Positions 1 through 64,000 of a stretch of 64,000 nucleotides of DNA are shown here, in pieces (position 1 is the stretch's first letter; the number at the start of each line of letters is the position of its first letter). Location of the stretch: NCBI GenBank assembly GCA_002633005.1, contig NMRA01000079.1, positions 448,102 to 512,101 of the forward strand, read 5' to 3'. The notes under the pieces were generated by a model. The model did not search any database and was not told where the DNA came from. It was given only the letters and a program-made list of their open reading frames with translations. Origin of the DNA: Phoronis australis (taxonomy: Eukaryota; Animalia; Phoronida). The translations under genes and the position numbers were made by a program.

Positions 1-2
1 GG

Positions 3-105
3 GTTCTATGCAGGTAGGGTATACACGGCTTGTGATTGGTCAGTTCTATGCAGGTAGGGTATACAGGGCTTGTGATTGGTCAGTTCTATGCAGGTAGGGT
101 ATACA
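3..105. repeat. 40-bp tandem repeat running into the assembly gap
   Basis: Unit GTTCTATGCAGGTAGGGTATACA(C/G)GGCTTGTGATTGGTCA, ~2.6 copies before the Ns. Confidence 0.9.
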
Positions 106-605
106 NNNNNNNNNNNNNNNNNNNNNNNNNNNNNNNNNNNNNNNNNNNNNNNNNNNNNNNNNNNNNNNNNNNNNNNNNNNNNNNNNNNNNNNNNNNNNNN
201 NNNNNNNNNNNNNNNNNNNNNNNNNNNNNNNNNNNNNNNNNNNNNNNNNNNNNNNNNNNNNNNNNNNNNNNNNNNNNNNNNNNNNNNNNNNNNNNNNNNN
301 NNNNNNNNNNNNNNNNNNNNNNNNNNNNNNNNNNNNNNNNNNNNNNNNNNNNNNNNNNNNNNNNNNNNNNNNNNNNNNNNNNNNNNNNNNNNNNNNNNNN
401 NNNNNNNNNNNNNNNNNNNNNNNNNNNNNNNNNNNNNNNNNNNNNNNNNNNNNNNNNNNNNNNNNNNNNNNNNNNNNNNNNNNNNNNNNNNNNNNNNNNN
501 NNNNNNNNNNNNNNNNNNNNNNNNNNNNNNNNNNNNNNNNNNNNNNNNNNNNNNNNNNNNNNNNNNNNNNNNNNNNNNNNNNNNNNNNNNNNNNNNNNNN
601 NNNNN
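106..605. other. Scaffold gap (500 N)
   Basis: Run of exactly 500 N with a different tandem repeat on each side. Confidence 0.99.
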
Positions 606-815
606 ATATCCACAATTCTCTAGCTAAAGTTAGACCCTGGGAATATCCACAATTCTCTAGCTAAAGTTAGACCCTGGGGATATCCACAATTCTCTAGCTA
701 AAGTTAGACCCTGGGGATATCCACAATTCTCTAGCTAAAGTTAGACCCTGGGAATATCCACAATTCTCCAGCTAAAGTTAGACCCTGGGAATATCCACAA
801 TTCTCCAGCTAAAGT
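606..815. repeat. 37-bp minisatellite
   Basis: Unit ATATCCACAATTCTCTAGCTAAAGTTAGACCCTGGG(A/G), ~5.7 copies, cut off by the gap. Confidence 0.95.
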
Positions 816-887
816 TCTAAAGTGAGCAGTCACGACTTGTTATTTTTGGTTTGCAGTGTAGACTGGAGGATTTTCCCACTGAAACGT

Positions 888-901
888 GTTACCATGGAAA
901 C
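888..901. promoter_or_regulatory. Candidate RFX X-box
   Basis: GTTACCATGGAAAC matches the GTTNCCATGGNAAC consensus; function not shown. Confidence 0.25.
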
Positions 902-1273
902 ACTTTGTTGTTTTAGTTCAAACGTAACTGTCGTCGCTCAACCTAAGCTATGCAGACTTCCAATTTGGTCACATTTTGGCATTTATGACATACGCGACGG
1001 TCAGGTTGTTTGCAGTGCAAGTGCGACCATTGTGTCATACATTTGCTGAAACTCTAACGACACCCAACAATTCTTGTAACCTGTAAAACAAATAACAGCC
1101 TCATTTCACTGCTTTGTTTTTGTCAGATATGTGTGATGCGGGTGCATGATTTTGGCAACCAAATCTCTACAATAATATTGCTTTTAGATACTTTAACATG
1201 CTTAAAAGTATTATCACTGGACATGTCGATGTTGTTTTAATTCGTAATTCAGGATCATTATTTTTGACCGCAG

Positions 1274-1424
1274 ATCAGCAGAATGTCTGTCAAACGTGCA
1301 GCTCCACCTGCAGGGCATGTGCTGAGTCGGCCAATCACTGTATATCTTGTTCCGAAGGTAAAATTTTACTGAACGAGTTCTGTGTAGAGACCTGCCCAGC
1401 TGCGACATTTGCTTCGTCTGAGGG
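1274..1424 (+). CDS. PCSK5-like exon (FU repeat)
   Basis: cag|ATCAG...GAGGG|gtgagt; DQQNVCQTCSSTCRACAESANHCISC. Confidence 0.85.
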
Positions 1425-4400
1425 GTGAGTGTTCAATGCACTACATATTATTCTCATCACTTGCATTTAGTTTGCACTTTCACCCACATTAAAGCCAAAT
1501 GCTGAACTACCTCTGAAAATCCAGTTTTCGTTCGCAATTTGTGGTGGAACAATTTTTTGGTTCTTTAATACAGCGAATGAGCATTCCAAGATGGTGTTCC
1601 TAAATAGTATTCCTAAATAGTATCCCTGAATAGAATTCCTAAATAGTGTTTCAAAGTAGCATTCCTAATAGTATTCTAAAATAGCGTTCCTTAAGAACAT
1701 TCATAAGTAACATTGATCCTAAATAACGTTCCTAAATAGCATTCTATTAGAATGTTAAACTTTCTAAAGTACCTTCCTAAATAGCCTTCTGAAATAACAT
1801 TCCTAATTACCCATGGTAACAATGTGTATCAAATGGAGTTTATTGATTGATTCAACATGGAGATTGGCAACTCCCAACTCGATTTATTTCCCTTGTTCCA
1901 AGTTTGTGTTGTATGCGACTTTGGAATGTTACCCATTTGATAAATTTTGTCATTTGCAACAGCAAACGCAGTGTAGTATGATGAGGGGTCATTGTATGTG
2001 TCTTTCGTCAAAACATGAAATTTCTTGGTGATCAGTAACGTTTTTGCTGTTTTTGATGATCAAGACTGTTTGTTGTTTGTTGTTTCTTGATGTCTAAGCC
2101 TGTTTTTGTTGTTTCTTGGCGATCAGACTTGTTTTTTGTTATTTCAGCCCGACATAGGAGGTCTGATATTCTTTGCATGAAATCATTTTAGTGTTGGTGG
2201 AAGGAATATAAATATTAATAAGTGAAAATCAAATGATTATGAGAACCAATATTTTGTTGCCGAGAGCGACAACAACATCTTGTTATTACTCGTTGTTTGC
2301 TGCAAGATATTGCAGGTTTGTGGTCGTTGGCTGTATTAATACATTTAAGTTTCAATTCTACAAATTGCAGCTGTGAGTAAGCAGTTGGGAATATCTGAAG
2401 CTTTCAAAACCTTTTGGTGTATGTCTGCTTACAAAACACTGCCGTACCAAGTGCACGGCAAAGCCTCACTTTGTTTTAAAGCGGCTAAGTATACACAAGC
2501 GTTATATTCAAAAAGCATACTTATTTAGTCCACTTTTCACCGTAAAAGTGGTCTTGGTTTCTTGCTCAGATGAGAATTGATTTTTGGTCTTTCAAAGAAC
2601 TGATAGTTCTTAATAGCTTGAGACCATAGTCGTCGCATCAAATGACACGCCTTGACAAGTCAACTTCTAGATATTGTATCAACCAATGACAAACTGTCAG
2701 TTCCTTCTAAGTCCCAAAATTGCACCTTTTCTTATAAAGAACACTTTGAGACCTATTTCATAATGGTAAGTGGTCTGAAGTTGGTGTTTGTGACGGAAGG
2801 TTGGTTTATTGCCGAGTTAAGAGCTTTGGGAGATTTTGTTGCATGTTTTGCTTTTTCGTTTTGCATGTTCTGTTGTCACATGGCCTGGTGATGTTCATTG
2901 TAGCTGTAAGCCGTGTCCCGTTGGCTGCTTGAACTGTAGTGGGCCGGCAGATGGAGACTGCCTGCTCTGTGCTCATGGTTCTTTCTTGTTGAATGGCAGC
3001 TGTCTGTTTGAATGTGACATGGATGGTTACTATGAAGACAACCAATCAGATGTCTGGATCTGCGGAAGGTAGGCTTAGAGGCTGGGTTACATAATGTTAA
3101 TAATTTATGCGTGCTAGGCATTCCATGTTGGATTTTGGTTGGATCTCTTTACATTTCAGACTTTTTACTGAGTGTGTGAGTATTTTGGCTTGTCTAGTAA
3201 GTCCAGGAGACTTTTTAAGCAAATCATAGTATGCCCCTGGAAATCGCTTCACACATTCACTCCATCCTATCCATCCACTGCTAAGACTGACGTCTGGGTC
3301 GGATTCGTGAAAAGTGACTCAAGTGAAAGATTTGGTCTTACACTCCTCATGACTATTTCTGAACAATAGTATTATCTCACTTGAGCCAAAGTGCAGAGTC
3401 TCAGAATATGCACATAAAGTTTCTGCTAATTCCACTTTTGCATACTAAGATGTTCTCACAAACAGGACTTTATGATTTTTGAAGAAAAAAACTCAGAAGT
3501 TCCATAAAATGAAAATGAAATGATAATTAAGGAACCTGTAACTGCATTAATTTTTTTGGATTTCATCTTAGTTATGGCTGTTTATGAAATTCATTAGTAA
3601 CTGCGCTTTTCCCAATGTTCCAGGTGCCACCCCTCCTGCCTGACCTGCACTGGATCCAATGAGACTGACTGTTCTAGTTGTGCAGACGGGCTGCCAGCCC
3701 AGGAGGGTAGGTGTAGCCGTGTTTCTACTCTGGCCCCAGGGACCTCATCACAGGCACAGTGTTCTCCAGGTAATATGCCTAAGACTGGAGCAAAATATTT
3801 ATCTGCCTGACAATAGATGGCACCACAATTTCATATTTTAGTCATTGTTTAGTGAGAGTGAATTAAATGTTTATTTGTTTAAAAGTTAAGCCAAATTGGC
3901 ATTTTCAAAGGTTGTTTAACGCAGAGGGTGTAAATGACTGGTATTTACAAAATGTGTATGGAAATCATCTTTTGAGAGTGAAAATCGACTGTTTGGAAAT
4001 AAATATGCTTAATAGAAGGAGGACGTTGTCTGCCAAAACAGAACCACGTTTTGTATAGTACTATGCTTTTGAAAAATGTTTATAGTTATGGGCAATTCTG
4101 ATATTATTTGTGAGATTGTTTAGTATATCAATGGGGTGTCTTAGATTTCTTTCTGTATTCTAGGGTTATTCCTTGGCGTTGAATCATATCTTGCCATAGT
4201 CCTAATTATTCATTAGCGTGCATGTAAGACCACCGTAGGCCAGTGCTGGTGAGTCCACATAGAGATTACTTCACGAGTCAGCGTAACCCATAGGAACAAA
4301 GGCTAAACGTCACGTAATTTACAGCTGCCTATCTAACTTACGCCTTGCCTATGGACATGTTTTGCTTGTCTCGTTCATTAAAGTCGAGGGGAAAAGCCGC

Positions 4401-7400
4401 AACAGTCATTTAGGCGATTAGTCATTGTTAGCTTTTCAAAGCTGATGTATGCTTAAGCTATCGAAATTTTAGTTTTTAATAAATGTGGTGGTAGAGTATA
4501 GAGAGCGCAGAGTTTAGTAAACCAGTTCCTAACATGGTTAATTGGATATTCAGGTGTTGTATTCACTTGAAGCGTTGTGAAGTGCCTGCAACACAAAACC
4601 ACTCTGGTCTGATTATGTAACACTGTGAATGTGATGATAAAAGTGAGTGTACCTAAGAGCAAATATAGCTACCATGAAAAGGTTGCCACTGTCATGAGAA
4701 CTGCCGTGTATGACTGGGCCTTGTGTTTGTATCATGATAGGTATGCCATGAAAAGGTTGCCACTGTCATGAGAACTGCCGTGTATGACTGGGCCTTGTGT
4801 TTGTATCATGATAGGTATGCCATGAAAAGGTTGCCACTGTCATGAGAACTGCCGTGTATGACTGGGCCTTGTGTTTGTATCATGATAGGTATGCCATGAA
4901 AAGGTTGCCACTGTCATGAGAACTGCCGTGTATGACTGGGCCTTGTGTTTGTATCATGATAGTTATGCCATGAAAAGGTTGCCACTGTCATGAGAACTGC
5001 CGTGTATGACTGGGCCTTGTGTTTGTATCATGATAGTTATGCGTTGTGACCCTTAACTGTTTTCAGACAATCGTAATATTCTTTAAAATGAACTTAAGCA
5101 TGGTGTCTTTAAAGTTGATGGGCCCGAGTTGGCGAAAAAGAAGTTTAAAACTAAAAAACGAACGTTTCGTAAGCTATACATTGATAGAACTGTGGTCTTT
5201 ACTGTGGGTATAAAAAATCTTAAGCTTCGTGTCGACCTTGACCTTGCATTTGCTAATGATAATCACAGAAAATTGTATCGTATTCTCTAGAAATATCTGA
5301 AACATTGACAATCAGTTGCCATGGTTGCCCTTGAGGTGTTCTTGGATAAAAATTCTAAGTGAAAACTAGTTTCCATTCCAAACAATCCAAAACCGATCAA
5401 AAATGGTAAAAACAAAGATTCAATAACCGAAATGATGAAGTTCTTATTTATAAGTACATTCACACATGACAGCTGCTCAAAATATCTGCATACATCATCA
5501 GAGGCGTGAAGTACATGTATATTAAAGAAAAGTCTATGGTTAAATGGCATCCAAGTATTCATCATGTGACCAAAAAGACAACAAAAGCTACCGAACCTGG
5601 GGACTGTGTGATGATTTGGATTTTTGAGCAGTGTCTGTATGTTAGAAAACAAAAGTTAATTGTTCTCTAGAACTAATCAGATTTTTTGGCTTTTTGTTGT
5701 CATTAGCTGATCAGAAATCGATATGGGTGTTGGTATTATATCTGGTTTGTGTCTGGTATTATATCTGGTTTGTGTCTGGTATTATATCTGGTATTGTGTC
5801 TGGCATTATATCTGATATTGTAATTAATGTTTGCAACTGTCTGGTAGCCAAATGTTTAAGGATGCACAAAAATTATTCAACTCTACTTTTTGCAGGTCAC
5901 TTTAAGGATGCGTTTGATGATTGCCTACCATGTCACTACAGTTGTAATACGTGTGATGGTGCCATGTCGTCAGATTGTATTTCCTGTAAGGATAACTACA
6001 CACCATCAACGGACACGTCACTCGATGACGATGATGACACGAGAGTTACTTGTAACGAGTGTCACGCGACATGTAAAACATGTAGTGGACCCGGTGCTGA
6101 TGAGTGTACCTCGTGTGTGGGGAGTTCCTCACTAGAGGGCGGCAGGTGTGGGAATACATGCTCTCAAGGGTGGGTTGAGTTTATAAACGAAAACTAGTTC
6201 GTTGTCAGTGCACACACTGCACTCACATTAGAATTGTAATTTTTATGTTGGAACACTTACTGTGTATTTTAGTGGCTTGAATTTTGGTTTTGCATTTGAC
6301 TGTAAAAATAATTCAAGTTCTGAAGTAGCACATGTAACGAGGAAGTTGTAGACGGACATCATTTTTAGCGTGTTTAACCTTAACACAACTTGTTTTGTCT
6401 TGATCCAAAGGCGCGTGCGGTCTTGCTTCCACAAAATGTACCGTGGCAGTATTTCAGCTCGTGTGTCTGACTGGAGAAAGGGTTTGGCATTTGGATTCTG
6501 TTGAAGAACATAAAATAAGTATTTCAAGTTGTATTTATGATGAATTAATTTGTTCAGGACAAAAAATTTAATTATTGATAAAAGGGGGAGTTGTGTCTGT
6601 AATTTTGAAATGTTTTTAATGACCAAAACCTTGATATCAAAATTAGGGACACTGTTCTCAATTCTTGTTTGGTTTATAATTGTTTTATGAAAAGTCATCT
6701 GTTTTCAGGGAATACAAAGAATCTGATGGCTTCTGCTCTGTCTGCCACAGCTCGTGTCTGGAGTGTTCCGGTAGTCATGACAACGAATGCTTGGCCTGCG
6801 ATGCCTCGATGTACCTGCATAGTGGCAGATGCATGGACAGCTGCCCCGAGGGTTACTATGGCAATGGCGGCCATCATTGTCTTCAGTGTGACCCATCCTG
6901 CAAGACTTGCTCAGGTTTGTCTCATTAAGTTTGGAATTTATTGCTAAGGTGGCAATAAACCCATCTCCCTTTGTAATAAACATACTCTGGTTGAGACCAC
7001 ATGCCATCATGAAAGTGATCTCAATTATTCCTTAGTCAAACTTTTTCTGGTTTGCGGGCTTGCGAATAACTAACAGTTCATTATTGCTTGAGACCGGGGC
7101 TCTTTTCAAGAAAGTGACTTAAGCTCATTTTTTACCTAGCAAGTCTAAGATTTGTCTCAACTTCCAAACTTTGAAACTTGCACACTCAGTAATAGTCAAA
7201 ACTGAAACAAAACTAAGAAGTAAAAAATAAAGTCAAACTTAAGATCTCTTTTTTGAAATGGACTTCAGACAAATTTAAGTTTTATGATCTTAAAATTGAC
7301 TTAAATGTTAGATTTATCTTAGCTAAGTCAGTTGGTTGTCACAACGTGTCTTTTTATGCACCAAGTATGGTTTCAAGGAATAACGACCTGTCAATTCCAT

Positions 7401-10400
7401 GCAATTTAGAAAATCACTTCTCAACTTAATGTGAAACAAGTTGAGTATAGCGGCAAGTGACCTAAATCAAAAGTTTGTTTCTTGAACGGAATGCGAGTTT
7501 TTGCCACTTTAAGTAGTCTGAAGAAGTAAATTACTATATGATTGTTTGTTTGCGTAACTGTTTTGAGCAGAAGTTAGTTGAAACTGTGGCTGATTTTATT
7601 CCTTCCCAGAATCTCCCGAGTACTAACATACATAAATGCGCAGAGAGTGAGTCATTACACGTATTATCTTAGCTGGAAGAAGAAGTGTCTCCCCTCGGGA
7701 GTTTTCTGCGCTAATTTATGTACCTTATGTCCATGTTTACCCATAATTCTTTCCAGTGAACAACATCACAGTTTCTGAATACAAGGATTTCTGTTACTTG
7801 CTGATCTGTTGTTATTATGGTCGTCTTTCACCGATCCTGCGTGAAACGATCATACCTTCATTAATTCATACATGTGACGGGCCACACTATCAGTGGCCAC
7901 CAAGGCTTAGTTTGCCAATGCATTCGCATGTCTTAGCTTGTCACACTAACTCTGGTTTTTGGCTTTATTTGGAAAGATTTCGTCTCGCTTCTGGGTTCTT
8001 ACGTTCACTGGCCTTTGCCTATCCTATTTTCGCGTGCATGTGCGATCAGTGAATACATTGTTTGTATTACATGTTTTTGGGATGTTGCATTATTGCAAAT
8101 TGCAACACTATCTTCTAAGTGGTCATAAACCAACCTTCTGCTGCCAAGGAAAAACAATTGATTAAAACGACTTTTCGCTAATGAATTTGGTCGTCACTTG
8201 CTCGATCCTTACTCAGATGAGAAGTGATTTCTGGGCTACGGAAGAGTTGACCCCCTTTTTCCCCCGTTTCAGATAAGTCCCGTGAGACCTGCTTGTCATG
8301 TGCCAATGACCTTCAGTTGAAGGAGGGTCAGTGTGTGACCAACGGTCGTCAGGAAGTGTGCTCCTCTGGTCATTATTACGACTCGTCCCTCAAGGTAAGG
8401 CATACCCAAGACCTATACGTGCCCTCTGCGGGCTTTACACTGAGACATCACAGAGCCAATACATTCCTTCGTTTACCTTACATCAGGGCAGCCATGATGG
8501 GGTTTATGTAAAGGATTCAGCAGGCTCAAACTAAACCAAACGACAAAATACATTGTTTTGAGAGTGGAGACAAGCATAATGTTTTATTTTCTTATTACGC
8601 AATTGTCTTTTAACAAAGGACTAGGTGTGGATAGGTGGCCACATGTTCTACTCGATTATTCATGGCTCACTGCACACAAGGGGGTAGCACTGGTTTTGTT
8701 ATGAATGCAAAATGGAGCATATTGCAAGCTTGCAGAAAACTCTGTAACGCTCAAATTGCTAGAATGCCTATTAAAACATAAACTCGTCAAATAAATGTAC
8801 AAAATTAATGTGATACGCAGTGCGTTCATACATTTTACAGAAAATTTTGTCTATACATGGAAATCTTCTTTCTGTTTACAGACGTGTCACTTATGTGACA
8901 TCAGTTGCAGTAAATGTGTGGGAGGTTCAAGTACCGAATGTACTGAGTGTGACAGCGACTACATTCTGACCAATGGTAAGCAAGACAAATACACTTATGT
9001 CCAAACAACTTCTTCTGGATGGTAAAGTGTATTTTACGTGACGAAATTAATTTTTCCATCCAAAAAGGTATTTATTACCGGACAGAAATTTTTGGTATAC
9101 TTGACTGCTGATGCCTTTCAGAGGTCTTCACCAGGTGGCGCTGTGCACATTATGTTATGGCAGACTGGGCTGAGTTTGTAAGCACCATCATCAGGCTTCA
9201 AAATCTGCTCTAAACTGTGATGAGGACACTTACCCACTAAGCCCAGTCTACATCATACTGTACGCAGTGCCACCTTTTGGGTTCTGAGGAAGACATCAGC
9301 TAAAGCGAAAACCAAAAGTTTCTGTGAGATAACTATGCATTATTGGATGGAAAAATTGATTTTGTCAGAGTAGTTAAAATTAATATTAATTTTTGGGCTC
9401 CAATCAATAACTGCATCATAAATTATTTGAAATAATTATATCTGGAAAGGCAATGCAAACCCAAGCTTTGACTGAACTCGGTAAATCATTCATAAATAAG
9501 ATTTGGATGGATAATGTCATTTAAATGCCAAGTTCTTTGCAAAACTGAGAAGTTATTAGTGCAGGTTGAAAACTGAGGTACTTTCCTGGATTCTCTTACT
9601 CATTTCCGCAATCTACCTGTATTGGTTGGTTTTTCTGAGCTCAAAACGCTGGTCAGTGTACGAGCAAAGTTTGTTATATCAATCAATCAATCAATTTATT
9701 TCTGTAATAAAGGCCATAGGCCCACTGTACAAAAGAACAACATGTAACAAACTTAAGAGTGCAGCAAGCTATCACGGATACGAAAAGCGTAAAATACGTA
9801 CATCTAACTAATTTAGCATGCATCCAAGGATCTGTTGACTAAGACAGCCAGGGTTTGTTAATAGGCCATGATGTAGACTGTATTGTGCATTTATTTAGTA
9901 CTAGTTATGGAGAGGTTCTGTATTGCCTGATTATTGGCTGCAATGTCTCATAATATTTGAATCCGTGCACAAGCATGAAGTTAGTTCAAATCATCTGTTG
10001 TTGCATTATCTCTTAAAAAACATTAAGTTAAAGATTAATTTTCTGTCTCAGCTCATGAATTCTGGTTAGTCGTTCAGAATTCAGGTGGTCCTTCTGTCAC
10101 GATGAGTTGAATTGGGCTTGTCCCAGTGGGTAACTAAGATAGCTAGGATTTTCTATTTTACTGATGTCAAACAATTTGTTAGGTGAATTAAGAGCCAGTC
10201 AATAGTAAAATGTTATTATATTGTCGTTAAAATTAATAACAGATATTTGAACGGGAAACCGTGTGGTTTTTAAGGTGCTACATTTTTTACTCACATCTCA
10301 AAAACTTTGTTTTTGTGCAAATACTGTTGGTATTGGTCAGTGCTGTATCATTTCAGACGATAATCTACGAACCATTTCAACTGTTTTAGGTGAGTGCCTT

Positions 10401-10889
10401 TCTATGACGAGCGCGGAAAATCGTGATAGTGGGTACAACCTGGCCACTACAGTTTCACCCGCACACACGCAAAATGCCAAGCCACAGCTTATCGAAAATG
10501 AATCGACCAATCAGGAAGAAGACAGTGATGATGACATGGACAACTACACGACAAACGATAGGACCCATAATTCTGTTGATCACGCTAGGATACGAACTGC
10601 GTCCACCATCAACGTTGAAAAAACAATCCACCTGGAGAATCCACCATTGACACAAGAGGGCGACTCTGTGTTGACGTCTCATCCTAAAGCTATTTTTGTT
10701 ATCGTGATGTGCTGCGTTCTGGCGACAGCAGTGTTTTTCACTGTGTTTGGCATCTTACAGGCACGGTCACACGGTAAATGGTGCTTCAGAAGTGTTGGCT
10801 ACCAAAAGGTGCCGACACTGTACGATACAGGTCGCGATCGTATTCTACTAACACCTCATGATTTTGACGATGAGGACGAGATATTTTAA
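1274..10889 (+). CDS. PCSK5/furin-2-like protein, C-terminal part: furin-like Cys-rich repeats, TM helix, cytoplasmic tail (5' end outside window)
   Basis: join(1274-1424,2904-3068,3624-3769,5896-6169,6709-6914,8273-8394,8882-8975,10390-10889); all GT-AG, phases consistent, ~551 aa visible. Repeated CxxCHxxCxxCxGxxxxxCxxC motifs; TM AIFVIVMCCVLATAVFFTVFGIL; tail with YQKV, DRILL and acidic DFDDEDE. Confidence 0.85.
1595..1810. repeat. Degenerate ~13-bp tandem repeat
   Basis: Many variants of TTCCTAAATAG(T/C)A. Confidence 0.7.
2904..3068 (+). CDS. PCSK5-like exon (FU repeat)
   Basis: tag|CTGT...GGAAG|gtaggc; CKPCPVGCLNCSGPADGDCLLC. Confidence 0.88.
3624..3769 (+). CDS. PCSK5-like exon (FU repeat)
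   Basis: cag|GTGC...CCAG|gtaata; CHPSCLTCTGSNETDCSSC (not in the ORF track). Confidence 0.88.
4672..5042. repeat. 74-bp minisatellite, 5 copies
   Basis: GGTTGCC recurs at 4681, 4755, 4829, 4903 and 4977; copies nearly identical. Confidence 0.97.
5896..6169 (+). CDS. PCSK5-like exon (2 FU repeats)
   Basis: cag|GTCAC...CAAGG|gtgggt; CLPCHYSCNTCDG...CNECHATCKTCSGP. Confidence 0.9.
6709..6914 (+). CDS. PCSK5-like exon (FU repeats)
   Basis: cag|GGAAT...TCAG|gtttgt; CSVCHSSCLECSG...CPEGYY. Confidence 0.9.
8273..8394 (+). CDS. PCSK5-like exon
   Basis: cag|ATAAG...CAAG|gtaagg; DKSRETCLSC...CSSGHYYD. Confidence 0.88.
8882..8975 (+). CDS. PCSK5-like exon (last FU repeat)
   Basis: cag|ACGTG...AATG|gtaagc; TCHLCDISCSKCVGGSSTECTEC. 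Confidence 0.88.
9039..9367. mobile_element. Foldback / palindromic MITE-like element
   Basis: TGACGAAATTAATTTTTCCATCCAAAAA pairs with TTATTGGATGGAAAAATTGATTTTGTCA; internal arms also pair (GCTGATG/CATCAGC, AGGTGGCGCTG/CAGTGCCACCT, AGACTGGGCT/AGCCCAGTCT). Confidence 0.75.
10390..10889 (+). CDS. PCSK5-like terminal exon: stalk, TM helix, cytoplasmic tail
   Basis: tag|GTGAG...; ends DFDDEDEIF-TAA. Confidence 0.88.
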
Positions 10890-11063
10890 TGTGTGATAAA
10901 TTGTAGGCGAGTGTTTTATACAAGTTGAACAAATAGGTATTTTGGGGCCAGAAAATTCGATCGAACTTTATTGAATACCAGTGATTGATTTATTGAAACC
11001 TCATTTTTGCATTCTGCTGTGATGTCTATAAGCTCACCACCTGTCTTGAATGACCCCACCGAT

Positions 11064-11098
11064 TGTTTGTTTGTTAGTTTGTTTGTTTGTTTGTTTGT
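11064..11098. repeat. (GTTT)n microsatellite in the presumed 3' UTR
   Basis: Run of GTTT units with one variant. Confidence 0.85.
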
Positions 11099-14000
11099 AG
11101 CCTGTCACCTCCGATAGACTATTTAAAGATTGAGGAGGTTCACCTCGCCGTGTACAAATAAACTTGAACACTTCCCATAATTCCTGGCCTCAGCTATGAA
11201 CAAATGATGTTATTAATGACATATTGTTTATTTTTCTATGCAAACTTTTGTTGGTAATACTGCAAAGTTCTAGAAATTGTTACCTTCCTTACATAAGTGA
11301 TATTTATGAATGAGTGAGTGCGTGATTGCTAGTATGACAATTGTACGAAATTATGAAAAATATATTACAGTGACAATGTTAGTATTGTACTGAATCATAT
11401 TTTTTTTTTGAAAATGTCATAGTCATTCAAAAAAGCTGTTATTTTGTTTTTTAAACCTCAAGCATTCTCGGGGTATGAAAAGCAAGATATTGTCTTTGGT
11501 GAAAGTCGATAATTATTTTATTATGTTTGGTAAACACAACTCCCAACAACTCATCAAATCTGTTTGTTATTAGCGATAATTTGTAAGTGCCTAAATTTAG
11601 TTTGATTCATATCATTGTCCCAAATTTGAGACTATCCTAAGTTTTATGTTAACTTGTATTGGGGTTTCCAACTTTGATTCCAAAAGATACCCTGGATGGA
11701 TCTCGTTAGAAATCCCTGGTCCATGCTCATCCTTGTCTGTTCGTACCACACAATTCCTTAATTTAGGATAGACTGCTTGCTAAGACTTGTTTGATGGAAT
11801 GTCATGATGCTTAAGAGAAAGTTTATGTCGATTGAGCAAGAATTTTAGGTACCATTTGTTTCAAAATCGCTGCCTAAGGGTTTGGGAGCATAATTTCCCA
11901 GCGTCTGAAATCTAAGGGTTTCTGTTGCAAGTCTTGGATATGGTGAAATCTCACCAGTTTAAGACACACTATGGCGATAAGTGAAATTTTATTTTCTCTT
12001 TTTTCCAAGAAAGGTATTCTACACCAAATTATTGCTTATGTTACCATAGCTACCTACCATCAGGTAATGTTTTGGAAAATGTGGCCACTCTCGACAGTTT
12101 TAGAAGCCTTTGAAAACTGAAGAAATGTCAATTTTGGCAGTTATTTTTGTCCGAATTTAGTGAAATTTTATCCAAAATCTGGTTGGTATTCAACTGCGTT
12201 AGGCGTCGCCCTGCTTTAGTTGACTTCATCATTAGTTCTACAATTTTGTCAATTCTTTTTGTTAAAATATGAATTTTGAGTGTTTGGAATTGAGGAGTTC
12301 ATATGTTGTCAGAAAGTCATTTTCAGATATTTCTGCTTTTATGCCATTTTTGGTTCATTGTGGCTCAAAGGACAAATTTTACGTTTTTGGCCTCAACATA
12401 ATTTACTGTTTTGGCAATTGTAGGCTATTGTACTTATTAAAGAAGTAGTCCCTGTTGTTGCTGATTTATAGGTTGGGTTTTATGATGTTTTATCAAATAG
12501 TATCGTAAGTTGATTAAGATTTACCATATTCGTCCTGGTTTATGCCAGTGGGCCATGGCATTTAAATTTAGAGCTCAAAACAAACGGTATTGTTGCAAAG
12601 CCACACGAGGGCTTTTGAAGAACGTTTTGAAAGGTTGGGGACCACCATGTTCTCGCCTCATACAACTACAACTAATTCTGGCCAAACCCTTGGATTTGCA
12701 TTTGTATCGTCAATTTTACCTATTATAGTCAAGTAAGTTATTCTTACAATTTAAGCAGACATGCACTGATGGTTGTAAGTAAGCGATATGTGCTCGTTTT
12801 ATGAGCTGAAATGCTCCGTCTAGTTGAAAAGTCTTGAAGACATGTTAGCACGAAGTTACTGTATCCTTGTTCCTCACCTCTTTTGATTGGTTTTTAATTG
12901 AAACATGACAAGTGTTTACTAGTTTTCACAGCCTTGATGTTTTGCTGTCAAACTGGTCGAGATCTTTGCCGTTGGATTTGCAGTCTTTTGGGGGACACCA
13001 ATGAAATTTTTTTTGCAAGCATTCTTAGAGAATGTACCAAGTACTCACAGTTTTGGGGATTTTTGTAACTGGGTCAAAGTTCATGATTCGTTTCAATGCA
13101 TGTCACATACACAGACTTATAATTTCTTATTTGCCAATCTCGTGTTCAGCAACTTTAAAAGAAATCCCCACTGTTTAAATTTGGGGGACTGGGCATATAA
13201 TTGACGTTTGTGATATTTCTCAGATTTTGGTTGGCATTAACTGTGACAAATAAGGTTAGTAATTGTTAAATGTGTGACAGCAGATGCTTTTGTTGCATGT
13301 TTCATTGCCTACAGTTATTTAATGTACAAATTATTAGCAGATATTGATTGTGCTTTAAGATTAAGGAATAAGCTCTTGAATGGAGCATGAATTGCAAGTG
13401 TACAATTCATGCTAAGATTTTTTGTGATCAACTGAAAGTCACAAAGATGCAAGTATGAAGCAGCATTTTCTCTAAATTTAAAGACTTCTGACTGTGTTTC
13501 TGTTCACTGAGCAGGAAATGAGGAACATGTATTTATGCAATAGAAATTGACACAACTGAAGAGTTAAATTTAATTTTATTTTCAGTTTAATTGAACTCAT
13601 TTGACAAATTATACAGTAACACTTCCAACCGACTTATAAACAATGTTAATACAGCAGGAAAATTCTACTGTTTTCCCATACGTACACACGCACACACAGA
13701 GGCAAATTATTAATTTGCATTTATTTATTAAATACTAACATATTTTAATATTGCACAATGAGACTAACTGGACAGTCATGTTTTATGAGAAGTTTGAAAT
13801 TGTCAAACTATTCAAGGATAAAGAGGAGCCAGTGAAATGACAGTTTTCCTAATTTGCAGAAACAAACTACAAACTGGGCAGAGGTTTTGAACAAAAAAGA
13901 TCACATCTTATTTTTTATGAACTGCTCCGTTTGTTTTAGCCTTGCATCCCTACCTGGGTTTATGTGCAGTAGTCTTCGAAAAAAAGATTTTTGCAAAAAT

Positions 14001-17000
14001 ACTACGGTAAATAATACAAAGAGTAACACTACATCATTTAAAAAATTATCCAAAAACTGCTTCAAAATTTTAAGACTTGATGAAAAGTAATATTGTCATT
14101 TTTTGACACCTACTAGACTTTAGACAGTGTACGTTATTCAAAACGCTTTCATCTTACTCATCACCCAATCAATGCTAAGTTCAGCGGTTATGATAACATC
14201 TCGCCAACTTATACCACAACATGGCAGACAAGTGGAATTTGATTTGCTCATTTTTTCATAAAAGATGTATCACCAAAATAATGACCTGCCACGCTCAACA
14301 TCTGCGCCAAGTGGCAATATTTTGCAGCCAATCACAATGTTAGAAGACTCAAAATTTTTCGTCCAAAATTGGTGAGATTTTACCATAAGCTAGATGGCGT
14401 TCAGATAGTCGTGTGGGACTTGTATCCCACAAACATCCAAGGCTTGGTGAACTACTGCCTGTTCAATTCTCCGTCCATTATCAAAGATGAATGTTTCTTC
14501 TTCACTACCAGCTGGTGAATAGTCATTTAGTGAACATTACGTACAATTCAAACGTGATCCCAGATGATAAGATTTACGTTAAAATAAAATATCAATGCCC
14601 AGCATCAACCATAACATGGTGTAAATTCAACTAAGTGCTTTTTTCTATTTTTGAAAGAACAGCTACATTGGTATGAAAACTCAAAATTTTGCTAAAGTGT
14701 TTGTTGACTGCAGTAATGCAAACTGTCTTAACAAGAAAGTGAATTTTTCATCACGTTATTTTTGTTGGGAAATTTTAAAAAATGAAATTCCTCGCGTCTA
14801 GCATTTTGTGTCCCACACTGAAGCAATTTTACAGTCGAATATGTCAATATTTGGTTCAAAATCATCAACTTCAAACTTAGAATCAATCAAGCTTGAAACA
14901 ACAAATCCAGTTTCAAAATCAACGAACTTCCAGCCACCCAATGAGTATCATAAACAATTCAGAATGTTGGCCATTAAAATAACATTTCTGTAACTTTGTA
15001 AAAAAAATGCAGCACTGTTAAACAACATATAATACATACTTTCTGCACCATAAAGCTTAAGACCCTTACTAGCACGAAATAACGAAAAGGATGCTTTCAA
15101 AGGTTCATCTATTTCACCAACTGTTAAAAACCCAAAGTGTTATTTTACTCGTACCTAGTTGTGACTTTTACGATCTCACTAGACCTCCACCCTAGACCTT
15201 ATTGAGCACAATCCCAGCAGGGCTTGGAATGACCAATGACAAAAACAGAGGAAATTTTTCCAGGTGATGTATTGTTTCACTAATAAATGGGCTTGTGTGA
15301 TAGAAACATTTTTGAGTTGTAAAACTAAGTGGAATAAACGTTTTTGCATGAATGAAGTCAAATTAATGATAAAAGGAGACTAAAAGAGGTAAACTGGATA
15401 TAAAATAAGAGAAAATCAAAACAAAAAAGAGGAAATCTTCATAAAGTGAAAAAATTCCAAGCCCTGTACCAGGTTTCCGAGAAACATTTTGGCTGGAAAA
15501 TAAATCAGAGTAACAAAAACAAACTAGAAAAATTGCAAAACAAAACTTTGCTTAAAGCCACCCTCCAGTGAATTGTAAGAGGCCAGTCCAAGTAGAGCTA
15601 ATTGAGGTCAAGCCGAGGTTCCAAACTTCAACGTGAAAAAGTCTAATTTGCAGCAGTAAAGCTTCCAATTAAAAACAATCAGTCAACTCCATGGATTTAT
15701 CATGGGTAATACGAAATGTCAACTCGTGGTGTTTAAAAAACAAATATAACAATGCGGGGTTACACGCCAAAACATGAGTCGAAACAATGGTTAGCAAGTA
15801 TGCCACTGCATGAGGCTCAATACAAAAGAAACTATGATACAAAAGTCAGATATTTCACGCTAAAATGAAATCGTCATCAGTGCATACGATACACTGACCT
15901 ATTGGTATGGTTGAAAAGAGAACTGCGTCACCTTTAGTTCAAGGAAATCTAATTTGTTATGAACCACATGGACAACTCAAGTCCTGAGCAAAACAGCTGA
16001 CCTTTGTACGTACTGTGACGTTTCATAAAATTCGAACAAAAATAATTTAGTCAAAATTGTCATTTTCATTTTTTTAAAAGTTTACCACATACCGTAGTAA
16101 AAGTGCTCAAAATTTCATCACGAGTTTGCTGTTGACAGAAGTACCATGAAAACTGAGCAAAGAATGACTTCTTTTTTATTTTTGCTGAGAAATTTGATAA
16201 AAATATATTTCACTGTTTCATCAAAATGAGCTGTAAATTAAAAAAATTACTGGGATTGTAACGATTGTCAAAAGTACCCTCTATTCAGACATTTTCTCCA
16301 GGTCACAATATGCTATTTATAGTTTGAGAGGCACGTTGTGAGGAGAAAATCACAGAAAAATCATTGTAAATGTGGAGCGGTAACGCATGTCTTTTTCGAG
16401 GGTTTTCTGTAAAAGTTTCCATAGAATTTTTAATCAAGAGATCATGAGACCTCTACAATATTTGCACTCGTGCTATTAATTTTCAAGAATCTGGGCAATA
16501 TCAGTCAAAAGAATCATATGAAAGAGGTCTTTTATGTACAAACTGTTATTATATTGGAGAGTTCACGCATCCAGTCGGCCGGAGAAAACATCGATGAAGG
16601 CATTTACAACAAAATAAAACGTTTTTAACTTAATTTGTAAAACACAAGATTAGCAGGCAAGAAGAATATAAATTATCAAGTTTCTCAATAAAAATAAACT
16701 TTAAGAAAACCCACTTCATTCTAGACAAGGTTCAGAGGACACAGCTCAACCCCTTCTAGAATTCCGATTACTTACAGCAATGCAGTCAACTTTGTAAAAT
16801 ATATAATTGGTAAAATATATACTTCCATCAATTATTAAATAATGTCAATTATTTTTGCACAAAGTAATCAGTCAATTACCAAACAACTACAAATAAACCG
16901 TTTGAGGGATAAGAAGGTAGTATTTTTGTTCCACTTTCCTTGACACTGTCATGCTGACCTGGGTAGAGTTCAATAATGCTTTGACCATGCTAGAAAAGCA

Positions 17001-18002
17001 AGAATTCACTAAGCAAGAATTCACGAAATATTGCCATGTATCTTCAATGAAAGCATGTGATTGGCTAGATTATTCTCACCGCGAGACAAGTATTGAACTC
17101 TAACCTGATACTTACTAGTGGGAATGCGTCTGAGATTAGTAAGACCTCATGCTGTCTTCCCAGGTGCATAGGTATAGACCTTAAGAGATTTTGCGACAAG
17201 GTGGATATTTTGTAAAACCTTTCATCTAAATTTGGAAATACACAAGTGGTTAGTCAAAATCTTAAGATTTTTTGTGTACACTTAGATTGTCTACCAATGT
17301 ACCAACAACTAAATAATATCATTGTGAAAATATTTTGTAGGTATAAATGAAATGACCATCAGCATACTGTATAGGCAGTCACGCGAGTCTTTTTGCGGCA
17401 TTTGTTCCAAAATATCCAGAATTTCTTTGACGAAATTTTTATTCCTGTGAATAAAGTTATAAATTATGCCTTTTCCGCAGCTGCCATTTTGGAAAAAAGA
17501 CTCGCATGAATGAGCCTGATGAAACATGTTAGAAAGACCGTAAAATTGAAATGTTACAAAATGCTCAATGGCCTAATTTATTCAAAACACAAACTCAAGA
17601 CTTCTCAAATGAGAGACTAGTCAGAGCAAATGGACGGAACAGAAACAAAAAACCTAAAATATTACAATTATCAAACAAAGTATTTAAACAACAGGTAAAA
17701 GAACAACTTAAAGTCTTAACAATAAATGACAAAATTTTAAAAAAACGTCTAAAATGAAAGTATGCATTTGGAATTCCCTAAGACATTAATGAATCAAAGC
17801 ACACTTTCCTAAACACATAAGGATGATGTAAAAAGCCTTTACATCAAGCTTGGCGTTAAATCCGTACAAGTGCCACAAACCAATCAAAATGGCTGCATCT
17901 CAACAGAATATATTTGAACGTCTTTGGTGAAAACAAAACGAATGACTTCATCACATCGCAGACACTTGATGTTGATGACATACATATCCCAGAATGCCTC
18001 TC

Positions 18003-18349
18003 TCAGCTAAGCACCACCTGTTGGCTTTCACGCAACTCAAGTTGCTGCAATCTCAGATTATTCACAGTCCCGCGTATCCGCTGCGATTTTGTTGTCCTTA
18101 ATCCCGTGACCGGGTCGAGGGGTGTCGTTGTCGATGACAACGGCCCCAACGTCCTATTGTTACTATTGAACCCTGTGTCATCCATTAAGCTGACCTCCGG
18201 CCGTGCTACGACAGGGGCCGGGGCGGACACAACGGACAACCCTGGAGGGTTAACTATGTTAGATCTTCTGTGGGTAAGAGGATTGTGGGAAGACGGAGCG
18301 TCCAGCACATTTATCTGCGACCTGACCTGAGGCACTGTACTTCTTGAGA
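18003..18349 (-). CDS. TTLL6/13 terminal coding exon
   Basis: ttcag acceptor, phase 1; VSRSTVPQ...[25 protein letters not shown]. Confidence 0.75.
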
Positions 18350-21300
18350 CTGAAAGAATCAACGGTAAATTAATTTTCATGAACACATCGCAATTCGTCA
18401 ATTTTCGCATTGCTTATCCAGTGAAATTAACACCCCGCAAAGGATACCGAGGTTCAGAAAAAGAACTTGGTATCTTCAAAAGCTTGGAGCCATCTGACAG
18501 GGACAAAATGAACATAAATATTATAAAACTACAGGTAGTCGCAAAAATGTACTGGGTCGCACACTTCACATGGCAATACCTGCACTGCGACCAAATAAAA
18601 ATGAAATCTTTAAACCAAAATCAATGCATTGTTTATTAATAACTTGAGTTTTGGCACTACATAGAGGTTTTTAAATTTCCAGTAGTAATGCGTGACAAAA
18701 CTGAGCTGTTTGCCTGCCATTGCCACGCAAACAGAGCAAATGGTGCGTTACTTGTCTACTTTCATAACAAGGCGGAGCCATACCGTGAGCCTATGGGACA
18801 CAGGAGTTGAAATTGAATTCTCAGTGGTGCACATTTTTGACAGCCTGTGTAATCAACATTTAGAGTGTTACTAAATTCAGACTGAGCAAGCAGTTGAAAT
18901 GAAAGAAGTCACAATTTAAGATAAATTAGCTAATTAAAACCAGGATTAGAAATTCACAAGATAAACCAAAATTATAATCTTTTCACCACTAAAATGTGTT
19001 AAAATATGGTTAGTATCCATTCGTCTCAACCACAGAATAACTTTAGTTGATAAACTGGCGGAAGAATGTGAAAGACATGTGAAGAGCAGAGTAACATGAT
19101 CTCACCAATGTATAGCTAAAGTAGTGAGTTCACCCCTAAGAAAGCCTACAAAATGTCAAATAGAGCTAGACTTAGTTACTTTACTTTGAAGTGTGTCAGC
19201 CCACTTAGTGCAAATTAAACCAAACGTAATATCCCAAAATAACAAATATGAAGGCGAAATTGTGAGGTACACAAACAAGAGGATTTTGATGTGAACTACC
19301 AAATGAGTAGTACTGACAGAAACAAATATTTCAAAACACCATTTTTTTCACAAAAACAGTCTGCTTCAAATGAAAGGCTAAATAGCCGTTAGAATGAGAC
19401 AACAAGATCTGATTCATGAAATGAGTCCACAAGATCTGATTCATGAAATGAGTCCACAAGATCTGATTCATGAAATGAGTCCACAAGATCTGATTCATTA
19501 CAGTGACAGAAATTTGGCCTTACCCTCCCACTTCACAGTGGCTGAAAAAAACATTTGTCCAAGTAACTATGAGCCCATCATACCCTAGAAATAATTCTCT
19601 GAAAATATCTCGAAAACTTGCAGTTATGTGTATTTGCAATTTTGCTCAAGTAAGATTTATTATTTTCCACAAACAGTTGACTTAAGTCTTAAGTCATTTT
19701 TCATGAAACAGATTCTTGGGCTGCATTCCGTAGAGCATGATACTTTTCAGAAAAGTGAAAACACGTAAATCTTACGAAAATATCGCCATGCTGAGTATGT
19801 GATAACACTTAGCTTTTGTCACGAGTGTCTCGCCTCTGCGGAACACGCCCGTGATCTACACATCTCGAAGAAGACAATAGATGTTTCAACAGTCTCCCAA
19901 TCAAATGTGACGAATCCCACACGACGTGCAAAACAGGCAGTGATTAGTCAACATAATTATTCAAATGAATTATTGCATTTACACACACACCAATGATAAA
20001 ATACACACAGTGTCCATACAGTGACTCCAATGCAGCATAATGCGGATTGTTCCACATAAGCTGAGGTCAGTTAAGACACGGGTGATGTGAGTGATTCCAA
20101 AGCTATATTCGCTGTGTGCAGAAGGTGACATTACTGGGCTCACAGTGATTTGGGTGCCAAGGACATGATCAAATTAAAATAAAACGTAAAGTAACAGAAA
20201 ACAACGTCGACGTCATCCCCGTGCTCCACTTACTAGAGGCATCCATTGATAGAGACCAATACGAGACGTAACTGAAAGTTGACGGTGAAAAAAATATGTG
20301 AAGACATCGTGGATTAACTTCCTAAACTGCCTTGAGGTGGCGACAGTGTATCATCATTTCTGAAATCTACTGGTCTACTTGAGTGCAGCACACACCCTAC
20401 TCATTCTTTTGAAAACACTGCAACACTGAAGATGGCTGGCAGGTGCTTGTCTGAAATGTCGTGCCAATAGTCTTGAGGTTGGTGTAAATAGACCGACAGA
20501 TTTAAGAAATGACGATACGTCTCGGACTAACTGTGTTTAGTGCTTTTTCTCATTGACGTATTTGTCGTTTAATGGGCAGGGGAAAAATGCGACTCGGGAC
20601 AAATGATACGTCGACAACAGAAGAGGTGTAATAGTTAAATTCACATGTCTCAGTTGTCTAACAAAAAGAGGCCAGAAAGTGTGGGGAAAACACAACGTTC
20701 CTTCCCAAAACTGAGGATTTGTCAATACATTCTGAATATTCCCTAAACAAAAACTTAACAATTAAGGAAAGGTAATTTTTAGTCACAAATCATCAGTATC
20801 CGTTCCAATCCTCCCAAATTGTAAATAATTTTAATTCTTAAAAGAACGAAGAAGTTTTACAAATCTGAAAATAAAACGAGGCTATACAGCAGGAATATAG
20901 CTTTGAGAATTTTGTTATTTCACAAACTGCAACAACAACAACAACGAAGACAACAGCAACAACGACATGAAGACTGAGTCTCCTCAAAATCCTTACCTAA
21001 CTCAGGCTTTTGAGTTTTCAACCCGCTGAACGTTCGTTTCTGGTTGGCACTCGGTGTCGAGGCATCGCTGCGCCAGTCCTGCCCCCTGGTGTCCGTTGCC
21101 ATAAACTGTGAGTATTGTTTGTACTGCTCCATATCAGCTGCAATAACTGATGACCGATTGAGTGTATTGGATTTGACTTTATACCGCGAATGTGACTGGA
21201 ACTGAAATGAAACAACAAAACCCTAAAGTAATCTGTGACATAACAAAATAAGCAAGAAAAAATCTTGCCATGTTCTGAATGGCCAAATACAAATTCAAAG

Positions 21301-24300
21301 TACATTTAGTGCAGACGACCCAGAACACATAGCTAATATGAGTTTTACATTGCCAGCATTTTTTGTTTAGATTTTGCACCCGTGAAAGAAGACGTCAGGA
21401 CATGAAGTAAGGTAGTTCTACATGACTGCTTGGTCTTCCAAAAATTGACACATGTATTTATGATTCAACAACTACATATTTTGCGCACTGATGCTATGTA
21501 AGATTGTACACTGATAGACTAAGGCATGAATCAAAGATTACTTTGTTTTCGCTCGGGTGAAGGATTGTAAAATACACAAAATCTCATCAATTTTGGACAA
21601 AGACGATTGCCAAAGCTGTCCTATTTCACTTTTCAAAGTCTTTTAACATTGTTGTGAATGGCCACATTTTTACACAATGTTGTCTGTTGATAGCTATAGT
21701 ACAGAACTTGAACAATGTTGTCTGTTGATAGCTATAGTACAGAGCTTGAACAATGTTGTCTGTTGATAGCTATAGTACAGAACTTGCACAATGTTGTCTG
21801 TTGATAGCTATGCTACAGAACTTGACACGAGAAAGTTGAAAACAAAAGCTGTGAGGTAATTCATGATCCAACTAGCCACCGTTTTGGTTTACTGAGTGAC
21901 ATAAAACTAACATTAGGAAGCAATGTCACTAAATCTTGAATTGCGACTCAGTTTTCATTTTCAACTTTCTCCAAAAACTAATTGTTATTATTTAAGAACT
22001 TGACACATGTCACAGCACAATTTTGGTGCCACATACTTTGTATGAAATAAACGAGTAAATAAAAAATAACTTTTTCCACCTGACCCCCATATTATGCCCT
22101 AAATTGATGAGATTTTACCGTGTGTGCATGACTGCAGCCGTTTTATTTGTAATCTTCTGACTGATAAAAGAACAAATTTTTCCATTGCAAAAACAAAATA
22201 TATTTGCTATGGACTATAAAATATATGTGCCACAGACTGTAAAATGTGTGCAGTATTCAAAGCATTGTACTAACTTAAAGTAATCTGACGGAATAATGCT
22301 TTTTCAGATGCAAATATGAAATATCTTTTCAATAAAAATGAGCGCACTCAGACAATAAAAAGCGAACGCAATAAAACGTTTTAACGACCAACCTACACAG
22401 AGGAGTGAGGTGGGGAGAGAAAATATATAAGGTTTTAAGTACATCTCAAACAAGACGGCACAGACAGGGACTCCGCCCCCCTGTTCGAAAGACAAATGTC
22501 ATTTACAGGGGTCCCAGATTTTGAGAACCAGTTTTATGCCCATTATTCCGTGGAGAAAATTTGTTCTTAAAGTGTGGGACCCCCTGTAGGTGTCTATTGC
22601 CCAATTGCCTTCATGCAGTGTTATAATGAAGGAAACACACTGACCATAACATGACAATATTTTAACGAAATCTGGGGGCGTTCAATGAGCTTGACAACTG
22701 TTTGTTTAGATAATGTGAAACTCCACAAGATATATTACAGGGACAATGCATGATAACACAAGCTTTCAGTCCCAGTGACTAGCCTTATCAAACCCATCGA
22801 AATACTGCAAACTATGATTAGCGAATATCAGTTGGACTCACAGGTATTCTGTATCTGGCGTCTGGCACGTTTTTATTGGCCCGCTGCCAGTAGCTGCTTT
22901 GTGATTGGCCGGATGTGCTGCCTCGGCTCATAGCATACTGACCCCCGACGATGCCGTATTGGTTGAATGGGAATCCAGCAGCGGACATCATGTGGGCCTC
23001 GCCATATTGAGTTGGGCGATACTGCACGTCCTCGTGCTGCGACAGAGAGTCACAATTAATTAAAAATCGCATCTTCTATAGAAAGTTAACAAAACCCAAT
23101 CTCGACAAAATGTACCCATTTATCCATGACAGTACCATCATTATCTCCCCGTTACCAACCATCAGGACAGTGAGTAACTAAATTAACTTTAACTTAAGGA
23201 TGCCCTAGAACACAGCTGCCCATAACCTGTCACCACCAAAATATAACTCTTAATAGATACAGCCTGCTCTAACAAAGGACTGCCTACAAATAGATAGATG
23301 CCTTCAGGTTCATCGTTAGGATATTCACAGATCACAACATTCAAGGGAGGTAGCACAAGAGACTGCCTACGAATAGATAGATAGATGCGCACAGGTTTAT
23401 TGCTAGGTTATTCACGCCTCACAACATTCAAGGGGGGTAGCATTGGTTTTGTCATAACAAACACAGACATAAGATGCAGATATTATCCATAGGTGATTTG
23501 GTGCTACTAAATAATAGTACTTACATATTTACTGGGTTCCTTTCCAATACCCATTGTACCTGGAGTGCAGTGCAGTAGTCTGCAAATACAACACAAACAT
23601 TAGAAAACATCTCAACAGCAACTGTTTATACAGCAGATGCCAAAAGTAGTCAGGGAAAGTGATCCGGATTTCCGAGTCATGAAGACTGACGGCAAGAGAG
23701 ATTTCCCAAAATGGCAGCTGAGCGTAAGCAGATGAGTCACATGATGATGATCCATAACGTAATTTTTGTGCAACTATTTATGGCATGTGCTGTAACAAAT
23801 TGAAACTATTGTATCAATCACAAAAGATATCTCTACACAGTGTCACATGACCTTACACAAGCAAGCGTGCTTTCCAAGCCTTGACCAACTTGTCCCAAGG
23901 CAATAGCGCATTATCAACCATCAGTTATTATATTGAATCACTACGTGACCTCACCTGTAGACATGCTCCACAATACCCAAGCCTCGCACTAGGTTGTCCC
24001 TCTGCAATAGAGCACTGATTCGTTCCAACTCTTCTTCCTCAATAATGTCCATCGGCTTACTTGTGTCCAATACTCCATCTATTGAGAACTGCAAATACCA
24101 GATTCAGATGTAAGATAAGTCAATAAGAAAGTCACAAGTCATTAACTTTTATTTTTGCTTCATCAAACGCTACGATACCAGCACCAATTATTAACAAGCG
24201 ACATCAACACTCGTTGGGCTATTTGGAAACACAACATTGTCAACAAACCGTACTCCATTTACTAGCATCTACGTTAGAGTTTCCCACAACTCACCACTTC

Positions 24301-27300
24301 TTCTGAACTGTTTGGTCCACCAGTGTCTACAAACAGGCCTTCATGATGTAAAACAAACGACCCTTTCTTAGACATTGTTGAATCCGAACTCTAAAGAAAC
24401 TCTCCACAAAAGGCTTAGACCCAAATTATGTTACCACGGTGATGGAAAGAGAATGAAGACAAAAGACTGTGAAGTCTGCCAAAATGGAAAAAAAGGATGT
24501 GTGCAATCGGAAAAACGCATCCTATCCTACACTACATTTCCCCTACACCTTAGTATCTCCTAGCTATTTTTGCAGCTTTTCTCAATACACTCAATAACCA
24601 AACCTAACAGAAATACAAACACAATCGACAGTCTGCAAAACACAAAACAACAGTCAAACTAAATTGAACACTAAACAAGAACTCACAAGCAAACCACAAA
24701 AAAATAATAAGAGTTTGTGGAAACAATGCAAGAACACAAAAATTTCTGTGACCGATGTCTCAACAAAACCACGAGAACATAAAGACACTTCATTAGAACA
24801 TGGCACTTAATATCCACTTCCTGTTCTGGCTAAAAACTGATTACGAACATCACATAAGCCAACCAATAACGTGTGCATGCACTGAGCAATACCTCTTCCA
24901 CAAGTTCAATGACATGGTCCTCGGGGACCTGACTCGCACCGGATTTCCAGACCGGAGGAAACTGCCAAAATGGCCGTGCCAGGCTCTACGTATGAAAAAC
25001 GGAGCAATGAACAAAAGTGCGAACTGCGAAGGCATGTTCGAAGATTAAACGCAACTAAAAGCTCGGTGAAAACCTGTTACATGGCGTATCTAACAATACA
25101 AAGCATATTGACAAAAGCAACTTAAATTTGTGTTAGTTTTAAGTCCGCATGGTTTAATGGCGTGATATTAACTTTAAACTTAGTAGCTGAAGCCTGACTT
25201 TTGTCTTTATTCACTTTAGTACCTAGATGATGGCAATCAATACAAGAATTCGAGTTTAAAGACTTAAACTTAATCATGGGCATACTTGAACCAGGTTTGG
25301 ACAGAGATCGAGACTCGAATACAGGATTTTCCAACTCCTCCGCGCAGCTGTCATTAAACATGTGATCATAGCATAGGGTATTCTATTAAAATTACACGCT
25401 AGCAGATGGTACCTTGGTCAATTTTTCTTATCTATACGGTGATTCTGCTCAGGGAATAGTCTCCTTATGTCCAACATATAGCGTAGACTTAAAACTCAAG
25501 AATTCCAAAGAAATGACCTACCAAAGACTACATGCAAGATAGCACCAATAACAAGTCAGAGCAACGCAGAGCGTTGAAACGAGCCCACGACAACAGCGCA
25601 ATCGGTCTACTTCTAAAGGCGTTTTTCAGTGTCATAAAAATGGACACTAGATGTCACAGAATGCGTCAAACCAATCCAAATTGAGAAGGTGGCATTGTCT
25701 CTTTAATAAAAAATTATTTGTCAAATTTCCTGAAAATAAGCCAAGGAACTCCAAAGATATAGAGAGAAAACACTTGACACAAGGGTACACAGCTATAGGC
25801 CGATTGGTCTGGAACTCATCATCTGTGTTGCCATCTCCATAGCAGTACATCTGTCAAATTTCGAAGAAAAGACCTGTCAAAGCCTTAAGGAGATAAAGCC
25901 TGCAAGGGGTTTAGGAGATACAGCAGTGGACGCCAGATGTTGAACCCCCAGTCAGGATGATACACCCACATCTAAATATATGGGCGCATAAAAAATTGAC
26001 AGGACTAGTTTACAAATTCTAGCCGCAGTCTGAGACAGCAGCTAAGCTGTTTTGGGAGTACAACCCTATAGGTGAGCCTAAGCAAGCACCTCAGTTTACA
26101 TTCATGGAATTCTCACCTCATTGGTCCGGTGCGTAAGTCTCCGTGTCACAACAGGGGGTCGTTTGAAGGCACGCCTTCGACGTGCCAAACCCGGGCTCTC
26201 GGGACGAGGTTCTTTCTTTTTCTTTAACATTGATTCCATCTTTTCTTTCTTTCGTAAAATCTCTTCTCGCTGCACCCTGCAATATGAAGTCATCATGACA
26301 TCAGTAAGGCCAATATTCCCTCTATATTCTTCTCTTTCCCACAATGAAATAGTTTCAATAGTTTCCTGTGGTCATGTACAGTTCAATTATCTCTATCCTT
26401 CTGGTGCCCTAAAACTGAGGACTTCACACAACACTCTCTCCATTAGACCACCCTAGCTTTTAAACCTTCAGTCAAGGCATATATTCTGCTCTACAAGATT
26501 TATGACATTTGTGCCACAAATTTACTTGAGATCAGGGCCGAGTCCCTTAGTTGTGGGACACTGAGTCCCTTAGTTGAGGGACACTGAGTCCCTTAGTTGT
26601 GGGACACTGAGTCCCTTAGTTGTGGGACACTGAGTCCCTTAGTTGTGGGACACTGAGTCCCTTAGTTGTGGGACACTGAGTCCCTTAGTTGTGGGACACT
26701 GAGTCCCTTAGTTGAGGGACACTGAGTCCCTTAGTTGTGGGACACTGAGTCCCTTAGTTGTGGGACACTGAGTCCCTTAGTTGTGGGACACTGAGTCCCT
26801 TAGTTGAGGGACACTGAGTCCCTTAGTTGTGGGACACTCATGAGAATAGCTAGTGTGATCATATGCTTTGCTTGTAATGCATGAAGATGTTACGCAACAA
26901 CTTGAATGTATGATCTTGTATTTTTAAGAGTTTCTTGCATCTACGGAACGCAAACCCTGTGTATGTCATCCTTTGCAAAAATTATTCTGTATTAAATTTC
27001 ACAGATGATAAAACCAAGACAGGATAAAAAGCCGATGATTCTCTTCCATAAAAAGCAGATGTCCATCTGAAAGTGGAGATGCTTGGCAATTGGGGAGAGA
27101 AATTTGTTCCTAGGTAGTAGAAAATTAGCCTTTCAAGAAGGCAAAAACACCTTTCCCCCAAAGTGAGCAATGGCCCTGGAAGACAATTGTCAAAAATTAA
27201 AAGCAGACATTCACAAGCTATCAACACCAAATACATTCTTTTGCTATCTACCTGGCTGCTTCTTGGCGTGCCTTGAAGGCAGCTGTTTCCTGGAACAGCG

Positions 27301-30300
27301 AACCACTGTTGGAAAAGTACTTGTCATACTTCTCCGTTGTGCCTTGCAAGGGATAGATCCTGCGGAAGTTGCCCAGATGGCTCTGTTCGTACTGTTCAAG
27401 TTCTTCTAAATACTGTGACTGAGCCTGTTCCAGCTCCTCTCTACAGTGAATAGGTGGAACGTTAACGTTATGATTTGAACCCATTTTAACACGTTAGTTT
27501 CATGACACAATTTCAAGCTGCAATCATTTAGTCCTGTTTCGCTGTCACTTTAAACATATTTAAAGTTCTTAGCCAAAGAGCCAAAACCTACAACTGATCT
27601 GTGATGTACTCATGGAACATGATCATTGTATCACCTGACTGACCTATTTTCATAACGGACCTAGTACAGGTGAAAATTTAACCCAAAACCCAATTAGAAT
27701 TGCGAACTGAATTACAAGTTTCAATTACCCCCATTCCCTGCCAACACAATAAAGAGCCATCTGGCTGGGCTGCCAACAGTCAACAGGAACATATACTTTT
27801 ATGACTTAATGCAGTGTCTATACACAGTGTAAATCTTGAACGAGTGTCGAAATATAGATCATAAATATTTTAAGTCTGGTCTGTAGGCCTGGCGTTCAGA
27901 CCAGATTTAAAATTTTTGTGATTATGTGGTGTCATGAAGTATTTCATAGGTGACCAAGAAGTCTAAGCAGCTGAACTGAATTCAATGGGCTTTTGTGTTT
28001 GCACTAGAAAACTCCAACCATCAGGCTGTCATCGAACGACGGTCCATTTTTACCTGGACTGGGTTCCTCATGTGAATGGCAGACCCTGCAAGTCATTTTT
28101 GAATTTCAGTGCTGGCCAACCCCAATAAAATTTACGGTTTAACCTACTGAGGGTTTGAATGTCTTTGTTGAGAAAAGAAAACAAGATCTACCAACGCAAG
28201 GAAAATTTTGAATTATATTTTAAAAGTAAAATGCCCAATTTGATTTTCAAATTTCAGCCAGCTGAATATGGAAAAATGCAGCATCGAACTGTTGCTCTGT
28301 TAACATTCGAAGTACAAGTGAATCGAGAAAATAAGTAACGCAGACAAAAGAAAGTAAATAACATTGGCCTTATCAATAACAACAAATTTAATTGAAAATT
28401 TGTAAGAGAGAAAAAAGAAAATGATACAGGGGGCATCATTTCTGTTATCCCATCAAAGAATAGCCAGTCATACAGAAAAATAATGGCTTTAACTTTCAAG
28501 CGACCTATGACTGTCCTTGTCCTCCTCAATGGTTGACATGTGGACCTTAGTTTGACCTGTGACCCAACGTCAAGAGTCACTTCACTAATACATACCTGGT
28601 CTCTTTCTTGTTCTGTCTCTGAAACAGTCGGTCTTTGATTTTCTTCTTGTCCTCCTCAATGCATTTCCTCTTGTCCACTGCACCACAGTTGATCAACATC
28701 AGCGTGTCATGGAGCAGTGCTTCCTTGATCTCTTTGTCTAGAGGGGCGTCCGTGTGGAAACTAGGCGAGTGGTTGACCTGCGACACCGGGCCATACATCA
28801 TTATGTAATTCATTCATGGAAAAACAAGTTTGTTTACAGGCTTGGTACGTTATTGTTTGTACATGGTGTTCTTTAACTACCTGTTGGTGATTTAATGTAT
28901 TAATCTTTAAGACTGGGTGACTTACGACACAAGGTCAAGGGTCACCCATGACACCAGGTCAAAGGTCACCAGTTAACTGAACATACCAGCTACACTCTTA
29001 AGAAGAAAACAACATTAGTTGGTTTTGTACTGTGGTTGTTTTCAAAACTGATGAAGTGGGTGTTTTTTTTGGCAGATCTCTTTTTCAAAAAAATTCACAG
29101 TGTAATGCAGCAGGCCTAATTGTAGTCAGCCGGGGAGTGACGCTGACACATTTGAGGCAGTGGTGATTATCTACCTTTAAACAAATTAAGATCATTAAGG
29201 AGGTGATTGACGGTTAGTTGACTAGTCACTTTGTTTTAAGCCTAGCAGTGACCACAAAACAATGAATAGAGCAACATCTCACAAATTTAGGACACACTGT
29301 GACGGATAAGTGAAATTTCATCACACTGTTTTCTATTAAAGAACCAAATTGATGGTTGGAGTTTATTACCTTAGCCTGGACTCAGACAAGGAATTTCACA
29401 CCGTTAAAAGCCTTAGTGTGAAAAATGAAAAGAAAACAATTTCGGCAATCAGTTTGTCCAAAAATTGCAAGATTTTACTGTATAACTATACATTGTAAAA
29501 CTTTAAATTTTTATTTGATAGGTAGACCATACATACCTCTAGCAGGTAGGGCTTAAGCTTTTTATCCAGAAGGATATCAAAACCAAGGATCTCAAAGCAA
29601 GCACTGCCTTTGACGTGGTTTGGGAAACACGTTCGGTAGTTGTGCTTGAGGATTGGATGAGCAGAGATGAGTGTCTTTATGATACAGTCGTCGATATCCG
29701 ACCAAATCTTGTCAACATCATAATCATTCTCCTTCCACCATTTATTTATTGTAGTAATTCGCCTGTGGATGAACCAGGTATAGACAGAGTTCATATAATA
29801 CACCAGGGGGCAGTATGTTTGCTAAAAGTAGTGATTTTTCTACAGATGAACTAGTTATAGTGAGTGCTCAGTACACCAGAGGGCAGCACCAATTTGTGAC
29901 CATCCTCTTTACAAGAACCGAGGAGACTGAATCAGTTACAAAGAAATTTACTGGGTTTAACGCACAAGTTTATTTGTGTTGGTCAACCGAAAAGACAATT
30001 GTGAAAGTCTGACTATAAAATGAGGCGTTCTGTAATTAATTGCTACAAAGGACAATTGTCTTAAACACCCTAGGCATCTCCTTTCTCAGGTACTTTCTGG
30101 AAAAATCCTGGATTACTGGTGTAAATAAGGCCACATCTGTAGTAAACGACTACTCTCAGGTCCATGCACAAATATCTGAGTCCTAAGGGTACTTTGTTGG
30201 TCCACGTACAGTCAAATATCTGAGCCCTAGGGTATTTTGTTGGTCAGTGACGCATGAATAGTTAATTAAGAAATTGGGAAATTCTGTGTCATCCACTTGT

Positions 30301-33300
30301 GGACCGTTGAGCTGGTACACTACTAAAACTTTAAAAGTGGAAGCTTAAAATTCATTATCATTTGTTTAGTTTTGAAAAATATGTCAGGTTAAAATTGCAA
30401 AATGTAAGGTTTTTAACCATTCTGAAAATCAAAAGAAAAACAATGAATAACAGAATACCATTATTTGACATGTCAATCATTATCTGAGACCACTCCCCTC
30501 ACCTCTTACTCCCGCCTTCGTCGTCATTCCTTACAAAGTCACTGCTGTGCTTGTTTATAGCATAGTTGGTCAAGTGCATAAACTGGTTGTCCTGCAATTA
30601 TACAATACAAGGAAAATGACATAGTTCTGTCAAGAACCTCAGCAAGAAGTTGACCTGTGACCCGAGGTCAAGAGTTGACATCTCGTCAGGAACCCTACAA
30701 ATGATGTCTAATAACAAATTATATTTAAAACCTTAGATTAAAAAAATCAGTTTCTCATTTAGTAACTTTTTTATTGCAGTGAAACTAGGCAACGCCATTA
30801 AGTCATCCAAGGACTGAAAGATGTAGTTAGCTCAAAGAGTGACACACAACTGATCAATTTTCCCCATACATCTTGAACAAGGTTTGGTGGTTATGTTATA
30901 GAGATTGAACAAGATTTCATAAAATCTGATCTATATTTAGTTAAATGGAATCAACTGTATTTTAAACAACTGTCAGCATTGTAACGTCAGATAGCGGGAG
31001 GTATTTCTGGCTATCCAAGGTAAGGTTTTTTAAGCAGAAGTGTGCTGCCCTTTGTAGTAATTCAGTTTTACTCACCGTGTTGTTTGAAGTCGGTTCATGA
31101 TACTTGCATGTAGCAAACCTGGCTAAGCCATCTTTGAACACGTATATCCTCAACGGGTCACAAGAGGTCACTAGTGCATAAATACGCAGGTCAAACTTAA
31201 ACCCATCAATGAGAAAAGGCTGAAAATATAAAACAGAGGATGGAATATAGAAATCAAGGCATTTAATTTCTTGCATCCTCTATGGGCCTCAGGTGGTGCC
31301 ACTTCCATGGAAAAAGAAACTGTTATTTTTTAAATGGAAGACATTTGTACTTTTAACTGAGGGGGAAAAATTGCTCTGAAACCACCAGTATGTAGATGAC
31401 AGTTCAATGAAAACTAGATACTTGAATTTAATTGTCAGACATTTCGAAGATCACAAAACCCATGTGGTAACACAACAGATGCACTCAAAAACCAAAACGA
31501 ATCTCCACCAATACAAGAGTGAAAATGATTTCAGTCAAATTCAGACTGATCCTGTCAGATCTAATTTCTCCAAGAAGTGAATCACACTGACACAGACAAA
31601 TAGTACCTCAAACAGCCACATTCTCATGAATATTCACGCATATTGTACGGAGATTCGTTACGAGATCAACGAACTCGTAAAAAAACTCAGCCACATCTTA
31701 AGCATTGAATCCATGCATGAAAAAGTTAATTCTCAAGACACGGTACAAGTACGATCCCCAACGTGATAGCAGCCAGTCTGCATAGTGTACCTTTGCAATA
31801 TACTGTTGACATATCTGGTGTTCCGTAGCCTTTATCTCTCGTGGATTCTTTGTTACCCATATGCCCTTGCCCTGACAGCCACTCTCAGGCTTCATGATAT
31901 ACGACTTGTTCTTCTTGGCCCGCGTGAACGCTTGGAAATCACCGTAGCTAGAGGAGGGGAGATAATTACAGCTTTTTTACTCGCATTCGAAATAGAATCA
32001 AACACTTTTGTTTGCGTTGTAGAAACAATTATCATTAAGTAGTATTGTCTTTAACCTGGTGAACATGTTTCACAACTATGGCACCAAAAATTTCTAAAAG
32101 TCTTCCGCCCAAAACTCTGACGACTTTTTATGGGATTTTTCATGCCAGAAAAAGACGACATCTCAGAAAATGAATTGACTTCTAAAATTTTTGGAATGTT
32201 AGACAATTAAAGTTGATCGTCAGACATCCGTTTTAGTAAATAAACTGCCAACAAAGCAAGACCTAGCTGGCATTTCAAGACCACGACTGATGAGGGTTCA
32301 AAGGTCAGAAATACAATTTTCCAAAGGACCTCCACCATTTTTTCCAAAAGAACTCCGTAAGAGGACTTTATGCATGTAAAACCACTTAATCTACAAATAT
32401 CAGGAAACAAGTGGTCAGTAAAGGCATATCCGTGATGAAAACTGAATATATGCGTATATTGGCAGAACAGTGTGAAATATTACACTTTACTGAGGTTCTT
32501 CCCAGCACTTGAAGTCAGTGTCGTTTAGAGAGACTGAATACAAAGGATACAAAAGACTTTCGTTTCAACGAGGGTAATCTCAACAAATATGATTCTGGTC
32601 AAAATTCATACTTACTCAGCAGGTAAGCACCATGAGCGAGGGAACACGTTGTATTCCTTGGGGAACAATTTGGCCATCCTATTCATATTACGTGCAAGAA
32701 GATCCTTACGACAGATCTCACTCATGCCTGGGAAGTGGTTGATTTTCTGAAACAAGATGGAGGCCACTTGTTTCAGCTCCATTATGGAAAATTTCATTTT
32801 ATTTCATCAATCCTTCATTATTTCATTACAGAGAAACACTCCCACTAATATCCTTTCGCTATTTTTGTAACATTACCGTAGTTTAATTTCAGTCAAAGAT
32901 TTCCCACGAAAGTCACAATTTCACTGAAACAAGCACACTCCAGTCAGTTACTGATCCCGGAGCGGCCCGTAACACCCACTAACAATCGCTTCCCCACTAA
33001 GTTAGATTACACATGCTGGCATAAATACCAAGCGAAAAAACATAACCAGCCCACTTGTATAGAAAATATCTTACAGCAAACATTGAGATTACAAAATCAG
33101 ATAAAAGCAGTCGATTTATAACTACCACAGACTAAGATTAAAATCTGCATGGTATGCGCAGAAAGATAAGAGCTGCTTCAGGAAACTGCTCCACAAGAAA
33201 TCTCTGACAAAATATACTCGCTACATCAAAACAGATTAAATTTTTCTACCAAACTTAAATGGGAAGAAGGTGATGGAAGTGATAATTAGAATGAAAACTT

Positions 33301-36300
33301 CATCAGATTCCCTGTGACGCCCAAGTACTGCAACAAAGTCCTTGGAAAGCTATTTTTTATTTGTTTTTCATATCATTCTCCTTTACTCTAGTAATGCCTG
33401 AATGACACTACATTAATTGGTTTCATAATGGCGAGGTTTTGTGGGTAAATACCACACCATTAAAGGATGGCTGTGTAACCCAGGACCGTCCTATTGCTCT
33501 CACCTGGTATCTCTTCATTTCCATAACCCTCTCCAGCGCCACCGAGTAGTCTGTCCAGTAAACGTTCCACTCCTCATCCTCAGGAACTTCTTTGAAGTTG
33601 CACCTTTTGGCAACACGGCGAACTAAAACACATAGACTGGTTGTACATTCAATTTAATATGGATTAATGAGTACAGGGATCTTAATAAATTAACGAGTGA
33701 GAACTTCAAGACCTGGTTGAAATAAAAAATAAATACTAATGCTTATTAAGCCTAGTTGCATTCATAAATTCAAGACAATTTTTCAAATTTTTAAGACCAT
33801 CATTGGTGTGAATTCTGCCACATTAAAAAGTTGGATAAAATCCATGATATTAGTTACTCAACCATGGCATGGCAGTGGGGCAATTAAACACATTGAATTC
33901 TCCACAAGACTTCTTCTTATCAATATAGATTACCTATTTACTGGAGATATTGATCTTAGCCAGTTTTCAATTTTAGAGGCGCTCTCACCTGAATCATATT
34001 TACAGCTGACAGTGCAAATGTACAGGACTCTGGAAAAGAAAAGATGATAGACCTGATAACCGTGATCACACACAAATGAACAATATCATCAGAGATGATA
34101 ACATGAACATTATGAAGGGTGTTTGCAGTCTTTTAAGCTAGTTCTAGGTCATGTCACATCAGAAATACGGCTGCCTAAGAGCCTTGTACTTCATCAATGA
34201 ACTTGTACAAAATTTGCTGTTGTAGTCAATTTTCACAGGCACTGAGTTCCTTTTGAGTGGAGTAGTACCGCAATTACCACATCAGCAATGACTTTACAGC
34301 AGCAAGACACTGGCTGTAATAACATCACATTATCGTACACTGAAACTTGCTTGTAACTTTTTTAACACAAAGGGTTTCTGAAATTAGTATTTCATGCAAA
34401 AAGTTAAGTCAGTAATACGACAGAAATTACCCACAGCAATCAGAATCGCTATGTTGATCAGTATTTCAATTAGCACTGATGTCTTCACCTTGATGTATTT
34501 CATCTTGGCAGATAACTTACAGGTGAGTCATGATTCTGGACAAAAGACAACCCTAATGCTTAACAATGGACTAGACTGATATCTGGATTTAGAAATCTGA
34601 CCCTTCAGCTGGAGATGAAATGAGAGACATTTGTCATGATTGAGCAATCTAGTCAGGAAGAGTTGGCAATAGCAACAGAGTTGCATCATGGGAAGAGTCA
34701 AGGTCTGTTTAGTTGTCATGAGTTGAAGGGACTTAGGTCATGCAGTGTATGGCAGGGTCAACTCTCTGGAAACGCAGTTTCAGGTGTTAAAGCTAAAGAT
34801 TAAATCGCCCATCGAAAATTTAAAAAATAATAAAAATGTCATACAACGATCTGTTGAAGCTTGGAACTAACAGGTGGTACTTGTATTTTTGAATGTGAAA
34901 CTTGAACAGGATTGTTATGTTGACTAGGACAATGTGCAGAATATTATGTTACTCTTTATAAAATCAAAACTATATGTTTATTGAAAATCTTGTATCAATA
35001 ATGTTTATCTGACTGGTGACGGACACTACAATATGTTTAAACCAAGGTGGGGTTTCAGGATCTGGGCGAAGAATGCCAAACAGGAACTTTACAGCAAAAA
35101 TAGAAATAACAAAGAAGCAAGACATCTTCTAAATCGTTCCAAACATTCTACAAAGAGCGATTTCACTGAAAATGTCCATCGTGCGTGTTTCGCATGATTA
35201 AACGCATTACCGAGATAGTCAAATAGAGTTTCGCTCCAATCACATTGTTCTCAATAAGCTGTCGAGTCCAATCCATTGTCATTTTTCAAAACGCAAAATG
35301 AATATCGATTAGCTTCTATTTTCAAATATAGTCAACATGAAGCCATTTGACATGCAAGAAGTCAATAGAAAAGCATGTAAGGCAATTGTTGAATAATGAT
35401 TTGTGTGCACAGTGGGGTGTTTGATAAATAACATGGTTGAAACACCCAACAGGAAGGACTATTATTACCAAGTTGATAGTCAGACCGAATAAATCTACCA
35501 ATCATGATAGTCACCTCTGGGAATCAATTTATTGACAGTAACTACATGAACTAGTGAACAACAGCTCTTAACAACATAATAAGCCAATAACATTGAGAAA
35601 AAAATATTAAAAGTTTTTAGGTTCACATTCAACGTTTTTCATTGAAAAATTTTTCAGCCTAAGTGGTCAGAACTCGACGTGCGTGTAGAGAAGTGTATGC
35701 AACAACAGAAAGTTTTGATCTATAATAATTAATAATAACTGGATTACAGATATTTCCACGGTAGCAAACTAGTTTATGATGATATAAATGGAAATCGGCT
35801 AAAAAGTCAACACCAAAGGGCCACTGACCGCCAGACCAGTGAACCTCATTTGGAAGAGTCGGCTAATCTGATCTCCGGCCAGTGGGTGTCTTAAGAGTCC
35901 AACCATTGGATCTAGAGGTTGAGGCCGTAATGTTTAGGAGGCCTCCCCAGAACAAGATGAATGGCAGCTATGTTTGTCACAGCTCTATAGTCTAGACTGG
36001 GATGGGATCATTTTTCAAAATTGTTGAAGCGTATTTTTTATTTAAATGTTCGTTGTGGTAGAAACATTCTAGCTTTATTAATAACGTTAGTTACATAACT
36101 ATTGAAGTTGGCTTTTATACCAGGAGCTTGCAAAGCCTTTTGTTAGTATCCTAGACTTTATTATGTGCTCAAGCTGGAGGTATAATGTAATATCCTATTG
36201 AATGACTCCATAAACCATCTATTTATCTTTCTATCTATCAACCCTAAAGAATTGAAGAGTACGGGACACACGAAACATGCGAAACGCAGACGCGTTCATA

Positions 36301-39300
36301 CAATTAGGTATGGCACAAAGTAATTAAATACTTCAGGAAGTCAGCCTGTCATCTTTTAGACAGATACCAACTACAGTTAGCATACAGAAATATGGCACAA
36401 AAGAGGTAAAGGCATGACAACATAACCTGTCTTATGTTTAGTTAAATATGATTTGGATTTGATAAACCGTGAGTGATCATACACCTCATAAATTCAAGCG
36501 TGTGAATGCTCACACAAGCCATGCTATTTTCACAGACAACAAGTATAACAAATGGCCATATTTAAGGACTGTTTATCTAGCTCTTAAACCTTAAACTGCA
36601 TGAAGAGTACCTTAAACCTCCTCACCAGGGAATGATCCAGACAACTTAGTCAATAAACATTCAGGTACCTAGCTACTTGTAATAGATCTAACACCACATT
36701 CAGATATGTCAGGATGCCTTGGTGCCAAAAGCAATTCACATTTTACAACTAAAACTAGCGACAGGGTACACAGATAATGACAGAAATTAGCATGACGACA
36801 GATCATCAAAACATGACGATAGAAGTTTCCACAAGACATTTGAAAAACTAAATGAAATTTCCCAGAAGAGAGATAACTTTTTTACACATTGACTACGTGG
36901 TTAAAACTGATTAATATCAAGTCAGAGCTGTCTGTTTACAAACTTGATACAGACTTGGTGGAATTACTGGCACATGCACCTATTCCCCACTACTGGAACA
37001 CCACAAGACAGACATATCTACACACTCATTGGCCACCTCCCAAAACACCACAGTGCCATATCTAGTTCTGTACTATTTTCCCACAATGCTGCACTTCAGC
37101 AGGATACTCATCTAATCCCTGATGTGCTAAAAAAAAACTATTTCACATTAAAGTGATTTCACCATTGACACCAGTAAAGTTCCTTTGGCATGAGAGTGGA
37201 TTGCTGACATAAAAATTTGAAAAGAGGAGTGAGGCATGGTAAACCGTTCTTCATTTGTTTGGCTCAGAAGTGTGTCAGCGGCCCTGACCTTCGAAGATCA
37301 CAAAATGCTTTTCTACCTCACAAAAGAGGAGAGTTGAGTTCAAGAAATGGGAATTCGAGAAAAAGGAATTCGCACAAGCCTACATCAAGCCAATACACTG
37401 AATGTCATACTTCAAGTGCTTTTGATTAGCTTTGTGTAAAACAAGGGCTGCTGCCAAAGTATTCAGAATTTTGTGAATAACAAAATGAACACATTGTGAA
37501 CAGTGATGTGCAAGTAAGCAGCAGGGAACTCATAAACTTGCTAAAATTATAAATGTAATTATACTGAAATAAATCAACAAACGATGAGCACGTGCTAACA
37601 AATAGCTTAGCTCTACTATGTAACTACAAATCAACATTTCTAGACACACAAAAATTTCTCACGAGGAAAACTTACGAATGGTTCCGTAACATCCTTTCAT
37701 GAATAAAGTTAATTTAAGACTATTACTCGTGAAATTCAAACACAAAAAGGTTATCGATCAATTTCAGCAAAAACCTAACATTGCAAAATTAAAACGTGTT
37801 GCTTATTGCAGGACAAATAACATTGAAACATGTGATTTTGAAATTGTTAAAGAAACAGAAACCCTTTCCATTGACAAAAGAAAGCGATAGTTACGGTAAC
37901 AGTTCTCTAGTTTGGGGACTGTCAAAGATTTAGGACACCAAAATTCGAGCTGAACTTTCATAATTTTGAAGATTGGGAAAGGGCGAGTTTGGCGTTCATT
38001 ATATTTCCCAAATAACTGACATTATGTTTTGTATCAACAGAGTCTGAAAAATGCCATCGCATGCGCGCACCCAGGGGGGCATGCATCGGTGCCAGTTTTC
38101 CATGCCTCCCACACTATGTATCATAGAAGTGAATGACTGCTTGTCATTGGTGGTAATTCTTGAATTTTTGGATGGCCATTATTACCTATTTCTAAAATTT
38201 GGTACAAGCTCCGACCATGAGCAAAATAATTATTTTTCACTGTCCCAAACTGGAGAATGTTTACCATATCAAACACACATGGATCTAGAAAAGGGGGTCC
38301 AAGATAATGATCCAGCACGGGGATCTGTTGAAGTTCCCAGGCTCCACATCACAGAGTTGGTCAACGAAGCTTTCCAGAGCAAGTTCGTAGTCAAATCTCA
38401 ACCAATGTTCATTGGTCTCGAACAGTGTCTTCAGATAATCGCTACTTACTCCAGACAGTGTCCTAGCTCTACTTATTTCAAACAGCGGCTTCAAATAAAT
38501 GCTACTTACTTTTTCCTTTTCTTCTTCTTTTTCTTTGTTTTTTCTTCCTCCTTCTTCTTCCCAGCACTCACGCTCTCCGTCTGACGCTCAGTTCCGCTCT
38601 CACCACCCTCCCCCTCTCCTTCCTCTTCAAAACCTGCAAGATTGCAGAAGACGATTAAAGAGATATTGTTGGCAAGAAAAATGGTTTTCTGAGATCAGCC
38701 CCAGAACAGAATCAAGCTGACAACCTCAACAGTCTAATTCCCTCCTCATTAAATGGCTGAGTATTGTAAGTGTGTTTAACTGATAAAGTCACCAGCCTTG
38801 ATTTAGTGAATGACTGCTAGCCAACAATAACAATTGGAGATTTTTAATATCATCACAAGAACAGTGGATTTTGTTGTCATACAGCTCAGTTTAATAAGCT
38901 TCAACAGGTTGATCACATCCAATGAAAATTCCAAAAATATGCTCTTGGCCCTAAGCCCAGATGTCCTTTTAAAGATACACCAACTTTGAGGTATATGAAC
39001 AGATGACTTTCGCTCGTAAAATGGAAGGAAACACGTGACACTACTAACAGGAATAATTCTTCAATTCCGAAAAAACAGAACTGACAAAATTGAGTCAGTT
39101 TTCTCAAAATTAACTGAAAATATTATCAACTTGTCATACAGCAGTCAACCACAGCAGACAATGACTCGAAAGGTTTTCGATTCTGGTGAGAAATCTGCCA
39201 AAACATTCCAAAATGGTGAATCTTAAGGTAAAGTATGATTGACCTAGATTTAAAAAGATTAGACTACGGACATATCTCTGAAGAGAGTTGGACAAGTTAA

Positions 39301-42300
39301 GAGCAATTTATAGCACCTATGACTCAGCTTATCAAATACTTTAGGTCAACAGTTCATAATTCACTAAAAATTAATTGGTGCTAAAATCAAGAATGATAAA
39401 CTCATTTTGATGTAAAATTGTGGTAACCATGGTACTGGTGATAAAAAGCATTCTTTATGATCTGCATAGTGGGTAAATCCTGCACAGTGAGAGAGGGCGT
39501 TGTGGTATTTCAGGACATGACCATCCAGGAGCCTGGTCAGGGGAGATCATCTCATCCATGAATCTACTAACCTAGAACTGCTAAACAACATGTCGCGGAA
39601 ATCAACGAGATTTCGTACGACCATTCGAGAATAGTTTGGCAAAGAGAAAATTCATTAGAAAAAGAAGTTATTAAAAGTAGAAATAGTCACTTGACATTGT
39701 TTTTTATTCCAATTTACAAGATAATGTTACGCTTTTTTCGTCTGAAAACACTTAATCCGACTGAGAGAAATGGAGATCACATGGCCTAATCTAAATAAGA
39801 CAATACTCAAGTCTTGATTTAAAAATGTGTACCCTTAGGACAAAAATATAGTTCAGCATACAATACCAACTAATTGATAAGAAATATACCATCATGACTT
39901 TAAAGCCTTTCCGACCAATATTAATGCTTTGGTGAGTGTTTGTGAAATGTTTATTTATTTTCAATACTGGGTCGAAGTTGAGGGCACAAGCCAACTCCGC
40001 AAGAAATAGGTGGATTTAACAGCGAAGTGACAGTAGTTCCAGGGATGTGCCATTGGAATTATCAGAAGGTGCCACCGTCAATAACAGTACGTGTTTTGAT
40101 ATTTTATATTCGATATTGTTTTCACTGTTCACTTCATTTCATTTATTATGGGACCACATAATATACTAAGCTTCAAAATTTTATGCCCGCCTAACGTTTT
40201 CGGAGCGCCACCTTGCGATAACTTCAATGAGCCACGCATCAAAATGCGATAACTTCAGTGTGTGAGTGAAAGGTTGACTTGACTGTGTAGTTTACACAAA
40301 CGCCTCACCAGTACCACAGTCACGGTAGTGCTTCACATATTTACCATACAACATGGCCGACAACTGAAATTCTATTCTGTTAAATTACTCCACAAAAGTA
40401 CAACTTAAGAACTAAATTTTAGAATATTACAAGCATAGATTGTCATCTGCATCCCCCTTCATTTGCAAACAGGTAACCAGCTCTTGAAAATGGAAAAAGC
40501 GTCACTTTTGTCAATTATCTCTGAACGAAATAAGTGGAGAGTTACTCTACTACTCGGTAAAGTACTAATTGAAATGTCTCCTTGGAGTTCTAAGTTCATC
40601 TTTTAGTACGAGATATGAGCTTGGTAAATAAAGAACGTAATTAATAAAATGCTCTTATCGAAATCACCTTGGAAGGTGAATTAAAATCGATTTAATAAGT
40701 CTGTGAGCAGATTAGGCACCTGATTACAGATGATTTAGAATGAGATCCCTGAAGCATTTTTGATAGAGAACAAGGTGTAACATTGCCTTAGGGCAATTTA
40801 CCAGAGAAAAAAATAAATGTAATTCTGCTCGTCGATTGCGGGGGAACAGTGCGAACAATGGATCACTAGCAACGTAATGTTCAGCCATCACACTATACTT
40901 CCTGTAAGTTCCTTCTGAACTATTTTCGTCAAATGTACGTTGTACCTCAAAAAACGAAATTAGATGCGATTAAAAATTTCAGCTCAAACTGATCAAAGCA
41001 GTTTCTGTTTGCTGCAAAATGTTCAACTTTAATTCTGGAGATGGTAAGCGGCAAGCCACGCAGTGTTAATGAGGTCTAACATATCGCAAACTTCAGACTA
41101 TAGAAATTCTCCGCCTAATTAACACAAAAATAATTGCCAGAATTGTTGTTTTTCCGTTTTTCAATGGCTGCTAACCTTTTCACAAACAATGAGATCTTCA
41201 GAAAATGTTGTTTCATGACATCTAATACACTATAAGGGCCTTTCATACTAACGTCGACGCGTCGATGGTTTGGGGAGTTGCGGTCAGTATGAACGCTTAA
41301 CTCCGGTCCTGGATCGCAGTTAACAGCTCCAGTTAACAGGTGGATTTAATAGCGCAGCGTTGACGCTGCGGTGCAGTATGAACGCTTAACTTTGGTCAAA
41401 TCGAAGTTATCGCCAGGTGCCACTGTTATCGTCAACAGTTACAAGGTAGTGCCATCATAAATAGCTGCTTTTTTTGCTCTAATAATAACCAATCGATTTA
41501 AAAATAAGTTTAATGACACTTGGCACATGTAAATGATTCCAACTTTGAAACATTGAAAAAATCTTAGCGTGCAACGCTACCTTGCGATAACTTCGATGAT
41601 GACAGCGGCACCAACCGCTTACTTCGATGTTCATTAACTACCGAAGCCAGTATGAACGGTCCAGTCAACTGCGCTGTTTATGTCGAGCTCAGACCTGAGT
41701 TAAGTCAATATGAAAGGTCCTATAGACTAAAATGCTCAATCTCTGCTTTTGTGGAGAATTTTAAGAAGATAGAATTTCACTTGTCAGCCGCACTGTGTAC
41801 TACATATGTGAAGACGTGTCGTAGCGTAAATCAGGTTAGTGCAATCAACAATTGATGGACCCCACTCGGTCTCGGCCCAAAATGTTACCATGTCTAATGA
41901 CAGACACTAAATTTGCCATGAGTTAAAACCAAATCAAAGCTTTTCACCCCAAAACATGAATAGAAATAGTTTTCAAAGGTGGCTTAGAATAGGGCTTCAA
42001 AAAAATAAAATCAAAGACTGCAAGTTTACATTTTTAAAATCTTGTACATTGTGTTACCGTCAGAAAAATGTCCTTCCCAGGTGGTGCTTTTTGTCCAAGT
42101 TCAAGGAAAGAGATTGATTATCTTAGTAATAATCTCGAAAATGAGATTCTTTTAAGTTAAGAAAACAGAGTGAGTAGCATTCTACGGTATGCGACTCGTC
42201 CGAGTGCGATCAAGTGTGAATTAAATTTCCCTTTAATTAGCAAGCTAATTGTTTCACACAAATCAAATTTCCTGTTTATAAAAAATGTCTTTATAACAGA

Positions 42301-45300
42301 AGGGATTCTTAAAGGCTAATGCTTACCAAACAAACAAATGAGGATTTTAAAAGAAATTTTTTATAACTTAAAAAGACCAAGTTCTTCCGTTGCAGAAACC
42401 AAGATATAGATTTTTCTAAATTGCTAATGAAATGAGCACCATTAACAAGGCATAACAAATTACGCGCAGAGGTGTTGAATGTATATTTACACAAGCAACC
42501 TAGTGACAATTTTAGACATACTGAAACTAAATATTGTCGGTAATTTCATAAACCAAATCATTGAAAAACAATAGGCAACGTGACTTGCAGTAGAAGTATG
42601 AAACTTTCAAAAATATGACGGCAATTTTACAAACAATCAATTTTATTTTATTGAACATAAGGAGACTGTGGCATGCAATCAAGTCTGTGGTTTCTGAATG
42701 AAAGTTATCTCCTTGCATGTTCATTTTTCCACAATCAGTTTTTATCAACGTGCTACGCAATGACAATTTGGTCACCCATTTCTGAGATAGAGTAAGCAGC
42801 AAGCAGTCGCCTTTTTCTGATTTCATCGTGTTCAAAAACAAGAATCAATTCATCCATACCTATGATCTCGGCTGATCATTCTTAACTGCGTTCAGACCGA
42901 GAAAACGATATCATTTAACAGCAAGTCACGAAACTTAAAGCAAATTGATAAAGTAGTAAATTTTTGAAGAAATCTTTAAAAAATCTCCTGCCATATTGGA
43001 TAGGAACCTGACGTCACACCTAACCTATGACTTACTCTATAACAGGGGACATAATAAGACATGTACAGACACCACATGATTTAACACAATTTTTTCAACA
43101 ATGTGGAACCAAATCAGCTAAAAAATAGTTGCCAGCATTGATAATTTTCATTAAAGATTTTTATAGTCTTACTCCTGATTGAATGTGCTTTATGTTTCAT
43201 CACCCAGTGTTAAGTGATACCTTTGCTTTGTGTTGCTCACTATTGACAACATATCTACGTTTTCTTATTGATATATAAACAGTACTCTTACTGATCACAC
43301 CAAAAAGTTTGGTATCAGAATAAATATACACAAGTTAGACTCATGGATTCTTGAACTGGGTTATTTCATTAAGTTCGCCATACTTTCACTTAAGTAGACA
43401 AACTCAAGACATGTTGTCATATGTACACACAAACCAGTGGTGCCTAATTCACTGATGTATCAGGAACATAACAATGTTATCAAAATAGACACAACTCCAA
43501 CCACAAACGGATATACCTGATGTGAGGTAATGCAAGCAAGAAATCAAAAATTAAACCTGTTTAATGGAATAGCGTTTAAGCTGGTTTACATCATCTGGTT
43601 ATTCCAATGTTTAGTGACGACCAATCTGTCACTAATATGACACAATTTGGACTCACAAACAGGAACAGAATTGCACAATTGCATCACATTTTCAAAAATT
43701 TTGCATGTCTTGGATTTTTCCAATTCTGGTAACCACAGGGGGCACTTTACCATTTGAAGTTTATACAAAATAATGGTGTGCTCGGACAACAAACAGTTAC
43801 ACCCACTGTATGATCCTAGGGAGTAGAGACTCTGAATAAGATTGACCAGGTACACAGCTAGGTAATAATTTTCAAAGTGCTTAGAATGTTTGCTACAGAA
43901 ATTTGGCTTAATTATTACTATTGTTTTAATTTTCACACTTTAATCTTATTTGACTGGGTCCAAAACATCGTAGTGACTTCACAATAAACAAGTGAATAGA
44001 AGTTGACATTTTGCAAGATATCAGAGCTGCACTTTTAATTTAGTCTAGATATTGTTTCATGAGTCTCTTGATCCCGCACTCCACCAAGATCTATTTGTTT
44101 ACGTCAATGGTCACCCAGCCCAAAATCAATACTTTGTGCCGACCAATAATCTATATCGGATAATAGAGCTGATTACAGTAGCAGGTAGCCCCAACAAATC
44201 CTCATGACTGAGACTGACACACATAGAACTGAAGAGTCCACCACAGTACAAGCCCAGTGCTTTATGGTATAGTCCTGGCTTTGTAAGAGATTTTCCCTGA
44301 ATGCTGAATCTGCAACCATCAATGTTTTCATGGAAAAAAAAAACAAAATAAAGATTCACATATCGCCCTGGCCACCCAGACAAGTCGTTGAATTAAGGGA
44401 CACGATATCATTGCCTAGCTGTCTATTTAAAAAGCATTCTCTTCTTGACAACACTTCAAATTGATTTGAAATTCCAGGCTGTATGAAAAGACGAATGTAC
44501 AAAGAAATTTGCCACAAGGTGTCATAAAAGTCTTTCAGTTTGGCGCGCAATATAACCCACGACTGGATTTGAACTTTGACAAATTTCTTGACAACAAAAT
44601 ACGATACAGGAGTCCTGATATTTTTCATTCTCGAATGTTGGCAACCATGTGTACGGGAACCTTATGTACAAAATACAGACACTGGTACCTTTAGCAACAC
44701 AGCACAAAGAGGGCACCCCTTCTGACGGCCATTAATGCGATTAGAAATACTACAGTTCTTCAAACATTAAGAAAGAATGAAGCAGTTCAGACCCATTCCA
44801 AGGAAGCTATACACTCCCTGTAAATTGGTTCTTATAAAAACATACGGGTCATTAAACTTCAATTGTGATAATTTATTTAATATCAAAGGGAATGAATGGT
44901 ATCGTTTAATTCCTTTGCAAAAGGCGATGGAGTTTTCAAGGTGATCAAAGATCTCCAACTGTTCTAGGTCTAGTACGACTTTTTTAAAACAGCCAGTTAA
45001 GGGTGAATGAAGAAACGTGACTGTTACTACCGGCACAGACATTCCAACTAATATGTGGGCCAATATAAATAAATGAAAAGGAACACACACAAAGACATCA
45101 GAAATAAAACAGGTGAAAATTGGGGAGAAAACTACAGTCTGATAATGGACGAAATGAAACCTGTCATATTAAAATCCTTTTTGCTTCTGCAAACAACTTG
45201 TCCTGATGTACGTGACAAAAGCCAATAAGCCGTACATAGTTACAGTGACCCGTCTCCTCAAGAATTTACAAACTAGATTTCACTATCAGTGTTTGCTTTT

Positions 45301-46956
45301 AAAGCTTGCCAGCAGGGCCTGTTATTCTTTACTAATACCTTTGGTTTGACTTCAAAATTCAGGAAGAAATGTTTTGTCTACAAAAACATTGCTCATTTTG
45401 TAGACATGTTTATGAACGAAAAAGTCTTGCCAATTTTGGGAAAACATAAATTTTACATTCCCCTTTTTTCATGGCTTCAAACACTGTTGTGAATGGTTGC
45501 AATTTTTCAAAACTATGTCTGGTGGTAGCTATGGTATAGAGTTAGAACATGGAAAAGCATTAATCTGTTGCTTCGTGTTTTTTATGGAAAACTGAGAAAA
45601 TGAAATTCCCTTTGTCCGACACCTTGTATACTAAATTGGTGAGATTTTACCTAATGTTATGTTACTCAATAAACCAGAGTTACAGCGTTTTTCAGACAGT
45701 AGGAAGAATAAGGGTCTAGACTGTAGTCTCTTAACTCAGACTCGGCTCAGATTCAAGACTCGAAATTTTATCAACGACGGTTTGTTATTCGGGGCAATAT
45801 ATGCAAGCTTACACAGGAAACACATCCCTTCAATTGGTCAACTTTTGAGTCCAGTTACGAGTGCAGTCATTTGATGCCAGACCTTGATTTATCAGAGGAG
45901 TGAATCTCAAACACCGCAGGCTATGATCGCAAGCTGTGTAATTTGATCTGATCCTGTGTGGCCACCCGATCGAATTCAACACGGTCCAAACATAGGAGCC
46001 AAAAAACATAATGAGGCACAACACAACACAATAGTTTCAAAAATTGGTTTCCTATTGATTTCAAAAATACACTTTTGTTTATTCCATTTTTTCTACAGGA
46101 AAATACTCTATAATCATGAGACTGATACTAAAATGAGACAACCGTATCCCATCAATTATAAAAATTAAATCAAAGCTGCATCCGGATTCAACTTTGAAAA
46201 CCACTGATTCGGTTCAGGACTTTTTTGAAAGAACTCTTTGTTACGGTTCTTTAATATGGCAAGTTTACAGTTGCTCATGATCATGTCTTGAATAAAAAAC
46301 CAAAGTTAGCTCTCGTCTTGATCCCAGATCATTTTAAAACCTGCACTCACCGACTAAAAAACAGGGATTCGCATCAATTTCAGTCAAGGTCTCAGGATGA
46401 TTTTTTGAAAAGCTGTACAAAGGCACGTAAGCAAGGTTTTAAATGTCATGATTTATCAAGCGATGAGTAGAAAAAAATTGTCATCATTTTTTCAGCCTCA
46501 GGTGGGTTTTCTTTTTTTGAAAATGTGAGCACTTAAAAATGCCACACTGCCGACTCAATTTAAAAAACACACAGACCAGAACCAACAATGATTTGTTTTT
46601 GGCCTGGCACCATGAATAACTTTAAACTGCAATCACTCCATTGGCTGTTTCAATGGGACGAGATGCCGCCCTTTCCATATCATTTATTTTTTTTCTTTAT
46701 TGCAGCTTGACCTAATTAGTACTGGTAGAGACATTTACGTAAAAAGACTGTTTACCAAAAAGACAAGAAACAGAAACTTACCCTCTCCTTCTCCCTCCCC
46801 TAATTCAGGAGGGGGTGGGGCTAACAAAGGGCAATCATCATCAACCAGAGTGAGAGTTCCACCTCCTGCTGAGTTGTCACCAGCATACTCATCCTCTGAT
46901 TCGCTGTCACTACTGCTACTGCTTGGATTGTCCTCCACATTGCTATCAATCACCAT
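18003..46956 (-). CDS. TTLL6: Tubulin polyglutamylase, TTLL6/TTLL13 family (~890 aa, 17 coding exons)
   Basis: complement(join(18003-18349,20997-21201,22842-23036,23525-23579,23955-24088,26117-26276,27252-27440,28596-28777,29537-29762,30503-30591,31076-31219,31791-31947,32616-32746,33504-33622,33989-34029,38510-38633,46782-46956)) = 2673 nt, open frame. TTL motifs [72 protein letters not shown]. Confidence 0.92.
19394..19498. repeat. 27-bp minisatellite, ~4 copies
   Basis: Unit ATGAGTCCACAAGATCTGATTCATGAA. Confidence 0.92.
20997..21201 (-). CDS. TTLL6/13 exon (C-terminal region)
   Basis: ttcag|TTCCAG...TTAG|gtaagg; open frame, phase 0 to 1. Confidence 0.72.
21674..21823. repeat. 38-bp minisatellite, 4 copies
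   Basis: Unit ACAATGTTGTCTGTTGATAGCTATAGTACAGAACTTG(A/C). Confidence 0.93.
22506..22586. mobile_element. Tiny TA-flanked MITE (Tc1/mariner-like ends)
   Basis: TA|CAGGGGTCCCAGATTTTGAGAAC ... GTTCTTAAAGTGTGGGACCCCCTG|TA inverted repeats. Confidence 0.6.
22842..23036 (-). CDS. TTLL6/13 exon
   Basis: cgcag|CACGAG...CCT|gtgagt; 195 nt, phase 0-0. Confidence 0.75.
23280..23442. repeat. Diverged ~83-bp tandem duplication
   Basis: CTGCCTAC..ATAGATAGATG...TCACAACATTCAAGGG.GGTAGCA occurs twice. Confidence 0.75.
23525..23579 (-). CDS. TTLL6/13 exon
   Basis: tgcag|ACTA...TAT|gtaagt; [19 protein letters not shown]. Confidence 0.8.
23955..24088 (-). CDS. TTLL6/13 exon (conserved EEEELER block)
   Basis: [45 protein letters not shown]; GT-AG. 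Confidence 0.88.
26117..26276 (-). CDS. TTLL6/13 exon (basic region)
   Basis: [29 protein letters not shown]...; GT-AG, phase 2 to 0. Confidence 0.85.
26540..26838. repeat. 23-bp minisatellite, 13 copies
   Basis: Unit GAGTCCCTTAGTTG(T/A)GGGACACT. Confidence 0.97.
27252..27440 (-). CDS. TTLL6/13 exon
   Basis: REELEQ...[10 protein letters not shown]...[17 protein letters not shown]. Confidence 0.9.
28596..28777 (-). CDS. TTLL6/13 exon (VNHSPSF, basic microtubule-binding segment)
   Basis: [26 protein letters not shown]... Confidence 0.93.
29537..29762 (-). CDS. TTLL6/13 exon (catalytic core)
   Basis: [18 protein letters not shown]...[21 protein letters not shown]. Confidence 0.95.
30503..30591 (-). 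CDS. TTLL6/13 exon
   Basis: [30 protein letters not shown] (not in the ORF track). Confidence 0.93.
31076..31219 (-). CDS. TTLL6/13 exon
   Basis: [37 protein letters not shown]. Confidence 0.95.
31791..31947 (-). CDS. TTLL6/13 exon
   Basis: [30 protein letters not shown]...CQQYIAK. Confidence 0.95.
32616..32746 (-). CDS. TTLL6/13 exon
   Basis: [43 protein letters not shown]. Confidence 0.95.
33504..33622 (-). CDS. TTLL6/13 exon
   Basis: [40 protein letters not shown]. Confidence 0.93.
33989..34029 (-). CDS. TTLL6/13 41-nt exon (start of TTL domain)
   Basis: tccag|AGTC...TCAG|gtgaga; [14 protein letters not shown]. Confidence 0.85.
38510..38633 (-). CDS. TTLL6/13 exon (acidic then poly-Lys tract)
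   Basis: tgcag|GTTTT...AAAAA|gtaagt; [11 protein letters not shown]...[10 protein letters not shown]. Confidence 0.8.
41235..41721. mobile_element. PIF/Harbinger-like MITE (487 bp)
   Basis: TIR AGGGCCTTTCATACT / AATATGAAAGGTCCT (13/15 match), ATA on both sides (3-bp TSD); internal repeated CAGTATGAACG. Confidence 0.7.
46782..46956 (-). CDS. TTLL6/13 first coding exon (acidic, Ser/Gly-rich N-terminus)
   Basis: Exon 46782-46982 with ctag acceptor, ACCATGG Kozak context and gtaagt donor; phase 1 matches the next exon. Confidence 0.7.
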
Positions 46957-48941
46957 GGTTGGGGGTGCTTGCAAGCAGAAACCTAGAACATTTAAGAAAA
47001 GAAACATTTGAACTTGTGAACTTCCAGAACTCTAATAATGACTAGATCATAATACATTAAACTATCTTAAGTTGGTACCATACTATTACTTAAAACAAAC
47101 ATTTCACATTCTTCTAATTTAGAAAAAATAAATCACAAGTAAGTCTATTTTCCCCTCATAAAGTTTGAGACAAGGTGGCTTGATTTTTTCTAGAAAACAG
47201 CATCTCAACACTGATAAAATGTCCCCAGGGAGCGATAATAACAAAGACAGAATATTCAACTCAACTTTTTTTAATGATCAAGAAATTAATATTTGACTAA
47301 AAATCGGAGACCACAAAAATGGACAACAATCTAATTTTTAGAGATAGCTCCCAGCTGTAGTTAACTACATGTCACGTTACGAGATTTCAGCATCACAAAG
47401 TCATTCTGTGAGTATCAGCATGAACAAAGTGACAATTAGTACAGATGTCCAAAAATTTCCAATCATTCAACCATTGAGTTCAACATCCATGAGGGGGCAA
47501 TGTTCCCTTTGTTAAAAGCAAACATGCAGTGGGGTGGCCACAGTATATCACATATAAATTCCATGTGTCAATCAAACATAAAATATGCGTCTAATTAAAG
47601 ACCTGGACAGAATTCCAAAAATGAGTAAGAGGACTGGATGGGCAAATTCTGAGGAAACAACCTAAAATCCAGCATAAAGCAAACTTGGAGTTACCCCATG
47701 GATGAAAAAACCCATGCAATAAAATGACCCAAAGCGAAGAACCCTTGTGGCGCAAAACTTTTTGCAAATCTTTCCACTATCATTCACAGGCATTCAACTG
47801 ATAAAAAATCACAAGCATCAAGGTCGCTGTGGTACCCCATTCACACCTCAACTTCCGATAAAACTATTACTGTCGCACTATCACTTTTGCTATTGCTATA
47901 AGGGTCACTGTTCCAGGTGCTTTGAGTTATGCTTATGTTGATGGCCAATTTTCGCTTTTATAGCAATTTGGGCAGTGAGGAAATATTTGATGGCCAGAAT
48001 TACACCAATGAAGGCAGCACATCTGTCTGGCAAAACTCTACCGTTTTTGCAACTGACTAGGAATTTCGCCACTCACACAAATCCAGTATGGCATGTACTT
48101 TTAGGACATGCACATGACAACGGTGTATTGTTGGAAGCCATTCTGATTGTCCCTGATTTTGATAGTAAATAAGTCCACCACGCCAGCACAATCTTCAATG
48201 TTATGAGCTAAGATCTGGTGAAAATTTGAAAGACTATCAAACTAAGACTACCAGCCAATAAACTTTGGCCTTTTTGATGTTTTACTGTTTATAATTATCA
48301 CTTAAATTCAAAATTACTTGGACATACAGCCAATCAGGCCAGATCCCAACTGAGCTGACCTAAATAATTCACACCTAAAAAGGAGATAGTGTTGTCTGTG
48401 TATTTTGCACCATTCAAGTCACAGTTTGCCGTTTCCTCAAACACGGAACAGATTTACAATGCATAAGGTATTTACTGGTAAACCAGTTAAGCATTCCCAA
48501 TAATGACAGTGTGATTGCATGTCTGCCTTTACCAACCACACGCAAAGTGTTGCCAATGATTTCGATAACCAGGCAAAGGCACTGGTCGCATATAGCAGCT
48601 AGACCCTGATTTTCAGAAGTTCCAGTTTCATCCACAGAATAACGGGCCTGTTATTCAGTGATTGCCTGATTCTTAGAATCAGTGACCACTATATCCGACC
48701 AGTACCCAGGCAATCACATAAGTTGCCAAATTCAAGGGCCACAATCGCAGGTCCAGGCTGAAGTGACAGGCGGTCAAGTATTCGTTGTTGTAAAGAAACG
48801 CAGCGCCAGCCGATCACCGTTCAACATGTCCAACGACATTTGCAAATTGAATTGTGAACGGGCCATTTCCACGACTTCTGAACAATCCTGTACGTCTTAA
48901 AACGAACGGAAAATTACGCAGAATGTCTAATCATCTTTTAC

Positions 48942-49360
48942 CTATGACGATGTATGCTTATCCCGATTTCAGTTGACCATAAAGTGAACACCAAAAGTAT
49001 CCATTGCGCTTGTCTGTTTACTTCTATGTAATATCGCATGCGACTTAGAACTCCTATCGGTCGAGATCAAAATTTTGGTTCTTGCACTACTTTTCGCAAC
49101 ATATCTGCGCTAAAAATTATTGCGCTAAAGTTTAAAAAGACTATAATTTTCCAATAAAGGCTATTGGTACAAAGCAAAAATAGCTAAATAATACTGTTTT
49201 GACTATTGGCACGTTATAAACTCAAAGTGTGTGGTTGGCTATGCAAAATTGTTACATTTTTATTTGCGCAAGAATTTCCGTTTTATCACCGCGACGAAAC
49301 AATGAGTAAATTGAATGCGGTGATTTGATTGGTTTCGTGGTTGCTCTTGGTAATGATATT
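48942..49360 (-). promoter_or_regulatory. Candidate TTLL 5' non-coding exon and promoter
   Basis: AG|GTAAAA donor at 48942/48941; CpG-richer stretch; minus-strand CCAAT near 49328; X-box-like GTTGCTCTTGGTAAT at 49340-49354. Confidence 0.35.
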
Positions 49361-49657
49361 TTAACTTAGTTTTAACGATTTTAAATCGCCGGATTGCTGG
49401 CTTATGAAAACCTTTTACTCATGCCTATGACACTCAGGTCTTTTTTGCGTCATCATTGCCTCTAAATTAAACAGAGACTATTTTCAACACTTTTAGTTTG
49501 GACTTTTTGTTGTTTTAAGCGGCACAAGTGTCATCTCAGCCACAGGCGTCCTCAGCTTCTGTACACTACACAGAGACCGTAGACCGTTAGCGTCTTTGCA
49601 CTACATATAATACTACTAGCGCTCTGGGAATGAGTAGGTAGCCCGGCGGAAACACCT

Positions 49658-49810
49658 GGGCCCGGTGCCTAATGTCAGACTCGAACTCGAACTCGGACTC
49701 GAAAATTTCTACTCGAAATCTGTCTCAGTCGAGTCGAACTCGAAATTGCGTGCCCAATGTTCACTTTCGAGTCGACTCGAAATCGAGTTTACTCGAGAAA
49801 TCGTACTCAA
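49658..49810. mobile_element. MITE-like remnant rich in ACTCGA/TCGAGT motifs
   Basis: Begins GGGCCCGG; about a dozen CTCGA/TCGAG motifs in both orientations; similar motifs near 45735-45770. Confidence 0.4.
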
Positions 49811-50504
49811 GTTACCAAGGAACTCTCCTGTGTTGTGAATTACATAAAAAATAATTTTCTGCGAGAAGTGCGCCCTCTACTGCGTGATCGTCTGCTTTTG
49901 AGTGGAAAAGTCACACCAGCCAAAAATGATAGTATTTCAGTGATATTGCATACAACGACGTCAATATACAGCGAAACCGTTCACATTGATTCATAAAGTG
50001 GTGTGGTATTGGTGAAAAGTTATAAACGGAAAGCAAAGTAGGCTCACCTTACCTAAACAGTTTCGGATCGAAAACCTTGCCAGTGTTTGAGCAAACGACA
50101 TCCGTAGGCCCTACATGCCTGTGTCAAATTCCGGTTGTCACGGTTACTCGGTCTTACCGAAGAGCTCAAAAATCCGAGAAGCTGACCACTATAGGAAGGT
50201 GACTTCACAACTGAAGGCGTATCTGAGAGAAACACAAGAGTTCAGTCAACCAGCTTATGCTTGGAAGGATGAGAAACAAAGCCTAACTAAAAAAAATATA
50301 ATTATTATTTATATCTACTATATCTTTCACTGTTGCTTTCCGTAGGTTTGACCGTAGGTTTGACCTGGTTCAAACTGTGACGGAGAACCTGGTATGTCTG
50401 AAAAGGATTTTCTGTGCATGCAGGTCATGAAAAATGTCTGACTAGAAAAATGGTATAAATTCGTGGAGATTTTCATAAGATAAATAAAAACCTTATTCAC
50501 TGAA

Positions 50505-50690
50505 TTTATATGATACGTGGCATTCATATCGTAATTTGTTGCATTCCTTTTAGGGTGCATTACCTTCATATTGTGCATTTATATATAAAATTGTTTATTC
50601 ATATCATGATACTTTGCATTCAAATCATGTGTTGCATTCATATTAGTACATGTTGCATTTATATCATGCTACGTTCATATCGTGATATCT
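50505..50690. repeat. Degenerate tandem repeat (TGCATTCATATCATG-like)
   Basis: Recurring GCATT(C/T)ATATC variants at ~22-bp spacing. Confidence 0.6.
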
Positions 50691-51707
50691 TTTGTCTGGT
50701 CATTTGTTTTTGTTTTGACAAGAGTTGGAGTGTGACTGTGAGAACCTCAAGTCAACTATAGAATTTGCGCCTGACTGCTGTGAATGAAATACTGTTTTTA
50801 GGTGGAGCAGTGTGCAGATAATTTTCTTGAGGCAGAAAAAGTTGATTTCATTTGAATTAAAAGTTTTCAACAAATAAAGAATGTTTGTTGACTATTACCA
50901 TCCATATTGCGTCGTAATTTGGTGCCTTACAACAAGATTTTAATGACTTGCTTGTCTATGTGATCATTGCAGTTGTGTTGCTTGCAGGTGGCGTGAAAAG
51001 GTCTTCACTCTTACGGTGCGGCAAAAGTCGGCAGATATCTGCGCACATAAAGAACAGAGAACTGGAAAGAAAATATGGTGCTTATTAGCTGGCTGTGCAG
51101 TATATCTCACCATTATGAATTTGGAAATTGCACTGCATTCAAATGTGCGGCCTATTGTCGGTAGGAACTGGTCAATCGAACATCAAAACCATCAGCAACC
51201 CAAGAACCGCTTAACAGTTTATTGGTTGGCCAACCCTGCATTTGAAAATTGCGATGTAGAAAACAGGCGCGTGCGCGCATTGCCTGTGACGCGAGTTTAT
51301 AACCAAAATAGAATTCCATCGCGAATGATGAGGCATTTTATGCACCCACATATTTATATAGATCAGGGCTTCCATCCTTAAACCAGACATCAGCTTGCAC
51401 TTGCGGAGAAAACTCTTCACTTACGGGATTCTACTCCAGTAATTTGCCAATTCTATTAAATTTCAACCTCACCGACCAATCATTTCGACCCCATTTTGCT
51501 AGGTTACACTATTTCTTTTCATGACCGTAAAAGATCTAGAACATATTGGTCCATGCAATTTTGCGTCACGGGTACTGCGTGATCCTGCTTATCTCGCCAG
51601 AAACTTAAACTACAGAACGCAACCATCATCTTCCATGGTCTACTTACTGTGCGACGAGGGCTGAATTTTCAGGTGCAGTTGTAGAAAAACACAAAGTAAG
51701 TGTTCGA

Positions 51708-51981
51708 ATGCAAATCCGGATCCTTGAAAATAGGAAAGCAAAAACGAGACCTGCTCAGAAGGGAATTTTATCACCATTCGGAATTTGGCAGATTCGATCC
51801 TGTGCGAATTTTATGCAGTCCACGAAGAGCGAGCTCTTACGATGTTTGAAGCAAGAGTTCCGCTCGCTCCTTAGCAGTTCGATTGCAAATTCTGATCCTT
51901 GAAAAGTAAAAAGCATTTTTGGGAACTGCTCAGAAGGGAATTTTCTCATCATTCGGAATATGTCAGATTCGTTCCTGTGCA
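51708..51981. repeat. Diverged direct duplication (~100-bp unit, ~176-bp spacing)
   Basis: TGCAAAT...GATCCTTGAAAA and CTGCTCAGAAGGGAATTTT...CAGATTCG.TCCTGTGC each occur twice. Confidence 0.75.
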
Positions 51982-52719
51982 AAGTTCACGGCTGCACGAA
52001 TTGTCCAGTTCACCGTGGGTCACCGTTTTTGTCAGTTGCTCCAGCGAATTATAGTTTTAATTTAGTCAGCAAAAACAGCAGTATCTGAAACTCACCGTGA
52101 TTTACTGCTGACGTTAATGCGTTTCCTAAACTAGACATCTGCCTTGTTCTTCCTGTGTTTACCGGTCTTATCAGGTAATAAAATCTCCATGTTTCGGTAA
52201 TAAAAACAATTTAATATTTTACAAAAAAACAGTCACAAAAGTATGGTAAAAGTACATTCCACACACTAAATTGATATCAAATTTGCAACGAAAAAAATAA
52301 ACATGCTTTCTATTATAAATAGCGATTATACAGAACTGCTAACAACCTTCAAAGCAATCAAGTATTATTATTAATAACAAAAAGATCGTGGTAAAATTAA
52401 GATTGCCATTGACATTGAGAAAAAGTAACAGGAATTTATCGATTTATAGGCACATCAACAGATTAACAGCATCAGTAACAGTGTTTAACAAGTAAAGATG
52501 TAAACAAGAAGCGCTATGAAAAGTAACAAAAATGACCAACCAAGTAACAACAGAGAATGAACCAACGGGATTTAGGAATACAGGTTTGGGCAAAAATGTT
52601 TTTCTGGACGTTTTAACAAAAATATGTTTAACTACTCAGGGCATTATGATTATCACAGCGTTTATCAATAAATATGGTGCTCCATGTCAAGTTATTTTGG
52701 ACACGACGCGCCCATGACG

Positions 52720-53060
52720 TCATAGGCGGGTGCTTGTACTGTTGAAAGGTACTTCTACACTAGTCGTAGCTTGGGCGCCAAGTTGTTCATTCTGTCGGCT
52801 AACAGTGAATATTGGTGAGGGTTGATCGACCGTGTCGTAGAGACGTCGCGGTGCGGTGGTAGAATCACGTATCGAACGTTCTAGATCTCTGCATCTTTTA
52901 GTTTGCTTCCTTTGAATGTGCGACAGAATGATGGCTATAGCTATGAAGAATAGACCGAAAAGCGCCATGACAACAGTTAGAATTCCTACCCACGTGGTAA
53001 ACGATATAGGGGCCTTTGTGCGAACACCGTATTTTTCGTCAGCCTTATTCAGCAAGGCTC
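52720..53060 (-). CDS. Collagen-EGF gene terminal exon: TM helix and tail
   Basis: ttcag acceptor, phase 1; [26 protein letters not shown] then QRKQTKR; ends NSTSTRL*. Confidence 0.82.
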
Positions 53061-56000
53061 CTGAAGAAAAAAAAAAACATAAAAGTAATGCGGTACTGAA
53101 AATTCAGGGTATGTCTTAAGTTCACATTTTTACACAGAGTCTACACAAGAAATTTACGCCAAACTTATGGTCACCACAATTTTTTTCTAGGGTATGTAAA
53201 GTACCTCAAGTTATGATATTATAGTAAAACAGGACCCAGGTCTTGCAAAAGACCACCACTCTGCAATTGTTCTGGTAATATCAAATTTGGACAACTAAAT
53301 TATAGTATTTCATGTATTTTTCCATCTTCACTTAATAGTTGTGTACACACCTGTTTTAACGTTACTTAGGTCTACGCATATGCGGCTACCATAAGTATTG
53401 TAGCACGTGGCTCCCTGGCAACCACCGTTGTTCGTCGCGCACTCGTCAACGTCTGCAAGACACAAGCATGATTGTTTACCACATTTCTCCGTTGTCATTG
53501 TAACTCAATGTATATTGAAAACCACCAGGGTGTGTTAAAGTAGAGTTCAGCCTCCCGTTCAGTAACGCTAAGACCTCGCTAAAAAGCAAGACTTTGCGAG
53601 ATTACGTTAGATATTGCCTTGCATTTTAAATAAGAACACGTGACTTTGACTAGGTTTTAGCTAGGTCCTAGCGTAGGTCCTAGCGTCTACTGAACGCACA
53701 CCAGGTTTCTACTATCTATGGGTCATTTGTCTTTTAGTGATGTACTACGTTTAAAATCATGACTATTTTTTTGTTTACGAAGAATTTGTACCGCATAACA
53801 TTTTCATAAAACGAAGCCTAAACACATGCCACACGGAAATCCATTATCTTTTCCGAGAGAAACAGAGAATTTTTTTATTAATTCATCCCTGTCCTCGCCA
53901 CACTGCCGAAGTAACTAAACGACTCCAGATATACCTCGGTGGCTTAGAGTGCCGTGCCAGCACTTAACATTATGGACTGACACCATCAGGCCGGGGATAT
54001 TTTCCATGAAAACTGAATTAATACGCGCCACACAATTATCCCCCCCAAGAAAAGTATCTCCCCTTCGCTGAAGAAGTCTCATGAACTGCTGTTTGGTTAG
54101 TAAATTTCTTTAACTTATTTCGAAACTTGACTTGTTCACAATTACATGTCAAAATCTTTATTCAGTAACAGTGAAGTGTTATCGTGTCAATTTTTTCGCC
54201 TGCTTAAAAGTATGCTGGACTCTGTTTTGATGGTTTCAGACAATCCTCATTCTATCACCTCCTAATGCAACATTGGCGCCAATCTTGAAGATAAAAGCAG
54301 GAATCGACTAAAACATGCTGGCGATGTAACAGATTGGGCATTATGGTTCTTGATGGGTTGTCTTTCTCCGCAGTTGCCTTGTTATTCGTCGTCCCTTCAG
54401 CATACTTTTAAGTTTGTCGAGGGTTATAAAGCTTTATTTTGTTTCGTAAATTTGAATGAGATGTCGTTTTTACGCAAAAAAAGAATTGGTATCCTTTTGA
54501 GTCTACAGTTAATTTTCACGAAACTGACCTCTGTAGAACTAAGTTATGTCGAGCCGGAACCACAGTTCCGTTTGAGCGTACTTTTTTTATTATACTTAAA
54601 CCATGCTTGCCTATAATGCAAATGAATGTTTTTTTACCGTCACAGTGATAGCGGTCAGCGGCGAGCGTGAAGCCGGAATAGCATCGACACAAGTAGGACC
54701 CAGCGGTGTTGACACATTCTTGATCACATAATCCACTCACAAGATGGCCGCCGACGGAAGCGGACAGTTGGCATTCGTTAACGTCTGTAAGTTGCGTCAA
54801 TGAAAATCTCAAAAACATGGAATTGAACATTCTCATTTACATTTATAGATTTAAGATATCATTCGTGACTGTTTCGAGTGATACGATTGATGTTCCCAGT
54901 AACACGCTTTCTATGTCTTTATACCTGATGTATACTGATGATGTGACTTTCTTGAAAAGTACGTGAGTGAATTAATTTGAACTGGGTTCGACTTTAGTGG
55001 GTCCCAGGTATGCTGTTGTTATCAGCAATGGTGACATCAACAATGTTTTAGGGATCTAATTTAAAAAAAAGATAATATGGAAGCTAACCTATCGTTTATC
55101 ATACCTAGACACAGAAACTTGTTGTTTGGATCCACGCGGTAACCAGGGTTACAGCGACACTCGTAGGCACCGTAGAAGTCGACGCACGTGTGCTGGCATC
55201 CGCCATTTTGGTTCGCACATTGTCTGATCACTGAAAAGACCAACAGTACTAAATGCCAGTAGCGTAAGAAACTTCTATCATAACAATGTCGTTGTTTAAT
55301 TCAGTTTGGATTTTTTCTTTAATTCTACTCTGATGCCACGACATGCTAAGCCATAGAAACAAGCCAAATTGATTGACTCAGATCATGAAAGGTGTGAATA
55401 AATTTAACATTTAAGTATCTACTCCATTTCCTATTCCTAAGATCTCTACTTAATTTGTACCTGATGATGATGGAAAGTCTTACCTGATGCTCCCGACGAC
55501 CCGGGTGGTCCGGGGGGTCCAGGTGGCCCGGGAACGCCGACGCCACTTACTCCCTTTGGACCAGTGGAGCCTTGAGAGCCAGATGGTCCTATGGTATAGC
55601 CATAAACAAGGTGAGTATTGATCTTAACACGCTCACTATAGGTCGTAGCCTATACTAGGCATCAAATCTTCAGACGTGTCCATACAATATTTTCATTGGT
55701 GTGAAGCTGCATGTAATATATACACAGTGAAGAACAGTGGTGGACATTGCGCCATATTTACAAACGTTGCAACGCTGCCAGTTGCCCAGTGCAATCCTCT
55801 CGCCGTCGTACTTGAAACCCACTCTAGGCAAAAGAAGATTTGTCACGTCGTTGGTTCTTATGTTATAGTGCGCTGCATCGAAAGGCTGATTTAATGTGAT
55901 CGTCACCGCAAGAGAATGGTTGAAATGCGGTTGTGACCTTTGGAGATTTTTCAGTTTTAAATAATTAGCATTCAATGCCAATTGACTGGCCACGAAAGAT

Positions 56001-59000
56001 CCGATGCTTCCCAGAACCAATGATGTCAGATCATGGATTTGCAATTGACCCAACTGATATTAGTAAAGACAAAGTCAAAAGAATATCCCACACTTTTAGC
56101 AACTGGACCCATTGTTATATATTCTCACTCTGCTAGGGCTTGGCTCTAAATGATGTTAGGTTTATCAAATTGTGCATGCCAACCAACAATATCAAGTGCC
56201 ACCGCAATCACCATTCATCCGCACCACAAGACACCGTTACCATTGAATTTACGAAAAACCCTCTGTGGAAAACAATAAGCTAATAAACATGCATTCGTTC
56301 ATTAATTTCATAACAAAATGGTTGGCGAACAGACATTACCTGGGGGGCCCTGAGGTCCCTGTACTGAATAACCTCGTGGACCGGAAGGTCCTTGCACACC
56401 CGGGATTCCAGCTTCACCTTTCGCTCCCTTCGCTCCAGGAAGTCCTGTGGTAAATATTACATATAGAAAGACGTCATCAGCCATGCATCATTTAAAGATT
56501 CTTTACTCAATTGTGTCGCGTATAAGCGTACGCTTTTAGGTAGCCGCTACTATCCCGTGCGCATTTCAAGGTGGAAATTATTCGAATTTGTTATTACCCA
56601 CTCTTGTACTTTTCATTCTGACACAGTTGGTTGAGAAAAGTCAAGTGACAACTGGTGAGAAGAATTTTCTAGACCAGCCAAAAGAAGAGTGGGAAGTCAG
56701 TCGCGGCATCACGCTTTGCTAGCGGAGTTGACTAAACCCTCTCGATAAGTAGCCAAGTAGTTTACCATTATTCAACTGACGTGAAATCATGGGCCTGGAT
56801 TTCAGGGAATGACTGGCAGCCAACTGCGAGAATAGGCAAGTTATAATAAAATCAAAGAACCACGAATCGTGTAGCTCTGTTTAAAGGTAATAACCCCAAG
56901 ACGTCTATTCCATTAAAAATTGCCATTTTCAAAAAATGTGATTTTTGCCCCTAAACACGACTATGTTCCCTTAGCTGGCTGTTTGCTCGGTTTTAATCAT
57001 AGACTTGAATACACACCATCAATTACAATATTGCATTGTGTAAGGCAGTTACACTGGCATATATCTTCGCTATTTGCTCCTTGCTTGAACTCAAAATTGT
57101 CTTAAGTTGACACGTGCGCTTCACTTAAATATGATAAACGCACACACAGGATAGTCTTTAATACGTTTCTTCATCCATAAGTGATCTTCAAAATAATTAT
57201 TTTCTGTAACTGTAAGTTATCATTAATCGTTTAGTTGATTTCCATTTTCCATTTGGAGTTTATTTTGATGCAATTCATTTCTATTCATGAACAAAAAATA
57301 AACCATCAACCAGAACGGTGATTTTTTTATAAATTTATAACGAGGCCTAAATGACATGAAAGGTTCATTAACACCTGAGCCGACGCCAGCTCACCTGGAG
57401 CACCGACCACAGACTTTCCGGGGGCACCTTGCGCGCCCGGTGGACCTGGCTGCCCGGGTGGGCCCACGATACTTTCACCGGGGCGACCCTGTATACCATT
57501 CGCTCCTGGCAGTCCAGGGAAACCTCTGGCGCCAGACTCGCCCTTAGAGCCCGCTGGTCCGGGCAAACCTAACAGAGAACACAAAGTCATGTTGTATTTC
57601 GTGAAACTGATGCTGGTGTTCCGCATTCAGATATCCTTGATAAACGATAAATTATTAGATGTACACTGTACATGCGCGCACCCAGGGGGGGAGGGGGGAG
57701 GGGAGCCCCCATTTGGTGAAGTAGGCAAAAAGGTCCGCCTCAGAGAAACAAAAAGTCCGAGGAAACGAGACAAAGGTCCACTAAAAGGCGTAGACTTACA
57801 CTTCACTGTACTGAAGGTGGTCCCCCGTCCTTTAGCTTTTTTGTTAGCGCAAAAGGTCCACTGGTCAGAAATTAAAGGCTGGGTGCGCGCATGCTGTATA
57901 AAAGTATTTTGTCACTAGTCAAGTTCATGCACGTTATAAATGGTTTTTGAATTTTTCACCAGTGTCTACATTCAGTCATTGTTACCAGATATCAAGAGGT
58001 TAAGTACCGGATTATAATTAAGCTACATCTCAGATACGCAGGCAGGTTTGGAGGTGATTCGTAGCCGCAGGTGACCCTGTTAGGTAAACTCGATGAAAAG
58101 AACTTACGTAGTGAAGGAGGAAGCAAAATTCTGGCCACCGGGGACTACCTCAAAAAGCGACCGCGGCCGGGATAAGGTTGTGACCACCAGGAATGCCCCA
58201 CACACTTGTTACAACTTAGGAACATGAAAAAACTTAGTCCAGCACTAGCTTTGGGTGTTTGAGAGCCCCCATGGAAAGCAGTGACAATTGATGGGGCTAC
58301 CCTCATTGTAAATATTACAAAAATAAATAAGTAAACTCGCCTTGTAAGCCCTTCTGTCCGTCAGCGCCGGCAGGTCCCGATACACCAGGAGGACCGCTGG
58401 CTCCCGGGTCACCCTTCGGTCCAGTCTGCCCTTTCACACTTACAACGCTGACGTCTCCTTTTGGACCGGGAGCTCCCGGAGATCCCACTTCTCCTTTTCT
58501 TCCGTCGACACCCGGGGCGCCCGGGACTCCTCGATCACCCTTGATGCCCGCATCCCCCTTCTGCCCTTCGACACCCCGCGGGCCTTGTAGTCCTACATGA
58601 TAAGATGTTATGTTTCGTATGAGCTTTTGCAACAGTTTCCAGTACAAAACAGCAGATCTAACAGCGTGTGCAAGCTAGTTGGAACGACATCCTCGACGCT
58701 CCTCATTTGTGCGAAAAATTGCTCAACATCGAAAATTGTAGAAGAAAGCCTACTTTAATTTCTGCCTACACTGAACACTTAGCATCATGTATGAAGCGTA
58801 AGCATGAAACACATGCTACAGTGCTTACTCACAAAGATTTGTTTTTGATTTGGAGGGTCATCATGTCGCGCTGGCACGTGCTCCAGAAACTATCCTTATA
58901 TAAGAAAGGTCAGTTTAGCACAGACGCGCGAAAAGGAAAATGACGCGGTAATAGTCCAGATATAAGATCGCCTTCAAAACCTTAACATACTTTTAGTTTA

Positions 59001-62000
59001 GATCACTTGCCGTTGTCGAATTAATTGTTCATTAGACAAGCTGAAGACCATATCGGGGCTTCAGTCGAAAAGCACTGACATTTCGTATTGTTAGATGCCA
59101 GGCAGTACAAGTTAGTTGGTCACGGCGTGTCAATTACTGTCTCCATGAATAGCAAATTGTCAGTTCTACACAAACCAGATCACTTCCCATTTGAATATTA
59201 TTAAAACTCGAGAGCAATGTCGTTGCGGTATTTGACCTAAGTCAAAAGCTCGCCTTCTCAACGGAACGCGGGTCTATATTTGTAGAAAAGAAAAGCTGCA
59301 ATGAAGATACCTTGAGGTCCCGAGATCCCCGCAACGCCCTTGGCACCTTTAGCCCCGCTAACACCTCGTGCACCCACGGCACCAGGCTCTCCCTTCTCAC
59401 CCAGCGAGCCACTCGTTCCACGTTCACCCTTGACGCCTGTTGACCCGGGTTCACCTAAACGAAAAAGCAATGCCGTATTGTGGAAATCACTGGAATGCTT
59501 ATGTGTCAGATTTCCCCCCACATGTGTAAAATGACACAGTAATAATGCGCCCACATACAAATATGTGGGCTCACAAAAAGCGACCCATCGTATCTACACT
59601 CCTGTTTGCTTACCAATCCGTTTGATCTATGAGGCAAAGATTTTACTCTCACCTTTAAATCCTCTAGCTCCCGACAAGCCAGGGATACCTGGCGACCCCA
59701 TCAGACCTGGTAAACCTTGGTCTCCGTTTGTGCCAGAGACACCACGTGCCCCTGAAACGCCAGCAACACCTGGAAGATGATTATAAATTAACAGTTAATT
59801 AAAGCTCGCATGTTATACATTCTCATCAATGGCAATGTCATTTAATTTTTATGGCACCTACGGAATAAAAAAAATATCTTGGAAGGTCATTTCTGTTAAA
59901 AGATACCTGAAAATACAAGACTGATAAGAAAATTTGTAATTACTTGTATTTCTCAGAAGATTAAATAAATTATTATGATGAAATGAATTTGCATGACGGT
60001 AAACGAAAGTGGTTTTTGAAATCTCCTTTACTACAAAGCCAATACCACACTCCACCAAATCTTCAAACATTGTCTTCACCTGGAAATCCCTGTTCACCCT
60101 TCGCCCCCGATGTACCCGGCACGCCGTCGTTACCCTTTTCACCTTTTGCACCTGGTATGCCATCCAGGCCCCGGACACCATTGTTACCGGGAGGTCCCGG
60201 CAAGCCTCTTGAACCAGAAACGCCGGGACTTCCGGGAAAACCCGTGCTTCCAGCAGATCCTATGGAAAAACAGAAGAGCGCACGTGTTATCAGCGAATTC
60301 GTCCAACTTTCACGAGCACAGTTTTCATAAAGAAACAAAATACGTTGTCCTGGTGTACTGGACGTTTATCGATATACTGGTTTAAATTGGATATAACGTT
60401 CAAGTTCTTACAACTGGAGTTCTTTGTCTTCTGTTGGTGCCAATGTGCTGACGCCAACGTGGCGTTTTACAGCGAGAATACGTCTGAAGTTTGAAAGACC
60501 ACGTGCTATTTTTCCATATACAAGGCTATGTAAACTTATATCCTTTTATGAAGGTATGTGACAAAATGTTGCCACTTTTCGGCTGCTACCTTTGAAAACC
60601 CCCACGTGGTCTAAAACGTACTGGAAACTTACTATTCGAATAAAAGTAACATAGGGGCTGTGATCAACTATTTACCTGGCGAACCAGTTGGTCCCCGATC
60701 TCCTTTCGCCCCGTCTGATCCCGGTAAGCCGCGCTGTCCATTGGCACCGGACAACCCTGGCGCTCCCGTATCACCAGTCAGACCTCTAGATCCGGCTGTG
60801 CCCTTGGAACCGGCATTTCCTTTTTCACCTTTTTGTCCATGATCACCGCGAACACCCACACCTAGTGCACGGGTCATTTCGACGTAGTTAATATTAATGT
60901 TTACAATAGGAATCTTGCTGCCGTTTAGACTGACCTTTTCATGGACTCCGAAGGAATGGCTTTTTGAAAATCATCCAAGGAAACCGGTTCACTTTTGTAT
61001 TTCGAACTTCTATAAAGGCTCGTTTTCTAATAACGCAAATCGTCAGGGTATGAAATTTTTGTTGAGTAATGCAGTACTCATTCTTGAGGACATGCCATAT
61101 CTTCTTGTTTTACTTCAGGCTAGGTCTATTAGATTAAAAATTCACCTGTCAATGTTTATGAAATTAAGTCCTAAAATGTGTAGATTCTGGAATAAAACCG
61201 TCCGAAAGTCAGACTTTCATGTAAACCTTCTTTGAGCCCACTCTTTAAACAGGGGCGGATCCAGGATTTTGAGTTGGGGGGGGACAAGACAGAGCATTAG
61301 CCAGGATTTTGCCCGACAGAAATTCGCACCCTAGAACCGCCAAATGTAATCTGGGAGAATTTTAGGGGGCCCATGGTCCCCTTGGCCCCCCTCTAAATCT
61401 GCCACTGTTAAATGAATGAGTATCCTTATTTTGTCCGCTACATTCCTTGTCAGACTAGGTTAAGTGCCCCAACCCTCTCCCCTTCTAGTCACACAAAACA
61501 GTTCACTAAGGAGAATTACGTATTTAAACTGCAGTGTGCATTACCTTTAAGGCCGCGCTCTCCCTTAGCACCACTGACGCCGGGCACTCCGGGTGACCCA
61601 GTGTCGCCCTTGCTGCCTTTCGCCCCTTCACCTCCGTCGTTCCCGTCGACCCCAGGAGAACCTTTCGGTCCTACAATTCCCTGTTCACCTTTAGTACCTT
61701 AAAAAAACAGTCGGAACATCAGGTGCTTGAAAATTCGTCACCAGGCTGGTTCATCACCAACGCACATAAGCCCAAAAGTTATCAATCGTTCTACTTAAAG
61801 TTGGAACGAACGAGCTATATAAAGACAATTTCTGTAAAAATTGCTCAAGCGACGCGGACAATTTCGTTTTGTCAGACGCCTCAACAAAAATCTTTTGTGA
61901 AAATTTTAACCTACACCAGGCAAAACTTCGAACGTTTCCAGTTGTACAGTAATACAACTAGGTATTTTCCCCAAATTGGAGAATTATTACCGGCCGTACA

Positions 62001-63872
62001 TAAGCTGGTTTTGTTGTGAGCTCTGTCGCCTCGAGCAGGAACAAAACGTCTTTCACATTAAAGGTAGTCTCCACTGAGCAAGTTCATGCAAGACCTACAA
62101 ACTCTTTTAAGAATCGGAAATCTTAAACCAAACCTTTTTGTCCTTCAACTCCTGGAAATCCCTGTGCGCCATTTTTTCCTTTGTTGCCCTGAGGCCCAAT
62201 ATTCCCGGCTTCTCCCTTAGAACCAGATTCTCCTTTCTCGCCTTTATCCCCTTTGTCACCACGAAATCCAGTCACTCCCGGAGGCCCGGGAAGCCCGCGA
62301 TCCCCCTGGGCGCCACTCTGGCCGACTTTTCCCACCACGCCTTTCTGTCCTTTCGTCCCTGGCAACCCGGTCGCTCCCAATATCCCCGCTAGTCCCTGGG
62401 GACCTCTGTCGCCCTTGTCTCCGCGTGACCCCGACGGACCGACATCTCCTTTGGTGCCCGGAAATCCCTAACAAGTGACAAGACTATCAGCATGTATTGC
62501 CTACACTGAAATGATATGTCAGTAAATTAATTTCATGTTATATTCAATGTTGAAAAGATGGCCGTTAGATTCTCAGTTGTGAACTATTTCAATGTTGAAC
62601 AATTGATAGGCATCACCTTCTTGTATTTCAAAACGTATCCCCACGCTTGACCTAAAACAGAGTGGATTGCATATTGCTTAGACGTATCGTCTAGTACAGA
62701 CATAAACTCACTCTCAGCCCTTGGTCACCCTTATCTCCCCGACTACCCTTGGCGCCGGTCAGACCGTCTGCTCCGCGCGCTCCAGTGGCCCCTGTTTTAC
62801 CAACACCAGGCGCTCCTGGGTTGCCAACTGGTCCAGGTAGTCCGAGAAATCCACGCTCGCCGTTTGCTCCTGGTAATCCAGTTGCACCAGTTTGACCCTC
62901 TGGTCCACTGATGCCGCTCTCTCCAGGTTCACCTTTATCGCCTTTAGATCCACTTGCACCTGTGAAATGAAAGGTAGACACGGTTCTGTCAGTCAAATTC
63001 CTGCATATCTAGGGCCAGTTCATGTTACTGTATACGACAAATAACGGACTTTGATGAAACAAAGATAACATTAGGACACCGTCAGAAACTCATGTCCAAA
63101 ACTTTTGTTGGGGTATTCGTGAAGCAATGTAAGTTGTCATGCACGACACTTACCGCTTTCACCTTTGACACCCGGGAATCCGCGCAGTCCTTGCACACCT
63201 TTCGCCCCACTGGACCCTTTTACGCCCTGTAGTCCTGGCTCACCCTTCCGACCGTTGTTTCCCACCGTGCCTGGAGAGCCTTGGGGACCGGAAATGCCTG
63301 TAAACGCCACCAACGTATTATTAGACAATATAGGCCTTTATAAAAATACAGTATACCCGTATACAAAGCGTGGCCAGGTATCTTATTTTGCTAGCGTAAA
63401 AATCCTTCGGACACAATTTTAGAAATCACTGATTTCACAGGCTGTAAGAATCCCGTCTCACTACAAGAAATTCTAAATGCTCGTTAAAAGAACATGCTCG
63501 CACACTCGTTTTAGTTAGGGTGAACGACAAAATTTTCTTCATCGTCTTCCTTTCACGCTACCTCGTCACTAACCTTGCAAACCCTTCTCTCCTTTATCGC
63601 CTTTTTGTCCCCGAGAACCGCTCTCCCCCTTCACAGAGACACCTGGTGTTCCCTGGATACCAGCGTCACCTGGAAATAAATCATTATCTCACAAGTGGAA
63701 GAAGAAGAAGAAAAAGAAGACGAAAGCTCACCGAATGCCCGATTTTTCGACGTTACAAACGTACCTTTAGTGCCTTTGAGACCCGGCAAGCCGAGTGATC
63801 CTTGATCGCCCTTTGATCCTTTGACTCCTGAGAAACCACGTAGTCCTTGCACACCAGAAGACCCCATTTCTC
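52720..63872 (-). CDS. Long interrupted collagen with C-terminal EGF domains, TM helix and cytoplasmic tail (5' end outside window)
   Basis: complement(join(52720-53060,53351-53452,54638-54784,55105-55230,55484-55588,56340-56444,57395-57568,58341-58592,59311-59454,59653-59769,60080-60259,60676-60861,61545-61697,62134-62467,62712-62959,63154-63297,63574-63669,63765-63872)); one continuous frame, ~1019 aa visible, 782 aa from collagen exons. Confidence 0.88.
53351..53452 (-). CDS. Truncated Ca-binding EGF exon (4 Cys)
   Basis: [34 protein letters not shown]; phase 1-1. Confidence 0.85.
53553..53697. mobile_element. Short inverted-repeat (MITE-like) remnant
   Basis: CGTTCAGTAACGCTAAGACCT pairs with AGGTCCTAGCGTCTACTGAACG. 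Confidence 0.5.
54638..54784 (-). CDS. Ca-binding EGF exon
   Basis: DVNECQLS...[30 protein letters not shown]; phase 1-1. Confidence 0.92.
55105..55230 (-). CDS. EGF exon
   Basis: [42 protein letters not shown]; phase 1-1. Confidence 0.92.
55484..55588 (-). CDS. Last collagen exon
   Basis: [35 protein letters not shown]. Confidence 0.9.
56340..56444 (-). CDS. Collagen exon
   Basis: [35 protein letters not shown]. Confidence 0.9.
57395..57568 (-). CDS. Collagen exon
   Basis: [18 protein letters not shown]...GESIVG...GKSVVGAP. Confidence 0.9.
57671..57893. mobile_element. MITE with perfect 15-bp TIR and 5-bp TSD
   Basis: CTGTA|CATGCGCGCACCCAG ... CTGGGTGCGCGCATG|CTGTA. Confidence 0.88.
58341..58592 (-). 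CDS. Collagen exon with GC donor
   Basis: 252 nt; [10 protein letters not shown]...GQKGLQ; ends AAG|gcgagt. Confidence 0.85.
59311..59454 (-). CDS. Collagen exon
   Basis: 144 nt Gly-X-Y, phase 1-1. Confidence 0.9.
59653..59769 (-). CDS. Collagen exon
   Basis: 117 nt Gly-X-Y, phase 1-1. Confidence 0.9.
60080..60259 (-). CDS. Collagen exon
   Basis: 180 nt Gly-X-Y, phase 1-1. Confidence 0.9.
60676..60861 (-). CDS. Collagen exon
   Basis: 186 nt; [12 protein letters not shown]... Confidence 0.88.
61250..61407. mobile_element. MITE with 5-bp TSD
   Basis: TTAAA|CAGGGGCGGATCCAG ... CTAAATCTGCCACTG|TTAAA. Confidence 0.8.
61545..61697 (-). CDS. Collagen exon
   Basis: 153 nt Gly-X-Y, phase 1-1. 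Confidence 0.9.
62134..62467 (-). CDS. Collagen exon
   Basis: 334 nt, phase 0 to 1; two RGD triplets. Confidence 0.9.
62712..62959 (-). CDS. Collagen exon
   Basis: 248 nt, phase 1 to 0; ends [12 protein letters not shown]|gtgagt. Confidence 0.9.
63154..63297 (-). CDS. Collagen exon
   Basis: 144 nt Gly-X-Y, phase 1-1. Confidence 0.9.
63574..63669 (-). CDS. Collagen exon
   Basis: 96 nt; [32 protein letters not shown]. Confidence 0.88.
63765..63872 (-). CDS. Collagen exon (5'-most visible)
   Basis: 108 nt; [36 protein letters not shown]. Confidence 0.88.
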
Positions 63873-64000
63873 CTTTAAAAGGGAAAGACAGGCGGTAAGA
63901 GGATCCAAGACAAAGCTTTACCAAAAACGGCTCCAATATCAATGGATGTCCATTTCTAACATTCAAGTTATCTACATTTTGATTCTCCAACAATTTCATA

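Follow-up and report, generated by a model that had tools for sequence, protein, structure and literature searches.

A spliced gene of Phoronis australis likely encoding a membrane collagen anchored by its C-terminal end

Whether a natural animal collagen can be held in the cell membrane by its C-terminal end is the question raised by a gene in a 64,000-nt window of the Phoronis australis genome (the window being the whole stretch of DNA analysed). In a systematic survey of the human proteome, collagenous proteins were all secreted or type II except the nuclear protein WDR33 (PMC13138384). A type II topology is likewise ascribed to MACITs, ectodysplasin, colmedins, and class A scavenger receptors (PMC7848082, PMC4678570) and to the nematode cuticle collagens (PMC11304992). 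Many choanoflagellate collagens have transmembrane regions, and the choanoflagellate protein ChCL has an N-terminal anchor and a collagen part of ~50 aa; C-anchored examples may occur among these transmembrane collagens, whose positions are given in the supplement of the preprint (10.1101/2021.10.08.463732).

Within the window, the gene occupies the minus strand from 63872 to 52720. With splice sites read from the sequence, its 18 exons join in a single open frame of 1020 codons without internal stop, in agreement with the initial annotation, and the stop codon lies at 52720-52722. Among the 17 introns, 16 were of the GT-AG type and one of the GC-AG type, and phase 1 was found in 16, the remaining one being in phase 0 (62712/62467). 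In a six-frame scan of the window, Gly-X-Y runs were confined to the minus strand, from 63873 to 55476. Because the exon starting at 63872 opens in the middle of collagen after an acceptor, the 5' end of the gene lies beyond the window. An alternative donor at 55461 was considered for the last collagen exon and rejected (phase 0, running into a stop); the RNA uses 55484. The features are as follows.

55484..63872, minus strand: 14 collagen exons, 782 aa, 254 triplets, 8 interruptions, open at the 5' end (RNA junctions, Pfam Collagen)
63872-63765, 63669-63574, 63297-63154, 62959-62712, 62467-62134, minus strand: collagen exons 1-5 in the window
61697-61545, 60861-60676, 60259-60080, 59769-59653, 59454-59311, minus strand: collagen exons 6-10 in the window
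58592-58341, 57568-57395, 56444-56340, 55588-55484, minus strand: collagen exons 11-14 in the window
57569..58340, minus strand: GC-AG intron, 772 nt (sequence; 9+8 junction reads in X1+X2)
55484..57568, minus strand: proline-rich membrane-proximal rod end, last 96 residues (proline profile, GPP count)
55105..55230, minus strand: EGF module 1, six Cys, phase 1-1 exon (Pfam FXa_inhibition, E 6e-11; both junctions in RNA)
54638..54784, minus strand: EGF module 2, calcium-binding type, phase 1-1 (Pfam EGF_CA; both junctions in RNA)
53351..53452, minus strand: half cbEGF (Cys1-Cys4 only) and start of the stalk, phase 1-1 (EGF_CA below cut-off; both junctions in RNA)
52720..53060, minus strand: last coding exon, with the remainder of the stalk, helix, QRKQTKR, tail, and stop (hydropathy, AlphaFold, depth 23-34)
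52400..52719, minus strand: 3' UTR, end approximate (read depth)

The RNA comprised three raw runs (X1, X2, and X3) and one contig set (X4), matched by species label. The reads of X1 and X2 were 151 nt long and no single molecule spans the gene, so the continuity of the transcript rests on overlapping junctions. In both runs, the exons were covered on one strand in the orientation of minus-strand RNA, junction reads included. Among the matches listed, at least 16 of the 17 predicted junctions were found at the predicted intron lengths, including at least 12 of the 13 that join collagen exons; the 60080>59769 junction was absent among those listed, its flanking exons both being covered by reads and both its ends being in phase 1. 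The chain for which the initial annotation had sought junction reads was present throughout, namely collagen to EGF1 (55484>55230; 11+12 reads, with exon depths of 17 and 15), EGF1 to EGF2 (55105>54784; 15+6), EGF2 to EGF3 (54638>53452; 15+11), and EGF3 to the membrane exon (53351>53060; 22+11). Alternative inter-exon junctions were absent among the matches listed for X1 and X2. The membrane exon had a depth of 23-34, compared with 5-25 for the collagen exons, and is therefore not a minor isoform, while read depth was 21-22 in the bin 52401-52801 and ~1 or less below 52400. The gene is thus expressed and spliced, and its Gly-X-Y, EGF, and membrane exons form one transcript by overlapping junctions, rather than belonging to different genes, as the initial annotation had allowed. 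Since the junction chain runs from collagen through the EGF modules to the membrane exon, the collagen lies N-terminal to the membrane helix.

X3 showed essentially zero coverage of the gene exons (52400-63872), whereas X1 and X2, which belong to the same study, covered them. With the intronic repeats, which were equally covered, as the comparator, this difference suggests tissue- or stage-limited expression. These repeats (53548-53706, 57690-57880, and 61250-61390) matched hundreds of RNA reads that were 90-95% alike, on both strands and with loose ends, and are likely small dispersed elements common in the genome; the contig set X4 contained only repeats at the gene.

The RNA donors of X1 and X2 differed from the window sequence at many exon positions. 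Among the 38 coding differences listed, which are a subset, 27 were silent, whereas random changes would be silent in 26.5% of cases (p 1e-8, ignoring transition bias), and a triplet Gly was replaced in none of the 11 replacements listed, with 30% expected at random (p 0.02). All 14 differences listed beyond residue 640 were silent, compared with 13 of 24 before it (p 0.003, the boundary having been chosen afterwards). The EGF, helix, and tail exons held three of the 38, all silent, which is thin evidence of selection for that part. Overall, the reading frame is under purifying selection. Within 59311-59769, which includes two collagen exons, each read of X1 and X2 carried 4-5 departures from the window sequence, almost all of them fixed, and the donors seem to represent a diverged population or a close species.

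The remainder of the window contains animal-type neighbouring genes. On the plus strand, ~1150-10886 holds the 3' portion of a gene that presumably encodes a membrane-bound PCSK5-type convertase. It carries numerous furin-like cysteine-rich repeat exons, for which Pfam Furin-like narrowly missed its cut-off (E 6e-6), and its final exon encodes a hydrophobic helix followed by a tail. On the minus strand, ~17000-33700 is a tubulin-tyrosine-ligase family gene with Pfam TTL on all three exons tested, which we take to be TTLL6/13-like, and ~38000-48700 shows several exon-like frames, one of them acidic and serine-rich, of which five were tested in Pfam and none scored above the cut-off. An assembly gap of 500 N occupies 106-605.

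The initial annotation had described at least 782 aa of Gly-X-Y. A collagenous region of that length was recovered (residues 1-782), not as an unbroken repeat but as 254 Gly-X-Y triplets (762 aa) in nine runs, divided by seven G4G interruptions and one G8G interruption. The largest collagen exon matched Pfam collagen with an E value of 4e-21. The collagen part is devoid of cysteine and carries Lys in 53 Y positions, 33 KGE/KGD motifs, and four RGD motifs. Its proline content is low (10.6% overall), which counts against taking a stable helix for granted. The last 96 residues of the rod contained 23 Pro, compared with 60 in the 686 residues upstream (Fisher p 5e-5, with the boundary picked after the profile had been viewed), as well as six of the nine GPP triplets, and this proline-rich, membrane-proximal end is likely to be the folding nucleus. 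Collagen rises by 0.286 nm per residue, which for 254 triplets gives a visible rod of 218 nm if folded, a minimum for a gene that is open at its 5' end; the predicted length of more than 200 nm accordingly holds if the triple helix folds. Two pairs of collagen exons resemble each other at the DNA level, 63872-63765 and 63297-63154 with 84% similarity over 38 nt and 63669-63574 and 60861-60676 with 81% similarity over 32 nt, a hint that the rod may have grown via internal duplication.

The three exons that follow the collagen all matched EGF-type Pfam families, with EGF_CA above its cut-off for EGF2 only. EGF2 scored 28.2 bits (cut-off 27) and has a long Cys1-Cys2 loop, the half module EGF3 (Cys1-4) reached an E value of 3e-4, under the cut-off, and the best solved-structure match of EGF1 was LDL receptor EGF-AB, a generic resemblance. 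The order of EGF, cbEGF, and half-cbEGF in the initial annotation was reproduced by exon translations, Cys counts, and Pfam. A COLFI or C4 (NC1) trimerisation domain, the C-terminal mark of fibrillar collagens and collagen IV, was absent from the four post-collagen exons in Pfam, where only EGF families exceeded the cut-off. Between the half module and the helix lies a domain-free stalk of ~30 residues, and no furin-type RxxR site was found in residues 1-954, the modelled ectodomain.

The helix predicted earlier was evident in the hydropathy profile of the 1020-residue model, where the best 19-residue value was 2.99 at residues 934-952 and the best elsewhere was 0.79. This sole hydrophobic helix (~932-954) follows all of the triplets. 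AlphaFold, applied to the last exon alone as a single sequence, predicted a helix over its residues 20-67 (pLDDT 93-97 over 21-50), extending ~20 residues into a tail that is otherwise of low confidence; a three-copy fold of the helix region scored 0.02 (mark 0.32). Six K/R occur in the 15 residues after the helix and three before it, as expected of a type I stop-transfer helix with a basic flank, although the net charge is +4 after and +3 before, a weak asymmetry that counts against this assignment. The basic QRKQTKR and the tail also agreed with the initial annotation, the tail having 64 aa from Gln957 or 66 aa from His955. It is Ser/Thr-rich, ends in STRL, and contains one cysteine (Cys964, near the membrane), one tyrosine (within YDTV), and the model's single N-glycosylation sequon and single RxxR (969-972). 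We take Cys964 to fit the palmitoylation pattern, YDTV the Yxx-hydrophobic sorting/endocytosis pattern, and the terminal Thr-Arg-Leu the class I PDZ-ligand pattern; YDTV and STRL are short and may occur by chance. Of the adhesion, tethering, or sensing receptor proposed initially, the anchoring role stands better than the receptor role, because Pfam found no catalytic domain in the tail, which offers short motifs only.

EGF modules need the secretory pathway. Given that the disulfide-type EGF modules and the collagen lie on one side of the helix and that its C-terminal flank is basic, topology rules place the collagen outside and the tail inside, and we consider this C-anchored, collagen-outside arrangement highly probable. 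The inverted type-I topology of the initial annotation stands in that the collagen precedes the helix and the C-terminus is likely cytosolic. Strict type I topology is very probable as well, at a slightly lower confidence, and is a step that we infer, since the N-terminus and the 5' exons that would encode any signal peptide lie outside the window, beyond 64000.

Class A scavenger receptors, ectodysplasin A, the colmedins (gliomedin and UNC-122), and ChCL share the presence of collagen in a single-pass membrane protein but are described as type II or N-terminally anchored, with C-terminal heads, and have far shorter collagen. The collagen of class A scavenger receptors, ectodysplasin A, and colmedins is generally known to be far shorter than that found here, and the C-terminal part here consists of EGF modules, helix, and tail, with no SRCR, lectin, TNF, or olfactomedin head. 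CCBE1 shares collagen and cbEGF, but it is secreted, has no membrane helix, and places EGF before short collagen segments, whereas the order here is collagen, EGF, helix. In streptococcal Scl1/Scl2 and herpesvirus saimiri STP, too, collagen-like repeats precede a C-terminal anchor, but these are bacterial cell-wall and viral cytoplasmic proteins, respectively, lack EGF, and are not animal cell-surface collagens.

Membrane anchoring, a long interrupted helix, and a short cytosolic part are shared with the MACITs XIII/XXIII/XXV, nematode COL-99, and collagen XVII (PMC4678570, PMC7848082). MACITs and collagen XVII are described as type II, with the helix before the collagen and a cytosolic N-terminus, whereas here the helix comes after the collagen with an EGF stalk between them. 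MACITs fold from N to C, starting at a juxtamembrane coiled coil that registers the chains, and form rod-like bridges to the matrix, and the collagen XIII rod of ~150 nm is shorter than the visible rod here, if folded (PMC7848082). Collagens XIII, XXIII, and XXV are shed by furin, whereas the visible ectodomain here has no RxxR, beside the membrane or elsewhere. According to PMC13138384, which classes CCBE1 as 'Miscellaneous' and not as 'Transmembrane', every human membrane collagen is type II, and a gene product with the reversed arrangement therefore falls outside the MACITs. Overall, the protein likely works like a membrane collagen in reverse, yet as neither a MACIT nor a CCBE1, and its C-terminal anchor is likely the reverse of how membrane collagens are anchored in the literature searched.

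A HMMER search of the last exon against 1.84 billion representative proteins gave no matches at E up to 0.001, the strongest blank among the searches for relatives. Word-based searches of proteins up to 2000 aa, which are weak, supported none of 181 candidates among longer proteins for the last exon, none of one for EGF1, and four of 13 for EGF2, all four being generic multi-EGF proteins with no collagen domain listed. In metagenome contigs, none of 358 stretches matched the last exon, and EGF2 matched seven loci, all generic EGF arrays without collagen exons. In the ESM Atlas, the last exon drew only small membrane proteins of similar appearance scoring below 0.9, and a collagen exon drew only fragments of plain collagen; the C-terminal part had no paralogue within the 64,000-nt window. 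Across the protein, metagenome, and ESM Atlas searches, no orthologue was found that would show conservation of the architecture or the tail motifs; the gene is therefore lineage-restricted, its tail is fast-evolving, or its source group is poorly sampled. No description of a collagen-EGF-C-terminal TM protein was found in the full-text literature searched, in which subscription journals are thinly covered, and automatically annotated look-alikes of this architecture may exist. The earlier view that the protein belongs to no named family was borne out in the protein, Pfam, and literature searches run. At the 162 places where 'collagen' occurs in the Nematostella matrisome table, nothing is named as a collagen-EGF-membrane protein, the names not giving full architectures, and the matrisome lists an undescribed collagen-Ig protein (PMC12549020).

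We give about an even chance to the reading that the protein is a homotrimeric type I membrane collagen tethering the cell to the surrounding matrix. An N-terminal signal peptide, encoded beyond the window, would target the chain to the ER, where its transfer would be halted by the C-terminal helix, leaving the collagen and EGF modules outside and the tail in the cytosol. Three C-terminal membrane anchors would then register the chains, replacing the absent C-propeptide or NC1. The GPP-rich end beside the EGF modules would nucleate the triple helix, which would zip towards the N-terminus, in the direction of secreted collagens and against that of MACITs. Lifted off the membrane by the EGF stalk, the kinked rod, at least ~220 nm long, could bind to or weave into the matrix, while the terminal Thr-Arg-Leu might bind a PDZ scaffold, linking the rod to the cell cortex, and the YDTV motif might control endocytosis. 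Long collagens are described as needing a registration domain against misaligned helices (PMC13138384), and the procollagen C-propeptide could be replaced by a transmembrane domain with trimer formation kept (Bulleid 1997, via PMC7015688). The chimera of Bulleid, Dalley and Lees resembles the present protein in that a C-terminal anchor takes the place of the C-propeptide, with trimers forming, but differs in being artificial and in having neither an EGF stalk nor a natural tail.

An unlikely alternative, although one that survives better than the others, is a long-stalk capture or sensing receptor, a reversed scavenger receptor of type I whose N-terminal head (lectin, SRCR, vWA, or similar), encoded beyond the window, would bind microbes, particles, or a partner cell and whose tail would drive uptake. 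The endocytosis-type YDTV and the expression in X1 and X2 and not in X3 fit such a receptor, but the visible part shows no head domain, and at least 254 triplets far exceed the stalks of defence collagens. In scavenger receptors and ficolins, recognition domains do sit on collagen stalks (10.1101/2021.10.08.463732).

The helix might instead serve mainly as a folding device in place of the C-propeptide, the rod being cut in the stalk and secreted as a matrix collagen, which we regard as less probable again. The domain-free stretch between half module and helix would offer room for cleavage, shedding is known for other membrane collagens (PMC7848082, PMC4678570), and a membrane anchor suffices for trimers (PMC7015688); the sole RxxR, however, lies on the tail side, and a 66-residue tail with a PDZ-type end exceeds what a folding device needs. 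Quite improbable is a doubly anchored collagen, in which a type II N-terminal signal anchor beyond the window and the C-terminal helix would form a loop on one membrane. Type II is the rule for described membrane collagens (PMC4678570, PMC7848082, PMC13138384) and the 5' end lies where such an anchor could be encoded, but the proline-rich end sits C-terminally, and a semi-rigid rod of more than 200 nm would be hard to accommodate between a pair of anchors in the same ER membrane. Two neighbouring genes, joined by read-through or as a decayed chimera without a working membrane collagen, are very improbable and largely refuted: the lack of a relative of the helix-tail exon among the representative proteins would fit them, but the reads across the collagen-EGF1 junction are substantial relative to exon depth and the single open frame is dominated by silent changes.

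Returning to the membrane-tethered collagen, we hold it to be an evenly balanced proposition that this protein is the first type I membrane collagen of natural origin to be described from an animal, an independent cell-to-matrix collagen anchor that would have arisen via phase-1 exon shuffling, with an EGF stalk, a helix, and a PDZ-type tail in the place of the C-propeptide, the membrane registering the three chains and the cell gripping the C-terminal end of a rod more than 200 nm long. If true, it would be the natural counterpart of the procollagen-membrane chimera engineered in 1997, and a natural, expressed, and selected C-anchored collagen would break the secreted-or-type-II pattern. It would become possible to test in vivo whether three long chains are registered by membrane tethering alone, and the protein would be a candidate for a direct collagen link from cell cortex to matrix in an invertebrate.
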